Source: Cyanidioschyzon merolae (lineage: Eukaryota). From it: 64,000 nucleotides of DNA. Made by a program: the position numbers and the translations under genes. Where the stretch lies: assembly GCA_000091205.1 (NCBI GenBank), contig AP006500.2, one strand, 5' to 3'. Positions 1 to 64,000 of this stretch are shown here, piece after piece (the stretch's first letter is position 1; the number at the start of each line of letters is the position of its first letter). The notes beneath the pieces are model-generated. The model saw nothing but the letters and a program-made list of their open reading frames with translations, did no database searches and had not been told where the DNA came from.

Positions 1-748
1 AGCGCTACCCGCGGCGGTGTGGACTCGACAACCATTTCGCCCAACATTGGTGCACTGAGACCCATCTGAGCTGCCCAGAACACCTGCCAGACAGACGCAT
101 CAGTCGGCTGGAGCCAGCGCTCCGCCATGATCGACAAGGTCTGTGTCAGCGCCCGGAGACGCGTCCGAACGTCTGATACCGTCTGCGAGGCGGCTCGCTC
201 CCAGTTGAAACGCTCTTCAGCAGCGGATCCCAAACGATTCCACTGGTCTAGAAAAGCTGCTCGATCAAGGGAGCGAGGTGTCGCGTGGATCGCCTCCATG
301 ACCGGTATCGTATCGGAAAAGTAGAGCACCCCCAGTGGTGTGCACTTGATGGCAATTTGCACCAGATTCGCTCGTTGATCAGCGAATGCTTCCTTCTGGA
401 TGGTGAGCGGGAGCACCACCACCGCACTGTCGCCTCGTTGAAGGATTGGTGGCTCCGTTGTGAAGCGCGGCGGTGCCACGACCCCAAAGATGTTCTTGTT
501 CAGTTGAATCGCAAAATCACCGACGCCCTGAGCTGCGGCAATATTCTCCAACAGCAAACGCAGCTGCATGCCATGCGTCTCATCAAATGACGATGACGAT
601 GTCCGAGATCGCACCAGTCCACCGGTAATACGTAGCCCGTGTCCGGCCTCTGTCGATAAGAGCAAGCGAGGCGGAATATGATCAGGAGCCGCAGGCAAAG
701 GAACCTCATTCCCGCTTGGCACCGAACGGGACGCTGAGGTCGAGCGCT

Positions 749-779
<31 letters not shown>

Positions 780-2816
780 GGGGAGCGGCACTCTAGCGGT
801 TGCTTGGACACCACCAGCTCTTTCTGGGTGCATATCTGAGCCCGCATGCGCCAGCGCCTGCGTTTCGAAACGTGTGGAACGGACCCATGCCAGCCTATGT
901 GACGACAGACCAAGCACCGAAGCGATGGATCCGAGTTCGTCTTGGAACTCTTGAAGCAGCGCCGGGTCCTCGTTGAAAACAGCATGCAGTGGTATTGCTG
1001 GTGGCTTTTCTTCGTGGGCGAGACGTTCCACTTCGCTAAGCGTGATGCTGGACGTCGTTGCCGACGGAGCCTCTTGGTCGAGCAGCCAACGATAAAAGAG
1101 CGCCCGAGCGCGCACCTCGGGGCGTCCGCTCTGCGCGATAGCCACCTGGCACGTGTGCTCCAGGGCCGCTGCAGCAGCACGAAGCTCACTGACCGCCTCA
1201 GGCGTCGACTTGCTAGCCGCGCGCTGCCGAGCACGCCCATACAAACGCGCCAGACTCGATAGTATTTGACTCTGGACGGAATGCGTCTCCGACAGAAACC
1301 CAGCCTCCTGCTCCGCTGCCCAAATGGACCCACGAAGCACATCACAAAAAATGAGTGGTGCGTATGCGCCTACCAGCCAGAGCAGGGCAACACGTGCTCG
1401 CTCATCTTCGAAGCGAACGAGTGCCACTTGGCCATGCTCGTCGTCTGGAGCGGTTGCGAGCTGCACAAATTTCTCTGCTGCTGCCTGGAAGCGATTACCG
1501 TACTGACGGAGAAGCACGGTGACCGCCACCAGCACGCGCTCTGTCATCTGCGGTGCACCGCGTCGCGCAAGGCTCAGCAAAGCCTCTACCGCGGCAGGCG
1601 CAGCGGCCTCGCACCGCAGGCCCGCAAAGCCGATAGCGTCAACGGCGCGTGTCGCCAGGTTTTGCTCGACGTCGTTCGCATAGCGCTGCAGCTCCGCGAG
1701 TATCGCATTCGCATTTGCCGCATTCAACACGTACATGAGAAGGCCGATTTTTTCCTGTTTCACATAACTAGGCTCATTAAAATCACAGAAAAAGCTCTGA
1801 TAGTGCTTTTCTAGATAGGCTGAATTGGTATGCATGAAAATATGCAGGATCCGGAGTGCAACGTATGCAACCTCTGGCGGCTGCGCACTCGATACCAAAG
1901 ACACCAGTGCCGGAAGCATCTTGCGCGTTTTGAAATCACCGCTGCTTGATTCGCTCAATGCTGTGGGGAAGCGCTCCAGTAAACGCCACAGGATCCGAAT
2001 CGTCATGAGGACGACGGCGCAGTTTGCGTGTTGAAGTCGCGAGGTCAGACGCTCGACGATGATTTTCGCCTCAGCAGCGTGCTGGGGATCGTACAGCGAT
2101 AACGCCTCAAGCAGGGTCAGCTGACCCCATTCACCACAGTCCGGAAGCGCAACCAGGAGTCTTCGAATATGGGTCGCTTCGAGCGACAAGTGGCTGCGCG
2201 CAGCGTCATCGCGTTGCGCTGCTCTTCGGCGGATATCCAACCAGGCAGCGATCGCGTTACTGAGGACCACGGCATTGCCGTCTTGAAGAAGGTTGCGAAG
2301 CGCATCTAAAAAGCCGCCCTCTATTGCAACGGTAGGATTCACATCATAGAGTTTGGCGACAGCGAGTGCTGCAGTCTTTCGAACGTAGGGGTCTGGATCG
2401 GTGAGCGCTTGTCGCAGCGGCGGCACCAGGTACTCTGCAATGCGCTCCAGTCGAATGCAACTCATCGTTCGGATAGCGATTGCTCGGATCAGGGGATTGG
2501 GATCCTGCGCATCCTTCACGAAACTGTTGACGGCGAGGATCGCGAGATCCGGCTGATTCTTGGCGTAGTACATGATGTAGAGGTAAACGAGCTTTTTCAT
2601 CTGGAGGTTACTTGTCTGGCCGCAGTTTACCACATCGGTGAACAGCGGCGCCATATCCTTGCCAACGGTCATCGATGCGATAGTCTGTCGCAGAGCGTGC
2701 TTCCGAACCGTGGAGGACGAAGCGTGCAGGTCTTCGCGAATTTCCGAAACCTCGCCCCGCTTTCCACCAGTGAAGAAGTGTAGCGCACGCTTCTTCAAGG
2801 ACGATAAGCTTGCCAT
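1..2816 (-). CDS. AP-complex beta subunit (beta-adaptin), partial. The C-terminus lies beyond the window start.
   Basis: Hand translation of the minus strand from the ATG (complement of 2814-2816) stays open for >930 codons to position 1. The N-terminal trunk reads FTDVVNCGQTSNLQMKKLVYLYIMYYAKNQPDLAILAVNSFVKDAQDPNPLIRAIAIRTMSCIRLERIAEYLVPPLRQALTDPDPYVRKTAALAVAKLYDVNP, which is near-identical to AP-1/AP-2 beta-adaptin. Downstream, ...PEVAYVALRIL...YVKQEKIGLLMYVL...LAELQRYANDVEQNLATRAVDAIG is also beta-adaptin-like. It is absent from the ORF track only because it runs off the window edge. Confidence 0.8.
741..779. repeat. Hexanucleotide microsatellite (GTCGCT)n of ~6 units inside the beta-adaptin coding region. 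It encodes (AT)n on the minus strand.
   Basis: gtcgctgtcgctgtcgctgtcgctgtcgc seen directly. Confidence 0.9.
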
Positions 2817-4189
2817 GGTAGCCTTTAACTCCGATGGTGCTGCGAAGATGAACTCGCTGGGTGACTTGGATCGTTCCCCAGGCCGGTTATACTGCGTTTT
2901 AACGTGCAGTCGATAGCACGGCTGCTCGGGAGCGAGGAGTCCGCGCTCTCAGTTGCCTGACGTCAGCGTAGGAGTGCTTAACGCTGAGCTTCAAGACCGT
3001 TGTCTGCAGAACCTCGTTTGGTTTCTGGCTTTCTCAGTCTGTGGAGAGAACTTGCACAGAATCGTCGGCCCCAACGCAGTGAACGTTACCTATTGAGTGC
3101 GTCGAGGCACATGGGCAACTCGCGAGTCGAAACGGTGCGCCGCCTCAATGGCGAACGCCAGCCACGCGCAGGTACCAGTCCGGTGCTACTGGGTGCTGTG
3201 TGCACCCTCTCGACAGGCCTCGTGTTTACCGCGAGTGCAGCCGTTGGCATCGCTGGGAATAACGTCAACGACGGCTTCGAAGCTTCTCTCATGCACGATA
3301 GAGTTTCCTAGTGTTTTTTAGTCAACGGAGCAGCGCCAGACAAGTTTCGTAGCAACGGTGCGTAACTGCCTGCTCGCTGAGTCGCATCGGCAGAGGCTGT
3401 GTTGCTGGGTTTTGGGTGTTGGAAAAGTTTGTTCGGATGGCAACTGGATCATCACCTAAATTCTGCGTTCGGTAGCCTCTCTGGTCCGTATGGGAAATGG
3501 CAGGCGGTTATCGTGGAGAGATCTCGGGGGGTGTGAAGGCATCCAAACGTGATATTTTTCTGCTTTCACAGCAATGAGGGAACGAGCGGCATCGTGAAAA
3601 CACTGCAACTGGGGTGTAGATTGCCCCGAGCACCGTCACTGCCGCTACAGGTCATTTCCATGCCCGAACAAGATAAGAGCTGCACTAGCACGAGGTGACG
3701 AGCTCAGCGAGCGTCTTCGCATGAGCATCGGAAACTCCGGAAACCAACGACGACGTTGAGCATGCCCTCATAGGTCCAGCGGCATGCATCGCCGCATCAA
3801 CGCATAACTGCGGAAAACAGGAAGAGAGCGAAAATCCGCAGCCTGCGTGATTTGCGCATGCTCCACGTAAGGAAACAACAAACGCGGCGACGTTTACGTC
3901 GTCCTTCGATCACGATATCGGTTCGTGAAGGAACGATGGTTCGAGCACGTTGCGACTCTTCGGGAATACGCTGACGAAACGAATACCAGCGGCATTGCGT
4001 CGAATGATCCACTCCGAAAAGACGACCGTGATTCCTCCAACTTCATACCCCATCCGCAAGCACGTATAGTTGCACTTGGTATGAGGATTCTGCAGATCTA
4101 TTCAAAGTTTGGAACCAGCCGCAAAGCAAGAACGAAGCGAGCACTACCATAGCCCATAGAGACGGGACACCGCCAGAGATCATAGCACA

Positions 4190-4510
4190 CCGGGCGACAC
4201 AATGCATCCATCGATGAATGCCGGGAAGTATCGTCCAATAATATTCATTATTGACGCAATTTTCGAAGCAACCCGACACAATGCATCCATCGATGAATGC
4301 CGGGAAGTATCGTCCAATAATATTCATTATTGACCCAATTTTCGAAGCAACCCGACACGATGCATCCATCGATGAATGCAAGGAAGTATCGTCCAATGAT
4401 ATTCATTATTGACCCAATTTTCGAAGCAACCCGACACGATGCATCCATCGATGAATGCCGGGAAGTATCGTCCAATAATATTCATTATTGACCCAATTTT
4501 CGAAGCAATC
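4190..4510. repeat. Tandem array of a 79-bp unit, about 4.3 copies, directly upstream of the NusG-like gene.
   Basis: The motif atgcatccatcgatgaatgc recurs at 4203, 4282, 4360 and 4439, giving period 79. Each unit holds an imperfect 18-bp palindrome gcatCcatcgatgAatgc centred on ATCGAT. Each unit also holds inverted arms caataat-attc-attattg. Confidence 0.85.
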
Positions 4511-4592
4511 CCCTGCGGGACACGTTTCCATCCAGCGCCGCCTCTGAGCGCGTCGCGGCGCTTTCTCAAGCGCTATCCCGGTCGCGTTCGCG

Positions 4593-5978
4593 TTGCTGGA
4601 ATATGCGGAGCAACGCTCATACCGACTAGACGCTGGACTGCATACCGCTCGAGCTGGTACCGCTACTATGTTTACGGAGGCAGCGATACCGTTCCCTTGG
4701 CGACAACGAGGGACCAGGCTTATGGCCTGTTCCGGGCGCGAGTTCCTGTGTGGGTTGCGACGCTGGAACTCGAGCTGTAACACGTTGCGAGAACCGCAAC
4801 AGGCTACGGTGCGGCAGCTGCTCACCATGCGTGGTCGAAAGAAGAGCAGCAAAGAGGCAGAGCTGCAGCGTGACGATGACGTGACAAAAGCGGCCTCGGG
4901 AAAGGAGGCCACAGCGGCGGCGGCAGCGGCGGCAGAGGGCTCTGAGCAAGCTGCGGCCTCGGATGCTGCCGGTGTGTTGCGGGACATGCCTGCAGTGCTG
5001 CGAGAGCGGCCACACTGGTACCTCGTGCAGACGGTACCTGGGCTCGAGGATAACGTACGAATCACGCTTGAGGCGAAGGTGCGCAATACGCCGTCGATGA
5101 CGGATAAAATCACGCAAGTGATCGTGCCCAAGCTGAAGGCGATGCAGCTTTCTGCGGGCGGTGAGCGTGTCGAGTTCGAAGAAAAAGTTTTTCCTTGCTA
5201 TGTCATGGTAGAGATGGTGCTAAACGAGGAGACCTGGGAGTTTGTTCGCTCAACTGCCTATGTTGTTCAGTTCGTAGGCCGGGACCGTGCTCGTCGATCG
5301 CGGGCGGGTGGGGTCGTCGGCGGACGCGGTCTCGTCCAACCGCAACCGCTTTCAGAGAGCGAAGTGCGTCGAATATTCGATCAGATCTCCGTAGGATCAT
5401 CCATTGTCTCGCAGGAGCTGAAAATCCAGGCCGGTGACTTTGTAAGGGTGCGGCAGGGGAACCTCGCTGGTCACGAAGGAGTCGTAGCCTCGGTTAGCCC
5501 AGGTCGAGGCAAGCTTACTGTGAACCTCCGCTGGCTCAATAGAGACGTGCCTACAGAATTTGGATTAGAAGAGGTCGAGAAGCTCGATCGAAAATTCGTC
5601 GATCTGCCGGCGCCTCCACCAGACGAGGAGTCAGAGGCTGAGCCTAGTGAAGAGAGCGCAGCCACGAAAATACCACGCACCGTACGGCGGGTTCTCCCTG
5701 AGGATCGAGTGGAGGCCCTCGAGGCACTCGCGCGACTTGACTACGATTGGAGAATGCTTGTTGCGATGGAACGTCTGGATCGGGTCCCGATGCAGGCCCT
5801 GCGTCAGTACTGTCGAGCGTATGGGCTGGGAGCATCTGGTCGGAAAGTCGCCCTCATTGAACGTGTTCGACAACACGTCATTGAAGCGATTCGCAAGGAG
5901 GAGGAGCAGGAGGAGCAGGAGCAGGTTGCTGAGAATCCCCCAACGCCCAAAGAGCACTCGGAAACCGTACGCGAATAA
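4593..5978 (+). CDS. Bacterial-type NusG-like transcription factor (NGN domain plus KOW motif) with a C-terminal SAP-like segment. It is probably organelle-targeted, most likely to the plastid. The true start codon is uncertain.
   Basis: HWYLVQTVPGLEDNV...VFPCYVMVEMVLNEETWEFVRSTAYVVQFVG matches the NusG NGN fold (compare WYVVQ...GYV). The KOW motif is AGDFVRVRQGNLAGHEGVVASVSPGRGKLTVNL. The C-terminus LEALARLDYDWRMLVAMERLDRVPMQALRQYCRAYGL is SAP-like. The N-terminal ~140 aa is a low-complexity, Ala-rich extension. Confidence 0.6.
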   Translation: MLEYAEQRSYRLDAGLHTARAGTATMFTEAAIPFPWRQRGTRLMACSGREFLCGLRRWNSSCNTLREPQQATVRQLLTMRGRKKSSKEAELQRDDDVTKAASGKEATAAAAAAAEGSEQAAASDAAGVLRDMPAVLRERPHWYLVQTVPGLEDNVRITLEAKVRNTPSMTDKITQVIVPKLKAMQLSAGGERVEFEEKVFPCYVMVEMVLNEETWEFVRSTAYVVQFVGRDRARRSRAGGVVGGRGLVQPQPLSESEVRRIFDQISVGSSIVSQELKIQAGDFVRVRQGNLAGHEGVVASVSPGRGKLTVNLRWLNRDVPTEFGLEEVEKLDRKFVDLPAPPPDEESEAEPSEESAATKIPRTVRRVLPEDRVEALEALARLDYDWRMLVAMERLDRVPMQALRQYCRAYGLGASGRKVALIERVRQHVIEAIRKEEEQEEQEQVAENPPTPKEHSETVRE

Positions 5979-6262
5979 ACATACGGGCGCGACCAAGTAC
6001 TGCGCCCTGGACGCACTGTGGCTGGTCGCGAATGGAAGCCAGCGTGCATCTTTCCGTGAACACGGCATCCCGTGGCAGCAACTGCAGCAGCAGCAGCAGT
6101 AGCTGCAACGGCAGCAGGTACGGAAGCGATTGGGGTTGCGCTCAGCGTCGGGGCGCCAGCCTTGAGCGCCCTTTTGGATGCACACAGCGATCAGCATGGG
6201 CTCCGGGAGCACCAGCTGCTCAAGAGCTCTGGATTATGATCTCTCAGTCGAGGCGCTATCCG

Positions 6263-7138
6263 CTAGGAACCGCATTTGCGTCGTGTGGCGAGGGCGGGAA
6301 GAGTGCTTGGCACCCGAGACGCTCGGCTGGACTCGGGACGTATGCGGCTGTTGCGATGATCCTCACCACCGTATTCATGAGCGAACGGAACCTTCGAGAT
6401 GTTCAAGTCGTATGTCGCTGCCGCTATGAGCGCAGTAAACACGCTGATCCTAGGATTTGCGGTTAAACGAGCCAGCTGGACCTTGCATGGATGTGTTGCG
6501 AGACTGCTTCCGCAGACAGTCTGCCTAGCTCCACAAGCATAGCGCTGCAGTGCGTCCCCGATGGTGCAGCGAACGCCCGAGGACGCTCCACTCTGACGCG
6601 ATACCGGCATTGTGGGTAGAGCGGACCTTGCCACATCGCCTTTTTCCGCGCTGTGGAAGACGCGCTCGATCGCGGCGCTGCTCACGTTCACACGTGCGAT
6701 GCAACCAGTACTGGATACGATCAGCAGTATCAGGCCGCAAACCCGGGAACGTATGGCGTCGGTACGAAGCGTACAAAGCGGCTGGCTCGCAAGTGCAACG
6801 CGTTCATCGCATTCTGGGGCAAGAAACGCGCTCGCTTCAGGAGGATCCGTCATTCGGGTAGCAGCGGAGACGAATGGCGCCTGCGAGAGGTACGGCGTCG
6901 CGCGGGCGTCTGTGGATACGTCAACGGCACGATGCTGAACCCGAAGACTGGTTTTGAGCGTGTTGAACGCAGGAACGCCAAGGCCAACAGCAACGCTCGT
7001 CGTTTCCGTGGTTGCGTAGAGCTCGCGCGCCTTCACGTGGAACCTGACGCGATCCACGGAGGCGACACCACACAGAAATACTCCACTGCGGACAGAACGG
7101 CAGCATCGGGTATATGGTGGCAACTCGGGTGCAAACAC
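6263..7138 (-). CDS. Hypothetical protein, 291 aa ORF in a 60% GC region. No recognisable domain.
   Basis: Its length is improbable by chance at this GC content. Several ORFs overlap on the opposite strand, so the strand assignment is uncertain. Confidence 0.25.
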   Translation of the reverse strand: MFAPELPPYTRCCRSVRSGVFLCGVASVDRVRFHVKARELYATTETTSVAVGLGVPAFNTLKTSLRVQHRAVDVSTDARATPYLSQAPFVSAATRMTDPPEASAFLAPECDERVALASQPLCTLRTDAIRSRVCGLILLIVSSTGCIARVNVSSAAIERVFHSAEKGDVARSALPTMPVSRQSGASSGVRCTIGDALQRYACGARQTVCGSSLATHPCKVQLARLTANPRISVFTALIAAATYDLNISKVPFAHEYGGEDHRNSRIRPESSRASRVPSTLPALATRRKCGS

Positions 7139-7251
7139 AAACGCTGTTTACACGGCGAGATGCCGGTATGTACGCATACCAGGATAAGAAGAGACGCGTC
7201 TGTCGCGATGACTCGAGCGTGCACCCTAAAATGTTGAGCCTCTTTCCGGTG

Positions 7252-8609
7252 TCATGAGCATCGGCCGGTGCGGGCTTCTCTACGACTGCTTGGTTTTCCG
7301 CTCTCACGGATCCCTGGATCGAAAAACGCCGGTCTCTCTTTTGTTGTCAGACTCGATGTCGACTGCCCAATGATGCTGATGGCAGTGTTCAGGAAGTCGC
7401 CACAACGTCGCACACAGCTGCTGGCACGGCATGACATGGACTGACAGAAGTTTCCATCTACGCTTTGCTCGCTGAGTTCATCTTCTTTGGGTGCGGCCTC
7501 GGAGCGCATGTCGCATTCGTGACGCATTGCTGTGTGGTGAGGTGCTCCCGTCTATCCACGGGATATCGTTAGCACGCGCGCCCTCTGAGCACTGCCTTGG
7601 GGCCCGTAAACGCTCGCTTCATCGTTCGGTACCCGCAATCGACGGGCGGCCAGACGCCTCCGGTCGATGCTCACTTCCGTTTCCGCGTCACGGGGCGGGA
7701 TTCTATGATCTCGGGCCTTTTCTAGGGAACCTCGCGGACTAGTACGCTGTCTGCTGCACGCGCAAGTGCAAGCAGTCCAATTCGGTAGAGGATCTGTGGC
7801 GCACAATGTTTTCCATGATGAAAAAGATATCAAACGGAAACCAAGGCGAGAGAAGCATCCAAGAGTGATTCCGATACGTCTACAGTGCCTTTGTGCAAAG
7901 CGACGACGCAATCTGCACTCGAAATGATCGCTGCAATGACTCAAGTCCGAGTTCAAGGCCGTTTTCCATGCAAGCACAAGGGATGTATGCTGCTGGGCGC
8001 AAATCCCGTGCCAGATACCGTGATGCTGCTTTCAAATGCCGTTTCGCCAATGGCCAGAAAGACAGCAGGATTTTGCCTGTCGAACGATATCGATTCTTTG
8101 ACGTGGCAAGTTCAGTGAACGTGTAGCATCAGTGTGTAGGGCGACTCGTCAATCACGAGGCGCGAACTGCTGCTTCCACCAGTTGCCTTGAAACCAAAAG
8201 ATCGAAAACCAGAATCACATGTGATTTGATCATGGTCCATGTAAGGCAACGAGATGCTTCCTGGACGGAATGTCTGCACTGCACCAGGGTACCGCGGGGC
8301 TACGAACGCTCGTTCGTGCGGGCGCGTCTCGTCGTCTGATGTCGATCGCAATGAAGCTGTGATTTTCAGCTGCGGTTCGTCGAGTGATCCAACACGGAAA
8401 GACTGATCGAAAAATACCTTTAGAACGACGGACGCAATCGTAAGCCCCCGTTTTTCGCCGCACTTTGCCTGCCAAAGCTGTATATCTGAACGTGCTCGAC
8501 AAGGAGCACGCGGCAAGCACCGGACAAACGGCGCGCTAGTCGATGATCGTCGCGCACACTGCGGACCTTCGAGGCGGAATCCGTTGATAACGTGTACATA
8601 AATGTTCAT
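7252..8609 (-). pseudogene. Degenerate TnpB/Fanzor-like RuvC nuclease relic, copy a. It is frameshifted across three ORF segments: 8609-8112, 7977-7552 and 7527-7252.
   Basis: The antisense of the dispersed ~300 bp repeat at 7850-8125 encodes a RuvC-I-like ...ALNSDLSHCSDHF (compare GIDLG...LSDG). Downstream is a Cys cluster NFCQSMSCRASSCVRRCG that matches the CQSTACVERC cluster of the IR copies. Overall size is ~1.36 kb, about a 450 aa TnpB. It lies head-to-head 20 bp from the DNMT3-like gene start. Confidence 0.45.
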
Positions 8610-8629
8610 TTGCGGAACAATCGCCCTTA

Positions 8630-10906
8630 ATGGTTGAGTACAAGCCTATATCTTTCTGGACAAATCAGAGACACCATCGACAGCGACCTGCGATGGCATC
8701 CCTGTGGACGCGCGCGGCGGCGCCTCTGTCGCGCACCCAGCACACCCGCGTCCGACGGACAGCTCGCGGATGCGCTTCTGGTGCCGAACACCAGAGGCCG
8801 GTGTTCATGGCAACCACCGCAGAGGCAGCGGCGGCCTTGGCTTCAGATATAACACCCGAGGACTTTGCAGGCTATGAGTGTTTGCTGTGCCAACGCCGGG
8901 GTGCTCTCGTGGTCTGCAGCAACGCAGAGCGGTACACTTGTCGTGCTTGCGTCTGCAGGGCCTGCTTCCGACGCTGGGGCTGGTCGTGGGAGCGCTACAC
9001 AAGCGCCTCGGTTGACGTACCCTTTCTCTGTCCGAGATGTTTGGTGAGCGAGCCCATTCTAAGCTTCGAGACTGGAATGCTAGAGGAGGAGGAGGAGGAG
9101 GCGTCGCCACGCGCGTCAGAAGTTAGCGACACACCAACGTTGAGGGAGAAACTAAGCATGGTACAAGCGTTCTACGCGTGCAGCCGCAGCCCTCTTTTCC
9201 GCAGCGAGGACACGTACCGGAACGGTCGACGCCGTCCTGGGACCAAGTTCGGCACCACAGCATCCGAAACGCTCTCTGGCGTGAAGCGCTCGCCGAATCG
9301 AGTCTGCGTCTGGCGGCGGCTCGACGCTGCACCCGTCGCACGCTACACATCGGATGGGCGCGAGTTCTTCTGTAGACTCGGGGATGGGACGCATAGTCAT
9401 CATCCGCTTTTATGGTGCAGTGCATGTCCGGCAGCGTATCATGCGCCGAGTTGTCTCAGCGCCGCCGCTGCTGCTGCTGCTGCTGCTACATCAGTTACAA
9501 CGACAAGTCTGACATCGGATGAGCAGGAGCAGCAGAACGTTGCGACGACACCACGCACTGGTGTCGACGCAGACCGGCAAACATTCTGGCTCTGTCCGTT
9601 TTGCCGTCGCCAGCGTCTACCATGGTGGCAGAACAGCTCAGAATCAGCACCCGGTACCGTGCTGCAGAAACGACATCGACACCAGCGGGTGCAGCAGCGA
9701 CTGCGACAACCAGCGGCGCTGCTGGAGGCACTCGCGCGCTATTGTCGCAGAACCTGGCCGCCGCGTGTCTTCAGCGGACCCCGGTTCGTAGTGCTCTCTC
9801 TCTTTGACGGTTTGGCATCTGCGCGTCACGCGCTGGCCTTGCTGCAGATACCACCGACGCTCATCCGGTACTACGCTTCCGAGATCGATCGAGACGCACT
9901 GGCTGTGGCACAGTCGCAGTACCCGGACGTGCTTCAGCTGGGGCCAGTCGAGCACCTGGCCGCCTTTGACGACATTCCCGAGCAGATCGATCTGCTGATC
10001 GGCGGCTCACCGTGTACTTCCTTGAGCGGCCTCGGGAAGCGCAAAGGACTGTATCACGGCACATCGGCACTGTTTTTCGAGTTCCTGCGCATCAAACGCG
10101 TCATGAAACCGCGTTTTTACCTGTTCGAAAATGTAGCGTCCATGCGTTGTGCCGACAAGCGTCGCATTCACCAGCTGCTGAACGCGAGCAGACTCAACGA
10201 AGCAAGCACAAGTGCCGACCAACGAAAAAACAGTGTCCTGGTCGAGTTGGATGCAGCCCGTGTGACCGCGAGCCTGCGTCGACGCCTCTATGTGGCGAAC
10301 TTCCCGTTGCCCGCGACGGATGCCGCGCTCCCCGATTGGAACCTGCGTCTCCAAGACGTTCTAGATCGCGACGGTAGTATTGCCGAGTCGGCCAAGGCGT
10401 TCTGTATCACGACGAATAACATGCAGGGTCGTCCAGGAGATTCCCGTTTCAATGTGATTGCAATGCCGGAGCAGGGCGTGCGACGCGGAGTGCGCATCCA
10501 CGAAGCCGAAAAATGTCTCGGCTTTCCGGCAGGCTACACAGCGGTGTTGGCAAAGCGATCCGAGGGAGCAATGCCCCGACGCTGGCGACTCTTGGGGAAT
10601 GCGTTTGCACCACCGTTGATTGCGCTGCTTTTGAGGCCGCTGCTAGAGCACAGCGTGATCGGCGCGTATCTGGAGCGAGCTGCGGTGCTCCCGCACCTCG
10701 AAGCGGCCTGTCGGGAGCAACTCCGGGGTGATCGCCCGGAGGCGAACACGCTTGTGCTCGTGAAGGTTATGCTCCAGAGGCCATCGCATGCCCAGCTCAC
10801 TGGAGACGATGAGGGCACGGTGTCTTGCGAGTCGCGTATGCGCTCCGTGGCGGGCGCTCAGCGCACCAACAGCGATACCTGTCTTGTTCGGGGGAGCACG
10901 AGATAG
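8630..10906 (+). CDS. DNMT3-like DNA (cytosine-5)-methyltransferase with N-terminal Cys-rich PHD/ADD-type fingers.
   Basis: Motif I is RFVVLSLFDGLASARHAL (DNMT3A has VLSLFDGIATG). Motif IV is LLIGGSPCTSLSGLGKRKGLYHGTSALFFEF. Motif VI is FYLFENVASM. The C-terminus is EAEKCLGFPAGYTAV...RWRLLGNAFAPPLIALLL. Upstream fingers are YECLLCQRRG...CRACVCRAC...FLCPRC and FWLCPFCRRQ. It is a single intronless ORF. Confidence 0.8.
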   Translation: MVEYKPISFWTNQRHHRQRPAMASLWTRAAAPLSRTQHTRVRRTARGCASGAEHQRPVFMATTAEAAAALASDITPEDFAGYECLLCQRRGALVVCSNAERYTCRACVCRACFRRWGWSWERYTSASVDVPFLCPRCLVSEPILSFETGMLEEEEEEASPRASEVSDTPTLREKLSMVQAFYACSRSPLFRSEDTYRNGRRRPGTKFGTTASETLSGVKRSPNRVCVWRRLDAAPVARYTSDGREFFCRLGDGTHSHHPLLWCSACPAAYHAPSCLSAAAAAAAAATSVTTTSLTSDEQEQQNVATTPRTGVDADRQTFWLCPFCRRQRLPWWQNSSESAPGTVLQKRHRHQRVQQRLRQPAALLEALARYCRRTWPPRVFSGPRFVVLSLFDGLASARHALALLQIPPTLIRYYASEIDRDALAVAQSQYPDVLQLGPVEHLAAFDDIPEQIDLLIGGSPCTSLSGLGKRKGLYHGTSALFFEFLRIKRVMKPRFYLFENVASMRCADKRRIHQLLNASRLNEASTSADQRKNSVLVELDAARVTASLRRRLYVANFPLPATDAALPDWNLRLQDVLDRDGSIAESAKAFCITTNNMQGRPGDSRFNVIAMPEQGVRRGVRIHEAEKCLGFPAGYTAVLAKRSEGAMPRRWRLLGNAFAPPLIALLLRPLLEHSVIGAYLERAAVLPHLEAACREQLRGDRPEANTLVLVKVMLQRPSHAQLTGDDEGTVSCESRMRSVAGAQRTNSDTCLVRGSTR

Positions 10907-12219
10907 CGCATTCGCTGCGCTGCGCTGCGCTGCGCTGCGGTATCGAAGGACGCATTCAGTAGCATGCCATTCGACAGCGGAGTCGTTTCGCCGCTCGTCG
11001 CATCTGTGTAGAGGACGCTCTTGCGCCTCAGAGTGCACTTGGCCAGAGCGCTGGATCCAGCCAGCCTCAAATCGACGACGAAAGAGGCGAACGCACCTGT
11101 AGGCTGCTACGACTGCTGTGGGTTGCGCTGACCGCTGTTGCTGCTTCCGATTGCGTGCAGAAACAAAAAACGCGCAGTGCAGAACGGCTTGGTGTCACGG
11201 GACGCACAGGACGTAGGCTCTGGACGCAAATCATCTGCGACTGGTGTCCGGACGCCTCGTGGAGCAACTCCGCTCCACGTCCTGTGCCTGGGTAGATTGC
11301 AGCATGCGATTCCAGCGGGAGCGCTGCTCGCTAGTCAGTGCACCGGGAAAAACATCGCACGAGCACCCAGGTACGGGTCCAGGCCTGGAGCAAGCGACTC
11401 GAACATGCCGTCTGCGCTCTGCTATAGAGGCGTGCAGCGTGCTTCGGGGCGATTGCATCTGGGTCTCGAATACGACCTCGTGCGTTTCGTATCTGTTCGC
11501 TGGCGCGTTCACTCGTGCGTATCGCGTCATCGTTGGCGTTCGTGTATACACATCCGGTGGACGCGTCGATCAAGCGCTGCGAAACGCTTCCCGACGCCTT
11601 GACGAGCATACCGCTCCGAGCTGAACACAGTCTCTCGGACGATGCTAGGCGAGCCAGTAATTCGCGGTGTCAACCAGATAATATCCGAGCTGGGTGCAAG
11701 CGTCATGACGCTGCGACACCAGCAGAACGTGAATGCAGGTCTCGGGAAGTGTCGTACCAGGAAGCTGCACCTCGGATGCACGGCAGCATCCGATCTCTGC
11801 GGTTCCATATCACTTCAGCGCCTCCACGCGAGCGCTCTTCCCTGTCTGTAGACGATATGCATGAGGCTCACGCGACGCGACACCACGCCATGGTTGATCC
11901 CGCGCAGTGCCGTGCGACAAGCAGCAGCAGCAGCAGCAGCAGCAGCATGAACAAGCGCAGCAGTGTCGCGTTCGGAGGTAGCTGATGCGACGCCCCCGCT
12001 TGCCCGCCTCCCCTCGGCACCGCACTATCATCCAAGAAACCGTCCCGCAAGAGATGCGGCAACAACTCGGGTGCTGCACCGAGCGCTGGACGTTGCACTC
12101 TGTGTACAGCATGCGTTCACAATGTGTATAAAACACATCAAGCTCGGCTTTGGAGCTGCTGGTGAGCGCCATACCCGCGCTCCGTACGAGCCGGTGCTCG
12201 TGAAGACGCCCCGCCCCAG

Positions 12220-15200
12220 TTAACCTTTCTCGAGTAAACTCAATGTCAAGAGCACGATAAAAAGCAAGACCGCTGTGCGGTAAGTTGCCCCCAGACCAGG
12301 CCACTGTGCGAGCACGATCTGCACCAACAAGGACAACCAGAAGAGCGGCTCCGTCCAAACAGGCCAGGGTTTGGGCACCGGCTGTCGCTTCAGGAAACCG
12401 TTCTCGCCTATGACGAGCCGGGGAGAGATTCGTAAGCGTCGTAGTCGGCCCGAGGCCTCGTTGCCGTGTTGACGGGAACGTGCTACGGTCCGACTAGCGG
12501 AGGTGCGGCTCTGAAAGGCCGCCAAAACATACGCAGAGATGATACTCGAGGTCGCGTCAATCTCAATCCACTGAAAACAACGCGGATATGGCACGTCGTT
12601 CCAGCCATGGGCGAAGCTATAAACCGTCGTAACGAGCACAAGAACGTTACTCACGACTGCGGTCCATTCGATGAGTCCGTGGTCGGCCCAGGTGAGCTGC
12701 TCAGGTGGCCAGTTGCCTCCGAGGAGGCAGCTCAGCACGAAAAAGTGCCAAGTGATGTGCAAGATCCACAGCCCAATGGGCATGGACGGTTGATGCTCCA
12801 CAAGAGCAGATTCCACGACCAAGGATGCTGCGGACTGCTGCAATGCTCTCGCTCGTACCATGGCGAGATGTTGGTGCAGAATATGCCTACCGAGGCGCGG
12901 CAATAAGATAGCGTAGAGCGCCAGAAAGCCGGTATCCAGCGAGAAGAACATCTGGCTGAAGCGCTGAAGCAAACGACGACGCGAGCTACGACGCCAACGA
13001 GTTCCCAGTGAGGCACTCCGTAGACGTTGCAGAATCGCTACCCATCGTATCCCAGAGGCATCATGCTGGAGCCGAAACTGACTCAGAATTCGGATGAAAC
13101 ATTTTGCGGGATACCAGAGCGACGCCAGTGCCGAGGTATAGCGGCAGTGCAGTGCGCGTCGAAGCCATGAGCGCGGAGCTGCAGTTCGGGGCCTCCAGAG
13201 CCGCCCTGCTGAGCACGCAAGACGAAGACAACTGAGAAGCTTCCAAGTCGATCGTCGAGGCGCTCGCACAGCGGCTGACATGATCAACGCTCGCTCCGTA
13301 ACATTGCACGCTGGTGCTGGTGATATCGCTCCCGCTGGGACGAACTCGGAGGATCCAGACAGAATCTCGTGGACTGGACACGGTGCTCCATGTGCCCGAG
13401 TCTGCGCTCGTGTGCGGCTCACGCTGTGTAGGCCAGGAGACGAAGATGCATCCGCCGCTGATAATGACGACGATGACGATGACGATAAGGATATTGATGT
13501 TGATGGCGGAGCATTTGTGGCGGGAATACGCCTCCAGTGAGCATCCGCTGCGATAGGCTCCTGTGAGGCGTTGCAACTGCCGCTGCAAGCAGAGGTTCCC
13601 GGAGTCGTCACGGAGCGATGCGGGGAGCTCGAGGCAGCTGGCCTCGTGCGGTACGCTCCTGCCTCACTCGTGCTGCCTTTTGCCTCCTCCGCTTCGACAG
13701 CATCCATAGTAGGCACCGAGGCGGTAGCCGTGCCTGCAGCAGTTTCGTTCGCTGATGCAGTCTCGCTCTGGATAGCATCGGATGCAGATACCGTAGCAGG
13801 TATCGTATACCGAGTATCGCTTCTAGCATTGTGGTTCGTTGTTGCACTCTCGTGCTTAGCACTGGGTAGCTGGGTAGTCGCATTGGTGCACTGAGTGGAG
13901 ACTGTCTCCCCTGATTGTCCGTTTTCGCTACGAACGAGACGTTGCGAGACTGTCGGCTGCACCGCACTGGTAGCGCCTTGAAGCATCAACGGGACCTGCG
14001 GCGAGTTCTCTGGGGCTACGCTGTGCGCTGAGCTGCGCTCGACACCAGGTGACGATAAGACAGCAGCAGCAGCAGCAGCAGCGCTACGATGGACTGCTGG
14101 CTGCCTTAACCCCGCGGGCGACGCATTTGCAGGTGCAACACTCGGTTTTGGCAGACATGTCTGGTCCCAGAAAGGTCTCGTTGAGACAGGGCAGCGTGAT
14201 ACTCGCTCCGCGTCACTGATACGATCGCTTGACGCTGAGACCGGCGTCAGTATCGTCTGTCTAGAGACTTGTGTCGTAGCAATAGGTTTGACGAGTGACT
14301 CCCGCGAGCTTCTCTGAGTAAACGTACCCAAGGAGACGTTCTGGAGGGACGACCATGGACCCGGTGTGCAGGCGCTGAAGCGTTCTCTTTCATCCACCGG
14401 TATGCAAGGCGTGTCTGTGACAATGCTAAGCGGAAGTTGGAGGCTTGGTGTATTTTGCTCTGCGGCGGCATGGGAGCTGCGTATTCTTGGCGACAAAGCA
14501 GCAAGACTCGCGCTGTTTGATGCTTGCGAGTGATCCTTGCCCAAAGCAGGGATCCTGTCCACACCCTGACCGTGCATCATTGGCGGCAGCAGTGTTGCCA
14601 CATCCGCAAGATGCAATCGGTCCCGGGACTCGCTTTCACCAGTGCGAAAGAGCGCCCCTCGTACGTCGCTGTCGTCAGTTGAAGGCAACTCTGGGACTTT
14701 CCGTCGTCGCCATCCCCAGTCCTCTACCTGCATCGTCGCTGCATCGTTGCCGTGGCTCCAGTGACACTTGAAGGGCGCCGAGGCCGCCAAGGGAGTGCTC
14801 ATCAGAGATGCCCCAAGGCAGTCAACCGGAGCAGACGTGCTCGGCGACGGAGATGGATTGTCCAGAGTCTGCATTTGCTCCTCCTGTTGCTGCCGTTGAT
14901 GTTGTTGTTGTTGCTTCCAAATCGGGGAGAGACGCTGTTGAAGCGTCGGCAACAGGCTCGAAAATTCCAATTCCGAGCGATTCTCCGGATAATTTGTGAG
15001 CCACCACACGAGATATTTGTAAGCATCCTCCTCATCTGCCGGATGGAAAAATCGACAACGACTTTCACCACGGTAGCAGTTCGGCCAGAAGCGACACAGA
15101 CCGCGAGCTTTCTTCTTTGCCAATCCAGCCTGTGCTTTCTCGGATATCGATGTCGAGCTCGCTGCGGACGTCGTAGGCACGAAAGGGGTTCCGGTTTCCG

Positions 15201-16287
15201 ACGGCAGCGAACTGTTCGTGTGCCGCAAAGCTTGGTCTGCAGGTCGCGGCTCACGGCTCAAGCCTGCTCTGCGAGTTCCACTCGGTCGGCTGGAGAAGGG
15301 TCCAGCACGATGCCTAGACGACGACTCAGGTCCGTGATTTCCTTCACCAGGTTCAGTGCGTTCCTGACGCAAGTGACGCTGTGTGCTTGAAGGCAAGCTG
15401 GGTATGTCCCGCCCGAACGCATATCGCGGAGATGGCGACACTGCTCGATCGTAATGCCAACCCCGATCAAGCAGGCTCTCACTTACGCGCTCCATATCCT
15501 CGGTATGAGACGTCAAGTTGGGACTGTGCTGCCTGTTGGTAACGCTGGCTGGCGGCAGGACCACGTCCTCCGGTTCCAGCAAGTCTCGAATCATCGCGAC
15601 CATCAGGGAACTGCAACCGAGACTGATTTCGATATCCTCAGGTTCCTGGTCATGATCAGGATTATCTCTCAGTGATGCTTGTGCCGCAGATGCAACTGCC
15701 GGTGCTTGGAAGGTTGTCTTCGCGGACCCGGATTGCAAGCATGTCTCATGCCTGACGCTCGGCGGTAAGTTCGGGAAACGAGCGGGGAGGTCGCTTACAC
15801 TGGCCCCTCGATGCTCGGATGTGTGCAACGATACATACTCAGTGGCTTCAAAGGTCCCAAGTCCAGTCTTCGTCGCCGGACGGCCAACCCAGGCGGGGGA
15901 AGGCTGTTGCCGCGTCCCTTGGAGGCTCACTGGCGAAACCGGTGCACTTGCAGGAATGCGCTGATCGAACTGAGGTTCAGAACTCCAGTGAGGAGTTTCC
16001 CACGAAAATCTGCCAGACGCAGCTTCGGCCAGCAATGGGGGGCTGCTCGCGTCCCCGGGCGACAAGCCGCCACTGATGTGCCGCGCCTGTTCAACGTCCG
16101 CCCGCTCCGCACGCTGCGAACTCTGCTTGGTGCGTGAACCCTTAGAGCCCAAAGAAGGGAGGGCGAAACTTCCCGTCCGTGTACCCTCTCCGGGTGATGT
16201 CGCCATATCAGTCTTCAGGCGGGATGAAGCTTTGCTGCGCAAACCAGAGAAGCCATGTCCCTGTGCAGCATCGAGCGCCAACACCAT
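12220..16287 (-). CDS. Large low-complexity protein of 1355 aa. It has a CCCH (C3H1) zinc finger and a C-terminal multi-pass hydrophobic domain.
   Basis: The ORF is far too long to be chance. The C3H1 finger is CRFWPNCYRGESRCRFFHP. The C-terminal ~350 aa carries TM-like segments such as LFWLSLLVQIVLAQW, AVLLFIVLLTLSLL and IGLWILHITWHFFVLSCLLGG. It holds (GCA)n and (GTT)n microsatellites. Overlapping minor ORFs are treated as alternate frames. Confidence 0.55.
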   Translation of the reverse strand: MVLALDAAQGHGFSGLRSKASSRLKTDMATSPGEGTRTGSFALPSLGSKGSRTKQSSQRAERADVEQARHISGGLSPGDASSPPLLAEAASGRFSWETPHWSSEPQFDQRIPASAPVSPVSLQGTRQQPSPAWVGRPATKTGLGTFEATEYVSLHTSEHRGASVSDLPARFPNLPPSVRHETCLQSGSAKTTFQAPAVASAAQASLRDNPDHDQEPEDIEISLGCSSLMVAMIRDLLEPEDVVLPPASVTNRQHSPNLTSHTEDMERVSESLLDRGWHYDRAVSPSPRYAFGRDIPSLPSSTQRHLRQERTEPGEGNHGPESSSRHRAGPFSSRPSGTRRAGLSREPRPADQALRHTNSSLPSETGTPFVPTTSAASSTSISEKAQAGLAKKKARGLCRFWPNCYRGESRCRFFHPADEEDAYKYLVWWLTNYPENRSELEFSSLLPTLQQRLSPIWKQQQQHQRQQQEEQMQTLDNPSPSPSTSAPVDCLGASLMSTPLAASAPFKCHWSHGNDAATMQVEDWGWRRRKVPELPSTDDSDVRGALFRTGESESRDRLHLADVATLLPPMMHGQGVDRIPALGKDHSQASNSASLAALSPRIRSSHAAAEQNTPSLQLPLSIVTDTPCIPVDERERFSACTPGPWSSLQNVSLGTFTQRSSRESLVKPIATTQVSRQTILTPVSASSDRISDAERVSRCPVSTRPFWDQTCLPKPSVAPANASPAGLRQPAVHRSAAAAAAAVLSSPGVERSSAHSVAPENSPQVPLMLQGATSAVQPTVSQRLVRSENGQSGETVSTQCTNATTQLPSAKHESATTNHNARSDTRYTIPATVSASDAIQSETASANETAAGTATASVPTMDAVEAEEAKGSTSEAGAYRTRPAASSSPHRSVTTPGTSACSGSCNASQEPIAADAHWRRIPATNAPPSTSISLSSSSSSSLSAADASSSPGLHSVSRTRAQTRAHGAPCPVHEILSGSSEFVPAGAISPAPACNVTERALIMSAAVRAPRRSTWKLLSCLRLACSAGRLWRPRTAAPRSWLRRALHCRYTSALASLWYPAKCFIRILSQFRLQHDASGIRWVAILQRLRSASLGTRWRRSSRRRLLQRFSQMFFSLDTGFLALYAILLPRLGRHILHQHLAMVRARALQQSAASLVVESALVEHQPSMPIGLWILHITWHFFVLSCLLGGNWPPEQLTWADHGLIEWTAVVSNVLVLVTTVYSFAHGWNDVPYPRCFQWIEIDATSSIISAYVLAAFQSRTSASRTVARSRQHGNEASGRLRRLRISPRLVIGENGFLKRQPVPKPWPVWTEPLFWLSLLVQIVLAQWPGLGATYRTAVLLFIVLLTLSLLEKG

Positions 16288-16344
16288 CGAAATGCGTCGA
16301 GCGCACGCCGCCGGCGATGCGGATGCTGGCCCTGGCGGGAACTG

Positions 16345-16450
16345 GAGAACGTGAATCTTATGAAACTATATTATATAAAAATATAAAGAATTGGATTCAT
16401 AGGGATTATCATGATATAAATGAGAAATAAATGACATACACGTTTGAATA
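16345..16450. promoter_or_regulatory. AT-rich island of ~110 bp, about 25-30% GC, directly upstream of the start of the minus-strand CCCH-finger gene. A candidate core promoter.
   Basis: The sequence gtgaatcttatgaaactatattatataaaaatataaagaattggattcatagggattatcatgatataaatgagaaataaatgacatac stands out in an otherwise ~60% GC context. It sits 60-160 bp 5' of the ATG at 16287. Confidence 0.3.
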
Positions 16451-16774
16451 TAAAATGGTATAAGTATGCACTATACGGACTGTGATCGATGGAGTCCTGG
16501 GCGCACGCCTCAGTCGCTTCCTGGTGAATCGCGGGCCCGTCGGGTTCCGTACGCGTTGCCGCCTCGGTCGGTATGCCTGGCGTATTCCGTGCTGCTCTCC
16601 CAAGAGCAAGGTGCGTCTACCGACAAGCAAGCAGATCGAGTTCAACGCTGCACAACAGCCGCGGAGAGTAAGCGCCAGAACATGCACGAGGTCACCAACC
16701 GGTTGACCACGTCCCTATGAGGTCGCGTACGAGCGCATTTTCGGTTTGCCAGCACGTTTACACGGACCGGTAAA

Positions 16775-17200
16775 CATTGATGGTGCGCTTTATATCGTCG
16801 ATCCGGAATGCATCCATCATTCCACGCCCTATTTTCCATCTCTATCACGCATACTTCCCCTCAAAGATATCGGTGATGTCTCGGGTTCCACCACGAGCCG
16901 AGCTCGCCGTCAGCCTTGAACATGTCGCCTCTAACGCCGGTGCCGACGATACCCGGAGAAAGAACAGCCCTGCCATATCGCGCAGCGCATCCGCTCAGCG
17001 ACGCACGTTCGATGTACTGGCCACAACGGGCGATGCCCCGCGACGCTAGGGCGTGAAACGCGGTACGACTGCTCAGGCAAGTTCTCCGTGGGAGCGTAGG
17101 CGTCCTGGAATTTGAAAATGAGGTGTGGAATGACGGACGCATTCCCGATCAAAGATACGTAGCGCACGTTCAGGAATCACCAGTCATTGGAAACGCTTTG
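16775..17200. repeat. MITE-like structure with ~70-95 bp inverted arms (16775-16870 and 17095-17200) around a ~230 bp spacer.
   Basis: The left arm ...gtgcgctttatatcgtcgatccggaatgcatccatcattccacgccctattttcca is ~80% identical to the reverse complement of the right arm ...gtgcgctacgtatctttgatcgggaatgcgtccgtcattccacacctcattttcaa. ORF-track peptides on opposite strands mirror each other: WNDGCIPDRRYKAH versus WNDGRIPDQRYVAH. Confidence 0.45.
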
Positions 17201-17380
17201 TCAAAACAGGAGTTTGCGGTCGCTGTCGCTCTGGAAGCGCTCCTGTACGGTGAGCTTTCGATAACGCCGCCAGCGCAACAAAGTGCACGATCGATGCCTG
17301 CGCCTCGGGTGCCGTTCTTTCAGGAACACCAGAATCTGAGTCCGAACGACCCGTATCCCAAGAAAAAAAAACCTGCCTGG

Positions 17381-20083
17381 TTAGGCCAAGAGTTTTCTGG
17401 AGGCTTTACGCGAGCCTCTACGGGCTGCAGGTTTCTTTTTTCCCGTCGTTCGCGGCTGAACGATGAGCGCATCCGCCGCTGTATCCGTTTCCGATTCGGT
17501 GCCGGTGTCTGGTGCAGCTGCTCCACGGGTGTCATCAATGACGACAGCACCATCCGCATCGAGTAGACCTGCGTTGCCGTCGCCGACGCTTTCGTTTTCG
17601 TTGTCCTGGGGGCGCTCGGGAACACCGCGGCGCCCAAGCGGCACCAGATGAACGGGGTGCTCGTGCTGCTGGTACGCTCTCGTCAGCGCAGCCTTGATAC
17701 TAGCGGGCACCTCAACACTTGGTCTAAGCCATAATTCATCCAGAAGCGAACGCCAGTGTTCCAGGGTCAACGAGTACACATCCATCGTATCCATGACGCC
17801 TGGAAGCGCATCGTTACCCTGCAGTACAAGAGGCACGACGAGCCGGTACGGTAACATCGGCCGATAGTCGAGCACCAGGGCACGCCTGTCGACAGCGCCG
17901 CCAAGAGCGCCCCCTGGACCACGTGCAGCCTGAAATCGTAACACCCAGTCGCTCAGCATACGCTGCATTTTCCCTGTTGTGCTGTTCTTGCCCAGCCAGG
18001 ATGGGAAATTAGGTCGTCCGCTCATCTGGGATCCGGCCATGGCGTGACCCGGCAGGATGCACGATAAAAAGGCCAGCACGTTGCTGAGGTCCCAGCGATT
18101 CTGTCGACGAATCTGATCGTTGGTGAGGTCTCCCCAGGAAATCGCGTCCGCGGCATCAGCCATGCAGCGCAGAGCGTACGGTGCATGTGTGGGATTCCGC
18201 TTTCCATTGGTGAAGAGCAGATAATTCTCCTGAACCATAAGCGGAAGGAGATCCGCGTCCATGAAAAAAGTTTCAAACAGGTCGCTCAAACCCGGTAGTT
18301 GTGCCGATGACTCGAGTGCTCCATGGTCGACGCGCGGGTCCACGTGCGGCGTCTGTCCTGGGAGGTGCCATCCCGGGCTGTGGAAGAACAGACCGAACAA
18401 CTGGAAAACAGACTGATCCTCAAAAGTCTTGCCCAGGAATTCGTTCAACTGCTTCACATCCATGTAACTGAGGCGTTCTGAACTGCTTCCGCTGTAGAGC
18501 TGCATCATGGTAATCATTTGACGAATGTCCCCGTGGCACGCTTCAGCAAGCTTCTCCAAGGCGGCATCGTCAACGCGCAGACCCTCTTTCTGGGCGATCT
18601 CCTGCAGACGTTTCCTAATCTGGCTCCACATCGGGCGGCGGAAGCGCAGGTAAAGCGTTGAATATTTGAGCGTTCGTAAATTCGGACTCGAATCGTCGTT
18701 GCAGATGCAGATAATGGGTACTCGCGACTTTCTAATGAGTCGCGAGAGTTCCGCGAGACCCCCGCGATCACCCGATGACATGCCGTCGATTTCATCCATG
18801 ATGAGTACCTGGCCCTGCGGAGCGGGTAATTTGTTTCTCCAAAGACCCTTGCTGGTGCCGGCTAACTCCAAGTGTGGGCGCCCCTGACCAAAGGCATGCA
18901 TCGTTCGCGAGCGCAGCAACTCGGCTACGGTTTCATGGAGCGAAGAACGGTTCCGTGTATCACTCGCATTGAACTCGATAGGTTCGTAGCCACATTGCCG
19001 AGCAACAGCATGAGCTGCACTCGTCTTTCCGATTCCAGGCGGACCTGCAAGCAGCGCTGCCCGCGGAAGTTTGTTGTTCCCGTTCGTAATGCGGCCTCTT
19101 GAACCATTCGCTGAACTCGATCGGTTGCTGGTATGATCAGCTGCGCCATAGACCTGGCTCCAGGTACGTAACCAATCCTCGAGTTGCTTGAGTACACCCG
19201 GATTCGCTAGGAGCTCTGTCGCCTGCCGCGGATGATACTTCACTGTCCACAGCTCTGCTTGGGCATTCATTCGCGCGGGCACATTCTCCTTGGTCTCCTG
19301 TCTCGGCACAGCGGCATCAGAGCGGGGACGCGGTGGCGACGGCCGTCGACCTTTTGGTGGCGGAGCCAGTGCCTGCTCCAACTGAGGGTTCACAGGCGGC
19401 TTGGTGTCTCTCGAGCGCTCTCGAATCAGCGCAAAAACACCATCCTCATCAAGAACCGTGATGCTGGGCCTGCTTGCAGCGAGCTGCATCTTCTTGGGTC
19501 CTGGATCCGCCCCGGCAACAAGATAGTTCAGGTTGCGCGTGACGCTCTTGCAAACATGACCACCGTTGGCACGAATGAGATCCTCCATCTCCTCGCGCGT
19601 CAAAGAGTCCATTACGCCTGTGATGCAAAAGTTCAAGCCCGAAAGACAGTCGGGGCTTCCACGAGGTGGCGGGGCCTTCTTCCCACGTAACGGAGGCGAC
19701 ATGACCTGTTGAACGTGCTCCCAGACGCGCTGTCGTATGCTCTCTCGACTGGGTGTTGGTGTCTCAGCTTCCGCGACGTTCTCACCTGGTGAAGAGCCCC
19801 GAGGTGCTCCCGCTCGGGCTTGCGTCACTCTGGGTGGCGTGACAAGGTGCTCGTCCACGTTGACTAACGATCGCTGAGGGCTTTGCTCGAGCCCAGTGGA
19901 GCGCGCTTCAGCTTCTTCAACTGCGCTCTGCCTTGCCCGTTTGCGTGGCGTCGTTTCTCGTGCTTGCGCTGTAGCCGCTGAGGCCGACTCCGGTTCCCAG
20001 TCTGCACCAAGGGCATCCTCCTCGTCATCGTCGATGATGACGCGCCTCCTGGAAACGCTTGACTTGCGGCTCGGGCCCGGCAT
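17381..20083 (-). CDS. RFC1: Replication factor C large subunit (RFC1), with BRCT and AAA+ clamp-loader domains.
   Basis: The BRCT region is FCITGVMDSLTREEMEDLIRANGGHVCKSVTRNLNYLVAGADPG. The Walker A motif is LLAGPPGIGKTSAAHAVARQCGYEPIEFNASDTRN. Walker B plus sensor reads VLIMDEIDGMSSGDRGG...SRVPIICICND. It is 900 aa with no introns. Confidence 0.9.
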   Translation of the reverse strand: MPGPSRKSSVSRRRVIIDDDEEDALGADWEPESASAATAQARETTPRKRARQSAVEEAEARSTGLEQSPQRSLVNVDEHLVTPPRVTQARAGAPRGSSPGENVAEAETPTPSRESIRQRVWEHVQQVMSPPLRGKKAPPPRGSPDCLSGLNFCITGVMDSLTREEMEDLIRANGGHVCKSVTRNLNYLVAGADPGPKKMQLAASRPSITVLDEDGVFALIRERSRDTKPPVNPQLEQALAPPPKGRRPSPPRPRSDAAVPRQETKENVPARMNAQAELWTVKYHPRQATELLANPGVLKQLEDWLRTWSQVYGAADHTSNRSSSANGSRGRITNGNNKLPRAALLAGPPGIGKTSAAHAVARQCGYEPIEFNASDTRNRSSLHETVAELLRSRTMHAFGQGRPHLELAGTSKGLWRNKLPAPQGQVLIMDEIDGMSSGDRGGLAELSRLIRKSRVPIICICNDDSSPNLRTLKYSTLYLRFRRPMWSQIRKRLQEIAQKEGLRVDDAALEKLAEACHGDIRQMITMMQLYSGSSSERLSYMDVKQLNEFLGKTFEDQSVFQLFGLFFHSPGWHLPGQTPHVDPRVDHGALESSAQLPGLSDLFETFFMDADLLPLMVQENYLLFTNGKRNPTHAPYALRCMADAADAISWGDLTNDQIRRQNRWDLSNVLAFLSCILPGHAMAGSQMSGRPNFPSWLGKNSTTGKMQRMLSDWVLRFQAARGPGGALGGAVDRRALVLDYRPMLPYRLVVPLVLQGNDALPGVMDTMDVYSLTLEHWRSLLDELWLRPSVEVPASIKAALTRAYQQHEHPVHLVPLGRRGVPERPQDNENESVGDGNAGLLDADGAVVIDDTRGAAAPDTGTESETDTAADALIVQPRTTGKKKPAARRGSRKASRKLLA

Positions 20084-21099
20084 ACTTGACTATTGCAAGT
20101 CTATAGCAAATACGTTGTTCGGTGGTATGGCAAGGTGTTGACGGCAGTAGCGCCTGCGAAGCGCAGACATGTGCGCGCGCAGCCGTCGAGGTCGTTTACC
20201 GGTGATGCTTTTCGCAGAAGCGCGATGCTCAGAGTACACACGCCTTGTGCGGAAACGACGATCGAATAAATGAGCAGAAAGAACTTGCAGGGCGAGTCAG
20301 TCGCACTCGTGCGAGATGCAGGATGCTCGCTTTGCGCATAAAACGTCATCGGTACACGCGCATGGTACATGTTTTCGGGTGGTATATGGATCGCACCATG
20401 GCAACCCACAGGTGCATTCTGTACGCGAGGTAGCGACAGCGACTTGTGTATCAGGCGGCTCGTGTCCAGGGCAGGGGGTCCAGGCTAGGCACGCCCCGTG
20501 CTCGGGTTCGTACAACGACTCGCAGACCGTGTGCTTGGATTTCGATTTCCCTCACCCAATATGATAGCGTGGGAGCGAGCGAGAGAGACAGAGAATCTCC
20601 AGGGCGTCCAAGCAACGTGAAACGTGCGGTTGCGCTTCGTACTGCTGGCATTCGCGCAGCCGAGTGCCGCTGACGAGGTCCGTGAATCCTGTCACAAAAA
20701 AAAAGCTTTGTCTTCTCTCCAGAGCTCTGGACGCCGAGTGAACGCTCCGCAACTACCTCGATCCAGGAAGCACAGGTCCAGAGATGCCCAGAGCGCTTCC
20801 ACTTTTAGTCCCAAACGAGCGTATCTGTCCGGCACCTGCTCTGAAAATGAAAATGCCCCATGCAACCCAGTCGGTCCGCCTTGAACCGAAAAGGTGCACA
20901 CATCCCACGCAAGAGCGTACCGTACCGCCTTGATGCTCAAGGTATATGGTTCGACACCGGCTCCCGTCCCCTGGAACATGCCACATCCAGAGCGCAGGAT
21001 GAGGTGTTTCCCGGGCACAGGAAGCGTGCAAAGCGCCGACGCTCGAACGCCGCCTTCTCATCAGCGATGTCTTGCCTATACTAAAAACATCGCAGTACA

Positions 21100-21830
21100 G
21101 TGATCATCATTAAGGTCATCATCACCATCATCATCAGCGATGCCTCTGTTATGATATACATCATACTACATTGATAATCATCATCTTCATCATCATCGTC
21201 AGCGATGCCTCTCATATTCCATACATCATTATACATTGATAAGCATCATTATGGTCATCATCATCATCTTCTTCTTCTTCATCAGCGATGCCTCTCATAT
21301 TCCATACATCATCATACATTGATAAGCATCATTATGGTCATCATCATCATCTTCATCTTCTTCTTCTTCTTCGTCCGCGACGCCTCTCATATTCCATACA
21401 TCATTATACATTGATAAGCATCATAATCGTCGTCGTTAACATCATCATCATCATCTTCTTCTTCATCAGCGATGCCTCTCATACTCCATACATCATCATA
21501 CATTGATAAGCATCATTATGGTCATCATCATCTTCTTCTTCTTCTTCGTCCGCGATCCTCTCATATTCCATACATCATCATACATTGATAATCATCATAA
21601 TCGTCGTCGTTAACATCATCATCATCATCTTCTTCTTCATCAGCGATGCCTCTCATATTCCATACATCATCATACATTGATAAGCATCATTATGGTCATC
21701 ATCATCATCATCTTCTTCTTCTTCTTCTTCGTCCGCGACGCCTCTCATATTCCATACATCATTATACATTGATAAGCATCATTATCGTCGTCGTTAACAT
21801 CATCATCTTCTTCTTCTTCAGCGATAACCG
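21100..21830. repeat. Satellite array with higher-order structure. Its ~85-90 bp subunits come in two alternating variants that form a ~175-180 bp higher-order unit repeated ~3.5 times. Each subunit carries an internal (TCA)n/(CTT)n microsatellite.
   Basis: The unit cagcgatgcctctcatattccatacatcatyatacattgataagcatcat... recurs at 21133, 21199, 21282, 21461 and 21641. The two variants alternate: ...tatggtcatcatcatc(ttc)n gtccgcgacg and ...aatcgtcgtcgttaacatcatcatc(ttc)n atcagcgatg. Confidence 0.85.
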
Positions 21831-22037
21831 TTGCTACAGCGCCAAAGCAGCGTGTGCGGCAGGCGCGCCGCGCACCCCCAACGTGAAGATCGACTGCCTC
21901 CGACGTCGCCGACTCACGGTTTTCAGTACCAAGCAGAGGTCGTGAGCGTCTCCTGAGGCGTGTGCAATTCTTGAGTGCTTGTTTCCATTCGTCCCTCGAA
22001 AATCTATCGATTTGAGTAGGTTCCGGATCCAGACTAT

Positions 22038-23330
22038 ATGGTTGAGGCATTCGTTTGGTCGGTTGCAGCGGCAAAAGTCCCACGTACGGGCCGTCACACT
22101 CTTGGGGCGCAGCGGCAAGCCTACAAGCCAGGGAGTGCAGAGCTGTCGGCGTGGCGGTGTCCGCAGAGACGCCTGAGTGCTAGCAAGAGACCAGCACTTG
22201 TCGCATCAATAGCTACCGAGGCTGGCGTGAATCTAACGGGAGTTTTCATTCTCGCGGGGACGGTGGTGATCCACGAGCTTGGGCACTTTCTCGCTGCTCG
22301 CCTGCAAGGTATTAAAGTGAAAGGGTTCTCTATAGGCTTCGGGCCTCGCCTTTTCAGCTTTCGACCGAAAAACTCGGAAACAGAGTTCGCGATTCGGCTC
22401 CTTCCACTTGGGGGCTTTGTCGCCTTCCCCGAAGACTATCGATACGATGAGGAGTCGAAAACCATCGTCAAGAATGACGATCCTGATTTGTTGCAGAATC
22501 GGCCGTTGATGCAGCGTGCACTGGTGATCGCTGCGGGCGTCCTTGCGAATATCGCGCTCGCTTGGACGCTGCTTTTCACTTCAGTTGAGACGGTTGGCGC
22601 TCCGCGGATGCAGTTTGAAACGGGAGTTTCAGTGCCGGCGCTTACGGACATGAGCGCTCCTGCAGCGAAGGCCGGACTCAAGCCAGGTGACGTCATTGTC
22701 GCAGTGAACGGCCAAGCGCTGGCACCCGGTGCGGAATCCGCGTTGGAGGCTGCGAACATGTTACGGCGCCTCGCCGCAGATCCCCAGCACAAACCGATCG
22801 AGCTGCAGCTTTCAGACGGAAGAGTAGTACGAGTGGATCCCGAAGGGGGCCGCATCGGCGTGCAGCTGGTCCCCAATGCGAAAGTATCGCGTGAGCGAGT
22901 CCCTCTACGGAATGCTGTACCAGAGACCAACAAGGAGTTTGTGAATACCTTACGCAATACGATCAACGGTTTCATCACGCTGTTTTCGAATCTCAAAGAA
23001 AACAGCAAGGAGCTCAGCGGCCCGCTCGGCGTGGCATCCATAGGTGCCGAAATCGCTCGCCATGATGCCTCTGTCCTCCTGCAGTTTGCTGCAGTCATTT
23101 CGCTGAATTTAGGGATCATCAATGCGTTACCGTTGCCGGCTCTGGATGGCGGTCAGATGGCCTTTTTGATTGTCGAAGCGATTCGTGGGAAACCGTTGCC
23201 ACGGAACCTCGAGAATGCGATCAATGGGACTGCGCTAACCCTGTTGCTGGTGATGAGTGGGTTCCTGCTCATAGGCGACCTTGAACGGATTCAGGTGCTG
23301 TCGTGGCTGATGAATGGCCCTTCGCCGTGA
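22038..23330 (+). CDS. Site-2 / RseP-type M50 zinc metalloprotease with a PDZ domain. It is the EGY/ARASP-like type that is often organellar.
   Basis: The HExxH motif is VVIHELGHFLAARLQGIKV. The PDZ region is AAKAGLKPGDVIVAVNGQAL. The LDG motif near the C-terminus is LNLGIINALPLPALDGGQMAFLIVEAIRGK. The N-terminal ~60 aa is a presequence-like extension. Confidence 0.8.
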   Translation: MVEAFVWSVAAAKVPRTGRHTLGAQRQAYKPGSAELSAWRCPQRRLSASKRPALVASIATEAGVNLTGVFILAGTVVIHELGHFLAARLQGIKVKGFSIGFGPRLFSFRPKNSETEFAIRLLPLGGFVAFPEDYRYDEESKTIVKNDDPDLLQNRPLMQRALVIAAGVLANIALAWTLLFTSVETVGAPRMQFETGVSVPALTDMSAPAAKAGLKPGDVIVAVNGQALAPGAESALEAANMLRRLAADPQHKPIELQLSDGRVVRVDPEGGRIGVQLVPNAKVSRERVPLRNAVPETNKEFVNTLRNTINGFITLFSNLKENSKELSGPLGVASIGAEIARHDASVLLQFAAVISLNLGIINALPLPALDGGQMAFLIVEAIRGKPLPRNLENAINGTALTLLLVMSGFLLIGDLERIQVLSWLMNGPSP

Positions 23331-23639
23331 GCACCCCTGACGGCGGTAGCTGGTATAGGCGATGGCGAGCGTGCTCTCAGACGCCATCGATAACCTTGGG
23401 TGTTTTTTGCGAGCCGCATGCTGCCGAGGACAGGACAGGGGCACGAGTTTTTCGAGGTCGCCTGCACATAACAGACGCGTTTCTCAAGGGCACAGCACCT
23501 GATCGCCGGTTTGGCAATCGCAATCGAGCAGGTCCCTGGGGAGGAAAACCCGTAGCGTTTGTTCGGCATGGACATCGCTCTGGTGGACCATAATTTTGAG
23601 GTCGAATACATCTTGATAGATACTGTGTCAATGGAGCGA

Positions 23640-23940
23640 GGCGTACACTTCCTCTGTATGCCGCGGTACCAACTGCACATGGCGCCTGTAGCCTGCCCGC
23701 TGTGCGAGCGGTTTGCAGCGCAGCTAGCAGTGGAACGCTCCGATGGTACGATGTGCAACGGTAGCTCGTCAAAGGAATACATGGGTGCATCTATTGAGCG
23801 CTCGTTTACTAGAGGTGTGAACAAGAGGCATCGCATCGGTGCGATACCATTCGCAACTGCAACTCGGGAAAGGAGTACATGGTTGCGTCTACTGAACGCT
23901 CGGTTATCCAAAGTATGAAAGAGAGGCATCGTGCTGGCAG
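23640..23940. repeat. Degenerate tandem duplication of a ~110 bp unit, 2-3 copies, downstream of the M50 protease gene.
   Basis: The unit ggaatacatgggtgcatctattgagcgctcg...gaggcatcgcatcggtgcgataccattcgcaactgc pairs with ggagtacatggttgcgtctactgaacgctcg...gaggcatcgtgctggcag. Repeated peptides VNERSIDAPMYSFDELPL and ITERSVDATMYSFPELQL appear in the ORF track. Confidence 0.5.
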
Positions 23941-24770
23941 ACACTGGCGCTGGACCCATTGGACTCGCCTTAAATGGCTGCTGTTTTCATTCAAGGTTGT
24001 GATTGGTGCATCGTTAACAGGGCGCTGCATATGGACGCTGCACGGTACGCTTGGGTGAGTGTTCGTTCAAGTGCGTCCGCTGTGGCGCCACACCGCCGTG
24101 CGCAGTATCAGTTGTTGCTCCCGTTGTTGTAAACAACCTGGAGGCCTGCCCAAGGCGACGAAGAACTCCAGCTCGAGCCAACACGCGCTTTAGTCTGTCC
24201 AAGGCACGATTTCTATGCAGGGCACCCACGGCAGCGACACATCCGACACGGGTGCTGGCGTCTGAGGCAGACTTGGCACCCCGCAGGTTCGCTGCAGCGA
24301 TCGAGCTACGATCGTATACGTGAAGCCGTTTTTGGAATCCGTCCGATATTGAGGTGTCTGGTGCGAAATGGTCGTCCGATTCCTGAATATCGACAGCCAC
24401 CGCATGTCCAGAAAAGTCGTATTGGACCTATCGATTGTACTTTAAACGAAAAAGATGACCATTCAGCGGCAGAGGTGGCGTTCTTATTCAACAACGAGCT
24501 CCAGAATCGGAGTGCGCGCGTATCCCGAGGCCATAACGCCCAGCAGTGCCCTGGGTTCTCTAGCGAGTAGCGAACTCACCGGTTATTGATCATCGGCCTA
24601 AGCAAGTCCACCATTGTAGTCCCCAGGCACAGCTGATCGACCCGCAGACACAGACTCGTACCTGCTATTCACTCGCGTCCTAACTAGCGCACCCGCAGGT
24701 TCTCAGATATTCATTTTTGAAAGCATTCAAGCGTGATCTCGATGCACCTTCCCCCGTCGCTACGTCACCA

Positions 24771-26036
24771 TTAAATTGCATAGACGTAGACGAGCCCCGC
24801 ATCACCTCCAAAGGCAATCAACCGTTCAGTTTGAATGATATCGAGACTGTTCGCGAAATCGGCTCCGGGTCCTCCACGAACCACTGGACCCAAGTCTGCC
24901 GCTGTACTGCCAAAGTACACCCGCCCGTCTGTCCCACAAGAGGCGATCTTGCGTTGCCCACCCGCACACTGGACGCTGCGAGCATCAAGGACCGGGCCCT
25001 CGTGCAGGCGGTCCGCTCGCAGCAGGCTCGCCGGCTGACGTCGATCCCACTCCAGAACGTCGCCGCAGTCGGTGCCGGCAACCAGGTACCGCTCATCGAC
25101 ATCCATACACAGCGGAATCGAGCCTTGTGGTCGCGGGAATGCGCTAATGGATGACGCCAGTAGAGCGCTGGGGAGTTCAGAGGCAGCGCTACAGGCATCA
25201 GCGCGAACACGAAGGTCCCAGCATCGCACGGCACCGTCAAGGGTTGCAGTCATGACCTCAAAACTGTGCTCGAGCGCCGCAAAAGCGCTAAAACCTGTTC
25301 CAACCATCCCATGAAGCTCAAAACATGCGCTTTCGAGGTCTATACGGTATAAGTGTCCCGCATCCGTGGCTACTGCTTTGGAGTTCAGCCCGATAATCGA
25401 GCTGTGCGCTGTTTGCATGATGACCTCGAGCTCGTAAGTCTGGTAGCTAGGAGCTCTCGCAGGCTCACGGTTGTCTGCACTTGTATTCGGTAGTCGCAGG
25501 ATCGTACCGCGTGCCGTTCCAACAAGGGACAACTCCGCACACAGCGCCGTGATGGGGTCTGTGTGCAGGCCGCGGCACCAGTGGTCCCACTGCAGCACCC
25601 GTGCCGAACTTGAGGAGCGTTGCAGCTTGCGTTCGTCCTCTTCAGTCACTGCAGGTCTTGGCTCGTGTTCCGATACGCCGGGCTCTCTCGAGCGCAGAGC
25701 GCCTATCACCCACGAACGGCCGCCCACGATCGTCGCTATCCCGCTTTCTCCCAGACGAAGCCAACGCACCGGTCCGGTGAGTACGACTGCCGCTGGCGCC
25801 GGTACACTTTCGAGAAACCCCATATCATGATTGACGTCCGCATCCTGCTCGAGAAAGGCGGAAACGGGCGTCCTGACTTGCTGCATGAACGCGATGCCTC
25901 GGCACCAGGTGTGTCGCCTGTACGGAAGCAGCGCGACCACGGCGCTGGTGTGTGTGTGTGTGAACGCGTGCTGGCCCCCAGGCCGTACAGCAACTCGCCA
26001 CGGCACGCCAGTTCTGCCCAGAAACAGCCCGAGCAC
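24771..26036 (-). CDS. WD40-repeat protein. The true start is probably a downstream Met, because the 5' part contains a (GT)n microsatellite.
   Basis: WD-like blades include GHLYRIDLES, LDGAVRCWDLRV, LVAGTDCGDVLEWD, KIASCGTDGRVYFG and LIAFGGDAGLVYVYAI. A (GT)7 run at 25953-25968 encodes HTHTHT near the annotated N-terminus. Confidence 0.6.
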   Translation of the reverse strand: MLGLFLGRTGVPWRVAVRPGGQHAFTHTHTSAVVALLPYRRHTWCRGIAFMQQVRTPVSAFLEQDADVNHDMGFLESVPAPAAVVLTGPVRWLRLGESGIATIVGGRSWVIGALRSREPGVSEHEPRPAVTEEDERKLQRSSSSARVLQWDHWCRGLHTDPITALCAELSLVGTARGTILRLPNTSADNREPARAPSYQTYELEVIMQTAHSSIIGLNSKAVATDAGHLYRIDLESACFELHGMVGTGFSAFAALEHSFEVMTATLDGAVRCWDLRVRADACSAASELPSALLASSISAFPRPQGSIPLCMDVDERYLVAGTDCGDVLEWDRRQPASLLRADRLHEGPVLDARSVQCAGGQRKIASCGTDGRVYFGSTAADLGPVVRGGPGADFANSLDIIQTERLIAFGGDAGLVYVYAI

Positions 26037-27321
26037 AAGAGTCTACGCTTTCTATCGCCGGGGTCTTCCTGCAAACGCTCCGCACGGAACGCTGAACCAA
26101 TGTAGGTCGTGCATCCGCAGCCGAGAAATGTGCGGGGAAATGGGTGTGCGTCAGCAGCTGCGACCGTGCCCCGGACCTCCAGCATCGCTCTATTCATTTC
26201 TACTCTGAAAGAGAAGAACTGTAAAGGATATCGTTTATCGAGATCGGGACTCGTTTCGTATAGAACCTGCGACGCGAACTGCGTACTCGGTATGCCACCC
26301 GCTTCATGGAGCACACCTGGGCCTTCTGCGTAGCACCACACGTACAAGAGCACAGAGCAAGGCGCCACTTGTGATGAATGCTGGGATGCAATCAGTCCGA
26401 ACGCTCAAATGATGACGGCAGCTGCTCGCGTCGAATTCCAGGAATCAGACGTGAAGGAGAAGATGATGACCGTCCATTTCGCTGCAGAGGAAGCGTCCGC
26501 GCTCGACACCGTGCAGGGATGCGTTCTGGGGCGCATTCGAGAGCGCAGCAGCTACCGATGTGCAGCTATCACTCGCGATAGAAACGTTTCATATCCTGGG
26601 AGGGTATGTATATACCCACTCGGAGACGACTCCCAGCCTTTCTTGACTGGCCACCATCAACCGGTTTCGGTTCATCAAGGCACACTTCGAGGGTTAGGGA
26701 CTGCCTCACAAAGTTGGATCGTGGCAGCTCCGCGGATGTCGACTTCAACACCATACACGTTCTGATATTCATGGCGGCATAAAGTCTCGGTTCACGGACT
26801 CCATGCGTTTGTTGCCTCTACTCAAACTCACCATTGCTAGGATTCCTCAAATACGTGTCCTTTGAGCCACTAGAATCCCGTCATCGTCCTGTCGGGCAAA
26901 CAACACTCCTCTTCTATCTCCGCTCTTCGACCTCTTCTTCATACCTAGATCGTCGTCGCGCCCTATAGTCGGCGAGTAGAGGATTTTATCGTTTTGTTTT
27001 ATACCATCCGACGATAACGTGTCTCCGGGATCCTCGACCTGCATATCCATGACTTTCCCCTGTGTTTTTATGTCCTCAAATCAACGCTCTTCGAAAACGC
27101 CTGCTATGAACCGAGGAAAAGCATTTCGGTGACACGCACCTTGGAATTGGAACGCAATTGAGATGAAATGCCATGATATACAGGTTTATACAGGATTGAT
27201 GAACCCAGTTGCTTCTGCTGGGAAACGCAGGTGCTCGACGAGACGTCATCGCCACCTGAAGACAACGTCATTTTTCAAAAACTAGGCTCCAGTTTGGGCA
27301 GACGCATTATTTCAACAGGAC

Positions 27322-29043
27322 TTGTGTGCGCTTGGGAGTAGACGGAACGCTTTCGAGCACTTGGGACGGGAGCGCTTTACGGGTGCGTCCGAGGTCATAC
27401 TTCCAGTCGTGCGCGTCGCTACGAAGCAGGCGAGCGCTTGGCGGCAGGAGTCTTCGTGGAGGTGGTGCTTCGTCTCGAATAATCTCGAGACTACAAAGAC
27501 GTTAATACGCTGGTTTGAACCTGGACAGCTCCAACTCATGGCCCGCCGAGGGCGCGGTGCTGCAGCCAAGTCAGCTGGCCGTGCCGGTTCGCAGCCGCGA
27601 GACGACACTCCCGTAATAGGTACTTTGCGGCCGTTGGTGCCATTTTACGTGCCAGACGGCGCGGAGGGTGCTGGCAAAGTGAACACTGAGCTACGCTCTT
27701 ATGAAAGAGGGAAAGCTAGCCACGATAGTTGGTCACGAAACGAGAGGCCGGCTGTTTCTGCGGAAGCGAGCTCTGGCGGTGCGGCTCCTGATAACCGTAT
27801 CCCTGTTCGAGTGAGACGCTGGGACGCACTCCAGGGCACCTTCGGACCTGAAGACGTTCATTACGTCCAGGTTGCCACTTCGTCACTAGACGGCGAGCAG
27901 CAGTCAAAAGCGCCCGTAACGCTTCCATATTCCAGCGCTCAAACACTCGTCACCGGACAACAAGACACCGCGAGGAATCTCCTGACTCCGGATAGCATTC
28001 TACAGCAGAGAACTGAGCCCAAACCACACTACGCCAATCCCGCATGCACTATATCAAAAGAACTTGCAACATCTCTGGTGCAGTACCCAAATCACGGCGC
28101 CCGTGAACGTCCGGAATCGTATACACCTGGACAAGCGGCGAACGCATTAGGAGCGCCTACCTCGCACCACCCGATGCAGAATGCTTCACGTCGTCATTCC
28201 ACGAGCGCATCGGAGCGCATCCGCTACGAAACAGCAGCCCCACTGAAACATCACACGCACCGTAATGGATCCACATCGACAACGTCTCATGTGCGATTGG
28301 ATCAGGGAAAGCGCTGCAGCACCGTGAATGACGGAATGCGGTACGCAGGAGCGAGCTATTCTGCAACGGTACCGACACCGCAAGCCGTTCCGATTCCAAA
28401 GTTCGCGAGGCGATATCTAGAAATGCAAACAGCAACACCAGGTCCCAGCACAGGAGCATCCTCATCCGCATCAACGACGGCATCGGGACACACCACAATG
28501 TTGCCCACAAACATTCCCATGGACTTGAATGGGACCTATTCTCATTCTCGAAGCGCCTTGACGGCCGCAGAACGTTGCACACTCATGGATGGAACGCAAG
28601 TCGAGCGATGTTTGCTCGCGCGGAGCGACTACGGAGAACAAGCCGGATCGCCAGCTGTGCTTTGCCCAACAGCGAGCACAGCGTGGGCGCCACCGATGCA
28701 TTCGGGAACGGGCCACCAGTCAGTGGACCGACCGATGCCGCCATGGAGTGTGTCGGGGTATCAACTCTATCAAAACCTGGGATGCGAACAAGCGCCCAGC
28801 ACACATGCATTGCGCCCTTGGCCTGCCAGCGAGCACCCGCTGGGACCCGCAAGTCTGGCGCCTATCACGACGGTGCCTGTATCGAGTCAGACGGCGTCAT
28901 CTGTAGGGACAACGTCGACTGGTCACGATGCGGAGGATCCTATAACCGCACAACTTCGCCAGGTGCTGAGGCTCGCCTCGCCAGCGGCGGTGCCGCAGCA
29001 GCAGCAGCAGTCGAAGATGCAGCGCTCACCGCGCTCGCGTTGA
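27322..29043 (+). CDS. Hypothetical low-complexity protein of 573 aa, rich in Ser, Thr, Pro and Ala, ending in a polyQ stretch.
   Basis: The long ORF is unlikely by chance. I recognise no domain. There is a (CAG)n run near the 3' end. Confidence 0.4.
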   Translation: MCALGSRRNAFEHLGRERFTGASEVILPVVRVATKQASAWRQESSWRWCFVSNNLETTKTLIRWFEPGQLQLMARRGRGAAAKSAGRAGSQPRDDTPVIGTLRPLVPFYVPDGAEGAGKVNTELRSYERGKASHDSWSRNERPAVSAEASSGGAAPDNRIPVRVRRWDALQGTFGPEDVHYVQVATSSLDGEQQSKAPVTLPYSSAQTLVTGQQDTARNLLTPDSILQQRTEPKPHYANPACTISKELATSLVQYPNHGARERPESYTPGQAANALGAPTSHHPMQNASRRHSTSASERIRYETAAPLKHHTHRNGSTSTTSHVRLDQGKRCSTVNDGMRYAGASYSATVPTPQAVPIPKFARRYLEMQTATPGPSTGASSSASTTASGHTTMLPTNIPMDLNGTYSHSRSALTAAERCTLMDGTQVERCLLARSDYGEQAGSPAVLCPTASTAWAPPMHSGTGHQSVDRPMPPWSVSGYQLYQNLGCEQAPSTHALRPWPASEHPLGPASLAPITTVPVSSQTASSVGTTSTGHDAEDPITAQLRQVLRLASPAAVPQQQQQSKMQRSPRSR

Positions 29044-29220
29044 GTGCTCGGCACGGACCTGAGAGCCGCAACGTTCCCCGTGCATAAAAGCAAAACACGC
29101 GCCGGCGTGTGGAATGATGCCGATGATCGTGACTTGTTTTTGCCAAGACACGGAAATGATGATACGCTTGGTTGATCACGCGCTGTCAGCTTACGTGAGC
29201 AGCATCTACTCGGGCGTCAG

Positions 29221-30610
29221 ATGAAAATGGAACACTGAAGCTGTGGCTCCATTCGGGTCTTTCAATTTTCCCGAGCTTTTTTACGTGTACAGCCTCGACA
29301 TGCGAAAAGCAGGTGCAAGTGCTGCCGGATTCACGCGTAATTTTTGGATCCGCGGTCGGCTTTTCGCAGAGGAGCCTTTCACGCTGTGCCGCTGGACGCT
29401 TTTACGTCATCTTCATCAGGATGATTCGCGACACCCCCGAGCTCGGATTCGTCAAATAACCGATATCGTAATCGAAGTTATAGAAACGAGCTGCCACTGT
29501 TCTTGAATCCTTTTCTTACGTGTACCAGAATCGAATCACGCATTCTACGAGTGTTGGATCCTTGTGTTCCCGGGCAACTCGAGGCGTATCCATTGGCACC
29601 GCACACTTGACGACGCAAAAAATTGTCGACGTCGAGCTTTGACGACTTGTTTACAAGCGCATGCCGAAAACCTCGTGGAGCTGCCGACGTCGCATAATCG
29701 TCTCCGGTCTAAAGATGAAGCTTCATTTCCTGCAGGTCATCGACGAAGCCGGTCGCGAATGCACCATCACCATGCCTTCGACGGGATATGCGCGCAGGAG
29801 TTCCCGTCTCTCCTAGCTCTATAAGAAATGGTCTTGGATATGGACATGAGTCATTACAGCGATCTGTCTCTATGGAGCGCGCATCTCCGCTTTGCACGAA
29901 GCGAGCATATTCGGTTCGATACTTTTCGACGTACTCTGGAGCCTCGATTCCCTCTCCGATACCTGTTTCATCACAGGCAACAACAAGGTCCTAAAATCCT
30001 CTATTCGTTAGAATAGCATGCACTTGCAAGTGCAGCGGACAACGTACTCGCCGAGCGTATCGCCCAGATACAGCTCCTGGTCTTCGAGTGCAGCACTGGG
30101 CCAGGAACCGAAGCACAGGATCGTTGGAAGCTTTTTCGTTTCCTGCCAGTCAACGGCATGTGTCGAGCGATGCAGCGAGCGTTCACGCGTCACAGGGCGG
30201 CGCTCAGCGGACGAAGTCTTGTGATGGACGTATGGGAGCACCTGATGACACTCAAGTGTAAACGTCGCGGATCGAGAGCTACCGATGTATACAAGAAAGA
30301 TGCAAATCGTTACCGAATCGTAGATCACAGCTTCCATCTGTGCACCAAATGCGTCGGTAAGAGCTGCAAAACGACGTAACCGAGACTCGGGGGCAGCCAT
30401 AAACATCCTTCGACTGCTGGCAACGGACCTGAAGAGACAAGAAAGGCCGGCGTATGTAAAATCCGGAGACAAACAAGAACGAGGATCGGGAAGCAGCATG
30501 AGAGAGAGCCCGCAAAGGCTTGTGCCAATAACAGTGGGAACAGTTCCAGAATTCATTCGTATACGCCCGAGTTCCCTCCATGAGCCTCCTTTATTTCATT
30601 CTGATACGAG
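29221..30610 (+). mobile_element. IR-A. A 1.39 kb element carrying a frameshifted TnpB/Fanzor-like relic in plus orientation, here called copy b. It is ~98% identical to the inverted copy at 52368-53756.
   Basis: Both copies have identical ORF-track peptides: 29243..29506 equals 53470..53733, and 29564..29824 equals 53152..53412. The ORF 30008..30556(-) is near-identical to 52420..52968(+), differing at a few residues. The internal relic has a RuvC-I-like IRNGLGYGHESLQRSVSMERASP. After the RuvC-II region it has VMDVWEHLMTLKCKRRGS (compare ILDAGW...YKA..G). Its zinc finger SFHLCTKCVGKS aligns with copy e's NFHLCMKYVHNS. Where copy e has RDENAAINI, this copy has decayed to RLGGSHKHP. Identity stops at 29221/53756 and 30610/52368. 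Confidence 0.55.
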
Positions 30611-30949
30611 TGCAATGACGCTACCCCGGACGGTATTGGGACAGTTGGGACGTAGGGCAGGGCGCTTCGTTGCCACCCGCCGAACGCTGCCTCAGTGAAG
30701 AACGCGAGTGTGTCCGTTGTTGCATGTCTGGGGCCTGGGGCACGCTTGCGATGCGCACAAACTGCAATGCTCTAGCCGCCGGGCACTTGGGTCCACCACC
30801 GGCACGACCCCGGTCATCCTGGAGGTGCACCAACTAGGCAGCCCAGTGGCGTGCAGGAACAGAACGCGCTTCGCAAAGATCGACGCGGGACCACGTGTGC
30901 GAAGCTTACAGAGATGCCGCTAGGTTTCATCTAAAAGATCACGTAAAGC

Positions 30950-32362
30950 TTAAAGAAACGATTCCCAGAAACGACCACCAAAAAGACGATTCTTACGGGC
31001 CAGACGCTCAGACAAGTTCTCAAAGGCGCTGGCATCGTTCTGCAGACCTGCACTTGAGATATGCAGGTTGCGCAGCGCTTCCCCGCGCTGAGCCAAACGC
31101 TCCCGGGCTCGCTCTACGCGTTGCTGCACGAGCGCGGCTGAATATCTTGGTGCCATACGCGACGTAGCAGCAGGATGCTGCTGCTGCTGCTGCTGCTGAC
31201 GCTGACGCTCATGCTCAGGCGTTGGCAGCACCGAGCCAGCATCGATGAGTTGTGCACGTTCGTTCGCATAGCGACTCGTGTATCCCGTAGCTGCAGCACT
31301 TGCTGTATCAGCCGCATCTGCCCACTCCCAGTGGCGGACAGGCGAAACGGAATGTGTTCGCTTGCGATAAGCGGACTGTTCTATAGCGTCATCGAACGAA
31401 GCGGATCGATACTCCTGGGCTGAGCTCGGATCGACGACGTCGTCTGCTGCCGTCTGCGGCCGAGGCATCGTCTGTGAAGACGTATGTGTCGTGTACGCTG
31501 GATTATCTTCGCGTTCGAATTCCGCTGTCCAGGATTCGGTGGGTACTTCATCTGCGTGGATGTGTGCGGGTGCTGTTGCATCCCGACGACCTGTGTCCTC
31601 GGAATGTAGCCGCAGCGGCTCCGTCTGCCCAGCAGAAACGGCCGCGTCATGCTTGAAATGCTGACGAGTCTGAAAGGAGATCGCGTTTGGCTCAGCAGTA
31701 GCCTGCCAGAGATCCTCTTCCTCTACTTGGAGCATCGCGTCGGCAATATCATCGAGACACTTGTTCAGCTTTTCTCTTCGGGTCTCGAGCATGCGCAGCC
31801 GGGCTAGCGACTCGCCTGTATGGCCGTCGTTCTGGGATCGATGCGAATGTTCATGCCACAGACGAATCTGGCGCTCAACCTCGTTCAGTTGTTCGCTCTG
31901 TTCAACACTGAGCTCTCTTAGCTCGGCAAGGCTTAGCCCAGCAAGCGTAGCTTCAATCGGGTCGGCATCTGCGCTCATGTCTCCACTGCGCAACGGTTCC
32001 GCAGTTGTCAATTTGGGAGAATTCCGTCTATGGTCTTGTAGCGGGGTTCCCGTGCCGAGCAGGTCGAGGTCATGGCCAGCCATCAGCTCCGAAAGGTGGT
32101 GAATCAGAGCCGTGAGCTCCTCACTACGTGTCTCCAACTGAGCGAGCTGAGCTCGCAGCTCATTCACGCGCGAGGGTCTGGCTCGCGGCCAAGCTCGTGC
32201 CTCGCAAGCCGCTCGTATACGTTGTTTCGTCTGAAGCACCTCGTTCAGTTCCTTGACGAGCTCAGCGTGCCGATCCACAAGCAACTTTCGCGCGTCATCG
32301 TCGAGAGAACTGATACGCTCGTGTTCGCTCATATGGGAAACGGACGGCAAGATTTCGCGCAC
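30950..32362 (-). CDS. Coiled-coil protein of 470 aa with a C-terminal R-SNARE-like heptad segment and no transmembrane anchor.
   Basis: The C-terminus ALVQQRVERARERLAQRGEALRNLHISSAGLQNDASAFENLSERLARKNRLFGG resembles the synaptobrevin SNARE motif (LQAGASQFETSAAKLKRK). The rest is predicted coiled coil with a polyQ from (CAG)n at 31165-31200. Confidence 0.4.
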   Translation of the reverse strand: MREILPSVSHMSEHERISSLDDDARKLLVDRHAELVKELNEVLQTKQRIRAACEARAWPRARPSRVNELRAQLAQLETRSEELTALIHHLSELMAGHDLDLLGTGTPLQDHRRNSPKLTTAEPLRSGDMSADADPIEATLAGLSLAELRELSVEQSEQLNEVERQIRLWHEHSHRSQNDGHTGESLARLRMLETRREKLNKCLDDIADAMLQVEEEDLWQATAEPNAISFQTRQHFKHDAAVSAGQTEPLRLHSEDTGRRDATAPAHIHADEVPTESWTAEFEREDNPAYTTHTSSQTMPRPQTAADDVVDPSSAQEYRSASFDDAIEQSAYRKRTHSVSPVRHWEWADAADTASAAATGYTSRYANERAQLIDAGSVLPTPEHERQRQQQQQQQHPAATSRMAPRYSAALVQQRVERARERLAQRGEALRNLHISSAGLQNDASAFENLSERLARKNRLFGGRFWESFL

Positions 32363-33789
32363 GTCGTCGCCGGTGTCTCGAAAGCGGTGCCCCTGCGCAC
32401 TTCACAGGGATTCTCGCACCCTGTATCGACTTGAGTAAATAACACAAACGTTCATGAACACCTGATCACGCTATGGTATGCAGATGCTCGTCCCAGGCCG
32501 CCCGCTTACGGAACAGAGGCGTCGTCTGCCCGCGCAGCACAGAAGCGCAACGGACGACCCGAAGCCTGTGTCTTGCCCCAACGCCGGCCAAGAACTGCGT
32601 ATGCACGCCTAAACGTCCGCTGTGAACACTGTGCAAACGCACACACACACACACACAATCGCTCGCTCGGTAGAGCAGAGACGTATCCCAGAGCGGCTCC
32701 GAACAAAACAGGCAGGTAGTTCGCAGTCTCCTGCGTACCGAGTCGCGCGAGGGCAGCAGTGCCTTGCACGTGCGCGCTGTACTGAACATGCTGTCTCAAA
32801 AAGAGCGCTTCGCTTTCGTGCGCTTTGGCAACGAGTGGATGCCAACCTTTGGTAAGACCTTTCGTTGGTGCATAGCTGAGGAATGATGCGTGCTTGTGCT
32901 GTTATCAGCACTAAAGATTTGTCCTGTTTATGGACACGTCTGTTGACGTCGTGACGCGGACGGTCGTCTGTGAAGCGCGACGAATGCAGTAACGTGCACC
33001 GGAAATGAACCAGAGGTGATGCACCACTGGTAAATGAGTCAACACTGGTTCAGTAGGCTTGCTGAAAGAGGAATGAAGAGGACAACGTGCAGAGCGTGCT
33101 GCTGAAGCGTCGCATGGCTTACCGTGCAGAGTATCAGCACGCGCACTGCGGTACCAGTGGCACGCATGATTCGCGAAGCGTTCTGGAGTGCAGGAAACTT
33201 CGCTGTGGACTAAAGAACAACCAGGTCATGAATGCTGACGTACGCGTGCACCCTCAGACGTATTCTCAAGCAATCACTGCGGAGGAGGCGCGATAAAACA
33301 AAAGAAGCAAGTCTCGGTTATCGTCCTCCAGCTGCACTCGACAGAAACGCATCTGAAAGGTGCGCTTCGGCGTCGTCGGGTGTACGCTCCGGTGCGTCTA
33401 GCGCCCGTCCAGGCGGCCAGTGTAGAGTCGATGCCTGCGAGCACACGGCAATACGGTTGCATGCGTCAGCGTTATATCATGAAATGTAGACACTGGCGTG
33501 TCTCTGGGTGACAACTGCAGCGGTGGTGCATTGAGCGTCGCGGCTGACACCCACAGGGTAACTGGATAGGCGAGTCTCCTTCTAGTAGCGTACGTGCGCA
33601 TCTTGGTAGTGCTTGAAATCGTGCACGGACGTGCACTGGTGCTTCGACGAGAAAGCACCTCGCCAGAGATGGCGAATCAGAAAATGCTACCGCTGCCACC
33701 GCCGGAGACCAATTGTGCTTTTCTGCTTCGCCTGTTCAAGGGCACGTGCCTTGTCTGCAAGCTGTATGGTCAGGTATATCGAATCATGG

Positions 33790-33810
33790 ATCACCACCAC
33801 CACCACCACC

Positions 33811-33843
<33 letters not shown>

Positions 33844-33845
33844 GT
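33790..33845. repeat. Poly-His-encoding (CAC)n(CAT)n microsatellite. A longer allele lies in the duplicate at 46070-46130.
   Basis: caccaccaccaccaccaccaccaccaccaccaccatcatcatcatcatcat seen directly. DR2 has a longer run. Confidence 0.9.
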
Positions 33846-33934
33846 TCACCAATGGCCCAGGAAAATCATGCCCGGCATACGCATAGGCGGGATGGTAGCA
33901 TTGCTGAATCGCCGACTCGTGCCATACCGGTGCC

Positions 33935-35140
33935 TTGCTCCAGGCGAGCGTTCAACGCACGCTCTCTTGCTCAATCATACTTTTTCGTCGCAAGTCTTCG
34001 GCATTTAAACACAGTGCCCACACGGAGCACGAATCGATTCGCTTTAAACTTCGCTCGATACACATAGCCGATAGACGCCCCCCAGGCACGAGACTTTTCC
34101 GGGTGTTGATCGAGACGTTCATGGCTCGGAGCGGAGCCTGCGCCCGCACACATGACTTGCGATGGAATCACACCAAAGTGAGCCTGCCAGCTTCAATTGC
34201 CTCGCAATTTGACGTCCGAGGTCCGCTCGCAGTATCCCATGTCGGACATTCCAAAGTGAGCCTGCCAGCTTCATTTGCCTCGCAATATGACGTCCGAGGT
34301 CCGCTCGCAGTATCCCATGACGGACATTCCAAAGTGAGCCTGCCAGCTTCATTTGCCTCGCAATATGACGTCCGAGGTCCGCTCGCAGTATCCCATGTCG
34401 GACATTCCAAAGTGAGCCTGCCAGCTTCTATTGCCTCGCAATACGACGTCCGAGGTCCGCTCGCAGTATCCCATGACGGACATTCCAAAGTGAGCCTGCC
34501 AGCTTCATTTGCCTCGCAATATGACGTCCGAGGTCCGCTCGCAGTATCCCATGACGGACATTCCAAAGTGAGCCTGCCAGCTTCATTTGCCTCGCAATAT
34601 GACGTCCGAGGTCCGCTCGCAGTATCCCATGTCGGACATTCCAAAGTGAGCCTGCCAGCTTCTATTGCCTCGCAATACGACGTCCGAGGTCCGCTCGCAG
34701 TATCCCATGACGGACATTCCAAAGTGAGCCTGCCAGCTTCATTTGCCTCGCAATATGACGTCCGAGGTCCGCTCGCAGTATCCCATGACGGACATTCCAA
34801 AGTGAGCCTGCCAGCTTCATTTGCCTCGCAATATGACGTCCGAGGTCCGCTCGCAGTATCCCATGACGGACATTCCAAAGTGAGCCTGCCAGCTTCTATT
34901 GCCTCGCAATATGACGTCCGAGGTCCGCTCGCAGTATCCCATGTCGGACATTCCAAAGTGAGCCCGCCAGCTTCAATTGCTACGCAATACGACGTCCGAG
35001 GTCCGCTCGCAGTATCCCATGTCGGACATTCCAAAGTGAGCCCGCCAGCTTCTATTGCCTCGCAATACGACGTCCGAGGTCCGCTCGCAATATCCCATGT
35101 CGGACATTCGGCCCTGTTTCCCAAGTGGCGCTCAACGTAG
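33935..35140 (+). CDS. ORF spanning the 78-bp (26-aa) minisatellite. Repeat protein HSKVSLPASFASQYDVRGPLAVSHDG x12. Its coding status is uncertain.
   Basis: The ORF is open in several frames on both strands. The minus strand gives LTLECPTWDTASGPRTSYCEAIEAGG repeats, because the unit length is a multiple of three. Unit variants gac/gtc and ttcatt/ttctat/ttcaat interleave. A second copy sits at 46224..47039 with 7 units. Confidence 0.25.
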   Translation: MLQASVQRTLSCSIILFRRKSSAFKHSAHTEHESIRFKLRSIHIADRRPPGTRLFRVLIETFMARSGACARTHDLRWNHTKVSLPASIASQFDVRGPLAVSHVGHSKVSLPASFASQYDVRGPLAVSHDGHSKVSLPASFASQYDVRGPLAVSHVGHSKVSLPASIASQYDVRGPLAVSHDGHSKVSLPASFASQYDVRGPLAVSHDGHSKVSLPASFASQYDVRGPLAVSHVGHSKVSLPASIASQYDVRGPLAVSHDGHSKVSLPASFASQYDVRGPLAVSHDGHSKVSLPASFASQYDVRGPLAVSHDGHSKVSLPASIASQYDVRGPLAVSHVGHSKVSPPASIATQYDVRGPLAVSHVGHSKVSPPASIASQYDVRGPLAISHVGHSALFPKWRST

Positions 35141-37623
35141 ACGCAGCACGAGCATCCGCACTCGAGCTCCGTCTGCGTCGCCATCTAGTCCTCCACAGGA
35201 AACGTGCAACATCGATTCCTGCACTCGCTGTACGCACAGGAGTCCAGCGTTTGCGTGCCACAGCACATCCAGCGCCACAGGCTTCCAGCAATCGACGCGA
35301 CCTGTTGGGTACTCCCTTTTCCAACTGGTCCAGGAGCTTTGCGAGTGCGCGCCCCTCGCCTCCGTCCAACCGAGTCCGTTGGTGGCCCCCCAGCGCCGTC
35401 TCACGGAATCCTGCCAAAGGCTGTGCGCATGCGCAGGTCAGACGCTCGTGCGCGCTCTGAGTTAAAAGTGGAAACCCATCCCACGCTGCTCGACACACTG
35501 CTCAGCGCGTTCACTTTCAGGTCCTGACGCAGTCATTCCGCCTCGTACTTCGCCGTATGCCATCCAAGGTGATGCGCGGCTCCCGATCATACCAAGTGCT
35601 GGACGCGCTGGGCAGCTCCGTCTGCTTGCCATTCAGGTCTTGGGCGGCGCCGTCCGCCTCATTTGCATACACGGGGACGACAAGGGCGCTCTTCAACCTC
35701 GGATCCACGCTCCCAACAGCGACTTTCTCCTCGTCTGCCTTGAACAGTTGAAAATGAGCCTCGTTGGTGACCCAGGTCACGCTTTCACGACGCCCATGCG
35801 TACTGGAGATCCGTCGGTATCCAAAGCCTCGCTACGCGCTGCACGCCATGCCTTCCATGGAGACTAGAAACATCTGAAGAAGCGCCGCCGACGCTTTTCG
35901 TGGACCTGTTCGAGTCCGTCATACTTGCGCGGAGACACCGGATCCTTCTTCGAATACTCCGGTACCTGGCGGAGCAGCACGGACAGCGACGCTTCACTCC
36001 GTATCCGTCTCTTCTTCGGGATCCAGATGCACTGGGTGGACGACGAGCGCCAAGCTCTCCCATACTCTGCTTGTATGCACGCTATCCTCTGTGATGCTTT
36101 TCGTGACCTCATGGGTCACGAGCACGCCCACGGAGTGCAGCGTGCGTTTCCGTTCGCTCCCGCGCACGACCAGGGCGCAGCAGCACAGCAGCTCTCGACC
36201 CCTGCATAGAAGAGAGTAAAGTCGTGGATTCGTCACAGAACGTTGTCTCGGAGGCGAACGACGCATCGACGGATCCGTGAGTGTCCACATGACCTTGGCG
36301 AGCAGACAAGTCGCCCTCGACTGGATGGAGTCGACGAGACCCAGCCCACACTAGGAGCCGTCCACGGCCGTGCGCAGCAGCGTGCGCCTTGGTCGCTTTT
36401 CAGTGGTGATTCGCGACGTCGTAGATTAACAGGACGGTAGAGTACCTGAAGAAGAAGAAGAAGGAGACACAGCAGAAGCCAAGGAGAGTTTCGTCGACTC
36501 GTGAGGCAACAAACGAGCAGGGCTTTCTCGCGAGCTGCAGACCATCACACCAAAACCCTCTCTGCTGCTAACGCCAACACCGTTCTCACTACGGCTGGTC
36601 TCCTGTTTATGACCAGAAGCTTGCCGCAATTTGAGCTCCCATATACACGCCAAGCATCGCTTCCAAATAAAGCCCCATCGACTTCGATGGACACCAGTCC
36701 GCCCTGTGATGAGCATTCGCATTGCCGTTCGGAATCGAACGCGTGGTACTCCACTCGCGACAGTCTCCCAGACAGGCGTGCTTGCTTTTCGTCATCCATC
36801 CGCGTCTTTTCGTCCCAGTTCGTATCGACAGCACAGAAACATCACGCCGTTTGGATTTCTCTCGGTAGGACGTCTCAGGGCACGCAAGCTTAGAAAGCGA
36901 CTGACGAGGCGACACTCGGGTAGAAAGTGCCGGAAAATTTCCGTTTTCGCTCGACAACGTTCATGATATCGGTGAGGATTCGGTTGGTTCACCCATGTGC
37001 TGACCGTGGAATGACTGACTTGTACATGTATGAGCTTTTCTTGCGAGCTCGTCCTGGCAGCATCAAGTCTCTCTGCGCCCGTTCTCCAATATCCAGCATA
37101 CACTCCGTCGGATGAAGACCTGCGACATCGATAAACGAAAACACCAGCGTGCTTGCTGGTACAAGGCACCCATGAATTCATGAATCTAAGTCTCTGAGTA
37201 TAACAATGCACAGGCGTACATATAAACATGAACGTGCCAAAGATCCGCGATGAGCGTCTAATCGGGAGGTTGCGTACGAGACGCACACCGCCCCGCCGAC
37301 GGCTGCTGCACCAGCAAGCTGGGTAGAAGGTCTTGACATGATTCAGGCGTGTTGCTGGTGCATCTGGCATTCGCCTCGAGGCCAAGTCTCCGTCGTAAAC
37401 GCGCGTAGATTTACAACCAACCCTGTCAACTCAAACGTGCGTGACCTGTATCGGAATCGTGTCCAACCTGGTATCATGCGTTTCTGCCCGCTCGCTCAAC
37501 GAGTCTCAGCAGCGCTTGAGAAGCCAGGTTGCATCGCGCAGCCATATGACCTGCAATCAAGTAACACGCTACGTTTCCCGAATGGTCATCATCAGGGCAA
37601 TGGATGCAGTGCCTGTCTCGTAT

Positions 37624-39237
37624 CTAGTTGGGCACGAGCAGCTTTCGTTCAACAAGCGAGCGGGGCCGCCGCTTATGCTCCAAACGCATCTCGTTTTCTG
37701 GTGCAAGTCCGATGCAAGCTCTGAGAATGTTTTCGATGCAGAGGCGCTGACGTGCTAGCGCATTCACCACAGGAGTGCCCTCTGGCACAACGGGTGCCTT
37801 GAGGAAATAGCTCAGTAGCGACAACACGGGATGGAAACGCTCAAATTTTTCCTCATCGGCTCTCTTCATCTCAATACGCTCTGCAAGCTCTGCGAGAATG
37901 GTCAGGTCGAGGATAAGTGGCGCCGCTAGAAGCGAGTCCTCACAGGTCTGGTGAACGACAATGGTGTTCCGTCCGCCCATGAAGATTTCGCTTTCGTACT
38001 CGTCGAGCGCACGTTTGCTATCGCCAACCGCCGGCACATACTTGATGACAACTAAATGGTCCGGACTCTCACCGGGCCTGTAGAGAACCCCGTTACTGGC
38101 AACCATGTCATCCACAACGCTTGACTTGGATATTTCCTTGCTACGAAACTGGCTCGGTGCCGATAAATTCTTTCCATCATTATTACCGAGATGATTATAG
38201 GAGGCTATCGAGAGGGGTTTGATACCGGCACCGATCAGAAAATCAGCGAGAACTGATTTCAGCTTTGTTTGACCCGATTTGAAATCATCGCCACCAATAA
38301 AGACGTCACGTTGCACAGCGAGGTCGATAACCCCGGGCACAAACGTGTTCTGCGGAGAACCGTTAATAAACGAGCAGCCTTCCAGAATTGATGCTGTGGC
38401 AAATAGCGCGCTCGGCGATATCTCCGAGTGACTCGCAGCAATTGCGTGCAGAAGATTCTCCGCGGTATCGTTCACCCCCTCCATGACAGTAGCGTAGCGT
38501 TCCGTGTTGGCCGTCCACAGCACGATGACCTTTTCCACGTTCCTCTCGGCTTTGAAAGCGCGAATATCTGCGCGGATTTTCTCCAAATGTTCCCACTTGT
38601 TGGTGCCCGGGATCAGATTGTCGGCACGTGACGCCTGGTTCGCCGCAATGAAATCCCCATACAGCACCGATGGTAAAGGTTTCAAAGGGGCCATGTACGG
38701 CTCGAGCTGCAGCTGCAGATCGTAGTCAAGTACTTGCGCGCGACGCATCGCTTCTGCGAGGTTCGCACTGGAGATATCCCAGCCACCAATCTCCAGGTCG
38801 TTGGGATTCACCATCGGCAATAGGGCGCGCAAAGGCACAAATACGTCCTCCTCAAATCGCCCGTCGCTTTCGTAAAGACTACCCAGCCGAACGGTGGCGG
38901 ACTGTGTTAGAGAGCCGAAATAGTTCGGAGTCTGAATGCCGTGCTTCGTACGCCAGGTGATGCCCTCGCGGTTCGCAATGACTGCACCAGTGACGGTACT
39001 GCCGTTGTTGCCACCCCAGCCCACCAGCATAAGACCCACCCTCGGTACACGACGCTGCGTGCGGAAAGTATACTTGACCGATAAAGGCCGCACAATCGCA
39101 CGACCACTGTTTCGCTCCAAACGCACGGCATTCGTTTCGTAGTCGACGTCCGCTTCTATGTAGTCGGGCGTGTACCGCACGTTCGGCGCTTGAACGTAAA
39201 CCTCTTCTGCGAGCATTTTCTGCAAGTTCCTAACCAC
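37624..39237 (-). CDS. INO1: myo-Inositol-1-phosphate synthase (MIPS).
   Basis: It has the full-length MIPS signatures: [71 protein letters not shown] and [34 protein letters not shown]. It is 537 aa and intronless. Confidence 0.92.
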
Positions 39238-41541
39238 CAGTTAGAGTCAAGCGATGAAATGAAGCGACGTTTTCCCACACAAACCGCGCACCTCTGCAAA
39301 CGTGTCCGCACAGTGCACTGTGCACGTCGAGCGTACAATCCCGCTTTTACGACACAAAGCGTCGATGTAAGGTATTGCCCTGCAGAGGGCGCCCCGCGTT
39401 CGTGATTGGATGGCGCGCAGCACGACACGCGACGGTGCATGTGTTCGAATTCGCTATCGCGAAGCCCGCCGGTGCACAACGTGGCGGTAGACAGCGCATC
39501 GACGGCATCGCCGCGTTCCATGCGCGCATTCAATTGCGCACGCGGGTTGCTGGCGATGCGCGCTATGGATGGCGATTGACGGCAGGTCGCACAGCTGCAC
39601 GTGTCGCCGCCTGGCGCGGCGGCGCTGCAGGGATCGTGCAGCGCACCGGCGGCTGCTCCAATCGGGGGCGGAACGTTGGTCGTCGCCTGTATGTCCGTTT
39701 TGTTGCCTTTCATCCACATTGCGTTCCAGTGTCCAGGTGCATGTCACCAAGTGCTCTTCCACAGCTCAGAGCAGGTGCGTTTTAAGTGCGTTGATTGGAG
39801 GTAATAAAAGATGCAAGGAAAAGTTATGGATGTGCAAGTCAGGGACACTTGAGGGCCGCCATTGTCGGGTGCTGGTAGAAACGATAAAATCCTCTTCTCG
39901 CCGAACATCGAGCGAAAAGGATCAAGTCATGGAGAAGTAGAAGAGCGCAGATTGACGAGAAAAGGTGTTTCGCCGACGGGACGCTGAGGAGACTCTAGTG
40001 GCACAGAGGGCACGAGTCTGAGGAATTCTAGCAATAGTGGGTTAAAGTAGAGGCACGAAATGCATGGAGTTCGTGAACCGGGACCTGGCGCCGCCATTAT
40101 TGTCAGAAGATGTGTGGTGCTGAAGACGAGGCCCGCGGAGCTGACGCGATCCAACTTTGTGCGGTGTCCTGCAGGCCTCGGAGTTTGCAGGAAGAAAATG
40201 AAAACGATAGCATAGCGGTGGTCAAAATGGCAGGGAGACTTCTCTGAGTAGGTATATACATACTCTCCATGGCCGAAGAACGTTTCTCCTTTGTTTGGTC
40301 TCATACAGGTCTCGTGGAGCAGCGTGCTGGAGGCCGATCGCTTGTATCCGCAGGCACGCCAAATAGGGGCATCTTCCGCGCCTGCTATGGATCAGAATGA
40401 TGTTGCCGATAGATGCTATGCCAGACACTGAGGCGAGTGAGCATCTAGTTCCCAGAGGTTTTCATAAAGAATGCGTGATGCGCCTGAAAAACGACGAGCA
40501 CGCACTTCGAGCGGCGATTCTATCGTTTGCGAATGCTCCCGAACCGTTCCACTGAATTCTTCCGATCGCGACAAGGTGTGCAATGGACTCGTCAAGCATC
40601 CCTCGCATCTAATGGTATTTCTCGATAACAGGGTAGACACGAAAATTCCTTCGTGGATGGCATCGATCGCTGATGCACCTGGTCGAATCGATGCCTTCCC
40701 CCCGGACACGGATGCACCATTGCTGAACCTGTCTTTTTTCATCACAGTTCGATGTACGATGTCGAGATGTGCGCAGCGCTACCTTGCCCACTAATATGCT
40801 AAAATCTATATTGCGCATCCCACATCGCTGATCGATCCAGTGATGTATAGAAAGCTCGCTAAATGAAAGGTGCTCGAGACGTTGTCGCGCATGCACTGTA
40901 TGCCGCACCGTGCACCATTCTATAGCGGCATCAGTGCTTCATTACCTTCCGGGTGAAGGATCCAGCGAATCGGATGCACTTACGAGCGCAGCGTGTCTTT
41001 CGCACCTGCGCACTGGTGAGTGCCAAGCAAACGCCCGCGCCGCGAACCGACACCGCATCCCATGCACGACCGCGAAGAGGAGCGACACTGCTCTCAGCAT
41101 TCATCCTAACAGCCGAGTTCCTCTAACGTGTCTTGCAGCGAAGGCAAGTCAGCATCCGCAGGCTGACTGATCACAAGTAGACATCGAGACCTGAACCTGT
41201 GTCGGGTGAAGCACGCCTCGAGCCTACGCCCTCTGTGGTACGACAACACCGGTGCTATATGCGCAATCGCGGACGCAAGATAGAACGTATGAATCGACCA
41301 GTGTATCCGAGAGGAAGTATGGGTAATGGAACTTGGAAGTAGGTCATGGAGCAATATATGCTTCACCGCGCAACGCGATAATCGGCGTACAGTGGGCGAA
41401 CGCTGGCCTGTGTAAGCGTTTCGCAAATGAACAGAAATCAGTGCTTCGTGATCGGCAGCGGCGGCGCTGGCAACGCCATACAGCGTAACCTCGAACGGCA
41501 GCGGTGCGCACTGCAGCGCGGCACGCTCCTACCGGATATCT

Positions 41542-44352
41542 TTGGCTCGCGGCGTCTTCTATCCAACAGGGATCGAAGAAGCTGGTTGGCTCTCCCTGCT
41601 TGCTATTAGGGTTCCGGAAATGGAAGAAAGACGCAGTGACGTCTTTGATCCCCTGCCGGATCGTAGTCACGCGGCGATCTCGTGGCGAACAGCGGAACCG
41701 CAGACGCCGTCGCCACCGCTGCCAACGGACTTTCCGCGGCCGGTGTCTGCACCGCCCGACTTGGAAGTCCCCGAGCCTTTGCTGCTCGCGTCGTCGGGGA
41801 TCCAACCGAACTGGTTCTCAATCGTGGATATTCGTGCTGATATGGACTATGAATCGTTCTATGATGCTTTTAAGGCGCAAACGAAACTGCCTCCGCCGTT
41901 GGACTCGAGCGTCTTGCGCGGCGACTTTCGAACGGTGCAGCGAGTCCGAAGTCAAAACGAGCGGAGAGAGCACGTATCCATGGACGCTGCGCTGGAACAG
42001 GCGGGTCACGCGTTGGCTGGTCTAGGGGGTACTGGGGGAGCCTCGCTAACGCCGCACTCGTTGGCAGCGTCAAACCGCGGTTATGGCGAGGCGATGCGGT
42101 TCACAGATCCGCACGGGGGGCTCTTAACCATGGAACAAGTTGCGGTCTCGAGCCACGCGGCTCTGGGCAAAGGGCCTGCGTCGCCGGATCAGATGTTATT
42201 CCCCGGAAGCCGAGCCTCACAGATGATGGCAGGGAGCGGCGCGCCTGCAGAGGTATTGCGGCCGGTTGCGAACGCTGGCGCGCTCTTGCGACGCGACGAC
42301 AGTGACGCCTCCGTGGAGAACTTAATTTTCCGTGAAACGCTCAAATACGCCCGACAACTGGACAGGGAGAGTTCGGAAAGCGATCTGAGCACGACCGCGG
42401 AGCGGCGGATAACCGGCTCTGCGACCCAGACAACGAACGCTGCTATATATCATGAGGCGGATCGGCGACTCTGGCAAGCACCGCTCGTCGCTACCACGGT
42501 GCTTTACTCGTCCACGAAGCCGCATCCTGACACTAACGACAATGCGCTCGCACAGAAGGCTGTAGGCTTGGCGGGCACTCAGGATACGGACGGCACAAAA
42601 AATCACGCCGCAGCAACAGCAGCTGCTGCGAGCGCTCCCTCTCATATTTCCGACAACAGCGCAGGTGCAGGTCGTATCCCAAGTGGTGGTACCGGCTGTG
42701 AAGCCGGCGAACGATACGAGGAGCGCAGCTCGCCCCGATCGCGGAACGAACTCGCTGCTGGCATCCAGCGGGGCGTACCGTCGCGTTCGCAGACTCCATC
42801 GATGGCTGCTATTGCAGCCGTGAGTCCGCCCGTTGCCACGATCACCCCGGGGAGTTGTGCAGCAACCTCCGTCGTGCCGCGCATCCCAGTGACGACCTCC
42901 ACGATGGGCGCTCAAGTGGCTCAGACATCCACCCTGATGCCAGCCTGGACAGAAGCTGTTGCGCCAGTCCAGAGTATGGAGAATAGTGGCGCCTTTGACA
43001 TTCGGGATATTCGCGCTCCGCTACCGCACCCGGGTGCCGAGCATCTGCCGAAAAAACCATGGAGCACACGCGGGCGTCCCCGTCGAGCTCCGCGAAACAC
43101 AGCCCGTAGCAGCATTTATCTGGGGCAACATCAAGCGATGCCGTCTCAAGAGCTGCCTGTTGGACTCGATGCTGCGGCTTCTGGTCACCAACCGCATCAT
43201 CCTGAGCTTGTCTCGTTCAAGAGTGCTGCTCTTGCGGCATCCATTCCGACAAACACAGCGCCTGACGGGGCCTTGAGTGACGCGTCTGCCCCGCTCTCTT
43301 GCTTTGCTGGGCGTATGGCGCTGATGGCTCGGGATCAACAGGGAGGCCGCTACCTCCAGGCGCGTCTCGATGTCAAGAATGCTGCAGACACGGCGCTTAT
43401 TTTCGAGGAGTGTCGACCGCATTTCGTGGAGCTTGCGATGGATCCTTTTGGGAACTATCTATGTCAGAAACTCTTCGAGCACTGCAACCGCGAGCAACGG
43501 CTAGAGCTCATTCGACAGAGTGCATCGCAGCTGGCTCAGGTTTGTATGGACCCGCATGGAACTCGCGTTGTGCAGAAAATGATCGAGCTTACCGTTGAAC
43601 CTGAGCACGCCGCACTCATCGCCCAGGCCATCTCGCCGCACTGCCTATCGCTGATGTGTGACGTGAATGGAAATCACGTCATTCAGCGATGCTTACAGAG
43701 AATGGATGTCCCGTTGAGACGCTTTATCTACGACACCGCCCTCACGCGTTATCTGGAAATCGCGAGGCATCGACACGGCTGCTGTGTACTGCAGCGTTGC
43801 CTCGATCACGCGACGGCGGAACAGCGCAGCAACCTCTGCGCCCTGATTCTGAACAGTGCCTATGAACTGATGCAAGACCCGTTCGGCAACTACGTCGTAC
43901 AGTACGTGTTAGAGCTCAAGGAGCCGTCGTATACGAGGGCAATCATTCAACGCATTCGTGGCCACCTTTGGCAGCTTTCCATGCAAAAGTTTAGCTCGAA
44001 CGTGGTAGAGAAAGTCTTCACGATGGCGAACGAGCGAGACCTGCGATCACTGCTTCACGAGCTTTTAGAAGGCCCACAGTCGGTCGAGAGCATGCCGCTA
44101 CAGGTCGGCTCCGAGCAGCACCAACGAAATATACGACCCCTGCTTTTCGATCCGTATGCAAACTACGTCGTTCAGCGGGCGCTTTCGCTGGCGCCCTCAC
44201 CCGTGTTTGAAGCGTTGCGGGAAGCGATTCAACCGCACCTGGCGGAGCTGCGCGGCACACCCTTCGGGAAACGTATTCAAGCTCGCCTCTCACGGACGCC
44301 TTTGCGGACCGGTTCAGCGGTGACGTCCGCGAACGGCTCCAAACGACTCTAG
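41542..44352 (+). CDS. Pumilio/PUF-family RNA-binding protein with eight PUF repeats at the C-terminus.
   Basis: PUF repeats include FGNYLCQKLFEHC, DPHGTRVVQKMIE, DVNGNHVIQRCLQ, HRHGCCVLQRCLDH, DPFGNYVVQYVLEL, QKFSSNVVEKVF and DPYANYVVQRALS. The N-terminal ~550 aa is low complexity. The start may be the Met at 41617 (MEERRSDV). Confidence 0.9.
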   Translation: MARGVFYPTGIEEAGWLSLLAIRVPEMEERRSDVFDPLPDRSHAAISWRTAEPQTPSPPLPTDFPRPVSAPPDLEVPEPLLLASSGIQPNWFSIVDIRADMDYESFYDAFKAQTKLPPPLDSSVLRGDFRTVQRVRSQNERREHVSMDAALEQAGHALAGLGGTGGASLTPHSLAASNRGYGEAMRFTDPHGGLLTMEQVAVSSHAALGKGPASPDQMLFPGSRASQMMAGSGAPAEVLRPVANAGALLRRDDSDASVENLIFRETLKYARQLDRESSESDLSTTAERRITGSATQTTNAAIYHEADRRLWQAPLVATTVLYSSTKPHPDTNDNALAQKAVGLAGTQDTDGTKNHAAATAAAASAPSHISDNSAGAGRIPSGGTGCEAGERYEERSSPRSRNELAAGIQRGVPSRSQTPSMAAIAAVSPPVATITPGSCAATSVVPRIPVTTSTMGAQVAQTSTLMPAWTEAVAPVQSMENSGAFDIRDIRAPLPHPGAEHLPKKPWSTRGRPRRAPRNTARSSIYLGQHQAMPSQELPVGLDAAASGHQPHHPELVSFKSAALAASIPTNTAPDGALSDASAPLSCFAGRMALMARDQQGGRYLQARLDVKNAADTALIFEECRPHFVELAMDPFGNYLCQKLFEHCNREQRLELIRQSASQLAQVCMDPHGTRVVQKMIELTVEPEHAALIAQAISPHCLSLMCDVNGNHVIQRCLQRMDVPLRRFIYDTALTRYLEIARHRHGCCVLQRCLDHATAEQRSNLCALILNSAYELMQDPFGNYVVQYVLELKEPSYTRAIIQRIRGHLWQLSMQKFSSNVVEKVFTMANERDLRSLLHELLEGPQSVESMPLQVGSEQHQRNIRPLLFDPYANYVVQRALSLAPSPVFEALREAIQPHLAELRGTPFGKRIQARLSRTPLRTGSAVTSANGSKRL

Positions 44353-45968
44353 CAAGCACATAAAAGCAGCTTGCAGCGCTGTCGTGCGGACGCTGGACAT
44401 GGCGCAGCAGCGTCACTTGGGAGTTCTGGACGTGCTTCGGAGACAGTTGACCGCGGCAGTGCCGGTTTCCAAGAACAGAGGGCGAAACCCCGGGACTTGG
44501 GTCGTTTCCGACGCCTTGCTGTTGTTCTTGTTCTTGTTGTTGTTGTTGCTGCTGCTAGATCCATGTCGGAATAGAATAGAACCGGTCCGCTTTGTTCACA
44601 CGGGCATACACGCTGGAATTTGAGCATGTTCTCATGTTCATGAATATGAGGTTTTACGAGCCTCTTATGCGACTGCGTCGCTCTCGCCTCTCGTGTCCTT
44701 GTCTTTGAATACGCGTATCTGTCCTTGACCTCCAGCTCTGTTGCCGGCAGTCGAAAGATCATGACAGCAGCGGTAAAGACTGGGTGACGTCGTTTCCAGC
44801 CGTCGTCGACGCATGTCATGCAAAGGCGCAAGTTGCGATCTACGCTTCGCTCGCTACCGTTAAATTCTTCGCTTTCAGCCTCTGTATGCCCGTCGTAGCA
44901 GTGAAACTCTGCTATGGGTCAGGTGTTCTCATATGAATGCCACGCGTCGTCGGTCTCCTTCAAGGGTCGCCCCCTTGCACGTGAACGCCTGCTTCAGCGC
45001 TCGGCACATGCGCGTGACGCGTGCGCGTGTATGTCCTCGATGCCTCTCTCCGTTTTCGAGCTCGTTGCAGCACCCTGTGATCACTGGCTTCCTCTAGTCG
45101 AATTAAGCAGCGAGTGTTCTGTTTGCTGGGTGGGGAAGCGTATGCCGCTCAATTCTACCAGGGATTTGTGAACAGCGTCGCGTTCCGCAAAGAAACAAAT
45201 ACCAGAAGAAAAATTCTTGCTCGAGAACATGTCGAAAAATCTTGATCTGTTTGCGATTGCTGCGTGCAAAAACGGCGACGCTCTCTCTTTTGAAACCGAT
45301 TGCTCGGATGACTTGAGTCCGAGTCCAAGGGCCTTTACCATGCAAGCAGAAGGGACCGGAGCCGCTGGGAGCAAAGCCGTGACCGGCATCATGCTAATAT
45401 GGAATGCGGTTTCTTTGGTGGCGGGAGGGAGTGGCGGCTTTGCTTTTCGAACGGAATCGATTCTTTGACGTGACAAGTTCCGTAAACTTTCGACATGAGC
45501 TTGAGAAAAAGTCGTCTAGAGACGACGTCGAGTATCTTCTTCGCTTTCTTTCCCGCGGCGCAACTTGCTGGGCCAATGAATTGCCTCGACGTCGAGAAAT
45601 CGAAAACTTGAAAACGCATGCTTTGAGCATACTAAACGGAATGAAAAGGGAATAGGATAGGCTTGTAAGGATGACCGGATGATGATATTGGTTACTTTAC
45701 GAACCATGGTTCCATTGCGTCGCGAATCACCTCGATAACGATGACATGATGAATTCTGGATGCCAAGATTCCGAAGCTTTACTCGGAAGCACAACCAAGA
45801 ATCCAGAAACGATATATGAATCCAAACGGCGTTATTTCTCCAGATTGAACCACATGGCTGCACAAAACTGCGAAAAAAATAGATATACGGGAACAATGCG
45901 TGTACTTTCGTGTTCCATTCATTTCTGATACGGGTGTAGAGGTATGCAGCCTCGGAGACGCTCGACAC
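44353..45968 (-). pseudogene. Degenerate TnpB/Fanzor-like relic, copy c. It abuts the Pumilio stop codon and ends ~60 bp before DR2.
   Basis: The antisense of the dispersed repeat at 45200-45520 gives a RuvC-I-like VKALGLGLKSSEQSVSKERASPF, which is protein-level similar to the IR copies' NGLGYGHESLQRSVSMERASP. ORF 44349..44831(-) begins MRLCMTCVDDGWKRR, a DAGW-like post-RuvC-II motif. ORF 45516..45968(-) is the possible N-terminal part. It is heavily decayed. Confidence 0.4.
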
Positions 45969-46029
45969 GTATGCATATCGTCAAGCGTCGTGCGTGGGCA
46001 CTTACATTGAAAAGAATCTCCGTTGCTTC

Positions 46030-46084
46030 TGCATGTCAATGTACGGTCAGGTATGTCGAATCATGGATCACCACCACCACCACC

Positions 46085-46132
<48 letters not shown>

Positions 46133-49093
46133 GTTCACCAATGGCCCAGGAAAATCATGCCCGGCATACGCATAGGCGGGATGGTAGCATTGCTGAATCG
46201 CCGACTCGTGCCATACCGGTGCCTTGCTCCAGGCGAGCGTTCAACGCACGCTCTCTTGCTCAATCATACTTTTTCGTCGCAAGTCTTCGGCATTTAAACA
46301 CAGTGCCCACACGGAGCACGAATCGATTCGCTTTAAACTTCGCTCGATACATATAGCCGATAGACGCCCCCCAGGCACGAGACTTTTCCGGGTGTTGATC
46401 GAGACGTTCATGGCTCGGAGCGGAGCCTGCGCCCGCACACATGAATTGCGATGGAATCACACCAAAGTGAGCCTGCCAGCTTCATTTGCCTCGCAATATG
46501 ACGTCCGAGGTCCGCTCGCAGTATCCCATGACGGACATTCCAAAGTGAGCCTGCCAGCTTCATTTGCCTCGCAATATGACGTCCGAGGTCCGCTCGCAGT
46601 ATCCCATGACGGACATTCCAAAGTGAGCCTGCCAGCTTCATTTGCCTCGCAATATGACGTCCGAGGTCCGCTCGCAGTATCCCATGACGGACATTCCAAA
46701 GTGAGCCTGCCAGCTTCATTTGCCTCGCAATATGACGTCCGAGGTCCGCTCGCAGTATCCCATGACGGACATTCCAAAGTGAGCCTGCCAGCTTCATTTG
46801 CCTCGCAATATGACGTCCGAGGTCCGCTCGCAGTATCCCATGTCGGACATTCCAAAGTGAGCCTGCCAGCTTCAATTGCTACGCAATACGACGTCCGAGG
46901 TCCGCTCGCAGTATCCCATGTCGGACATTCCAAAGTAAGCCTGCCAGCTTCTATTGCCTCGCAATTTGACGTCCGAGGTCCGCTCGCAGTATCCCATGTC
47001 GGACATTCGGCCCTGTTTCCCAAGTGGCGCTCAACGTAGACGCAGCACGAGCATCCGCACTCGAGCTCCGTCTGCGTCGCCATCTAGTCCTCCACAGGAA
47101 ACGTGCAACATCGATTCCTGCACTCGCTGTACGCACAGGAGTCCAGCGTTTGCGTGCCACAGCACATCCAGCGCCACAGGCTTCCAGCAATCGACGCGAC
47201 CTGTTGGGTACTCCCTTTTCCAACTGGTCCAGGAGCTTTGCGAGTGCGCGCCCCTCGCCTCCGTCCAACCGAGTCCGTTGGTGGCCCCCCAGCGCCGTCT
47301 CACGGAATCCTGCCAAAGGCTGTGCGCATGCGCAGGTCAGACGCTCGTGCGCGCTCTGAGTTAAAGGTGGAAACCCATCCCACGCTGCTCGACACACTGC
47401 TCAGCACGTTCACTTTCAGGTCCTGACGAAGTCATTACGACTCGTACTTCGCCGTATGCCATCCAGGGTGATGCGCGGCTCCCGATCATACCAAGTGCTG
47501 GACGCGCTGGGCAGCTCCGTCTGCTTGCCATTCAGGTCTTGGGCGGCGCCGTCCGCCTCATTTGCATACACGGGGACGACAAGGGCGCTCTTCAACCTCG
47601 GATCCACGCTCCCAACAGCGACTTTCTCCTCGTCTGCCTTGAACAGTTGAAAATGAGCCTCGTTGGTGACCCAGGTCACGCTTTCACGACGCCCATGCGT
47701 ACTGGAGATCCGTCGGTATCCAAAGCCTCGCTACGCGCTGCACGCCATGCCTTCCATGGAGACTAGAAACATCTGAAGAAGCGCCGCCGACGCTTTTCGT
47801 GGACCTGTTCGAGTCCGTCATACTTGCGCGGAGACACCGGATCCTTCTTCGAATACTCCGGTACCTGGCGGAGCAGCACGGACAGCGACGCTTCACTCCG
47901 TATCCGTCTCTTCTTCGGGATCCAGATGCACTGGGTGGACGACGAGCGCCAAGCTCTCCCATACTGTACTTGTATGCACGCTATCCTCTGTGATGCTTTT
48001 CGTGACCTCATGGGTCACGAGCACGCCCACAGAGTGCAGCGTGCGTTTCCGTTCGCTCCCGCGCACGACCAGGGCGCAGCAGCACAGCAGCTCTCGACCC
48101 CTGTGCATAGAAGAGAGTAAAGTCGTGGATTCGTCACACAACGTTGTCTCGGAGGCGAACGACGCATCGACGGATCCGTGAGCGTCCACATGACCTTGGC
48201 GAGCAGACAAGTCGCCCTCGACTGGATGGAGTCGACGAGACCCAGCCCACACTAGGAGCCGTCCACGGCCGTGCGCAGCAGCGTGCGCCTTGGTCGCTTT
48301 TCAGTGGTGATTCGCGACGTCGTAGATTAACAGGACGGTAGAGTACCTGAAGAAGAAGAAGAAGAAGGAGACACAGCAGAAGCCAAGGAGAGTTTCATCG
48401 ACTCGTGAGGCAACAAACGAGCCGGGCTTTCTCGCGAGCTGCAGACCATCGCACCAAAACCCTCTCTGCTGCTAACGCCAACACCGTTCTCACTACGGAT
48501 GGTCTCCTGTTTATGACCAGAAGCTTGCCGCAATTTGAGCTCCCATATATACGCCAAGCATCGCTTCCAAAGAAAGCCCCATCGACTTCGATGAACACCA
48601 GTCCGCCCTGTGATGAGCATTCGCATTGCCGTTCGGAATCGAACGCGTGGTACTCCACTCGCGACAGTCTCCCAGACAGGCGTGCTTGCTTTTCGTCATC
48701 CATCCGCGTCTTTTCGTCCCAGTTCGTATCGACAGCACAGAAACATCACGCCGTTTGGATTTCTCTCGGTAGGACGTCTCAGGGCACGCAAGCTTAGAAA
48801 GCGACTGACGAGGCGACACTCGGGTAGAAAGTGCCGGAAAATTTCCGTTTTCGCTCGACAACGTTCATGATATCGGTGAGGATTCGGTTGGTTCACCCAT
48901 GTGCTGACCGTGGAATGACTGACTTGTACATGTATGAGCTTTTCTTGCGAGCTCGTCCTGGCAGCATCAAGTCTCTCTGCGCCCGTTCTCCAATATCCAG
49001 CGTACACTCCGTCGGATGAAGACCTGCGACATCGATAAACGAAAACACCAGCGTGCTTGCTGGTACAAGGCACCCATGAATTCATGAATCTAA
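46030..49093. repeat. DR2, copy 2 of the ~3.4 kb direct duplication. It has a poly-His (CAC/CAT)n run at 46070-46130 and 7 units of the 78-bp minisatellite at 46460-47010.
   Basis: See DR1. The peptides are near-identical: 46224..47039(+), 46951..47397(-), 47416..47679(-), 48405..48797(+) and others. Confidence 0.9.
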
Positions 49094-49944
49094 GTCTCCG
49101 TAACGACACCAGCTGTGCACAGACATGCAACGACGGGTGCGCAGGGGGAAACCCCGCCTCGCGTAGTGGGCACTGGAAGCTCGCAAGCAGCGCGAGCCCC
49201 ACGTTGCTGTGCTTGTATCGCTTGCGTTGCTCGCAGGTTGTCGTTTATCTTACCAAAGTACGCTGTTTGCACAGCGTGACGCTGATCGCTTATGAGGCAG
49301 CGAGTGCAACATACCACGCACAGGAGAGCAGCGCGTAATGACTCGAAACGACATGATCTCGCGCGTGCGTTGCAAGGGCGTTAAAAACCCGTCGGTCAGC
49401 GCTTTCGAAACAAGGTCTTGGTACTGGCATGCCAGGGTCACTGGTCCTGTGCGCAGCAACCAAGGCATAGCAGTTGCAACTCTACGGGAATGCATCTTTC
49501 GTCTTGAATACCCGAGGATGCTCGCAGCTGGAGAACGTCAGGCATCAGCGCATCGTGTTTCGAGCATGTTTTCCTGGTGCAGAATAGATGCATCGGACGA
49601 AAGGCTTTGTGGAAGCTTATCGTTCTTCGCGTGTCCAGGAAGGACACCTCAACTTCTTGGCAAATACTTTGACGCGTCACACACCTTAAGGCGCCTAGCA
49701 ATACGCCACGCTCCATCGCCTGTGCAATGGCATTCGTGCAGTGACAACGCGCTGAACTGAGAGCGGCGCACCTCCAGGGGCCTGACCTCTCGACGGTTGC
49801 GTCCGAAAAGCGTCCGCTATCAACGTGTGCTGCGATGTCAATGCAGATATCGAGAAGGCTCTGGGCATATCCAAAAAGGAGACGCGCATTTGCTGGTGCT
49901 TTTCATTGTACCTAGTCGATGGAGTCAGAGTGCCCAGTCGCGCT

Positions 49945-51834
49945 CTACGAGAGGAACAGGGATTCGACGGGCTCCCAGTAGCCAGCTTCGCGTTCCCAGG
50001 CGAGCAGACGGTCCACCTCCTCGGCCGATAAGGTTACGCTCTGGTGCGCGCTTTGACGGACACCGGCCACTGTACGTTCGAGCAACTGACGGTAGGTGGC
50101 ACGGTCAGCGAAAAAGTTCACCGGCGGTGGTGCCTGCTGAAATTCCCGGTAGAAATCACGCAACGTGATGAGCGCCATTTCCAGCCACATCTCATCCCGC
50201 TCAACGACGAACAACCGCGCGCCCGCATCAGGTGTCCATGAAATGAAATGGGCTCGCCAGGTATCTGTGCAAAGCATTTGGAGCTGGACCTGGGCAAAAT
50301 GGTTCGCATAGATCAGCCGCTGCGGTGAAACCAAGCGGTAGCGATAGAGCGGACGATCTGTGGCTTCATCCGTTAGTCGCGGGCCGTCAGTCATGTCTCC
50401 TGTTGGGACAAACGGGCAGGGACATTTCACTTCGACGAGTTCGATATCGTGCGACAAGTCGCTCGAAGCAGCCAATGTGTTCGGTTGCGTATCCTGGGTC
50501 CGGGCCTCAGAATGAAGAGGACTGCGCCACCTAAGCAGCGCGTCTGGGCTCGCCGCGATCGTTGGTAACGCTGAAAATTCGTCCAAGTCATAGATGCCTG
50601 CACAGGAGGCCGGCTGCAGCATATGCAGCCCCGCTTCGACAAGCACCAGTTTCGCGAAAGAAGTATTCGTCGCTGTGGACGCCCCGGGAACAAGGCCACG
50701 GTCTGGAGCACCGTCCCCGGGAACAATCGAGTAATAGCAGGATGCTGCATCCGCAGTACGCGCGGATTCGAGGTAGCGCAGCACCGTCAACAGTCCATTC
50801 TGTTCGTGCATTTTCCCCCACTCCATCGAGATCATCGATGCTGGAGAAAAGGTCTCAGCATCGAGTCCCGGCTCGCGCCACTGGCGCCAGGCCTCCAGTG
50901 CAGCTTCACCTCCGCGTCGGAACTGCCATGCCGGCACACACTCCCGCAACCATTCGAGGGTTGCGGGTTCACCGAAACCAAGCGCTTTCCATGCGGACGA
51001 AGCATTCACTCGCATGTGCCGTCGTGCCTCTAGCCACAGCGCCGAGTCCTGTCGGATACGAGTTAGATCCTCTGGACGTTCGATCACGAGCGCCTCAACC
51101 GGGGGCAGCGCCTCGTAGCAGGGATGTCGCCGGAGTTGCTCTCTTGTGATTGCGCAATATGCTAGGTTCGGTTTCGTGCCAGTCGGATCAGGATGGGTCG
51201 TTACTGTGAGCTGGCGCTTCGATGGATGCCCTGGAGCTGGTGCGGACGGCTCGCGGGGCCTCTCATCGTTGACAGATGCCCGTGAGTGTTGTTCGCAATG
51301 ATCCGCAAACCTATCGAGCCGCTCGAGCAGAAGCTGCTTCTGGTTCATGCTGAACTCGAGGTAACGACCTATTGCTGTCCGGTACCGCCAGACAACGGTG
51401 AGAATTTGTTCGGAAAGCACACCTCCGCCGAGTACGGCACTTAGCAAGGCGTCCACCTGGGTTTGGAAGGCCTGGCCGGCGCGCTCGTTCCCCGCATCCA
51501 CAGCTAATCGCTCACATTCGCGACGAACAAGGGTTCGCAGTTTCCGGAAACTCTCCATCACAGGATGCACAGACTGCGGCACGGAAGATTTGATGTATCC
51601 GCCGGATTGTTGGTGGACACACCTGACTGCTCGCCGCTGCAGATAATAGTGGTTCCTACGCGGCTGCGGGAGCGCGGTAACGCAGCGCGATATCTTGTGC
51701 CGTGCAGCAAGACGTCGAGTGCTCGAGCGTTGATGGCACAGGTGCGGCCCAGCCGCGAAACCGCTTGCAGTCTCTAACATCAAGTCACGACCTCGCGGCG
51801 TTTCTCTGATAGAAAACACCTGCGGGTTCAACAC
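49945..51834 (-). CDS. YqaJ-like viral-recombinase-type PD-(D/E)XK exonuclease domain protein of 629 aa with a long N-terminal extension.
   Basis: The YqaJ hallmark motifs appear in order: WLEARRHMRVNASSAWKALG (R...ITAS), MEWGKMHEQNGL (M.G..HE), ELVEVKCPCPF (E[IV]KCP) and YANHFAQVQLQMLCT (Y..QVQ.QM). Confidence 0.7.
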   Translation of the reverse strand: MLNPQVFSIRETPRGRDLMLETASGFAAGPHLCHQRSSTRRLAARHKISRCVTALPQPRRNHYYLQRRAVRCVHQQSGGYIKSSVPQSVHPVMESFRKLRTLVRRECERLAVDAGNERAGQAFQTQVDALLSAVLGGGVLSEQILTVVWRYRTAIGRYLEFSMNQKQLLLERLDRFADHCEQHSRASVNDERPREPSAPAPGHPSKRQLTVTTHPDPTGTKPNLAYCAITREQLRRHPCYEALPPVEALVIERPEDLTRIRQDSALWLEARRHMRVNASSAWKALGFGEPATLEWLRECVPAWQFRRGGEAALEAWRQWREPGLDAETFSPASMISMEWGKMHEQNGLLTVLRYLESARTADAASCYYSIVPGDGAPDRGLVPGASTATNTSFAKLVLVEAGLHMLQPASCAGIYDLDEFSALPTIAASPDALLRWRSPLHSEARTQDTQPNTLAASSDLSHDIELVEVKCPCPFVPTGDMTDGPRLTDEATDRPLYRYRLVSPQRLIYANHFAQVQLQMLCTDTWRAHFISWTPDAGARLFVVERDEMWLEMALITLRDFYREFQQAPPPVNFFADRATYRQLLERTVAGVRQSAHQSVTLSAEEVDRLLAWEREAGYWEPVESLFLS

Positions 51835-52367
51835 AGTCAGAACACGTCCACGGCGCCGCCGGTGTCAATCGCGAGAGCGTAGTTGATTCAAGACGCTTTT
51901 CAGGAGAAAAAAAGCTCACCAAAGTGCTCACGGAGCGTCTGCCGTCACACGCTCGGGTACTCACCAACGAGCGCACGTGTTCTGGTTTGGGAGGTTTCAG
52001 GTGCCCGAGGCAGCAAACACAGGCTCCCTTTGTCCCGTCTCGATGCGCCAGCAACAGTGACGTAGACCAGCGGTCGTCCCTGTTGGACCGATCTTCGTTT
52101 CAAACGATTCGTTTGGAGCACCGTCTCCTCCAAAAGCGCTTCGTATGCGCTTGCCAGCTGCAACGGTAGCGGCAGCGTCGGCCTCGTGTACGCAGGGCAC
52201 GGGACGGCCTTGGTCAAGCAGCTGGGCATGAAATTTGTCTAAACTGGATATACCTGGACTTGGCGGACGCGAGTAGAGGGTTGCGCTTTGGAGGTGGTGC
52301 TCAGTGCGATTCCGTTGGAAGCACGTACCAGTCTCGACGAGCTGGCGTATGGGAGCGTCTCTAGACT

Positions 52368-53756
52368 GGTATAAGAATGAAATAAAGGAGGCTCATGCAG
52401 GGAACTCGGGCGTATACGAATGAATTCTGGAACTGTTCCCACTGTTATTGGCACAAGCCTTTGCGGGCTCTCTCTCATGCTGCTTCCCGATCCTCGTTCT
52501 TGTTTGTCTCCGGATTTTACATACGCCGGCCTTTCTTGTCTCTTCAGGTCCGTTGCCAGCAGTCGAAGGATGTTTATGGCTGCCCCCGAGTCTCGGTTAC
52601 GTCGTTTTGCAGCTCTTACCGACGCATTTGGTGCACAGATGGAAGCTGTGATCTACGATTCGGTAACGATTTGCATCTTTCTTGTATACATCGGTAGCTC
52701 TCGATCCGCGACGTTTACACTTGAGTGTCATCAGGTGCTCCCATACGTCCATCACAAGACTTCGTCCGCTGAGCGCCGCCCTGTGACGCGTGAACGCTCG
52801 CTGCATCGCTCGATACATGCCGTTGACTGGCAAGAAACGAAAAAGCTTCCAACGATCCTGTGCTTCGGTTCCTGGCCCAGTGCTGCACTCGAAGACCAGG
52901 AGCTGTATCTGGGCGATACGCGCGGCGAGTACGCTGTCCGCTGCACTTGCAAGTGCATGCTATTCTAACGAATAGAGGATTTTAGGACCTTGTTGTTGCC
53001 TGTGATGAAACAGGTATCGGAGAGGGAATCGAGGCTCCGGAGTACGTCGAAAAGTATCGAACCGAATATGCTCGCTTCGTGCAAAGCGGAGATGCGCGCT
53101 CCATAGAGACAGATCGCTGTAATGACTCATGTCCATATCCAAGACCATTTCTTATAGAGCTAGGAGAGACGGGAACTCCTGCGCGCATATCCCGTCGAAG
53201 GCATGGTGATGGTGCATTCGCGACCGGCTTCGTCGATGACCTGCAGGAAATGAAGCTTCATCTTTAGACCGGAGACGATTATGCGACGTCGGCAGCTCCA
53301 CGAGGTTTTCGGCATGCGCTTGTAAACAAGTCGTCAAAGCTCGACGTCGACAATTTTTTGCGTCGTCAAGTGTGCGGTGCCAATGGATACGCCTCGAGTT
53401 GCCCGTGAACACAAGGATCCAACACTCGTAGAATGCGTGATTCGATTCTGGTACACGTAAGAAAAGGATTCAAGAACAGTGGCAGCTCGTTTCTATAACT
53501 TCGATGACGATATCGGTTATTTGACGAATCCGAGCTCGGGGATGTCGCGAATCATCCTGATGAAGATGACGTAAAAGCGTCCAGCGGCACAGCGTGAAAG
53601 GCTCCTCTGCGAAAAGCCGACCGCGGATCCAAAAATTACGCGTGAATCCGGCAGCACTTGCACCTGCTTTTCGCATGTCGAGGCTGTACACGTAAAAAAG
53701 CTCGGGAAAATTGAAAGACCCGAATGGAGCCACAGCTTCAGTGTTCCATTTTCATC
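52368..53756 (-). mobile_element. IR-B, the inverted near-identical copy of IR-A, carrying TnpB/Fanzor-like relic copy d in minus orientation.
   Basis: It is the reverse complement of 29221-30610 with a few substitutions. The internal dispersed-repeat segment at 53040-53270 is homologous to 7850-8125, 45200-45520 and 61741-62070. Its left edge is ~530 bp from the YqaJ gene start. Confidence 0.55.
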
Positions 53757-54818
53757 TGGTACGTTTCTGGGGCAGCGGAGACCCTGTTCCTCATTGGTGA
53801 CAGAGCTTGCCCATTTTATGAGTGCTGACTCAATGCACTGTTGCAGTACCATAAAACATAACCAACGCAACAGCTTTTCCACATGATTTTACTTGTTTTT
53901 GCATCAAGCCTCGACAAAGGCACGGCCGTAGACGGCAAATGTGTCTTCATCCGTTACGTGCATCAGTACGGCCTGCCATGAACCATAATCCGGATCGAGT
54001 TCAGCGACTCGACGCGAAAGCTACAAGATGGTGGACAGGTCTTGCACACCGCCGCAACGTGCAACTAGCGGAGGCGATAGTAGCGAAGACGCTCACCAGC
54101 GCTTCACCGGACAGCGGTCCAGTGCGACGTTGATGATAGTCTGAGATTCACCGCCATGTTAAGGGGCACACGTACACCCGCGCAGTTTCGTTTGGCGTTC
54201 TGCTCCAAACAGCGTCACGAAGCCCGGGAGGACGCAACGCGAGACCCAGCTACGACTGCGCTTGCCGGCGCTAGTGCCGGCGTTGCGGTGCACGAATCAT
54301 GCATTGCTCATCAACAAACTGGTCGCTGTCACGCTCCATGACGCTTTGAGGGCACCATGAAATCTTCAACAAAAGTTTTGAACAGGAGTCTGCGCTGCCG
54401 CACGTGCACCGAGCGCACGTTCGCAGTCACAGAACGTGCAACGGAACCGTTGACGGTGCTATGGCTCGCTTCGGTCATGCTTTCTATGCCGCCGAGACTC
54501 CCACGTCGATACCGATGCCGGACAACGACTGTGACCAGGGAGGATACTTTGCGAGACGCGAACTATCTTTACTGAGGACTGCATACAGCCTGAGTCATCA
54601 CGACTCATCGCCGGTAACGTCTACAGGCACGACTGGAACTGCAGCGCCCAGCCTAGAACCGCGCATCTCTGTCCGTCATGCTGTCGAGGGATGTCCCGAA
54701 TCCATCCTCTGGCATTCATCAAATTCCAGGTGCAGTCCATTGCCTAGTGGACCTGATGCATGAGCGGCTCATCGTCTAATGACGTTGGAGATGAACAGCT
54801 CGCATCGGCAATCGGTGC

Positions 54819-55736
54819 TTACCGGACGACTGGGCCAAGGGCACGCAGCTCTAGTCGCTGCCGCTCTGCCCAGAAGCATCCGCTATACAAATGCGGTTCT
54901 TGCTCCGCTTCGCGCGGTAGCAACGCGAGAAACACCGCTGTATCTGCGCCCTCTTCGACAGTCTTCACACCCCGATGAGATGTCATGTCGGTTTTCACGT
55001 AGCCAGGACACATGGCGTTCACGAGCACATGCGGATGTATCGAGCGTAGCCGCTGCGCTAGGATTACGGCGTACATGGTTTCCAGCATTTTGCTCACCGC
55101 ATACGTTTGACGCGGCCATCCGTGCTGCGCATAGGAGCCATCCCCCACAGAGCGCACAAAATCCTCGGCGAGAGCATCCAATTCCTCGACGGTGCGCGCT
55201 CCCAGAAGACGCTCTCGGAGCTCAGCATTCGTTATCTTGTCAAAATTGCCAGCCCTGGATGAAACGAACACAATGCGACCCCCATCAGGCTGAATGTAGG
55301 GCAAGAGAGCCTCAGTCACGAGCTTCGTTCCGTAGTAGTTGCACCCAACGGTTTCGCGGGCAACTTTCTCGTCAAATGCGTCTCCTTTGTAGGCCATACC
55401 AGCATTATTGACCAAAATATCGACGGGGCGCTTCAGGGACTTGACATAGTCGCGGAACTTGGTTACCGTGTCCGGCTGCAGCAAGTCTAGCGCATGCCAA
55501 AGCGCCGGGTGCTCGGTGCTACCCACCTCTTTACTAATTGAATCGGCAGCCTCTTTAGCTGCCTCAGGTGTGCGTGCCGTAACCAAGACCTGCAGGCCTT
55601 CCTCCTGAGCAAGGCGCTTGGCGATGGCCCGGCCAATACCTCGTGAGCTTCCAGTGATAATCGCTAAGCGAGTCATGATTGCGTTTTCCCACAGTCTGTG
55701 CGGATTTCTTGAAAATCTGCTCTTAATTCTATACAA
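54819..55736 (-). CDS. Short-chain dehydrogenase/reductase, carbonyl reductase [NADPH] (CBR1-like).
   Basis: The Rossmann motif is AIITGSSRGIGRAIAKRL. The NNAG motif is VDILVNNAGMAYKG. The catalytic YxxxK is YAVSKMLETMY. It aligns end to end with CBR1 from memory: ...GWPRQTYAVSK...NAMCPGYVKTDMT...EEGADTAVFLALLP. It is 305 aa. Confidence 0.88.
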   Translation of the reverse strand: MYRIKSRFSRNPHRLWENAIMTRLAIITGSSRGIGRAIAKRLAQEEGLQVLVTARTPEAAKEAADSISKEVGSTEHPALWHALDLLQPDTVTKFRDYVKSLKRPVDILVNNAGMAYKGDAFDEKVARETVGCNYYGTKLVTEALLPYIQPDGGRIVFVSSRAGNFDKITNAELRERLLGARTVEELDALAEDFVRSVGDGSYAQHGWPRQTYAVSKMLETMYAVILAQRLRSIHPHVLVNAMCPGYVKTDMTSHRGVKTVEEGADTAVFLALLPREAEQEPHLYSGCFWAERQRLELRALGPVVR

Positions 55737-55974
55737 TCCTGCGCCTACCTTGAAGAGAATTCTAATACGAGACCCTCTTTAGGTGCTAGCGCACGTCTAC
55801 CACTACTATACGCGGAGCAAATCCAAACCAACACAGAAGAAGTTTGTCACAACAAACGGAAATGGCGCAATGCACGACGCAGACGCGTATGACTGGCAGG
55901 CGCTGCATCGCGAAAACGTCGCGATGCGTCGCGGCGCAGGCGGAGGCATCATCTGTGCTGGAGCATAATGCGTG

Positions 55975-56195
55975 GTAAGTTTTATACAGGATTTGACAGG
56001 TACAATGAAGCGGACGTGCGTGATGCGTGACAAGTTTTATACAGGATTCGACAGGTACAATGAAGCGGACGTGCGTGATGCGTGACAAGTTTTATACAGG
56101 ATTTGACAGGTACAATGAAGCGGACGTGCGTGGTAAGTTTTATACAGGATTTGACAGGTACAATGAACCGGACGTGCGTGATGCTCATGACGCAG
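55975..56195. repeat. Tandem array of a ~55-bp unit, about 4 copies, starting ~240 bp upstream of the carbonyl-reductase gene start.
   Basis: The unit aagttttatacaggatttgacaggtacaatgaagcggacgtgcgtgatgcgtgac occurs four times. The last two are slightly shortened or variant. Confidence 0.85.
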
Positions 56196-57381
56196 AGCGC
56201 GTCTTATCGACAACAAGCATGAAATACTGGATTCAATGCTACGAACGCTTTTTTCCAGTCTGACTGACGGATTCTTTACGGTCTCGAATCGGTACAGGGA
56301 AGCGGGTACCCGTCCCGGACGTCCGTCCGCTGGCAGTGCCTGACCTGTCAACGTCACGTTTTCATCGACACTTACCCGGTCTATTGCCACCATAGCCGTA
56401 TCCACGGATAGAAGCTGGATACTACCGGTGAGGCTACCTGCCCGTTGCCCGCCGGCTAGCCGCTAGGTACGAGTTCGTGCAGCAGCTACGGCCCTACGTG
56501 CGACGGCATTCACTGGCAAACGCAGACAAAGGACTGGTGCTGATGCACCGCTATTCACGAACAAACGCAGCTGCAGAGCCGCTGAACAAGCCCTGCCCAA
56601 GCTGGTTGCTCGTCGACACCCGTGGCCGCGGCGTTCTGCGGCTCACACACCCGTGCAACCCCAGCGATGACACCATGTAGGTTTATGGCCTTTCAGGAAA
56701 CCTTGTTTGACGGGCACTGGCCTTATCAAGCCCCGTCCACAAACCACAAAACCCAATGCTTCGTAGATGCACGATGAATAACCACACTTCACGGAAGTAA
56801 GCGAATGAACCCCCCAGGGACATACCTTGCGCACATTAGGGCGTCGGCGTGATAACCTCTCGTCGACTGTCAAGTCGTCAGTTCATTCGCAAATACTTCC
56901 AGGTTCCAACCAGTCCTATAGTATCCCAAAATCTAACCAGACGCTTCCAGAGACGTCATCGCCGCACGTGACCTGGGAAGAGGAAGCCCGAAGAGCCCCT
57001 CACAGACGCCCCTACATGGCAATATTGAGGAAGCAATAACCTCAGCAGCGATCGCTCCTCCCGTTCGGAGGTACCCAGAAGCGGCCGTCGACGGCGACGG
57101 CATCGTCGACACGCCCTGCTGGAAACGCGAACGCAGGCATCGACGTACGCCACGAGCGATACGCAGTGAGCGCGTGTTCGCCTAGAGAAGACACTCCGCC
57201 TATCTGTTCGCGGAGTCCTCAGGTGACGGGAAATATCGTTTCTACTAGCAGTTCGCACCATCACAGCGTCCAGATTCTCTCGGATCATCGCGCAGAGAAC
57301 GTCGTGATCGGACAGGAACTCCAGGTGACTGCGCAGAGAACGGGTTTGTGAACGCGCCTACGAACACCTCCTACACGCTCA

Positions 57382-59685
57382 GTGAAAGGAGTGAGCGCAC
57401 AGGTTCACTTGTGTTCGATAGCAGATCTAGACTGTACAGGTTTTAGGCTGAAGAACACGTCGCAGATGCGCTCAAGCGTTGTGACGCTTAGCGGATGGGC
57501 GCTCAGGAACCTCAGGTTCGCATACCCGCGTAACAATGACGGAGTTCGCGTGCTGAAACGCTTTCTTGGCCGGGACCTCGCATCGAGACAGCTGATCCCG
57601 CATACGCGCTTTTTGGCGACAAGCGCAGATGGCTCTGCGTCTCTACCTGGGACGCAGAGCGCAGAAACACTCGCAGTTTCTGCTGAGAGTGAGGCGCTTC
57701 GGTCGGCCTTGGGGTTGCTGCGCAATCATCGGATCGCGGAAGCGCATCGCGTCGTACGGGAGCAACTCCTGGCCAATGGTCCTCTTCCCACAGAGGTCCG
57801 GCGAAAGATTATGTCAGCTGGATCGCGTAGTGGCGCAACTGCTCTGGTCGAAGAAGTGCTGGAGCGCACGGTATCGGAAACCGCGGAACCTTCTTCTTCT
57901 GTCTTCGATCACAATGCCGTTCTGCGAGCGTGTGAAGTCGCCATGGATCTTCATCGAGCGGAAAGAATTTTCAGTAATATGCCTGAACGAAATCATTACT
58001 CGTACGCGATCATGGCGGTAATCTACAGCAACGCTGGCCGCATGCGACATGCACTGGACATGGCTTCCAGGGCACTCGGTGGACTTGACCTGCACAAAGC
58101 ACTGGAGAAGTTGCCGTCTCAGACCAAATCCACCGCTGCCCCAGCAGATGCAGAGACCATCCCGGCTGCCGCCAGCGCCTCCGAGGAGCAGTCGGCCATG
58201 GAGGCCGAGGAGGAACCTGCGACGGCTGCCGAAGATCACCTGGAAGAAACGCCCTCAACGGCGACGGGTGCGCTCACCCCAGCCCAAAAGTCTTTCCTCA
58301 TGAGTCGCCTGATTGATTCCTCGTTGCGCTACCGCTACAACCACGTCGCACTCAACTTATTGCGTGTCATGCGAGAGGAGCTTAGAATGCGGCCGCGCTT
58401 GACAACGATTTCCAACTTGCTTGTCAGGTTATGCAATGCCAACAATGCGCAGGCCAGCTATGAACTGCTGAACGGTATTCGTCGGCCGGGCATATGGGCA
58501 ACACTACGCGGTGCGCGCCCGATAGAACTCGGTGTGTTGCTTCCGGCTCTGGGTTGCGCACTTCGAAACGACCACTATGCTCTTGGTGATCTGGCGTGGA
58601 ACGAGATCCAGAGTCGCTACTTGCCTGCCGAAAGGCAGATTGTTCTTGGATCCGTCTCGGCAGCCGGCGAGAAGAGCGCTAGCCAATCCCTCTTCGAAGT
58701 TCCTGACATATTCTTTTATACTCGCGCGAATCTGTTAGCGCGGCAAGACAGCAAGGAGTTCCAAAGCACGAAACCAGAGGAAGCAACAAGCAGTGCTCCC
58801 GCTGCGCAGCCGGCGCCAGGAACCGCAGACTCGAGTACCAGCACAGAGCCTCGAACCGAGGTTATCTTGAGTGAGCGGATGCGTTCGTGTTTCGAGCTAT
58901 TGCGGCTGTTGCATCACCGCAAGTATCAGCGTGTGCTGGGTCTGGACATCACCGTCGATGCAAGAGACACGGCGCCTCGGATAGAGCTACTTCGCGGAGT
59001 CGTGAATTCGCTCGCTTGCCACGTTGACCGGGTCGATGCTGCCCATTTCTTCCTGGAACATGAACTTGTTCGGGAAGCCGTGCCGAATACCGCCGCACCG
59101 CAGGCGCTGCTACCAGGAAAAATGGATCTTTTAGCTCCCTTGAATTGTGTCATTGCAGCGTCGTCGCAAATGGGAGACCTTGACCGCGCATTTCAAACCT
59201 ACGAAACCCTACAGGATCATGGTAAGAAACACCAGCTTGTTCCGAATATCGAGACTTTTAATGCGCTTTTGCTTGGATGCGGCAAGCAAGGTCACTGGGA
59301 GGCGGCCAAGCTTGTCCTGGAAAAGATCCAGGAAGAGCAGTTGAAGGCGACTGGCGAGACGCACGAGAAGATCCTCTACGTGATGCTTCGAGCGCGCCGT
59401 TTCCAGGAGGCCATCGAGTACCTGCGCCAGAACTCGAACCAGCCGAAGCATGCGGAGGACCAAGCGCGTGCAGGTCGCGCCCCCGTTCCTTTTACTGCTT
59501 ATCGAATGGTAGCGCGCATAGCGCTTCTTAGACCAGATGCTCCAGCGGTTGTGCGTGAATTGCAGCATCTTGCAGCACAGGCCGGCTACCATAATCTAGA
59601 TTTGACTCGGATACACTCGGCTCGTGCCCGCGAAGAACGTGGTGCTAGCAATGCAAGCGCCTCGGGAGTGAACCCATCATCGTGA
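57382..59685 (+). CDS. PPR/TPR-like helical-repeat protein of 767 aa, likely an organellar RNA-binding protein.
   Basis: PPR-like 35-aa helical pairs include NAVLRACEVAMDLHRAERIFSNMPERNHYSYAIMAVIYSNAGRMRHALDM. A second is TFNALLLGCGKQGHWEAAKLVLEKIQEEQLKATGETHEKILYVMLRARRFQEAIEYL. It has an N-terminal presequence-like region and Ala/Glu-rich linkers. Confidence 0.5.
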   Translation: MKGVSAQVHLCSIADLDCTGFRLKNTSQMRSSVVTLSGWALRNLRFAYPRNNDGVRVLKRFLGRDLASRQLIPHTRFLATSADGSASLPGTQSAETLAVSAESEALRSALGLLRNHRIAEAHRVVREQLLANGPLPTEVRRKIMSAGSRSGATALVEEVLERTVSETAEPSSSVFDHNAVLRACEVAMDLHRAERIFSNMPERNHYSYAIMAVIYSNAGRMRHALDMASRALGGLDLHKALEKLPSQTKSTAAPADAETIPAAASASEEQSAMEAEEEPATAAEDHLEETPSTATGALTPAQKSFLMSRLIDSSLRYRYNHVALNLLRVMREELRMRPRLTTISNLLVRLCNANNAQASYELLNGIRRPGIWATLRGARPIELGVLLPALGCALRNDHYALGDLAWNEIQSRYLPAERQIVLGSVSAAGEKSASQSLFEVPDIFFYTRANLLARQDSKEFQSTKPEEATSSAPAAQPAPGTADSSTSTEPRTEVILSERMRSCFELLRLLHHRKYQRVLGLDITVDARDTAPRIELLRGVVNSLACHVDRVDAAHFFLEHELVREAVPNTAAPQALLPGKMDLLAPLNCVIAASSQMGDLDRAFQTYETLQDHGKKHQLVPNIETFNALLLGCGKQGHWEAAKLVLEKIQEEQLKATGETHEKILYVMLRARRFQEAIEYLRQNSNQPKHAEDQARAGRAPVPFTAYRMVARIALLRPDAPAVVRELQHLAAQAGYHNLDLTRIHSARAREERGASNASASGVNPSS

Positions 59686-60761
59686 GCGCTTTGCCGGCCG
59701 GATGCGGGATCCTTCGGAGCATCACTGCCCATGAGGAAAGATATTGCCCGCTACAACGGCAGTGTCGGTGGTGCCTCGCGCACTGCCGCTGTGCTTGTAT
59801 CCAAGGCGGTATCGCAGCCGCGAGTTGGCAGTGCGCCTCAAGAAGACCGTATGCATCCGCGGTTCGAGTATTCCAGATGTGCTCTAAAGGGATACACACC
59901 GGCTGTGGGCTTCTCTGGCCCTGCCAGATCATGCGGTTTGCACTTGTTTGATGAGAGACGAAACAGGTACCCGTTTCGTGTTTCATTCAGTGTCGCCGAC
60001 GGCAGAGACGCTCGTGATCGGGGCACCGCCGACTCAGTCCTACGATCCCGATGCAGCAGGTGCTGTTTCGATGCTCGCGCTAGTACGCTGGCGACTGCGT
60101 CGTTCAGCGTCGAGTTGCCGTTGTGCACGCCATGATGGACTCGTAGGCGCTGTGCTGCCAGGGCGCCTGGATGCAACGCATTCAGTAAAGCGACACGGGC
60201 GCTGGCCCAGTGTGCAACGCCTGTCGGATCCGGGCCCATCGTCAGTGCGGATGCCTTCTGCTTTGAATTGGGCACGGCGCTCTGGCGCTTTCCCTACGAG
60301 GCAAGGATCGATACGACCAGCGAGGACAAGCGCAGCGATCTGTGGTGGCATTGCGCCAGAGACCTGGAGTCAGCACACATCGCGTTTCAAAATGTGTATT
60401 TTGCTGTAAGCGTTGCTGCTCGGGGTACGCACGTCATGAATGCTCGACGGCGGCGATGCATCCTTGAGGTGTGGCACAGACACCAAGTCCAGCTGCTCGC
60501 GACGGCTGCTTTCGGGTTGTCGTGTATCTCCGCGTGCTGGCGGGATGCCGGTCACCTCCGACGTTATCGCTGGAAATTCGCCATTCTTGGGACAGGCCTG
60601 CGTCCTGTACGATGCACCTGGTCGTATGCAATCATTTGGTGCGGATGCAGTCCCACGAGGTGACATGAGCGCCCGCCAGTGCTTCGCCGCGGGAGTGTAA
60701 CCTGTGAAGCCCCAGTCACTGGAGCGTTCATTTCCGAGAGGTACCGCCCCGGGAATCCAGC

Positions 60762-61055
60762 TCAAGACGAGCTCTCGCCGCAGTCTATGTCGTCGTCGTC
60801 GTCGTCGTCATCTGAAGAACTGGAGTCACTGCTGCTCTCGATACTGTGTGGTTTGTGATAAATACAACATTTTTTCGACTTGCGCTTACAAGCGTGCTCG
60901 TTATCAACGGTATCGTCACTCCAACGGACGTGTCGTTCGGTGGACGACCGTACCTGCGGTCTCGCCCGTAGCCGCAACCGCAAAACAGGTGTCTCGACAA
61001 GCTCGGTGCGACTGGTAGCTGCTGCTGCGGTTAGGTGATTGTTTCCCGAAGTCAT
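60762..61055 (-). CDS. Protein phosphatase 1 regulatory subunit 11 / Ypi1 homologue (inhibitor-3), 97 aa.
   Basis: [64 protein letters not shown] matches the human PPP1R11 core [37 protein letters not shown]...ESDEEEEE. Confidence 0.75.
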
Positions 61056-61740
61056 GCGCTGTTCGTGTTTTTACCACACCAAACGAGCGCACAGTCCCGT
61101 TCGTCAAGCGCCCGCCGGGGCTCCGCCAGTAGCCACTCTGTTTGGTGGTCGCGGTAACGAAGCGTCCGTGCTGTGTCCTTGACAAGACCTCCGTTCGGTA
61201 TCGCCAATAACAGAACGTTCTAAACCCTGGTGCTGGTATGTATGTGTGTTGGTGTGTGTGTGTGTGTGTTTGGAGCGTCTGCGCAACGCCAGAGCAGAAC
61301 GCGCTGGAAGCGCTGCCTGCGCGAAACGCGATGCCCACAATACCACACGTATCCGACGCAAGCGGAAACCCAAACTACTCGAGCTATGCCTGCATTTCGA
61401 TTTCCTTTCGAATGTTTTTTAGAAGAACTGTCTGGACGTTTCATGTGAAGCGATGAAGGCTTACGGATTCAGAAGTAGTTTTAGAACTGTCGATCTTCTT
61501 TTCAGAGTGACCCTTTCGAATCTTTGCTGTTGGAACCCTTGGTGTCACCGGAATCAAGATGATTCGCGAAGCACTCGACCACAGAGTTGGGAAATAATCG
61601 GGATCATCATCTAGTTCATAGGTAAAGGCCTCTGGTCTTCTCCTTTCCTTACGTATAGCATGCCGAACCCGCGCATGGTACTCGTGTTCGATCTCTCCGT
61701 TTCAAGGCAGGTCGTAGGTGCAGCGATTCGAGCCGCTGGA

Positions 61741-62721
61741 TTGACGAGGAAAATACTGGACGTCGTCGAATGAAGACTTGTACACAAGCTCATGGCGCAA
61801 GTTCACTGAACTTGTCATGAAAATGATGGATTTCATGTGAGAGACAAATTCTGCTTTCTTTGCGGTCCTCGATATGTCGGCATTCGACAACAGAAAGAGA
61901 GCTCGCACAGGATGTATGCGGCCAGAGGCACCTGTCTCTTCTGTTTGCATGGAAAGGGGTTCTTGGGTTCGGACTTTGATGATCGCAGCTTTCGCTTCGA
62001 TTTGCGTATGCATCAGCGCTTTGCATGGAGCGAGCGTAACCGGACCGACACTTCTCGACGTGGTCCCTGGTCTGCACTTTCCATCCGGTAATTGGCTCAT
62101 CATTTGACAACATCGCGCTCCATAATAATCCTCTGTCGAATGAGACAACTTGCACTTTCATGTGTGGCGGACGCAGCACTCGTCAGCGGGATCGTTCATT
62201 GTAAGCTCGTGATCGTGGCGTACCGCACAGGGCGCGGAAACGAAGATGCGTATCAAGCGGAGCCTTCTGAACCCGTCAAGCGCATCCATTGAGCAATAAA
62301 GCACCGCAGGAGGATGTCCGGAGAAGGATTCGTGGCGGACATGCCGCCATACTTGACCACGGCCAAGTGTCATCGCTGCAAAGTGTACACCTATTCTGTA
62401 TAAAAAAATGAAAATGTCACGTTAAGAGTGTATTACAACTTCCACCTGTGTATGAAATACGTCCACAATAGCCGTCCGTTGCGAAATCGAGACGAGAACG
62501 CTGCGATCAACATCCTCCCACGACTGACATCGCAGCCCGAAGGTCAGAAGGGACCGGTGGATGTTTCGAGCCAGAGATGCGAGATAGGAGAAGGAAACAG
62601 TCGCAGAATCCTTCTCCGACTGTCCCCTATTGATGGTAGCTGGGAGAGACCCAAACCTCAGCATGTTCGCCCGAGGTCGCTGACAAGAGGATCTCTCCAT
62701 GCGATTCCAACAACGGTGTAG
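61741..62721 (+). pseudogene. TnpB/Fanzor-like RuvC nuclease relic, copy e. It is the best preserved of the family, with RuvC-I to RuvC-III in one frame broken by in-frame stops.
   Basis: Reading frame 1 mod 3 gives ...GFLGSDFDDRSF (RuvC-I-like), then ...SIIILCRMRQLALSCVADAAL (RuvC-II and DAGW-like region). Next comes GFVADMPPYLTTAKCHRCKVYTYSV*KNENVTLRVYYNFHLCMKYVHNSRPLRNRDENAAINILPRL. This matches the TnpB consensus V.V.P.YTS.C..CG...F.C..CG..DRD.NAA.NIL. Stops fall at 62089, 62290 and 62401. The 62401 stop is TAA where the IR copies have TAC (Tyr). Confidence 0.6.
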
Positions 62722-63513
62722 GCCTGCAACGAAGCGCGCGTCTCGCTGCCGACGTGAAGATACGGACCTTCATCGAGAACAAGCTGCAGCGTCCATCGCA
62801 CCGCATTACACAGCGGACGAGCAACGACATCAGTTCAGAGCTGATGGGGCCCTGAATTCCAGATGGGCGCATCTACGACCATGAGCTGGATACGTCCACG
62901 GAGGTCGTCCCTGAAAACACGCCTAGCATCTGGAACTTCTCTTTGTCGATCTTTCGGATCAAACAAGAAGAGCGCATGGTTTGCTCTCACCTCCATTGTT
63001 TTGATATCCCCCAGCAGCATTTCTCATGCCGATTGCATCCTACGGTGCTGCAGCTCCCCCGACTCCGAGCCGATGACCTGGAGTACGTTTCACACCGGCA
63101 ACCTCCGAGCTTCTGTTGGGATCACGTGACAAAGGCTATGCGGGGAATCCTCTCGCCTTCGTACTCCTATTTCATCTCACTTGAACGAATACCAATGATC
63201 CAGAGGGTTGCAGGTACCCGTATACAGGGTTCTGGCCAGCGCCAACGCAGCGGCATTGGATGCAGCGAGGCGGCACCGGTCGGTACACCTCCGGGAGCGT
63301 TCATACTCGTCGAGCTGGCTGGCTGGCTGGCTGGCTCGCTGCCTCATTGTTTTGTTCGTTGTTTGAACTCTTGGTTTCGTATTTGATAAGCTGGACGTGA
63401 TCTTCAGGACTGGACGAGGCGTTACCGCACTAGCCGCAAGCACGGAGCGGACTGCTGCTCGCGTCTCTCGCAGCGAGGTTGCACGTTCGGGCGCTTGAGC
63501 CGGCCTTTACGCT

Positions 63514-64000
63514 ATGCAAGCGCTGCAGCAGCTTACATGGGGTTTCGAGCATCGACAGGCAGATGTCGTAGAACATGCGCTCGAACAACTCTTCAATGAC
63601 GCTCAATCGAGCCAACAAGCAGCCCTGATTCTGGATCAAAATCGTAGCAACAACTGGGCGACGCTGGTATGGCACTGGAGTCGTGCTGCAACGACCTGGC
63701 ACACTGTGGCGCGTTCGGACGCTTCAGTTGCACAGATTTTTCAAGAGCTGAAGAACGCTTTATCAAGTCTCTATGACGAAATGCGCAACGAGAACAGCGG
63801 CAACTGGTTTGTCCCTATTGCAGCGCTGCTCTGCCGATACCTCGTCCAGTGCGCTGCTCGCGTCCAGGTGGAGCGCTCGGACCCGCTGCGCACGGATCGC
63901 GACCGTAGAGCGCGTCTCGCTGAGGCAGAAACAATCATTAAAAGAGGGTTGGCACTCATGATCAATGACAGAAGTGCAGAGATATCGGAGTCGAAGAAGC
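63514..64000 (+). CDS. Hypothetical protein, partial. The ORF runs off the right window edge and has 162+ codons.
   Basis: The ATG is at 63514 after an in-frame stop at 63496. Translation MQALQQLTWGFEHRQADVVEHALEQLFNDAQSSQQAALILDQNRSNNWATLVWHW...NWFVPIAALLCRYLVQCAARVQVERSDPLRTDRDRRARLAEAETIIKRGLALMINDRS has balanced, protein-like composition. I could not assign a fold with confidence. Confidence 0.4.
   Translation, partial: MQALQQLTWGFEHRQADVVEHALEQLFNDAQSSQQAALILDQNRSNNWATLVWHWSRAATTWHTVARSDASVAQIFQELKNALSSLYDEMRNENSGNWFVPIAALLCRYLVQCAARVQVERSDPLRTDRDRRARLAEAETIIKRGLALMINDRSAEISESKK

What the first reader, a model, noticed from the sequence alone, without database searches (positions are those of the whole stretch)
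8630..10906. DNMT3-type de novo cytosine methyltransferase with PHD/ADD fingers, intronless, immediately head-to-head with a TnpB relic
The catalytic motifs follow DNMT3A/B closely: VLSLFDG, GGSPCTSLS, FLFENV and the C-terminal LLGNAFAPP. The protein has an ADD/PHD-like Cys-rich N-terminus. DNMT3-family enzymes are patchily distributed outside animals and plants, so their presence in a GC-rich intron-poor protist is noteworthy.

The gene's start is only ~20 bp from the 5' end of TnpB relic copy a. That raises the question of whether the relic contributes promoter sequence, or whether 5mC silencing of the element impinges on the methyltransferase gene itself.
Basis: partly seen in the sequence, partly recalled or inferred. 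Interest (0 to 1): 0.5.

Follow-up and report, generated by a model that had tools for sequence, protein, structure and literature searches.

The report
Known red-alga DNMT3 methyltransferase gene
The ORF is the already annotated and published DNMT3-type DNA cytosine methyltransferase gene of the red alga Cyanidioschyzon merolae 10D, so the finding is real but ordinary, and the neighbouring "TnpB relic" is a decayed repeat whose identity is only weakly supported.

Summary
The 758-aa ORF at 8630-10906 (+) is real. It is 100% identical to XP_005538347.1/BAM82311.1, "probable DNA (cytosine-5)-methyltransferase 3" of Cyanidioschyzon merolae 10D.

- **Catalytic domain (res 385-674):** it carries all the C5-methyltransferase motifs. 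It aligns end to end with solved DNMT3A/3B (E about 1e-26). In my tree it groups with animal DNMT3 with moderate support.
- **N-terminus:** res 248-326 are a true PHD finger with a long inserted loop. Res 83-137 are a nine-cysteine module that resembles only the PHD half of the DNMT3/ATRX ADD domain (hhalign probability 44-51%, inconclusive). There is no GATA-like finger and no PWWP.
- **Prior publication:** the DNMT3 assignment, a PHD hit and a "vertebrate-DNMT3-like organisation" are all in print. So are two further facts: bisulfite data show no nuclear 5mC above background in ordinary C. merolae 10D cultures, which the 2026 life-cycle paper implies are haploid, and the gene is expressed mainly in diploid cells.
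- **Upstream repeat:** it is copy a of a five-copy family, about 60% identical pairwise. It ends 0.1-0.35 kb from the ATG, not 20 bp. It matches no TnpB HMM and is not the published C. merolae Fanzor element CMe-1A. Its consensus does carry a TnpB-like zinc ribbon plus the motif RDLNAAINIL.

Novelty: already known.

The parts
8630..10906 (+). Complete single-exon CDS (including stop) of the C. merolae 10D DNMT3 gene, 758 aa as annotated
   Evidence: ORF; 758/758 identity to P0060 = XP_005538347.1/BAM82311.1; source name 'probable DNA (cytosine-5)-methyltransferase 3'.
8630..8806 (+). First 59 codons, not conserved. Possibly 5' leader rather than coding; the alternative start is M60 at 8807.
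   Evidence: orthologue alignment has no conservation before residue ~75; 4 of 8 nonsynonymous differences against environmental strains fall in codons 5-46. JGI gene calls start at the equivalent of M60.
8876..9040 (+). Cys-rich module 1 (res 83-137; nine Cys). It resembles the PHD half of the DNMT3/ATRX ADD domain; no GATA-like finger precedes it.
   Evidence: the Cys positions are shared by all four orthologues that cover this region (P0003 lacks it); hhalign against the animal DNMT3 ADD gives probability 44.5-50.8%, E 2e-4, and 0 of 200 column shuffles reach the score; against generic PHD the probability is 7.6%. Pfam gives only a weak FYVE_2 hit and no ADD.
9140..9220 (+). Conserved helical linker (LREKLSMVQAFYxC...D..R), function unknown
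   Evidence: invariant L175, A180, F181, Y182, C184, D194, R197; predicted as a helix, but in low-confidence models.
9371..9607 (+). PHD finger (res 248-326, C4HC3 type) split by a ~45-residue low-complexity loop that includes a poly-Ala run
   Evidence: the N-terminal profile hits 20 PHD-finger proteins among its 22 weak matches; hhalign against PHD gives probability 97.9%, E 3.6e-13; with the loop removed, Pfam PHD gives E 2.7e-4 (C. merolae) and 1.2e-7, 32 bits, above the cut-off (Cyanidium). Hoguin et al. Supplementary Data 4 lists PF00628 at 247-279.
9782..10651 (+). C5 cytosine methyltransferase domain (res 385-674), motifs I-X in canonical order. Motifs: FDG (392-394), E418, PC with catalytic Cys462 (nt 10013-10015), ENV 500-502, RRR 550-552, ITTNN target-recognition loop 593-597, GN 656-657.
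   Evidence: PF00145, TIGR00675; collinear alignment to DNMT3A residues across the whole domain, E ~1e-26; motif residues invariant in the four aligned Cyanidioschyzon, Cyanidiococcus and Cyanidium-type sequences.
7199..8520 (-). If it is coding, the reading direction is on the minus strand, head-to-head with DNMT3.
   Evidence: ~60% identity to copies b-e, clear over 7199-8282 and fading by ~8520; consensus motifs map to a at ~8036 (AIDET), ~7828 (FIMENIA) and ~7401 (RDLNAAINIL); no Pfam hit in any of the three minus-strand frames of copy a.
29218..30625 (+). Copy b of the same family, in the opposite orientation to copy a and 99% identical to copy d
   Evidence: (I1)
44555..45936 (-). Copy c of the same family (same orientation as a)
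52351..53764 (-). Copy d of the same family (same orientation as a)
   Evidence: no Pfam hit in six frames.
61344..62721 (+). Copy e of the same family (opposite orientation to a)

Best explanation
This is the single-copy, intact DNMT3-family gene of Cyanidioschyzon merolae 10D, and according to the literature the only predicted DNA methyltransferase in that genome.

Shown here. The C-terminal 290 residues form a canonical, non-permuted C5 methyltransferase domain with every catalytic motif and a DNMT3-type short target-recognition loop. It is preceded by a genuine PHD finger and by a second cross-brace-like Cys module that resembles the PHD half of the ADD domain.

Inferred mechanism. The enzyme is a de novo DNA cytosine-5 methyltransferase. 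Its zinc-finger modules tether or gate it on chromatin, by analogy with the reading of histone H3 tails by ADD and PHD domains. It acts mainly in the diploid phase of the life cycle. That would explain why bisulfite data from ordinary 10D cultures show no nuclear 5mC.

The upstream repeat is an old, non-functional transposon relic that happens to lie in the 2.6-kb intergenic region. Nothing suggests a functional link to the gene.
For: - Identity to XP_005538347.1.
- PF00145 at E 2e-21.
- Full-length collinear alignment to DNMT3A/3B/3C catalytic domains at E 1e-26 to 1e-24. Other families score far lower: DRM2 2e-8, HhaI/HaeIII ~1e-7, DNMT1 3e-4.
- Motif residues are invariant across the four aligned Cyanidioschyzon, Cyanidiococcus and Cyanidium-type sequences.
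- NJ tree rooted with M.HhaI: red-algal plus animal DNMT3 form a clade in 382/500 bootstraps, and red algae plus bacterial relatives in 7/500.
- Against 99%-identical environmental strains, only 4 nonsynonymous changes fall in residues 60-758, and 8 synonymous changes fall in the whole ORF. This is compatible with constraint, but I did not split the synonymous changes by region.
- Conserved synteny with Cyanidiococcus: NusG/SAP gene, DNMT3, 1274-aa gene, RFC1.
- PHD finger.
- Literature: placed as DNMT3 (PMC9998398). [quoted passage not shown] 2017). [quoted passage not shown]
Against: - Re-analysis of C. merolae bisulfite data (PRJNA201680) found nuclear 5mC no higher than organelle background (bioRxiv 10.1101/2022.10.24.513474). 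There is thus no direct evidence that the enzyme methylates DNA in vivo.
- No maintenance methyltransferase is predicted.
- The ADD assignment of module 1 is below 51% hhalign probability, and Pfam sees no ADD or PWWP.
- Both AlphaFold runs failed (pLDDT 34-36), so no structural confirmation of the N-terminus was possible.
- My tree lacks DNMT5, DNMT6 and DRM sequences, and its support is only moderate.
- About 120 bacterial methyltransferases score higher against the catalytic profile than animal DNMT3s do.
Confidence: 0.6

Rival explanations
1. The gene is a retained but functionally redirected or idle methyltransferase. It either has a non-DNA substrate (as DNMT2 has tRNA) or has no activity in the life cycle, so C. 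merolae truly lacks genomic 5mC at all stages.
For: Nuclear 5mC is not above organelle background in published bisulfite data. In C. merolae H3K27me3 marks about half of the annotated transposable elements, and PRC2 loss derepresses more of them than genes. No maintenance DNMT is predicted.
Against: All DNA-methyltransferase motifs, the DNMT3-type DNA-contacting loop (ITTNN) and the PHD finger are conserved across three genera. Substitutions are few. Expression is diploid-biased, whereas the bisulfite data come from ordinary 10D cultures, which I take to be haploid on the strength of the 2026 life-cycle paper.
Confidence: 0.25
2. The catalytic domain is not a DNMT3 orthologue. It would be a separately acquired bacterial, mobile-element type methyltransferase that fused to eukaryotic zinc fingers in the red-algal lineage.
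For: With the cyanidiophyte catalytic profile, more than 100 short (270-400 aa) prokaryotic or metagenomic methyltransferases score 127-159 bits, against 90-125 bits for animal DNMT3. Mean identity in trimmed columns is about 41% to these and about 40% to animal DNMT3. Two of them that I examined lie beside integrases or resolvases in bacterial contigs. Hoguin et al. note that red-algal DNMT3s 'diverge from other DNMT3s'.
Against: NJ bootstraps favour red algae plus animal DNMT3 (382/500) over red algae plus bacterial (7/500). Animal DNMT3s align as one collinear stretch over profile positions 8-294, while the best-scoring stretch of the top bacterial hits covers only about positions 10-225, so their C-terminal third aligns separately or not at all. 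Module 1 aligns to the DNMT3 ADD PHD finger better than to generic PHD.
Confidence: 0.12
3. The upstream repeat functionally matters for the gene. It would supply the promoter, or couple silencing of the element to DNMT3 expression.
For: Copy a lies 0.1-0.35 kb upstream of the annotated ATG in divergent orientation. The arrangement is kept in 99%-identical environmental strains.
Against: The Cyanidiococcus orthologue has the same flanking genes but no detectable copy of the repeat in its 1.45-kb upstream intergenic region, and diploid-biased expression is reported for that species too. The environmental strains are too close to be informative. No transcript-start data are available here.
Confidence: 0.08

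Closest known systems
Animal DNMT3A/DNMT3B (de novo DNA cytosine-5 methyltransferases)
   Same: Non-permuted C5-MTase domain with motifs I-X. About 35% identity over the whole ~285-residue domain. The same GGSPC..RKGLY.GT..LFFEF catalytic-loop region and the same short target-recognition loop (ITTRS in DNMT3A, ITTNN here). Zinc-finger reader module(s) lie N-terminal to the catalytic domain, and module 1 aligns to the PHD half of ADD.
   Different: No PWWP and no GATA-like finger of ADD. Instead there is an additional canonical PHD finger with a long inserted loop. Motif X is the bacterial-like GNAFAPP rather than GRSWSVP. No 5mC has been detected in ordinary 10D cultures, and no partner DNMT1 is predicted.
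Cyanidiophyte DNMT3 orthologues (Cyanidiococcus yangmingshanensis KAK4529597/KAF6004679; Cyanidium caldarium KAK4537055)
   Same: Same architecture from residue ~75 onward (module 1, helix, PHD, MTase) at 60% and 45% identity. Same gene neighbourhood in Cyanidiococcus.
   Different: C. merolae has a poly-Ala/Thr-rich expansion in the PHD loop, a non-conserved 59-74 residue leader, and the transposon relic upstream.
Galdieria sulphuraria DNMT3 (Gasu_42790-type, P0075)
   Same: Catalytic domain 42% identical and sister to the Cyanidioschyzon/Cyanidium group in the NJ tree (341/500 bootstraps).
   Different: The N-terminal profile of the C. merolae protein found no Galdieria protein, so the two zinc-finger modules appear restricted to the Cyanidioschyzon/Cyanidiococcus/Cyanidium group. 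Galdieria has three paralogues expressed in both ploidy phases.
Short bacterial 'DNMT3-like' C5 methyltransferases of integrative mobile elements (e.g. P0080, P0088, P0187)
   Same: Closest non-eukaryotic relatives of the catalytic domain, at 30-42% identity, with the same VLSLFDG...YYASEID...LIGGSPCQ pattern.
   Different: Stand-alone ~300-aa proteins in bacterial contigs next to integrases or resolvases. Many have different or expanded target-recognition regions. They fall outside the eukaryotic DNMT3 clade in my tree.
Fanzor1 element CMe-1A of C. merolae (Bao & Jurka 2013), for the upstream repeat
   Same: The five-copy consensus has CxxC-x24-CxxC-x9-RDLNAAINIL, aligning to CMe-1 residues 614-691 (NRDFNAAINIRR) at E 3e-4. 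Both are old, decayed, multi-copy elements.
   Different: No DNA similarity to the 3169-bp CMe-1A consensus beyond 29 nt. No TnpB HMM hit. Weak IS630/DDE_3-like signal upstream of the motif. True CMe-1A relics occur elsewhere in the window (26.6-27.2 kb and 39.7-40.2 kb).

Membership tests
DNMT3 (eukaryotic de novo C5 DNA methyltransferases) | C5-MTase domain with motifs I-X in canonical, non-permuted order and an intact catalytic PC, ENV and RxR | tested here: met
   PF00145 at E 2e-21. Collinear alignment to DNMT3A over query residues 387-674. Motif residues invariant in orthologues.
DNMT3 (eukaryotic de novo C5 DNA methyltransferases) | Catalytic domain most similar to DNMT3A/B among characterised enzymes, including the short DNMT3-type target-recognition region | tested here: met
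   PDB search: DNMT3A/3B/3C at E 1e-26 to 5e-24. DRM2 2e-8, HhaI/HaeIII ~1e-7, DNMT1 3e-4. No chain named DNMT5 is among the 60 listed of 64 matches at E<=0.1.
DNMT3 (eukaryotic de novo C5 DNA methyltransferases) | Phylogenetic grouping with DNMT3 rather than with bacterial relatives | tested here: met
   NJ, 194 columns, M.HhaI outgroup: red algae plus animal DNMT3 in 382/500 bootstraps, red algae plus bacterial in 7/500. Support is moderate and the method is distance-based.
DNMT3 (eukaryotic de novo C5 DNA methyltransferases) | Separation from the DNMT6, DNMT5 and DRM clades | not tested
   No DNMT6, DNMT5 or DRM sequences could be obtained with the tools. Published phylogeny (PMC9998398, Supplementary Data 1) lists XP_005538347 as DNMT3, distinct from DNMT6.
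DNMT3 (eukaryotic de novo C5 DNA methyltransferases) | PWWP domain (animal DNMT3A/B architecture) | tested here: not met
   No PF00855 hit at E<=1. The N-terminal profile finds no PWWP proteins. PWWP is also absent from some accepted DNMT3s, so this is not disqualifying.
DNMT3 (eukaryotic de novo C5 DNA methyltransferases) | ADD domain (GATA-like finger + atypical PHD + helix) | tested here: inconclusive
   Module 1 aligns to the PHD part of the animal DNMT3 ADD at hhalign probability 44.5-50.8%, E 2e-4, with 0/200 shuffles reaching the score. There is no GATA-like finger and no PF17980/PF21255 hit. Structure prediction failed.
DNMT3 (eukaryotic de novo C5 DNA methyltransferases) | De novo 5mC deposition on genomic DNA | not testable with these tools
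   The literature reports no nuclear 5mC above background in bisulfite data from ordinary C. merolae 10D cultures. The gene is diploid-biased in expression. No diploid methylome turned up in the papers I read.
PHD finger (PF00628) | C4HC3 cross-brace signature and profile match | tested here: met
   Res 248-326: C-x(2-n)-C/H...C-x2-C-x4-H-x2-C...C-x2-C. hhalign probability 97.9%, E 3.6e-13. 20 of 22 weak representative hits are PHD proteins. With the loop deleted, Pfam PHD gives 32 bits (Cyanidium) and 21.4 bits (C. merolae) against a cut-off of 24.
TnpB / Fanzor (for the upstream repeat) | Profile-level match to TnpB or Fanzor families (PF07282, PF01385, NCBIfam TnpB models) | tested here: not met
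   No hit at E<=10 in copy a, copy d or the five-copy consensus. No homologue among 5.8 billion proteins. No TnpB hit by tblastn in plasmids.
TnpB / Fanzor (for the upstream repeat) | C-terminal zinc ribbon followed by the RuvC-III motif D-x-N-A-A-x-N-I | tested here: inconclusive
   Present only in the reconstructed consensus (CHRC-x24-CMTC-x9-RDLNAAINIL). It aligns to CMe-1 residues 614-691 at 28% identity, E 3e-4, in a 1.5-kb search space. The motif is eroded in copy a itself.
TnpB / Fanzor (for the upstream repeat) | Membership of the described C. merolae Fanzor1 element CMe-1A | tested here: not met
   blastn of the 3169-bp CMe-1A consensus finds relics at 16.7-17.2, 26.6-27.2, 39.7-40.2 and 41.1-41.4 kb, but nothing at 7-8.6 kb.

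The most novel reading that the evidence does not exclude
Hoguin et al. (2023) state that microalgal DNMT3s lack chromatin-associated domains. Contrary to that, the sole DNA methyltransferase of the Cyanidioschyzon/Cyanidiococcus/Cyanidium group may carry a two-finger chromatin-reading module: an ADD-type PHD plus a canonical PHD. It may also deposit 5mC only transiently in the diploid phase, without any maintenance enzyme. That would make it a minimal, life-cycle-gated de novo methylation system in a 16-Mb genome otherwise silenced by H3K27me3.
Probability: 0.25. Interest if true: 0.5.

Novelty: already known. Interest (0 to 1): 0.15.

Why it matters
As a discovery it adds little. The gene is in RefSeq under this very name, has been placed in DNMT phylogenies, and its expression pattern was reported in 2026.

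The open biological question is why a genome with no detectable 5mC in ordinary cultures and no maintenance methyltransferase keeps an intact, conserved DNMT3 with reader fingers. That question is already recognised. It is now directly testable, because C. merolae is genetically tractable and its diploid phase can be obtained.

The modest additions here are three. The PHD finger is real, although it is interrupted by a long loop. A second finger resembles the ADD PHD half. The N-terminal module is confined to the Cyanidioschyzon/Cyanidium group and is absent from Galdieria.

Tried and rejected
1. AlphaFold2 on residues 72-345 (5-sequence alignment) and on the full protein (6 sequences) gave mean pLDDT 35.8 and 33.6. 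The models were unusable, so no fold search was run.
2. PDB sequence searches with module 1 and module 2 alone gave nothing significant. Module 2's weak hits were nearly all PHD fingers.
3. TnpB tests on the upstream repeat all failed to find TnpB:
   - Pfam on the three minus-strand frames of copy a, on all six frames of copy d, and on the three minus-strand frames of the consensus.
   - NCBIfam.
   - The 5.8-billion-protein search with a stitched consensus peptide: 539 candidates, none at E<=10.
   - tblastn against plasmids.
   The only profile signals were weak DDE_3 (E 0.0015) and IS630 (E 0.013).
4. I considered that copy a might be a CMe-1A relic and rejected it by blastn and tblastn with the published consensus and protein.
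5. I looked for the repeat upstream of the Cyanidiococcus orthologue and found none.
6. Hoguin et al.'s supplementary files were checked as a source of DNMT6 sequences for a fuller tree. The sheet I read (Supplementary Data 1) holds identifiers only.
7. The first bootstrap attempt with Biopython timed out and was redone with a numpy NJ.
8. Exact look-up of the 758-aa protein in the contig index returned nothing, so 99%-identical environmental versions were used instead.
Full report
**What is at the coordinates.** The window holds an uninterrupted ORF at 8630..10906 (+) of 758 aa. Its translation is 758/758 identical to P0060. The source records name P0060 XP_005538347.1/BAM82311.1, 'probable DNA (cytosine-5)-methyltransferase 3 [Cyanidioschyzon merolae strain 10D]', on a 1,253,087-bp contig. 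The window is therefore C. merolae 10D nuclear DNA, and the gene is a single exon, as annotated. The fourth is FYLFENV in the sequence, not FLFENV.

**Catalytic domain.**
- Pfam PF00145 matches at E 2e-21, and TIGR00675 at E 6e-18, which is below that model's curated cut-off.
- Against all PDB chains the best matches are DNMT3A, DNMT3B and DNMT3C catalytic domains (E 8e-27 to 5e-24). They align collinearly with residues 387-674.
- That alignment includes the catalytic loop (GGSPCTSLSGLGKRKGLYHGTSALFFEF against [29 protein letters not shown]). It also includes the short target-recognition loop (AFCITTNN against VRTITTRS).
- Other families score far lower: DRM2 2e-8, HhaI/HaeIII about 1e-7, DNMT1 3e-4.
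- FDG, E418, PC (Cys462), ENV, RRR and GN are invariant in the cyanidiophyte sequences aligned.

**Relatives and phylogeny.**
- Full-length orthologues are Cyanidiococcus (60%), an environmental relative (59%) and Cyanidium caldarium (45%). The next full-length hits are animal DNMT3s carrying PWWP and ADD.
- A profile of the catalytic domain alone finds Galdieria DNMT3 (42% identity). It then finds more than 100 short prokaryotic or metagenomic methyltransferases scoring 127-159 bits, above animal DNMT3s at 90-125 bits.
- Two of these that I examined sit next to integrases or resolvases in bacterial contigs.
- I built a neighbour-joining tree on 194 trimmed columns. M.HhaI was the outgroup, and its sequence was verified against PDB 10mh.
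- Red algae plus animal DNMT3 form a clade in 382/500 bootstraps. Red algae plus the bacterial group do so in 7/500.
- I could not obtain DNMT5, DNMT6 or DRM sequences. For those I rely on Hoguin et al. 2023 (PMC9998398), who list this exact accession as DNMT3 and note that red-algal DNMT3s group with dinoflagellate and Goniomonas ones and 'diverge from other DNMT3s'.

**N-terminus.** Conservation among orthologues starts at about residue 75.

*Module 2 (res 248-326)* has a C4HC3 pattern interrupted by a loop of about 45 residues. Four lines of evidence show it is a PHD finger:
- A profile of the N-terminal region searched against 1.84 billion representatives found only the Cyanidiococcus and Cyanidium clusters strongly. 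It also gave 22 weak hits (E 2e-10 to 9e-4), nearly all to profile positions within about 125-255, and 20 of them are PF00628 PHD-finger proteins.
- hhalign against those PHD fingers gives probability 97.9%, E 3.6e-13.
- With the loop removed, Pfam PHD matches end to end, at 32 bits for Cyanidium and 21.4 bits for C. merolae against a cut-off of 24.
- Hoguin et al.'s Supplementary Data 4 already lists PF00628 at 247-279 for this accession, although their text says microalgal DNMT3s lack chromatin domains.

*Module 1 (res 83-137, nine Cys)* is less clear:
- It aligns to the PHD half of the animal DNMT3 ADD domain over 60-64 columns, with probability 44.5-50.8% and E 2e-4.
- None of 200 column shuffles reached the observed score of 27.4. 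The shuffles averaged 12.1, with a maximum of 25.4.
- It aligns poorly to generic PHD (probability 7.6%).
- There is no GATA-like finger, no Pfam ADD hit and no PWWP.

So 'PHD' is confirmed and 'ADD' remains unproven. Both AlphaFold runs failed (pLDDT 36 and 34), so no fold comparison was made. A review (PMC9861306) already cites Ma et al. [quoted passage not shown]

**Function.**
- Hisanaga et al. (bioRxiv 10.1101/2022.10.24.513474) re-analysed published C. merolae bisulfite data. They found nuclear 5mC no higher than the chloroplast and mitochondrial background, and they showed that PRC2/H3K27me3 silences transposons.
- A 2026 Plant Cell paper (PMC13353863) states that Dnmt3 is the only predicted DNA methyltransferase. 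[quoted passage not shown]
- The intact motifs support a functional enzyme. The substitution pattern against 99%-identical environmental strains is compatible with that: only four nonsynonymous changes fall in residues 60-758, against eight synonymous changes in the whole ORF.
- The most economical reading is a de novo DNA methyltransferase that acts in the diploid phase. That step is inference, not shown.

**The neighbour.**
- The 2.6-kb region between an upstream NusG/SAP-type gene (ending near 6000) and the ATG contains copy a of a five-copy family. The copies lie at a 7199-8520, b 29218-30625, c 44555-45936, d 52351-53764 and e 61344-62721. Pairwise identity is about 60%, except that b and d are 99% identical inverted copies.
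- Similarity of copy a to the others is clear up to 8282 and is lost by about 8520. The element therefore ends 110-350 bp from the ATG. The '20 bp' refers to the start of a 165-aa minus-strand ORF, 8112..8609, whose last ~90 bp lie beyond the repeat.
- No frame of copy a, of copy d or of the family consensus matches a TnpB model. A stitched consensus peptide finds nothing among 5.8 billion proteins or in plasmids.
- Bao & Jurka 2013 (PMC3627910) describe one Fanzor1 family in C. merolae, CMe-1A, with about 150 decayed copies. I took their protein and DNA consensus from the supplementary files.
- True CMe-1A relics are present at 16.7-17.2, 26.6-27.2, 39.7-40.2 and 41.1-41.4 kb (tblastn E 4e-12 and 9e-11). 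None is at 7-8.6 kb.
- The a-e consensus does carry, on the minus strand, CHRC-x24-CMTC-x9-RDLNAAINIL. This aligns to CMe-1 residues 614-691 (NRDFNAAINIRR) at E 3e-4 in a small search space.
- Upstream of that motif there is a weak IS630/DDE_3-like stretch: Pfam E 0.0015, NCBIfam E 0.013, and a 166-aa collinear alignment to the Pythium PUl-1 mariner transposase at E 0.1.
- A plausible but unproven reading is an internally deleted, mariner-type element that once carried a Fanzor. In that case the orientation is head-to-head with DNMT3.
- The Cyanidiococcus orthologue keeps the same flanking genes but has no trace of the repeat. Nothing suggests that the repeat matters for the gene.

**Verdict.** The DNMT3 call is right and PHD is right. 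ADD and TnpB are at best partly supported, and the 20-bp adjacency is not. Everything essential is already annotated and published, so novelty is 'already known' and interest is low. The one open and testable question is whether 5mC appears in the diploid phase.

Noticed in passing
window 26624-27168 (-) and 39708-40160 (+); also 16747-17203 and 41148-41421: Genuine relics of the published Fanzor1 element CMe-1A. Two are internally deleted copies joining consensus positions ~793-1037 to ~2809-3082; they retain the Fanzor C-terminus (tblastn E 4e-12 and 9e-11) and correspond to inverted repeat I2. Two more are fragments of the 5' non-coding part.
   Followed up: partly
window 7199-8520, 29218-30625, 44555-45936, 52351-53764, 61344-62721: The five-copy family is distinct from CMe-1A. 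Its consensus combines a weak IS630/DDE_3-like stretch with a TnpB-like zinc ribbon plus RDLNAAINIL about 105 aa downstream. This suggests an internally deleted, mariner-type Fanzor carrier that I did not find described for C. merolae in the papers I read.
   Followed up: partly
window 33751-36747 vs 46040-48651: Segmental duplication about 12 kb apart (blocks 96-99% identical). It contains 78-bp satellite arrays (34095-35174 and 46306-47073) and a (CAC/CAT)n His-codon run (about 33790-33850 and 46070-46130).
   Followed up: no
window 29218-30625 and 52351-53758: Two copies of the repeat family form a 1408-bp, 99% identical inverted pair 21.7 kb apart. This implies a recent inverted duplication, or gene conversion between old elements that otherwise differ by ~40%.
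   Followed up: no
window 21107-21908 and 4116-4589: Further tandem arrays: units of about 92 bp (8 copies, 60-86% identical) in a stretch with low GC (0.50) and strongly negative GC skew, and 79-bp units (5 copies).
   Followed up: no
window 8630-8806: The first 59 codons of the annotated DNMT3 CDS are not conserved in Cyanidiococcus or Cyanidium. They hold 4 of the 8 nonsynonymous differences against 99%-identical hot-spring metagenome strains. The annotated start may be too far upstream (M60 at 8807 is the alternative).
   Followed up: partly
loci L005 (5001-5888) and L006 (6001-6903): The closest non-eukaryotic relatives of the DNMT3 catalytic domain are ~300-aa bacterial methyltransferases. 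They sit in islands with tyrosine integrases, a resolvase, HTH regulators and a HEPN/ApeA protein. JGI annotation labels some members of this family 'DNMT3A'.
   Followed up: partly
window 12220-16287 (-): The downstream neighbour is a 1355-aa low-complexity protein. Its counterparts at the same position in Cyanidiococcus (1274 aa) and in the environmental C. merolae-like contigs have no Pfam domain on record, and an RFC1 gene follows them.
   Followed up: no

Follow-up and report, generated by a model that had tools for sequence, protein, structure and literature searches.

The closest described relatives of the Cyanidioschyzon merolae gene CMR041C are lambda exonuclease (Red-alpha) and LHK-Exo of Laribacter hongkongensis, members of the YqaJ family (PF09588) in the PD-(D/E)XK superfamily. 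Both form toroidal trimers with processive 5'-3' activity, and the likeness of CMR041C to them is one of sequence and predicted fold. They are ~200-226 aa in length, against 611 aa for CMR041C. The algal protein has three insertions within the domain, an N-terminus resembling a presequence, a four-helix bundle, and N- and C-terminal extensions specific to its family, and it is nuclear-encoded in a eukaryote. The YqaJ/R354-like nucleases of giant viruses (mimivirus R354, PDB 5yet; Clandestinovirus; Medusavirus) have a low sequence identity of 13-16% to the algal protein and are without its family-specific extensions. The algal gene resides on a chromosome, in conserved synteny, and has been inherited vertically within the Cyanidiales. 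[quoted passage not shown] ISL2EU elements are multicopy, and between their terminal inverted repeats the YqaJ ORF is paired with a DDE/THAP transposase, whereas CMR041C has no transposase, is flanked by SDR and PUF genes, and is collinear in three genomes. Plant OEX1 and OEX2 do the kind of job proposed below for CMR041C, as nucleus-encoded, imported 5'-3' nucleases that maintain organellar genomes (bioRxiv 10.1101/2024.11.05.621957; PMC12164749), and OEX1 has been characterised experimentally. Their fold is unrelated, however: they are Pol I-derived 5'-3' exonucleases/flap endonucleases with the FEN/Pol I 5' nuclease fold rather than that of PD-(D/E)XK.

CMR041C is located in a 64,000-nucleotide stretch of C. 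merolae DNA (the window; contig AP006500.2). The open reading frame at 49945..51834 comprises 629 codons counted from a GTG at 51834, as the original prediction had it; that prediction gave no strand (it is the minus strand), and its start codon has to be corrected. The GTG start (629 aa) was rejected because the database CDS of CMR041C begins at the ATG at 51780 and encodes 611 aa. Read from this ATG, the window protein is 100% identical (611/611 aa) to XP_005538358.1 / UniProt M1VGM7 of C. merolae 10D, an entry already named "YqaJ viral recombinase domain-containing protein". CMR041C is an ordinary gene that was annotated before this analysis, and a real, single-copy nuclear host gene of this red alga. 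It is under purifying selection (pN 0.20-0.33 vs pS 0.74-0.81, with pS saturated). A literature search found no mention of CMR041C and no experimental work on it, an Rfam scan of the window gave no match, and neither did an exact look-up of the protein in the contig index. The gene and the parts of its product are as follows.

CMR041C coding sequence: 49945..51780, minus strand; 611 aa plus a stop codon at 49945-49947, start ATG at 51778-51780.
Residues 1-68: 51577..51780, minus strand; disordered, basic, acid-poor N-terminus (pLDDT <50) that includes F8; putative targeting presequence of organellar (plastid) type.
Residues 72-170: 51271..51567, minus strand; four-helix bundle domain (helices 72-94, 99-118, 124-138 and 145-170; pLDDT ~90).
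Residues 197-611: 49948..51192, minus strand; nuclease domain (~415 aa) of YqaJ/lambda-exonuclease fold with family-specific extensions.

The four-helix bundle is conserved in the Cyanidiales, and a Porphyridium relative (P0037) aligns to profile positions 21-338, covering it. A PDB fold search with the bundle gave generic helical-bundle matches only, and a partner-binding or regulatory role for it is a guess. The N-terminal extension of the nuclease domain has the consensus G..PN..W.AI....LR.HP.F..LP, and the C-terminal one PPP.NFF.....Y..FL..T, ending ...FLD (FLS in C. merolae). Within the domain there are insertions at ~348-370 and ~420-445, where model confidence is low, and a third loop at ~460-478 is apparent from alignments. 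The ~250 aa of unique N-terminal sequence described in the original prediction is therefore not unique throughout: it includes the confidently modelled bundle (72-170), which is matched in Porphyridium, and, at ~197-240, a motif conserved family-wide in eukaryotes.

A scan with Pfam, the first check suggested in the original prediction, found no YqaJ (PF09588) match in the full-length protein, nor in the domain-only segment. The full-length protein is missed because the three insertions split the YqaJ domain; after their removal by hand the PF09588 score was 21.6 bits, just short of the cut-off at 22. Because the full-length protein has no Pfam match, more sensitive evidence was needed for the family assignment. 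PHROG 434 ('RecE-like recombination exonuclease') matches the CMR041C protein directly (E=3e-6), and BLASTP of the window protein against a phage ORF (locus L008) gave E=1e-11; this phage ORF has PF09588 at 3.9e-24 (86 bits) and is part of an AAA_24/DUF669 recombination module. PDB sequence searches with the single protein or a 4-sequence profile gave no match, while a 48-sequence family profile found LHK-Exo (E=1.4e-9) and lambda exonuclease (E=2.8e-7). PF09588 is passed by 24 of the 48 members of the alignment behind this profile (A3) and by 33 of the 87 in a larger one (A5), both denominators including the window protein, which itself does not match. A structure predicted from an alignment including distant relatives (pLDDT 80.2, pTM 0.68; a 4-sequence alignment gave pLDDT 35) has the three-dimensional fold of lambda exonuclease. 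Foldseek places only YqaJ-type nucleases among its best matches, in the PDB as in the viral set, and of the solved structures the nearest are those of dsDNA exonucleases. Membership in the YqaJ family is thus established by profile and transitive evidence, below Pfam's own threshold, and the product of CMR041C is very probably a host-encoded YqaJ-fold nuclease. Together with the conserved catalytic residues described next, the PHROG 434 match, the profile matches to PDB exonucleases and the fold matches bear out the YqaJ-type PD-(D/E)XK call of the original prediction.

All of the YqaJ signature motifs listed in that prediction are found, as RRHMRVNASS (271-280), MEWGKMHE (337-344), EVKCP (468-472) and HFAQVQLQM (512-520) in the 629-aa numbering, with slight departures in two of them (M..G..HE in the second, and H in place of Y in the last). 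In the 611-aa numbering, the residues concerned are these.

R253 in ...W-LEA-R-RHMRVNASS: 51022..51024, minus strand; equivalent of lambda exonuclease R28 by motif register, assigned by hand.
E326 in WGKMHE: 50803..50805, minus strand; YqaJ motif II acidic residue, invariant among the 48 sequences of A3 and conserved at 90% or more among the 87 of A5.
D413 in IAASPD: 50542..50544, minus strand; catalytic Asp of PD-(D/E)XK, likewise invariant in A3 and conserved at 90% or more in A5.
E450-V-K452 in ELVEVKCPCPF: 50425..50433, minus strand; catalytic ExK, at least 90% conserved in A3 and A5.
Q497-VQLQ-M502 in HFAQVQLQM: 50275..50292, minus strand; helix motif after the catalytic strand, with Q497 and M502 at least 90% conserved (A3).

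The essential ASPD aspartate (D413, 611-aa numbering) is present, though it was missing from the earlier motif list. It aligns with the SPD of lambda exonuclease (D119) and of LHK-Exo, and E450/K452 align with LELK of lambda exonuclease (E129, K131) and IEIK of LHK-Exo. HFAQVQLQM aligns with YMAQVQYSM of lambda exonuclease and is the site of the direct matches to NCBIfam TIGR03033 and PHROG 434. The register of R253 comes from a HMMER alignment of the family profile with lambda exonuclease residues 13-40, followed by hand assignment from the sequence; in lambda exonuclease, R28 is the residue of the 5'-phosphate pocket. E326 is presumed to be the second metal ligand. Judged from sequence, the PD-(D/E)XK metal site of CMR041C is complete (E326, D413, E450 and K452), and these residues are conserved in both family alignments, in agreement with the intact catalytic residues of the original prediction.

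A word-indexed homology search found only 3-4 related proteins, against 352 relatives detected by an exhaustive profile search. Seven of the 352 have organism names, and all seven come from plastid-bearing lineages: red algae, a streptophyte alga, a diatom and a dinoflagellate. As just seven relatives are named, this pattern rests on a small sample. The literature search brought up no publication about a YqaJ enzyme of plastids, no characterised YqaJ-type organellar enzyme and no experimentally characterised member of the family. The relatives constitute a cellular eukaryotic family with its own conserved N- and C-terminal extensions, so that what was found is essentially orthology within a conserved family with no mobile-element association, at odds with that side of the original prediction.

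A different question is how the family arose, and one answer, compatible with the best explanation given below, is the old domestication of a YqaJ gene captured by an algal ancestor from a virus (giant virus or phage/prophage) or a transposon. Viral contigs contain 172 confirmed loci to which the core is 24-36% identical in the best aligned segment; the best BFVD neighbours are the YqaJ/R354-like proteins of Clandestinovirus, Medusavirus and Mimivirus; and Pfam's family name itself says viral. However, the conserved extensions of the eukaryotic family are generally missing from the viral loci, and most viral matches span only residues ~32-267 of the 322-residue query. Such an origin is a real but unlikely prospect.

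Import into an organelle is proposed because the N-terminus is basic and acid-poor: the first 75 residues contain 12 K/R against 1 D/E, with 11 S/T, and F8 is present. The single acidic residue in this segment and an early Phe are common to all three cyanidialean orthologues, the other two of which start MFSIVVS... (P0003) and MLGFAVLF... (from an upstream in-frame ATG in L001). PMC2222254 describes an N-terminal Phe motif in presequences of red-type plastids. The diatom relatives begin with a segment resembling a signal peptide, then have AAAS followed by FLIPSQ (an ASAF-like junction). A 'phage-related exonuclease', an orthologue of At1g67660, was found in the chloroplast stroma of tomato (PMC10493611); At1g67660 is a candidate member of the CMR041C subfamily. 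The best overall explanation, and a fairly probable one, is that CMR041C encodes a host nuclease of lambda-exonuclease fold that is imported into an organelle and performs Mg-dependent 5'-3' resection of organellar DNA; taken by itself, the designation as a putative organelle-targeted DNA resection enzyme is tentative. Residues 1-68 would act as the import presequence, with the plastid as the likeliest destination. Inside the organelle, the enzyme would attach to the ends of double-stranded DNA and, using Mg2+, degrade the 5'-phosphorylated strand in the 5'->3' direction; the four-helix bundle may tether it to a partner. The outcome would be either the exposure of single-stranded 3' tails, on which recombination-dependent repair or replication could draw, or the degradation of linear organellar DNA. 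Of the two roles offered by the original prediction, that of a host organellar DNA-maintenance enzyme is the better fit, with localisation as its conditional part.

A basic N-terminus fits plastid and mitochondrion alike, and is also compatible with a nuclear protein that has a disordered basic tail. A nuclease that is not imported but works in the nucleus or cytosol, processing nuclear double-strand breaks or defending against viral or foreign linear DNA, is rather unlikely. Neither the fold nor the active site indicates a compartment, and the nearest viral structural neighbours are the giant-virus R354/YqaJ nucleases, R354 belonging to a mimivirus defence element according to its PDB title. 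Against this reading are the near absence of acidic residues and the early Phe shared by the cyanidialean orthologues, as well as the hydrophobic, signal-like start and ASAF-like junction of the diatom proteins, which are unexpected for nuclear proteins.

An enzyme acting on RNA instead of DNA, for example in 5'-end processing or decay of organellar transcripts, is improbable. A La (RNA-binding) domain is fused to the nuclease in 3 of 48 relatives, including one from the dinoflagellate Gymnodinium (P0027), a hint that in some lineages the substrate is RNA and not DNA, and RNase activity is known from certain viral alkaline exonucleases in this superfamily (PMC3424549). The C. merolae protein, by contrast, has no RNA-binding domain recognisable by Pfam or NCBIfam, its nearest solved structures act on dsDNA, and an Arg typical of DNA enzymes occupies the 5'-phosphate pocket position.

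CMR041C lies in a block that is collinear in three cyanidialean genomes (C. merolae, Cyanidiococcus and a third), with the order PPR, SDR, CMR041C, PUF, inositol-phosphate synthase. It lies between genes for a short-chain dehydrogenase (54819-55736) and a PUF protein (41542-44352), as it also does in L001 and L002. No gene for an annealase or single-strand annealing protein is evident adjoining CMR041C, a further difference from lambda exonuclease and LHK-Exo, and a phage Red/RecET module is thus not present; the phage locus L008, by contrast, has AAA_24 and DUF669 genes beside the exonuclease. Upstream of the gene is one copy of a 1408-nt inverted repeat, whose two copies are 99% identical and 21.7 kb apart. 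The near copy (52351-53758) starts 571 nt upstream of the ATG (517 nt when counted from the GTG), close to the ~530 bp of the original prediction. The copies enclose at least 6 further long ORFs, three of which are identified host genes (PUF, inositol-phosphate synthase, and one with a Cyanidiococcus orthologue).

The description of this repeat as TnpB-like has to be withdrawn. Its longest ORF, within 52351-53758, is 182 aa, and comparison of the repeat ORFs with Pfam (eight ORFs, E<=1) and NCBIfam (two, E<=1) found no TnpB, transposase or other relevant family; two matches, unrelated to TnpB, were at chance level (E 0.15 and 0.065). The long ORFs flanking the repeat, at 27322-29043 and 30950-32362, had no family match, and an exact look-up of the 182-aa ORF in the contig index gave none. 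A TnpB/Fanzor neighbour was rejected, as the repeat is without a long ORF having a RuvC-like nuclease and zinc-ribbon (OrfB_IS605 / OrfB_Zn_ribbon). An ISL2EU-type transposon was likewise rejected: the neighbouring ORFs have no transposase domain, the locus is single and syntenic, and the repeat copies stand far apart around host genes. The repeat was sought at the orthologous site in the two other cyanidialean genomes and is absent from both. That CMR041C is cargo of a larger mobile unit bounded by or tied to the repeat is therefore very improbable and largely refuted, despite the nearness of a well-preserved repeat copy and the YqaJ ORFs known in eukaryotic transposons, since the gene is single-copy, keeps the same four housekeeping neighbours where the repeat is missing, adjoins no DDE transposase and has dN far below dS. 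Rather than mobile-element cargo, CMR041C is a gene vertically inherited within the Cyanidiales.

The main value of the analysis is this correction, of a vertically inherited host gene beside a repeat that is not TnpB-like. It also provides a modest lead, in a eukaryotic YqaJ family with conserved extensions that has so far been found only in plastid-bearing lineages (seven named members). A wider view, which is doubtful, is that plastid-bearing eukaryotes (red algae, streptophyte algae, diatoms, dinoflagellates and possibly land plants) import into their organelles a phage- or virus-derived resection nuclease of lambda-exonuclease type, as an uncharacterised part of organellar recombination-dependent replication and repair. 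Gene targeting by homologous recombination is possible in C. merolae, and CMR041C therefore offers a direct way of asking whether a 5'-3' resection exonuclease of phage type is at work in plastids or mitochondria. The phage-type enzymes known from organelles are RNA polymerase, primase-helicase and DNA polymerases; if the proposal is true, an organelle-imported phage-type resection nuclease would stand beside them.

The 629-codon ORF of the original prediction (minus strand, GTG at 51834 to the stop at 49945-47 in the ORF list) lies at those coordinates, but its start codon is the ATG at 51778-51780. Translation from this first ATG gives a 611 aa product with 100% full-length identity to CMR041C of C. 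merolae 10D (BAM82322.1 / XP_005538358.1). The database CDS starts there, and the GTG was rejected as a start, being an artefact of bacterial-code ORF calling. The identity also places the window in the C. merolae nuclear genome; the window has ~56% G+C and carries intron-free long ORFs with non-coding DNA between them. In UniRef, the entry M1VGM7 (= CMR041C) is labeled 'YqaJ viral recombinase domain-containing protein'. Since the gene and the YqaJ label both exist in public annotation, the finding itself is already known; a literature search found no mention of CMR041C.

By predicted fold and active site, CMR041C belongs to the YqaJ/lambda-exonuclease family. The intact protein matches nothing in Pfam, even at E<=1, and plain sequence searches of the PDB gave no match, so the Pfam check proposed with the original prediction fails at face value. 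The Pfam miss arises because three lineage-specific insertions interrupt the domain: when these are removed by hand, PF09588 (YqaJ) is found with 21.6 bits (E=2.8e-4), a little short of the 22-bit cut-off. Other searches agree with the original nuclease call. The intact protein is a match to PHROG 434 ('RecE-like recombination exonuclease') at 3e-6, with similar values for the orthologues, NCBIfam TIGR03033 ('lambda-exonuclease family') matches weakly at the QVQ motif, and BLASTP pairs the protein (E=1e-11) with a phage ORF that is itself an 86-bit PF09588 member within an AAA_24/DUF669 recombination module. Exhaustive profile searching yielded 352 relatives, including 106 at E<=1e-10, and PF09588 is passed unaided by 24/48 and 33/87 members of two family alignments (A3 and A5). 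Against the PDB, the 48-sequence profile matches LHK-Exo (3syy, 1.4e-9) and lambda exonuclease (1avq, 3slp; 2.8e-7), with the N-terminal Q..W..R...TAS motif and the SPD / ExK / QxQ..M block in register. Foldseek agrees with this assignment for both PDB and viral models. The catalytic residues map as follows:

R253, equivalent of lambda exonuclease R28; motif register from profile alignment, set by hand
E326, upstream acidic residue; invariant or >=90% conserved
D413, equivalent of lambda exonuclease D119; invariant or >=90% conserved in both family alignments
E450, equivalent of lambda exonuclease E129; >=90% conserved
K452, equivalent of lambda exonuclease K131; >=90% conserved

Because D413, E450, K452 and E326 map and are conserved, the originally described motifs hold, as does the suggestion of an intact active site. 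R28 of lambda exonuclease is the 5'-phosphate-binding Arg. Motif I (residues 249-261) occurs as two types within the family alignments A3 and A4. The first, in Cyanidiales, Porphyridium and others, has Arg at the R28 position; the second, mainly in diatom-like sequences, reads 'LH.GR.TTS': here the R28 position is His, and an Arg follows three residues on. Judged from the alignments, this split may mean differing 5'-end recognition.

The predicted model divides the protein into four parts:

1-68, disordered N-terminus
72-170, bundle of four helices at a pLDDT of ~90
172-196, linker, also disordered
197-611, nuclease domain; insertions at ~348-370 and ~420-445 are modeled with low confidence

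The N-terminal region had been considered unique, which is not borne out. A structural search with the four-helix bundle gave generic matches only. The bundle is matched by the Porphyridium relative P0037 (profile positions 21-338), and the segment directly before the core (G..PN..W.AI....LR.HP.F..LP) is conserved family-wide. After the core there is a second conserved segment, PPP.NFF.....Y..FL..T, and the protein ends in FLD, or in FLS in the case of C. merolae. In contrast, compact phage enzymes mostly lack both flanking segments, and most viral matches cover the core only. Among viral models, R354/YqaJ proteins of giant viruses come nearest, and a viral, prophage or transposon origin of the eukaryotic subfamily is possible.

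The gene order around CMR041C (minus strand) is as follows:

57382-59685 (+), PPR protein
54819-55736 (-), short-chain dehydrogenase
49945-51780 (-), CMR041C
41542-44352 (+), PUF protein
37624-39237 (-), myo-inositol-1-phosphate synthase

Order and relative orientation of all five are kept in Cyanidiococcus yangmingshanensis, and both are kept in a third cyanidialean assembly for the four genes that fit on the contig. Cyanidialean orthologues of CMR041C share 53-55% protein identity, and the low pN between species (0.20-0.33) relative to a saturated pS (0.74-0.81) indicates strong purifying selection. A phage Red-type module and an ISL2EU transposon were rejected, the genomic context showing the features of neither. 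The earlier idea of mobile cargo is not supported, given synteny in three genomes, purifying selection and several points that speak against a link between the gene and the neighbouring inverted repeat.

This inverted repeat (29218-30625 vs 52351-53758) is 1408 nt long, 99% identical and sharply bordered, its copies lying 21.7 kb apart with several host genes between; the originally reported distance to the gene holds, the nearer copy beginning at 52351. Its TnpB label fails, as its longest ORF, present intact in each copy, has 182 aa, and Pfam and NCBIfam gave no match, to TnpB or any other family, for the repeat ORFs or for the long ORFs beside the repeat; a TnpB element beside CMR041C was rejected, its defining features being absent. 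There is no blastn match to the repeat in the orthologous loci of Cyanidiococcus and the third genome, where the dehydrogenase-to-gene spacer is 1.35-1.44 kb vs 3.0 kb in C. merolae. Metagenome contigs from near-identical C. merolae populations break at the repeat or 144 nt inside it, so it occupies the same site in those populations. The repeat seems to have been inserted or duplicated into the intergenic spacer at the species level, with no relation to the nuclease gene; it may be a non-autonomous repeat or segmental duplication.

The other copy is flanked by ORFs 30950-32362 (-, 470 aa, Q-rich and coiled-coil-like by eye) and 27322-29043 (+, 573 aa), neither with a Pfam or NCBIfam match. 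The former is taken as a conserved host gene because a blastn-detectable orthologue adjoins the inositol-phosphate synthase gene in Cyanidiococcus. The window also holds a direct duplication (33792-36747 / 46081-48651, about 2.6-2.9 kb, 98-99% identity) that blastn does not match to anything in the sister genomes. A (CAC)n(CAT)n tract (33763-33843 / 46040-46132) precedes each copy, and each contains a 78-nt tandem array (about 11 and about 7 units) that gives long spurious ORFs on both strands, e.g. 33935-35140 and 46224-47039. Further arrays at 21107-21908, 4116-4589 and 55969-56184 (periods about 92, 79 and 55 nt) are found in DNA that is intergenic or flanks ORFs. Within the window, G+C is lowest (0.50) in the 20-22 kb bin, where the GC skew is also strongly negative.

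Organism names are attached to seven relatives, on which the lineage pattern rests: the red algae Cyanidioschyzon merolae, Cyanidiococcus yangmingshanensis and Porphyridium purpureum, together with Mesostigma viride, the diatom Pseudictyota dubia, the dinoflagellate Gymnodinium smaydae and an MMETSP marine-protist transcript. Every relative with a known organism belongs to a plastid-bearing lineage. The N-termini of the family point towards organelle import. Residues 1-75 of CMR041C hold 12 K/R, 1 D/E and 11 S/T, and residue 8 is Phe; one orthologue starts MFSIVVS..., and that of Cyanidiococcus MLGFAVLF... if read from an unannotated upstream in-frame ATG. This ATG lies 44 codons upstream of the annotated start of the Cyanidiococcus protein P0002 (552 aa), with no stop between (9869-10000 of locus L001), and adds MLGFAVLFPGVADQQC..., so that the protein would begin in a presequence-like way, as the other two orthologues do; the annotated start is probably too far downstream. 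An N-proximal Phe is described as important in plastid presequences of the glaucophyte, red-algal and red-derived types (PMC2222254). Diatom relatives open with a hydrophobic, signal-like stretch, after which comes AAAS|FLIPSQ or FLVPSQ, resembling the signal-peptide/Phe junction of red-derived secondary plastids. F-L-[VI]-P-S-Q is conserved after this stretch in the diatom-type relatives P0041, P0042 and P0035 (N-terminal 30-100 residues), and occurs twice in P0035, the second copy being CLIPSQ; the motif resembles the ASAFAP-type junction known from plastid-targeting signals of diatoms. A 'phage-related exonuclease', orthologue of At1g67660 and of unconfirmed subfamily membership, is among the novel stromal proteins of tomato (PMC10493611).

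In P0027 (Gymnodinium smaydae) and two other A3 members, the nuclease carries a La (RNA-binding) domain at its N-terminus, which hints at RNA-related roles in lineages having this fusion. With La in three relatives, an RNA-directed role would be a minor alternative. Family evidence and N-termini, taken together, suggest as the likeliest role of the CMR041C product that of a Mg-dependent 5'-3' exonuclease imported into an organelle, with the plastid favoured, where it would resect or degrade linear organellar DNA. It would differ from known plant organellar 5'-3' nucleases (OEX1), which are of a Pol I-derived family. That CMR041C represents a resection nuclease of phage type which plastid-bearing eukaryotes import is put forward tentatively, as a rather doubtful proposal; if true, it would be moderately interesting, and it is directly testable in C. 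merolae.

Follow-up and report, generated by a model that had tools for sequence, protein, structure and literature searches.

The 64,000-nt stretch of Cyanidioschyzon merolae DNA analysed here (the window) very probably holds six copies, all dead, of a single non-autonomous class II IS630/Tc1/mariner transposon with a Fanzor1 tail. Over its 5' 60%, the element corresponds to the beginning of a transposase of IS630/Tc1-mariner type, with HTH and DDE_3, as far as a point just past the second catalytic Asp. The remaining 3' 40% lies in a different reading frame and corresponds to ~180 codons from the end of a Fanzor1 gene, comprising a VIIGYGTG strand, a zinc ribbon of the CxxC...CxxC type and an RNRDxNAAINIL motif. 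An earlier note, made from the letters of the window, had taken each copy for the remains of one ~450-aa gene of TnpB/Fanzor2 size. It is not one such gene because its 300-bp core is DDE_3 transposase; only ~180 codons are Fanzor-derived, and these point to the Fanzor1 lineage.

The window is part of chromosome 18 of C. merolae 10D, four of its ORFs being exact matches to CMR026-029. It is gene-dense (G+C 56%) with long ORFs without introns, which include RFC1, pumilio, inositol-phosphate synthase, a PPR protein and a C5 DNA methyltransferase; a tRNA scan and an Rfam scan of the window were both empty. Several other repeats were observed. A direct segmental duplication (33763-37194 and 46040-49098; 3.4 kb, 98.6% identity) holds 78-bp tandem arrays (34095-35174; 46306-47073) as well as a (CAC)n(CAT)n run. 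An array of 92-bp tandem repeats at 21054-21825 lies in the sole low-G+C stretch of the window (0.50), and a 55-bp tandem repeat of four units (identity 88-93%) lies at 55963-56184.

A dispersed repeat at five places in the window had been reported in the earlier note, and self-BLAST, a four-way alignment and nhmmer all bear it out. Self-BLAST pairs 7893-8120 with 45264-45487 (71% identity), 7894-8138 with 62025-61781 (66%), 29326-29669 with 61464-61800 (66%) and, as an inverted pair, 29218-30625 with 53758-52351 (98.9% over 1408 nt). The four-way alignment is collinear over ~1.35 kb with a mean column identity of 64%. Searching with an nhmmer profile revealed six copies in the window (Table 1): five full ones of about 1.38-1.40 kb (a to e, all E=0) and a truncated sixth, copy f, that had been missed (E=5e-43 with one profile search, E=1e-99 with another). 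The repeat family is thus confirmed as real and lies far above chance. From terminal repeat to terminal repeat the full copies measure 1375-1404 bp, which agrees with the 1.35-1.4 kb given for the relics before; the 300-bp cores from which they had been recognised correspond to positions ~430-870 of the 1.45-kb consensus. Pairwise identity among the copies is 64-71%, and 99% between b and d. A 79-bp tandem array (4116-4589) adjoins the 5' end of copy f (3691-4176).

Hand-joined reading frames are open to bias, and more copies were therefore sought. JGI metagenome contigs were scanned, which yielded 19 loci in hot-spring samples. These amount to ~6 more independent copies of the ~1.4-kb element with unrelated flanks; their layout is the same as that of the window copies, and all are decayed. 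One metagenomic copy (L009:1959-3909) carries an internal ~96-bp tandem expansion in which profile positions 263-353 occur ~8 times. Window and hot-spring metagenome copies were combined into a majority consensus of 1449 nt, behind which stand only ~10 copies. While the consensus of four copies had found no match in the protein database, the 10-copy consensus did find relatives.

Table 1. Copies of the chimeric element in the window and anatomy of copy e (strand as in the window)
Feature	Position	Strand	Remarks
Copy e, whole element	61344..62718	+	1375 bp; nhmmer E=0, span 61318-62738; termini from 10-copy alignment
Copy e, 5' terminal inverted repeat	61344..61369	+	family consensus CACCCGTGTCAGATGAAAATGGAACA
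Copy e, transposase-derived part	61423..62131	+	begins at start codon position; includes 61741-62070 core
Copy e, HTH	61699-61746	+	VSRQVVGAAIRAAGLT
Copy e, first DDE Asp motif	61862-61885	+	motif mapping
Copy e, second Asp motif	62096-62131	+	decayed; motif mapping
Copy e, chimera junction	62132..62134	+	DNIAFHKS to YRMEQHALARAAD
Copy e, Fanzor1-derived C-terminal part	62134..62660	+	TNB, L020 tblastn, motif mapping
Copy e, VIVAYRTGRG strand	62209-62250	+	
Copy e, first CxxC	62350-62382	+	
Copy e, second CxxC	62440-62460	+	
Copy e, RuvC-III motif	62482-62517	+	RNRDENAAINIL
Copy e, 3' terminal inverted repeat	62693..62718	+	
Copy e, 3' flank	62719-62720		TA
Copy a	7171..8562	-	1392 bp; most decayed full copy; nhmmer (span 7154-8589) and motif/termini mapping
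Copy b	29209..30612	+	1404 bp; TA at 5' end; nhmmer span 29190-30632
Copy b, first DDE Asp motif	29733-29756	+	motif mapping
Copy b, second DDE Asp motif	29967-29999	+	motif mapping
Copy b, Fanzor part	from 30002	+	
Copy b, zinc ribbon	30239-30352	+	
Copy b, RuvC-III motif	30375-30410	+	RNRDSGAAINIL
Copy c	44558..45936	-	1379 bp; Fanzor motifs decayed; nhmmer span 44546-45963
Copy c, termini			best-preserved terminal repeats, 17/26 ungapped matches; TA at both ends
Copy d	52364..53767	-	1404 bp; 98.9% identical to b over 52351-53758; nhmmer span 52355-53771
Copy f	3691..4176	-	truncated; 5' third alone left (family HMM 30-509)

The transposase origin of the 5' part was recognised with the Pfam profile DDE_3. 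On the 4-copy consensus this profile matches with E=9.5e-4, in a frame differing from that of the zinc ribbon match described below and at the very site of the RuvC-I motif that the earlier note had placed in the 300-bp core. After frame correction by hand the match reaches E=2.7e-7 (31 bits), and on the 10-copy consensus, in a single frame and with no hand-joining, E=2.3e-10 (40.9 bits; cut-off 28.6). The IS630 family transposase profile of NCBIfam matches as well (E=1.9e-6), and HTH_Tnp_Tc3_2 does so weakly on the 10-copy consensus (E=0.007). Furthermore, a metagenomic protein of 261 aa (P0067) represents the N-terminal part of an HTH+DDE_3 transposase, with the motifs IVAIDETGF, GYAPRGSRL, TIAAISSSG, ILMDNIAFHKS and PPYSPWFNPI. 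Over 268 aa, collinear from its Met1, it shares 38% identity with the consensus, and it directly matches copies e, a, b and d (E=1.6e-7 to 1.8e-5; in copy e at 61453-61752, tblastn E=1.6e-7). Hence, the supposed RuvC-I motif is the catalytic core of a DDE_3 transposase read out of frame. In IS630/Tc1/mariner transposases, the third D/E of the catalytic triad follows ~34-35 residues past the second D. The triad is incomplete in the element, as homology to transposases does not extend beyond DNIAFHKS. Searching PDB sequences with the consensus, the transposase part and a Fanzor alignment profile returned nothing relevant.

For the 3' part, membership of the TnpB superfamily had been proposed in the earlier note and is upheld by the Pfam profile PF07282 Cas12f1-like_TNB (TNB, formerly OrfB_Zn_ribbon; cut-off 26.3 bits) and by the match of a metagenomic relative to copy e. 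When copies e and b were translated in six frames without correction, Pfam gave a single weak TNB match. TNB scores 18.8 bits on copy e alone (E=0.0018, below the cut-off), 24.2 bits on the 4-copy consensus and 28.3 bits on the 10-copy consensus (E=2e-6), above the cut-off. The DDE_3 and TNB scores thus both climb as copies are added, as true ancestry predicts. OrfB_IS605 or the N-terminal part of RuvC has no Pfam match in any frame of copies e and b or of the 4-copy and 10-copy consensus. CxxC...CxxC...RNRDxNAAINIL is present in e (62350-62517), in b (30239-30410) and, by symmetry with b, in d; the TnpB-type C-terminus attributed to every copy consequently holds for these three and is decayed in a and c.

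The closest relatives of the 3' part were found among Fanzor1 proteins. The consensus carries VIIGYGTGRGNGGG, a Gly-rich Fanzor1-type strand before the zinc ribbon, and is 32% identical to Chlamydomonas Fanzor1 CRe-4 over 108 aa (E=2e-7); CRe-1 matches with E=5e-5. From P0064 and contig L020, a near-intact metagenomic Fanzor1-like protein could be assembled with a single frameshift, in the RuvC core. This L020 protein has a true RuvC-I (KGLDPGRVN; GLDPGRVN at 66-73), followed by YRLGQRALARAADHLVSEGILQKKPVIIGYGTGRGNGGGHKGEPSVPVKAMYRAL, a zinc ribbon and RNRDFNAAINIL. It shares 46% identity with the consensus over 209 aa, only from its residue ~169 on, and directly matches copies e, b, d and c (e at 62125-62382, tblastn E=1.7e-12). 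The same protein matches the published C. merolae Fanzor1 CMe-1 in the RuvC core (E=8e-10, ~26% identity) and Chlorella and Chlamydomonas Fanzor1 (E=2e-5 to 3e-4), and Fanzor2 ACa-1 with E=0.41 only. By sequence comparison, the 3' part is assigned to the Fanzor1 lineage and not to Fanzor2/TnpB, with CRe-4, CRe-1 and CMe-1 as best matches. A RuvC-I motif (GxDxG / DPG) is lacking, as Fanzor homology starts ~100 residues past that of L020 (66-70), and a real Fanzor RuvC-I was never present in the chimeric family. Two motif assignments, YSP...E..W as the third DDE motif and LVIIE as the RuvC-II Glu, were dropped because relatives showed the DNA concerned to be Fanzor1 (ALARAAD...VIIGYG). At the former site the DNA matches Fanzor1 relatives in another frame, and at the latter ten copies give the Fanzor1-typical Gly (VIIGYG). 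Scanning viral contigs with the Fanzor part gave no match.

The two homologies meet within a few nucleotides. In family HMM coordinates, DNA similarity to the transposase locus L024 extends to 809; similarity to the Fanzor locus L020 begins at 816. In the consensus, DNIAFHKS in the transposase frame is followed 2 bases on by YRMEQHALARAAD in the Fanzor frame, the two halves being out of frame. These data show the family founder to be a chimera. From the homology limits at 809 and 816 and the out-of-frame halves it follows that the founder had neither the third residue of the DDE triad nor the aspartate of a Fanzor RuvC-I, and therefore could encode neither enzyme. In the founder, the left part opened with a terminal inverted repeat of ~26 bp and a ~75-nt leader; then came ~236 codons from the start of the transposase, with two HTH motifs and the first and second catalytic Asp. 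The right part contributed the last ~180 Fanzor1 codons, from YR..Q.ALARAAD through VIIGYGTG, the zinc ribbon and RD.NAA.NI, and closed with a tail of ~60 nt before the right terminal repeat. On a metagenomic contig of lower G+C (L025:5992-6507), a Fanzor1 relic begins at residue 163 of the L020 protein, near the junction point; the shared start may reflect a recurrent breakpoint or coincidence.

The ends of the element are those of a mariner-like transposon. The consensus termini are CACCCGTGTCAGATGAAAATGGAACA and, at the other end as reverse complement, CACCCATGTCAGAATAAAATGGAGCG, which match at 22/26 positions (search form of the terminal repeat: CACCCRTGTCAGAWKAAAATGGA). Terminal repeats of single copies are poorly kept (6-17/26 matches). 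TA exactly abuts five of the ten window ends and several metagenome copies and is absent at the other half of the window ends; its chance occurrence is estimated at ~0.05 per end. Paired terminal repeats together with TA are the signature of the IS630/Tc1/mariner superfamily.

All copies contain stops and indels in every frame, as the earlier note had said of stops or frameshifts. Per copy and segment, 0-4 stops (nine in one copy) and 2-10 indel events were counted. The copies are ~70% identical to the 10-copy consensus, from which they differ by 0.25-0.28 at codon positions 1, 2 and 3 alike, and non-synonymous exceed synonymous changes by ~4:1, the ratio to be expected in the absence of constraint. 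Conservation stays flat over the length of the element (0.70-0.77), and the 4-copy alignment gave no signal of codon periodicity. This pattern is the neutral decay of non-coding relics, and the elements have no present function. Of the description "domesticated-or-dead" for this transposon family the second word stands, and domestication is excluded because the substitution pattern is neutral. An omega-RNA scaffold had also been expected downstream of the relics. RNAalifold on eight 3' ends (250 nt) returned -0.7 kcal/mol and no meaningful covariation, and Rfam found no match in the window; neutral decay could have erased such a scaffold.

How the chimera arose is suggested by the arrangement of its parts. 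We propose that the two halves were joined when a larger composite mariner element, carrying a transposase and a Fanzor1 gene, lost an internal segment by deletion. The deletion derivative would then have spread by transposase supplied in trans, inserting at TA. All copies of the founder drifted neutrally thereafter. A composite parent, with intact transposase and full Fanzor1 between these terminal repeats, was not found in the metagenome loci L020, L024 and L025, so that we can only infer the deletion: the transposase contig L024 ends 90 nt past the ORF, and no transposase adjoins the Fanzor loci L020 and L025. The missing parent and the Fanzor-only relics without a neighbouring transposase would suit a defective mariner element that gained a Fanzor1 3' fragment, either by nested insertion and deletion or by template switching in gap repair, and the start of the L025 relic near the same point (L020 residue 163) hints at a recurrent breakpoint. 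This origin of the same chimera appears improbable to us, since the right terminal repeat pairs with the left one and the Fanzor ORF is co-oriented with the transposase, as expected of the remnant of a composite, and composites of mariner and Fanzor1 have been described elsewhere (PMC3627910), though neither argument settles the matter. Copies b and d, both old, probably owe their near-identity to gene conversion at a later time. The 98.9% identity breaks off within the terminal repeats, ~10 nt in at the 5' end and ~20 nt in at the 3' end, and the outermost bases beyond are as divergent as in pairs of old copies; the two copies are inverted and 22 kb apart. Gene conversion is preferred because these outer bases differ, and recent transposition was rejected on the same ground.

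Two further explanations deny that the copies are remnants of a chimeric transposon. According to one, each copy is a decayed complete OMEGA nuclease of ~450 aa and TnpB/Fanzor2 size, with RuvC-I in the core and omega-RNA downstream. Its zinc ribbon and RuvC-III motif at the C-terminus are real, and one frame of the 4-copy consensus is open for ~280 codons with a VLDSDL...LVIIE series resembling RuvC-I and RuvC-II. However, the core matches DDE_3/IS630 in another frame above the Pfam cut-off, OrfB_IS605 and the RuvC N-terminus have no match in any frame, and homology to the Fanzor1 relative begins ~100 residues past its RuvC-I, at residue ~169. Moreover, the supposed RuvC-II Glu becomes Gly (VIIGYG) with ten copies, the best matches are Fanzor1 and not Fanzor2, and a conserved RNA fold was not found. 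A complete nuclease is thus highly improbable and already largely refuted. The other explanation sees in the copies pieces of a family of host genes, or else a domesticated fusion protein still under selection. Indels are few relative to substitutions, and contigs from the metagenome of related strains are 99% identical to the window, copy a included. This identity, however, spans all flanking DNA, and those contigs therefore belong to the same species. Stops and frameshifts in the relevant frames of every copy, equal substitution over codon positions, the ~4:1 ratio of non-synonymous to synonymous changes and the out-of-frame halves likewise speak against selection, leaving a host protein with a negligible probability. 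The dead mariner derivative with a Fanzor1 tail remains our reading of the family.

Fanzor proteins were named by Bao and Jurka (2013), who listed C. merolae with one Fanzor1 family, CMe-1A (3169 bp, ~150 copies, a 734-aa Fanzor1 and no terminal repeats; PMC3627910). According to the same work, Fanzor1 often resides in mariner elements that show TA duplications, composite mariner-Fanzor1 elements are known from oomycetes and algal viruses, and chimeric Fanzor elements are also frequent (PMC3627910). PUl-1, PUl-2 and PUl-4 of Pythium ultimum and PGv-1 of Phaeocystis globosa virus resemble the family described here in uniting mariner transposase and Fanzor1 in one element, with mariner-type terminal repeats of 24-33 bp and TA duplication, and chimeric, degenerate derivatives have been reported (PMC3627910). 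They measure 3.3-3.8 kb and have complete genes (PMC3627910), whereas the C. merolae element has 1.4 kb, joins ~236 N-terminal transposase codons out of frame to ~180 C-terminal Fanzor1 codons, resides in a red alga and has no known intact parent. Internal-deletion derivatives of IS630/Tc1/mariner transposons are alike in kept terminal repeats, lost coding capacity, TA sites, transposase supplied in trans and remnants of DDE_3 and a Tc3-like HTH. Unlike in these, the 3' coding remnant stems from a passenger nuclease gene (Fanzor1) and not from the transposase. With the TnpB of IS200/IS605 and IS607 and with eukaryotic and viral Fanzor2, the family shares the C-terminal zinc ribbon and RuvC-III (PF07282). 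In contrast to the insertion sequences it has neither TnpA (Y1 or serine recombinase) nor hairpin ends, showing mariner-type repeats with TA instead, and in contrast to TnpB/Fanzor2 a Gly-rich Fanzor1-type strand replaces the RuvC-II Glu and omega RNA was not detected.

CMe-1A is found in the same genome, belongs to the Fanzor1 superfamily and is similarly decayed (~80% identity to consensus), but has neither terminal repeats nor transposase. Relics of it lie in the window at 26617-26870 (-) and 39989-40209 (+) (tblastn E ~1e-11), and an inverted pair (26599-27171 and 39705-40268, 73.5% identical) holds the CMe-1 C-terminus. In a comparison confined to the protein, CMe-1 matches the family copies with E ~5 and the consensus with E=0.008, through the RD.NAAINI motif only. 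On these scores, the chimeric family appears to be a Fanzor1 lineage separate from CMe-1A. Nozaki et al. (2007) described eight transposase-related elements weakly similar to bacterial transposases (PMC1955436), which may include the chimeric family. No description of the family was found in the searchable literature (Repbase lay outside the search). Both Fanzor1 in C. merolae and Fanzor1 on mariner elements had been described by 2013; what is new is the dead chimeric family itself.

The finding opens no new mechanism or class. It corrects an attractive wrong reading, replacing relics of whole OMEGA nucleases with a chimeric, never-functional mariner deletion derivative. A genome famed for almost no transposons also gains a second Fanzor1 lineage, and one associated with mariner. 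The six copies and the CMe-1A relics together make up well over 10% of the 64-kb window. Published figures for C. merolae are a transposon content of 0.7% and ~5% for 3.2-kb repeats; compared with the genome-wide value, elements are far denser in this part of chromosome 18. As a speculative possibility to which we give a low probability, the family might be the fossil of a composite mariner-Fanzor1 lineage specific to the Cyanidiales, red algae of acidic hot springs, with an intact, possibly active thermotolerant Fanzor1 and its transposase surviving in one of these algae, or its Fanzor 3' end might have been kept as a former source of guide-RNA scaffold acting in trans. Metagenomic Cyanidiales contigs are the place to seek an intact Fanzor1 from a thermo-acidophile.
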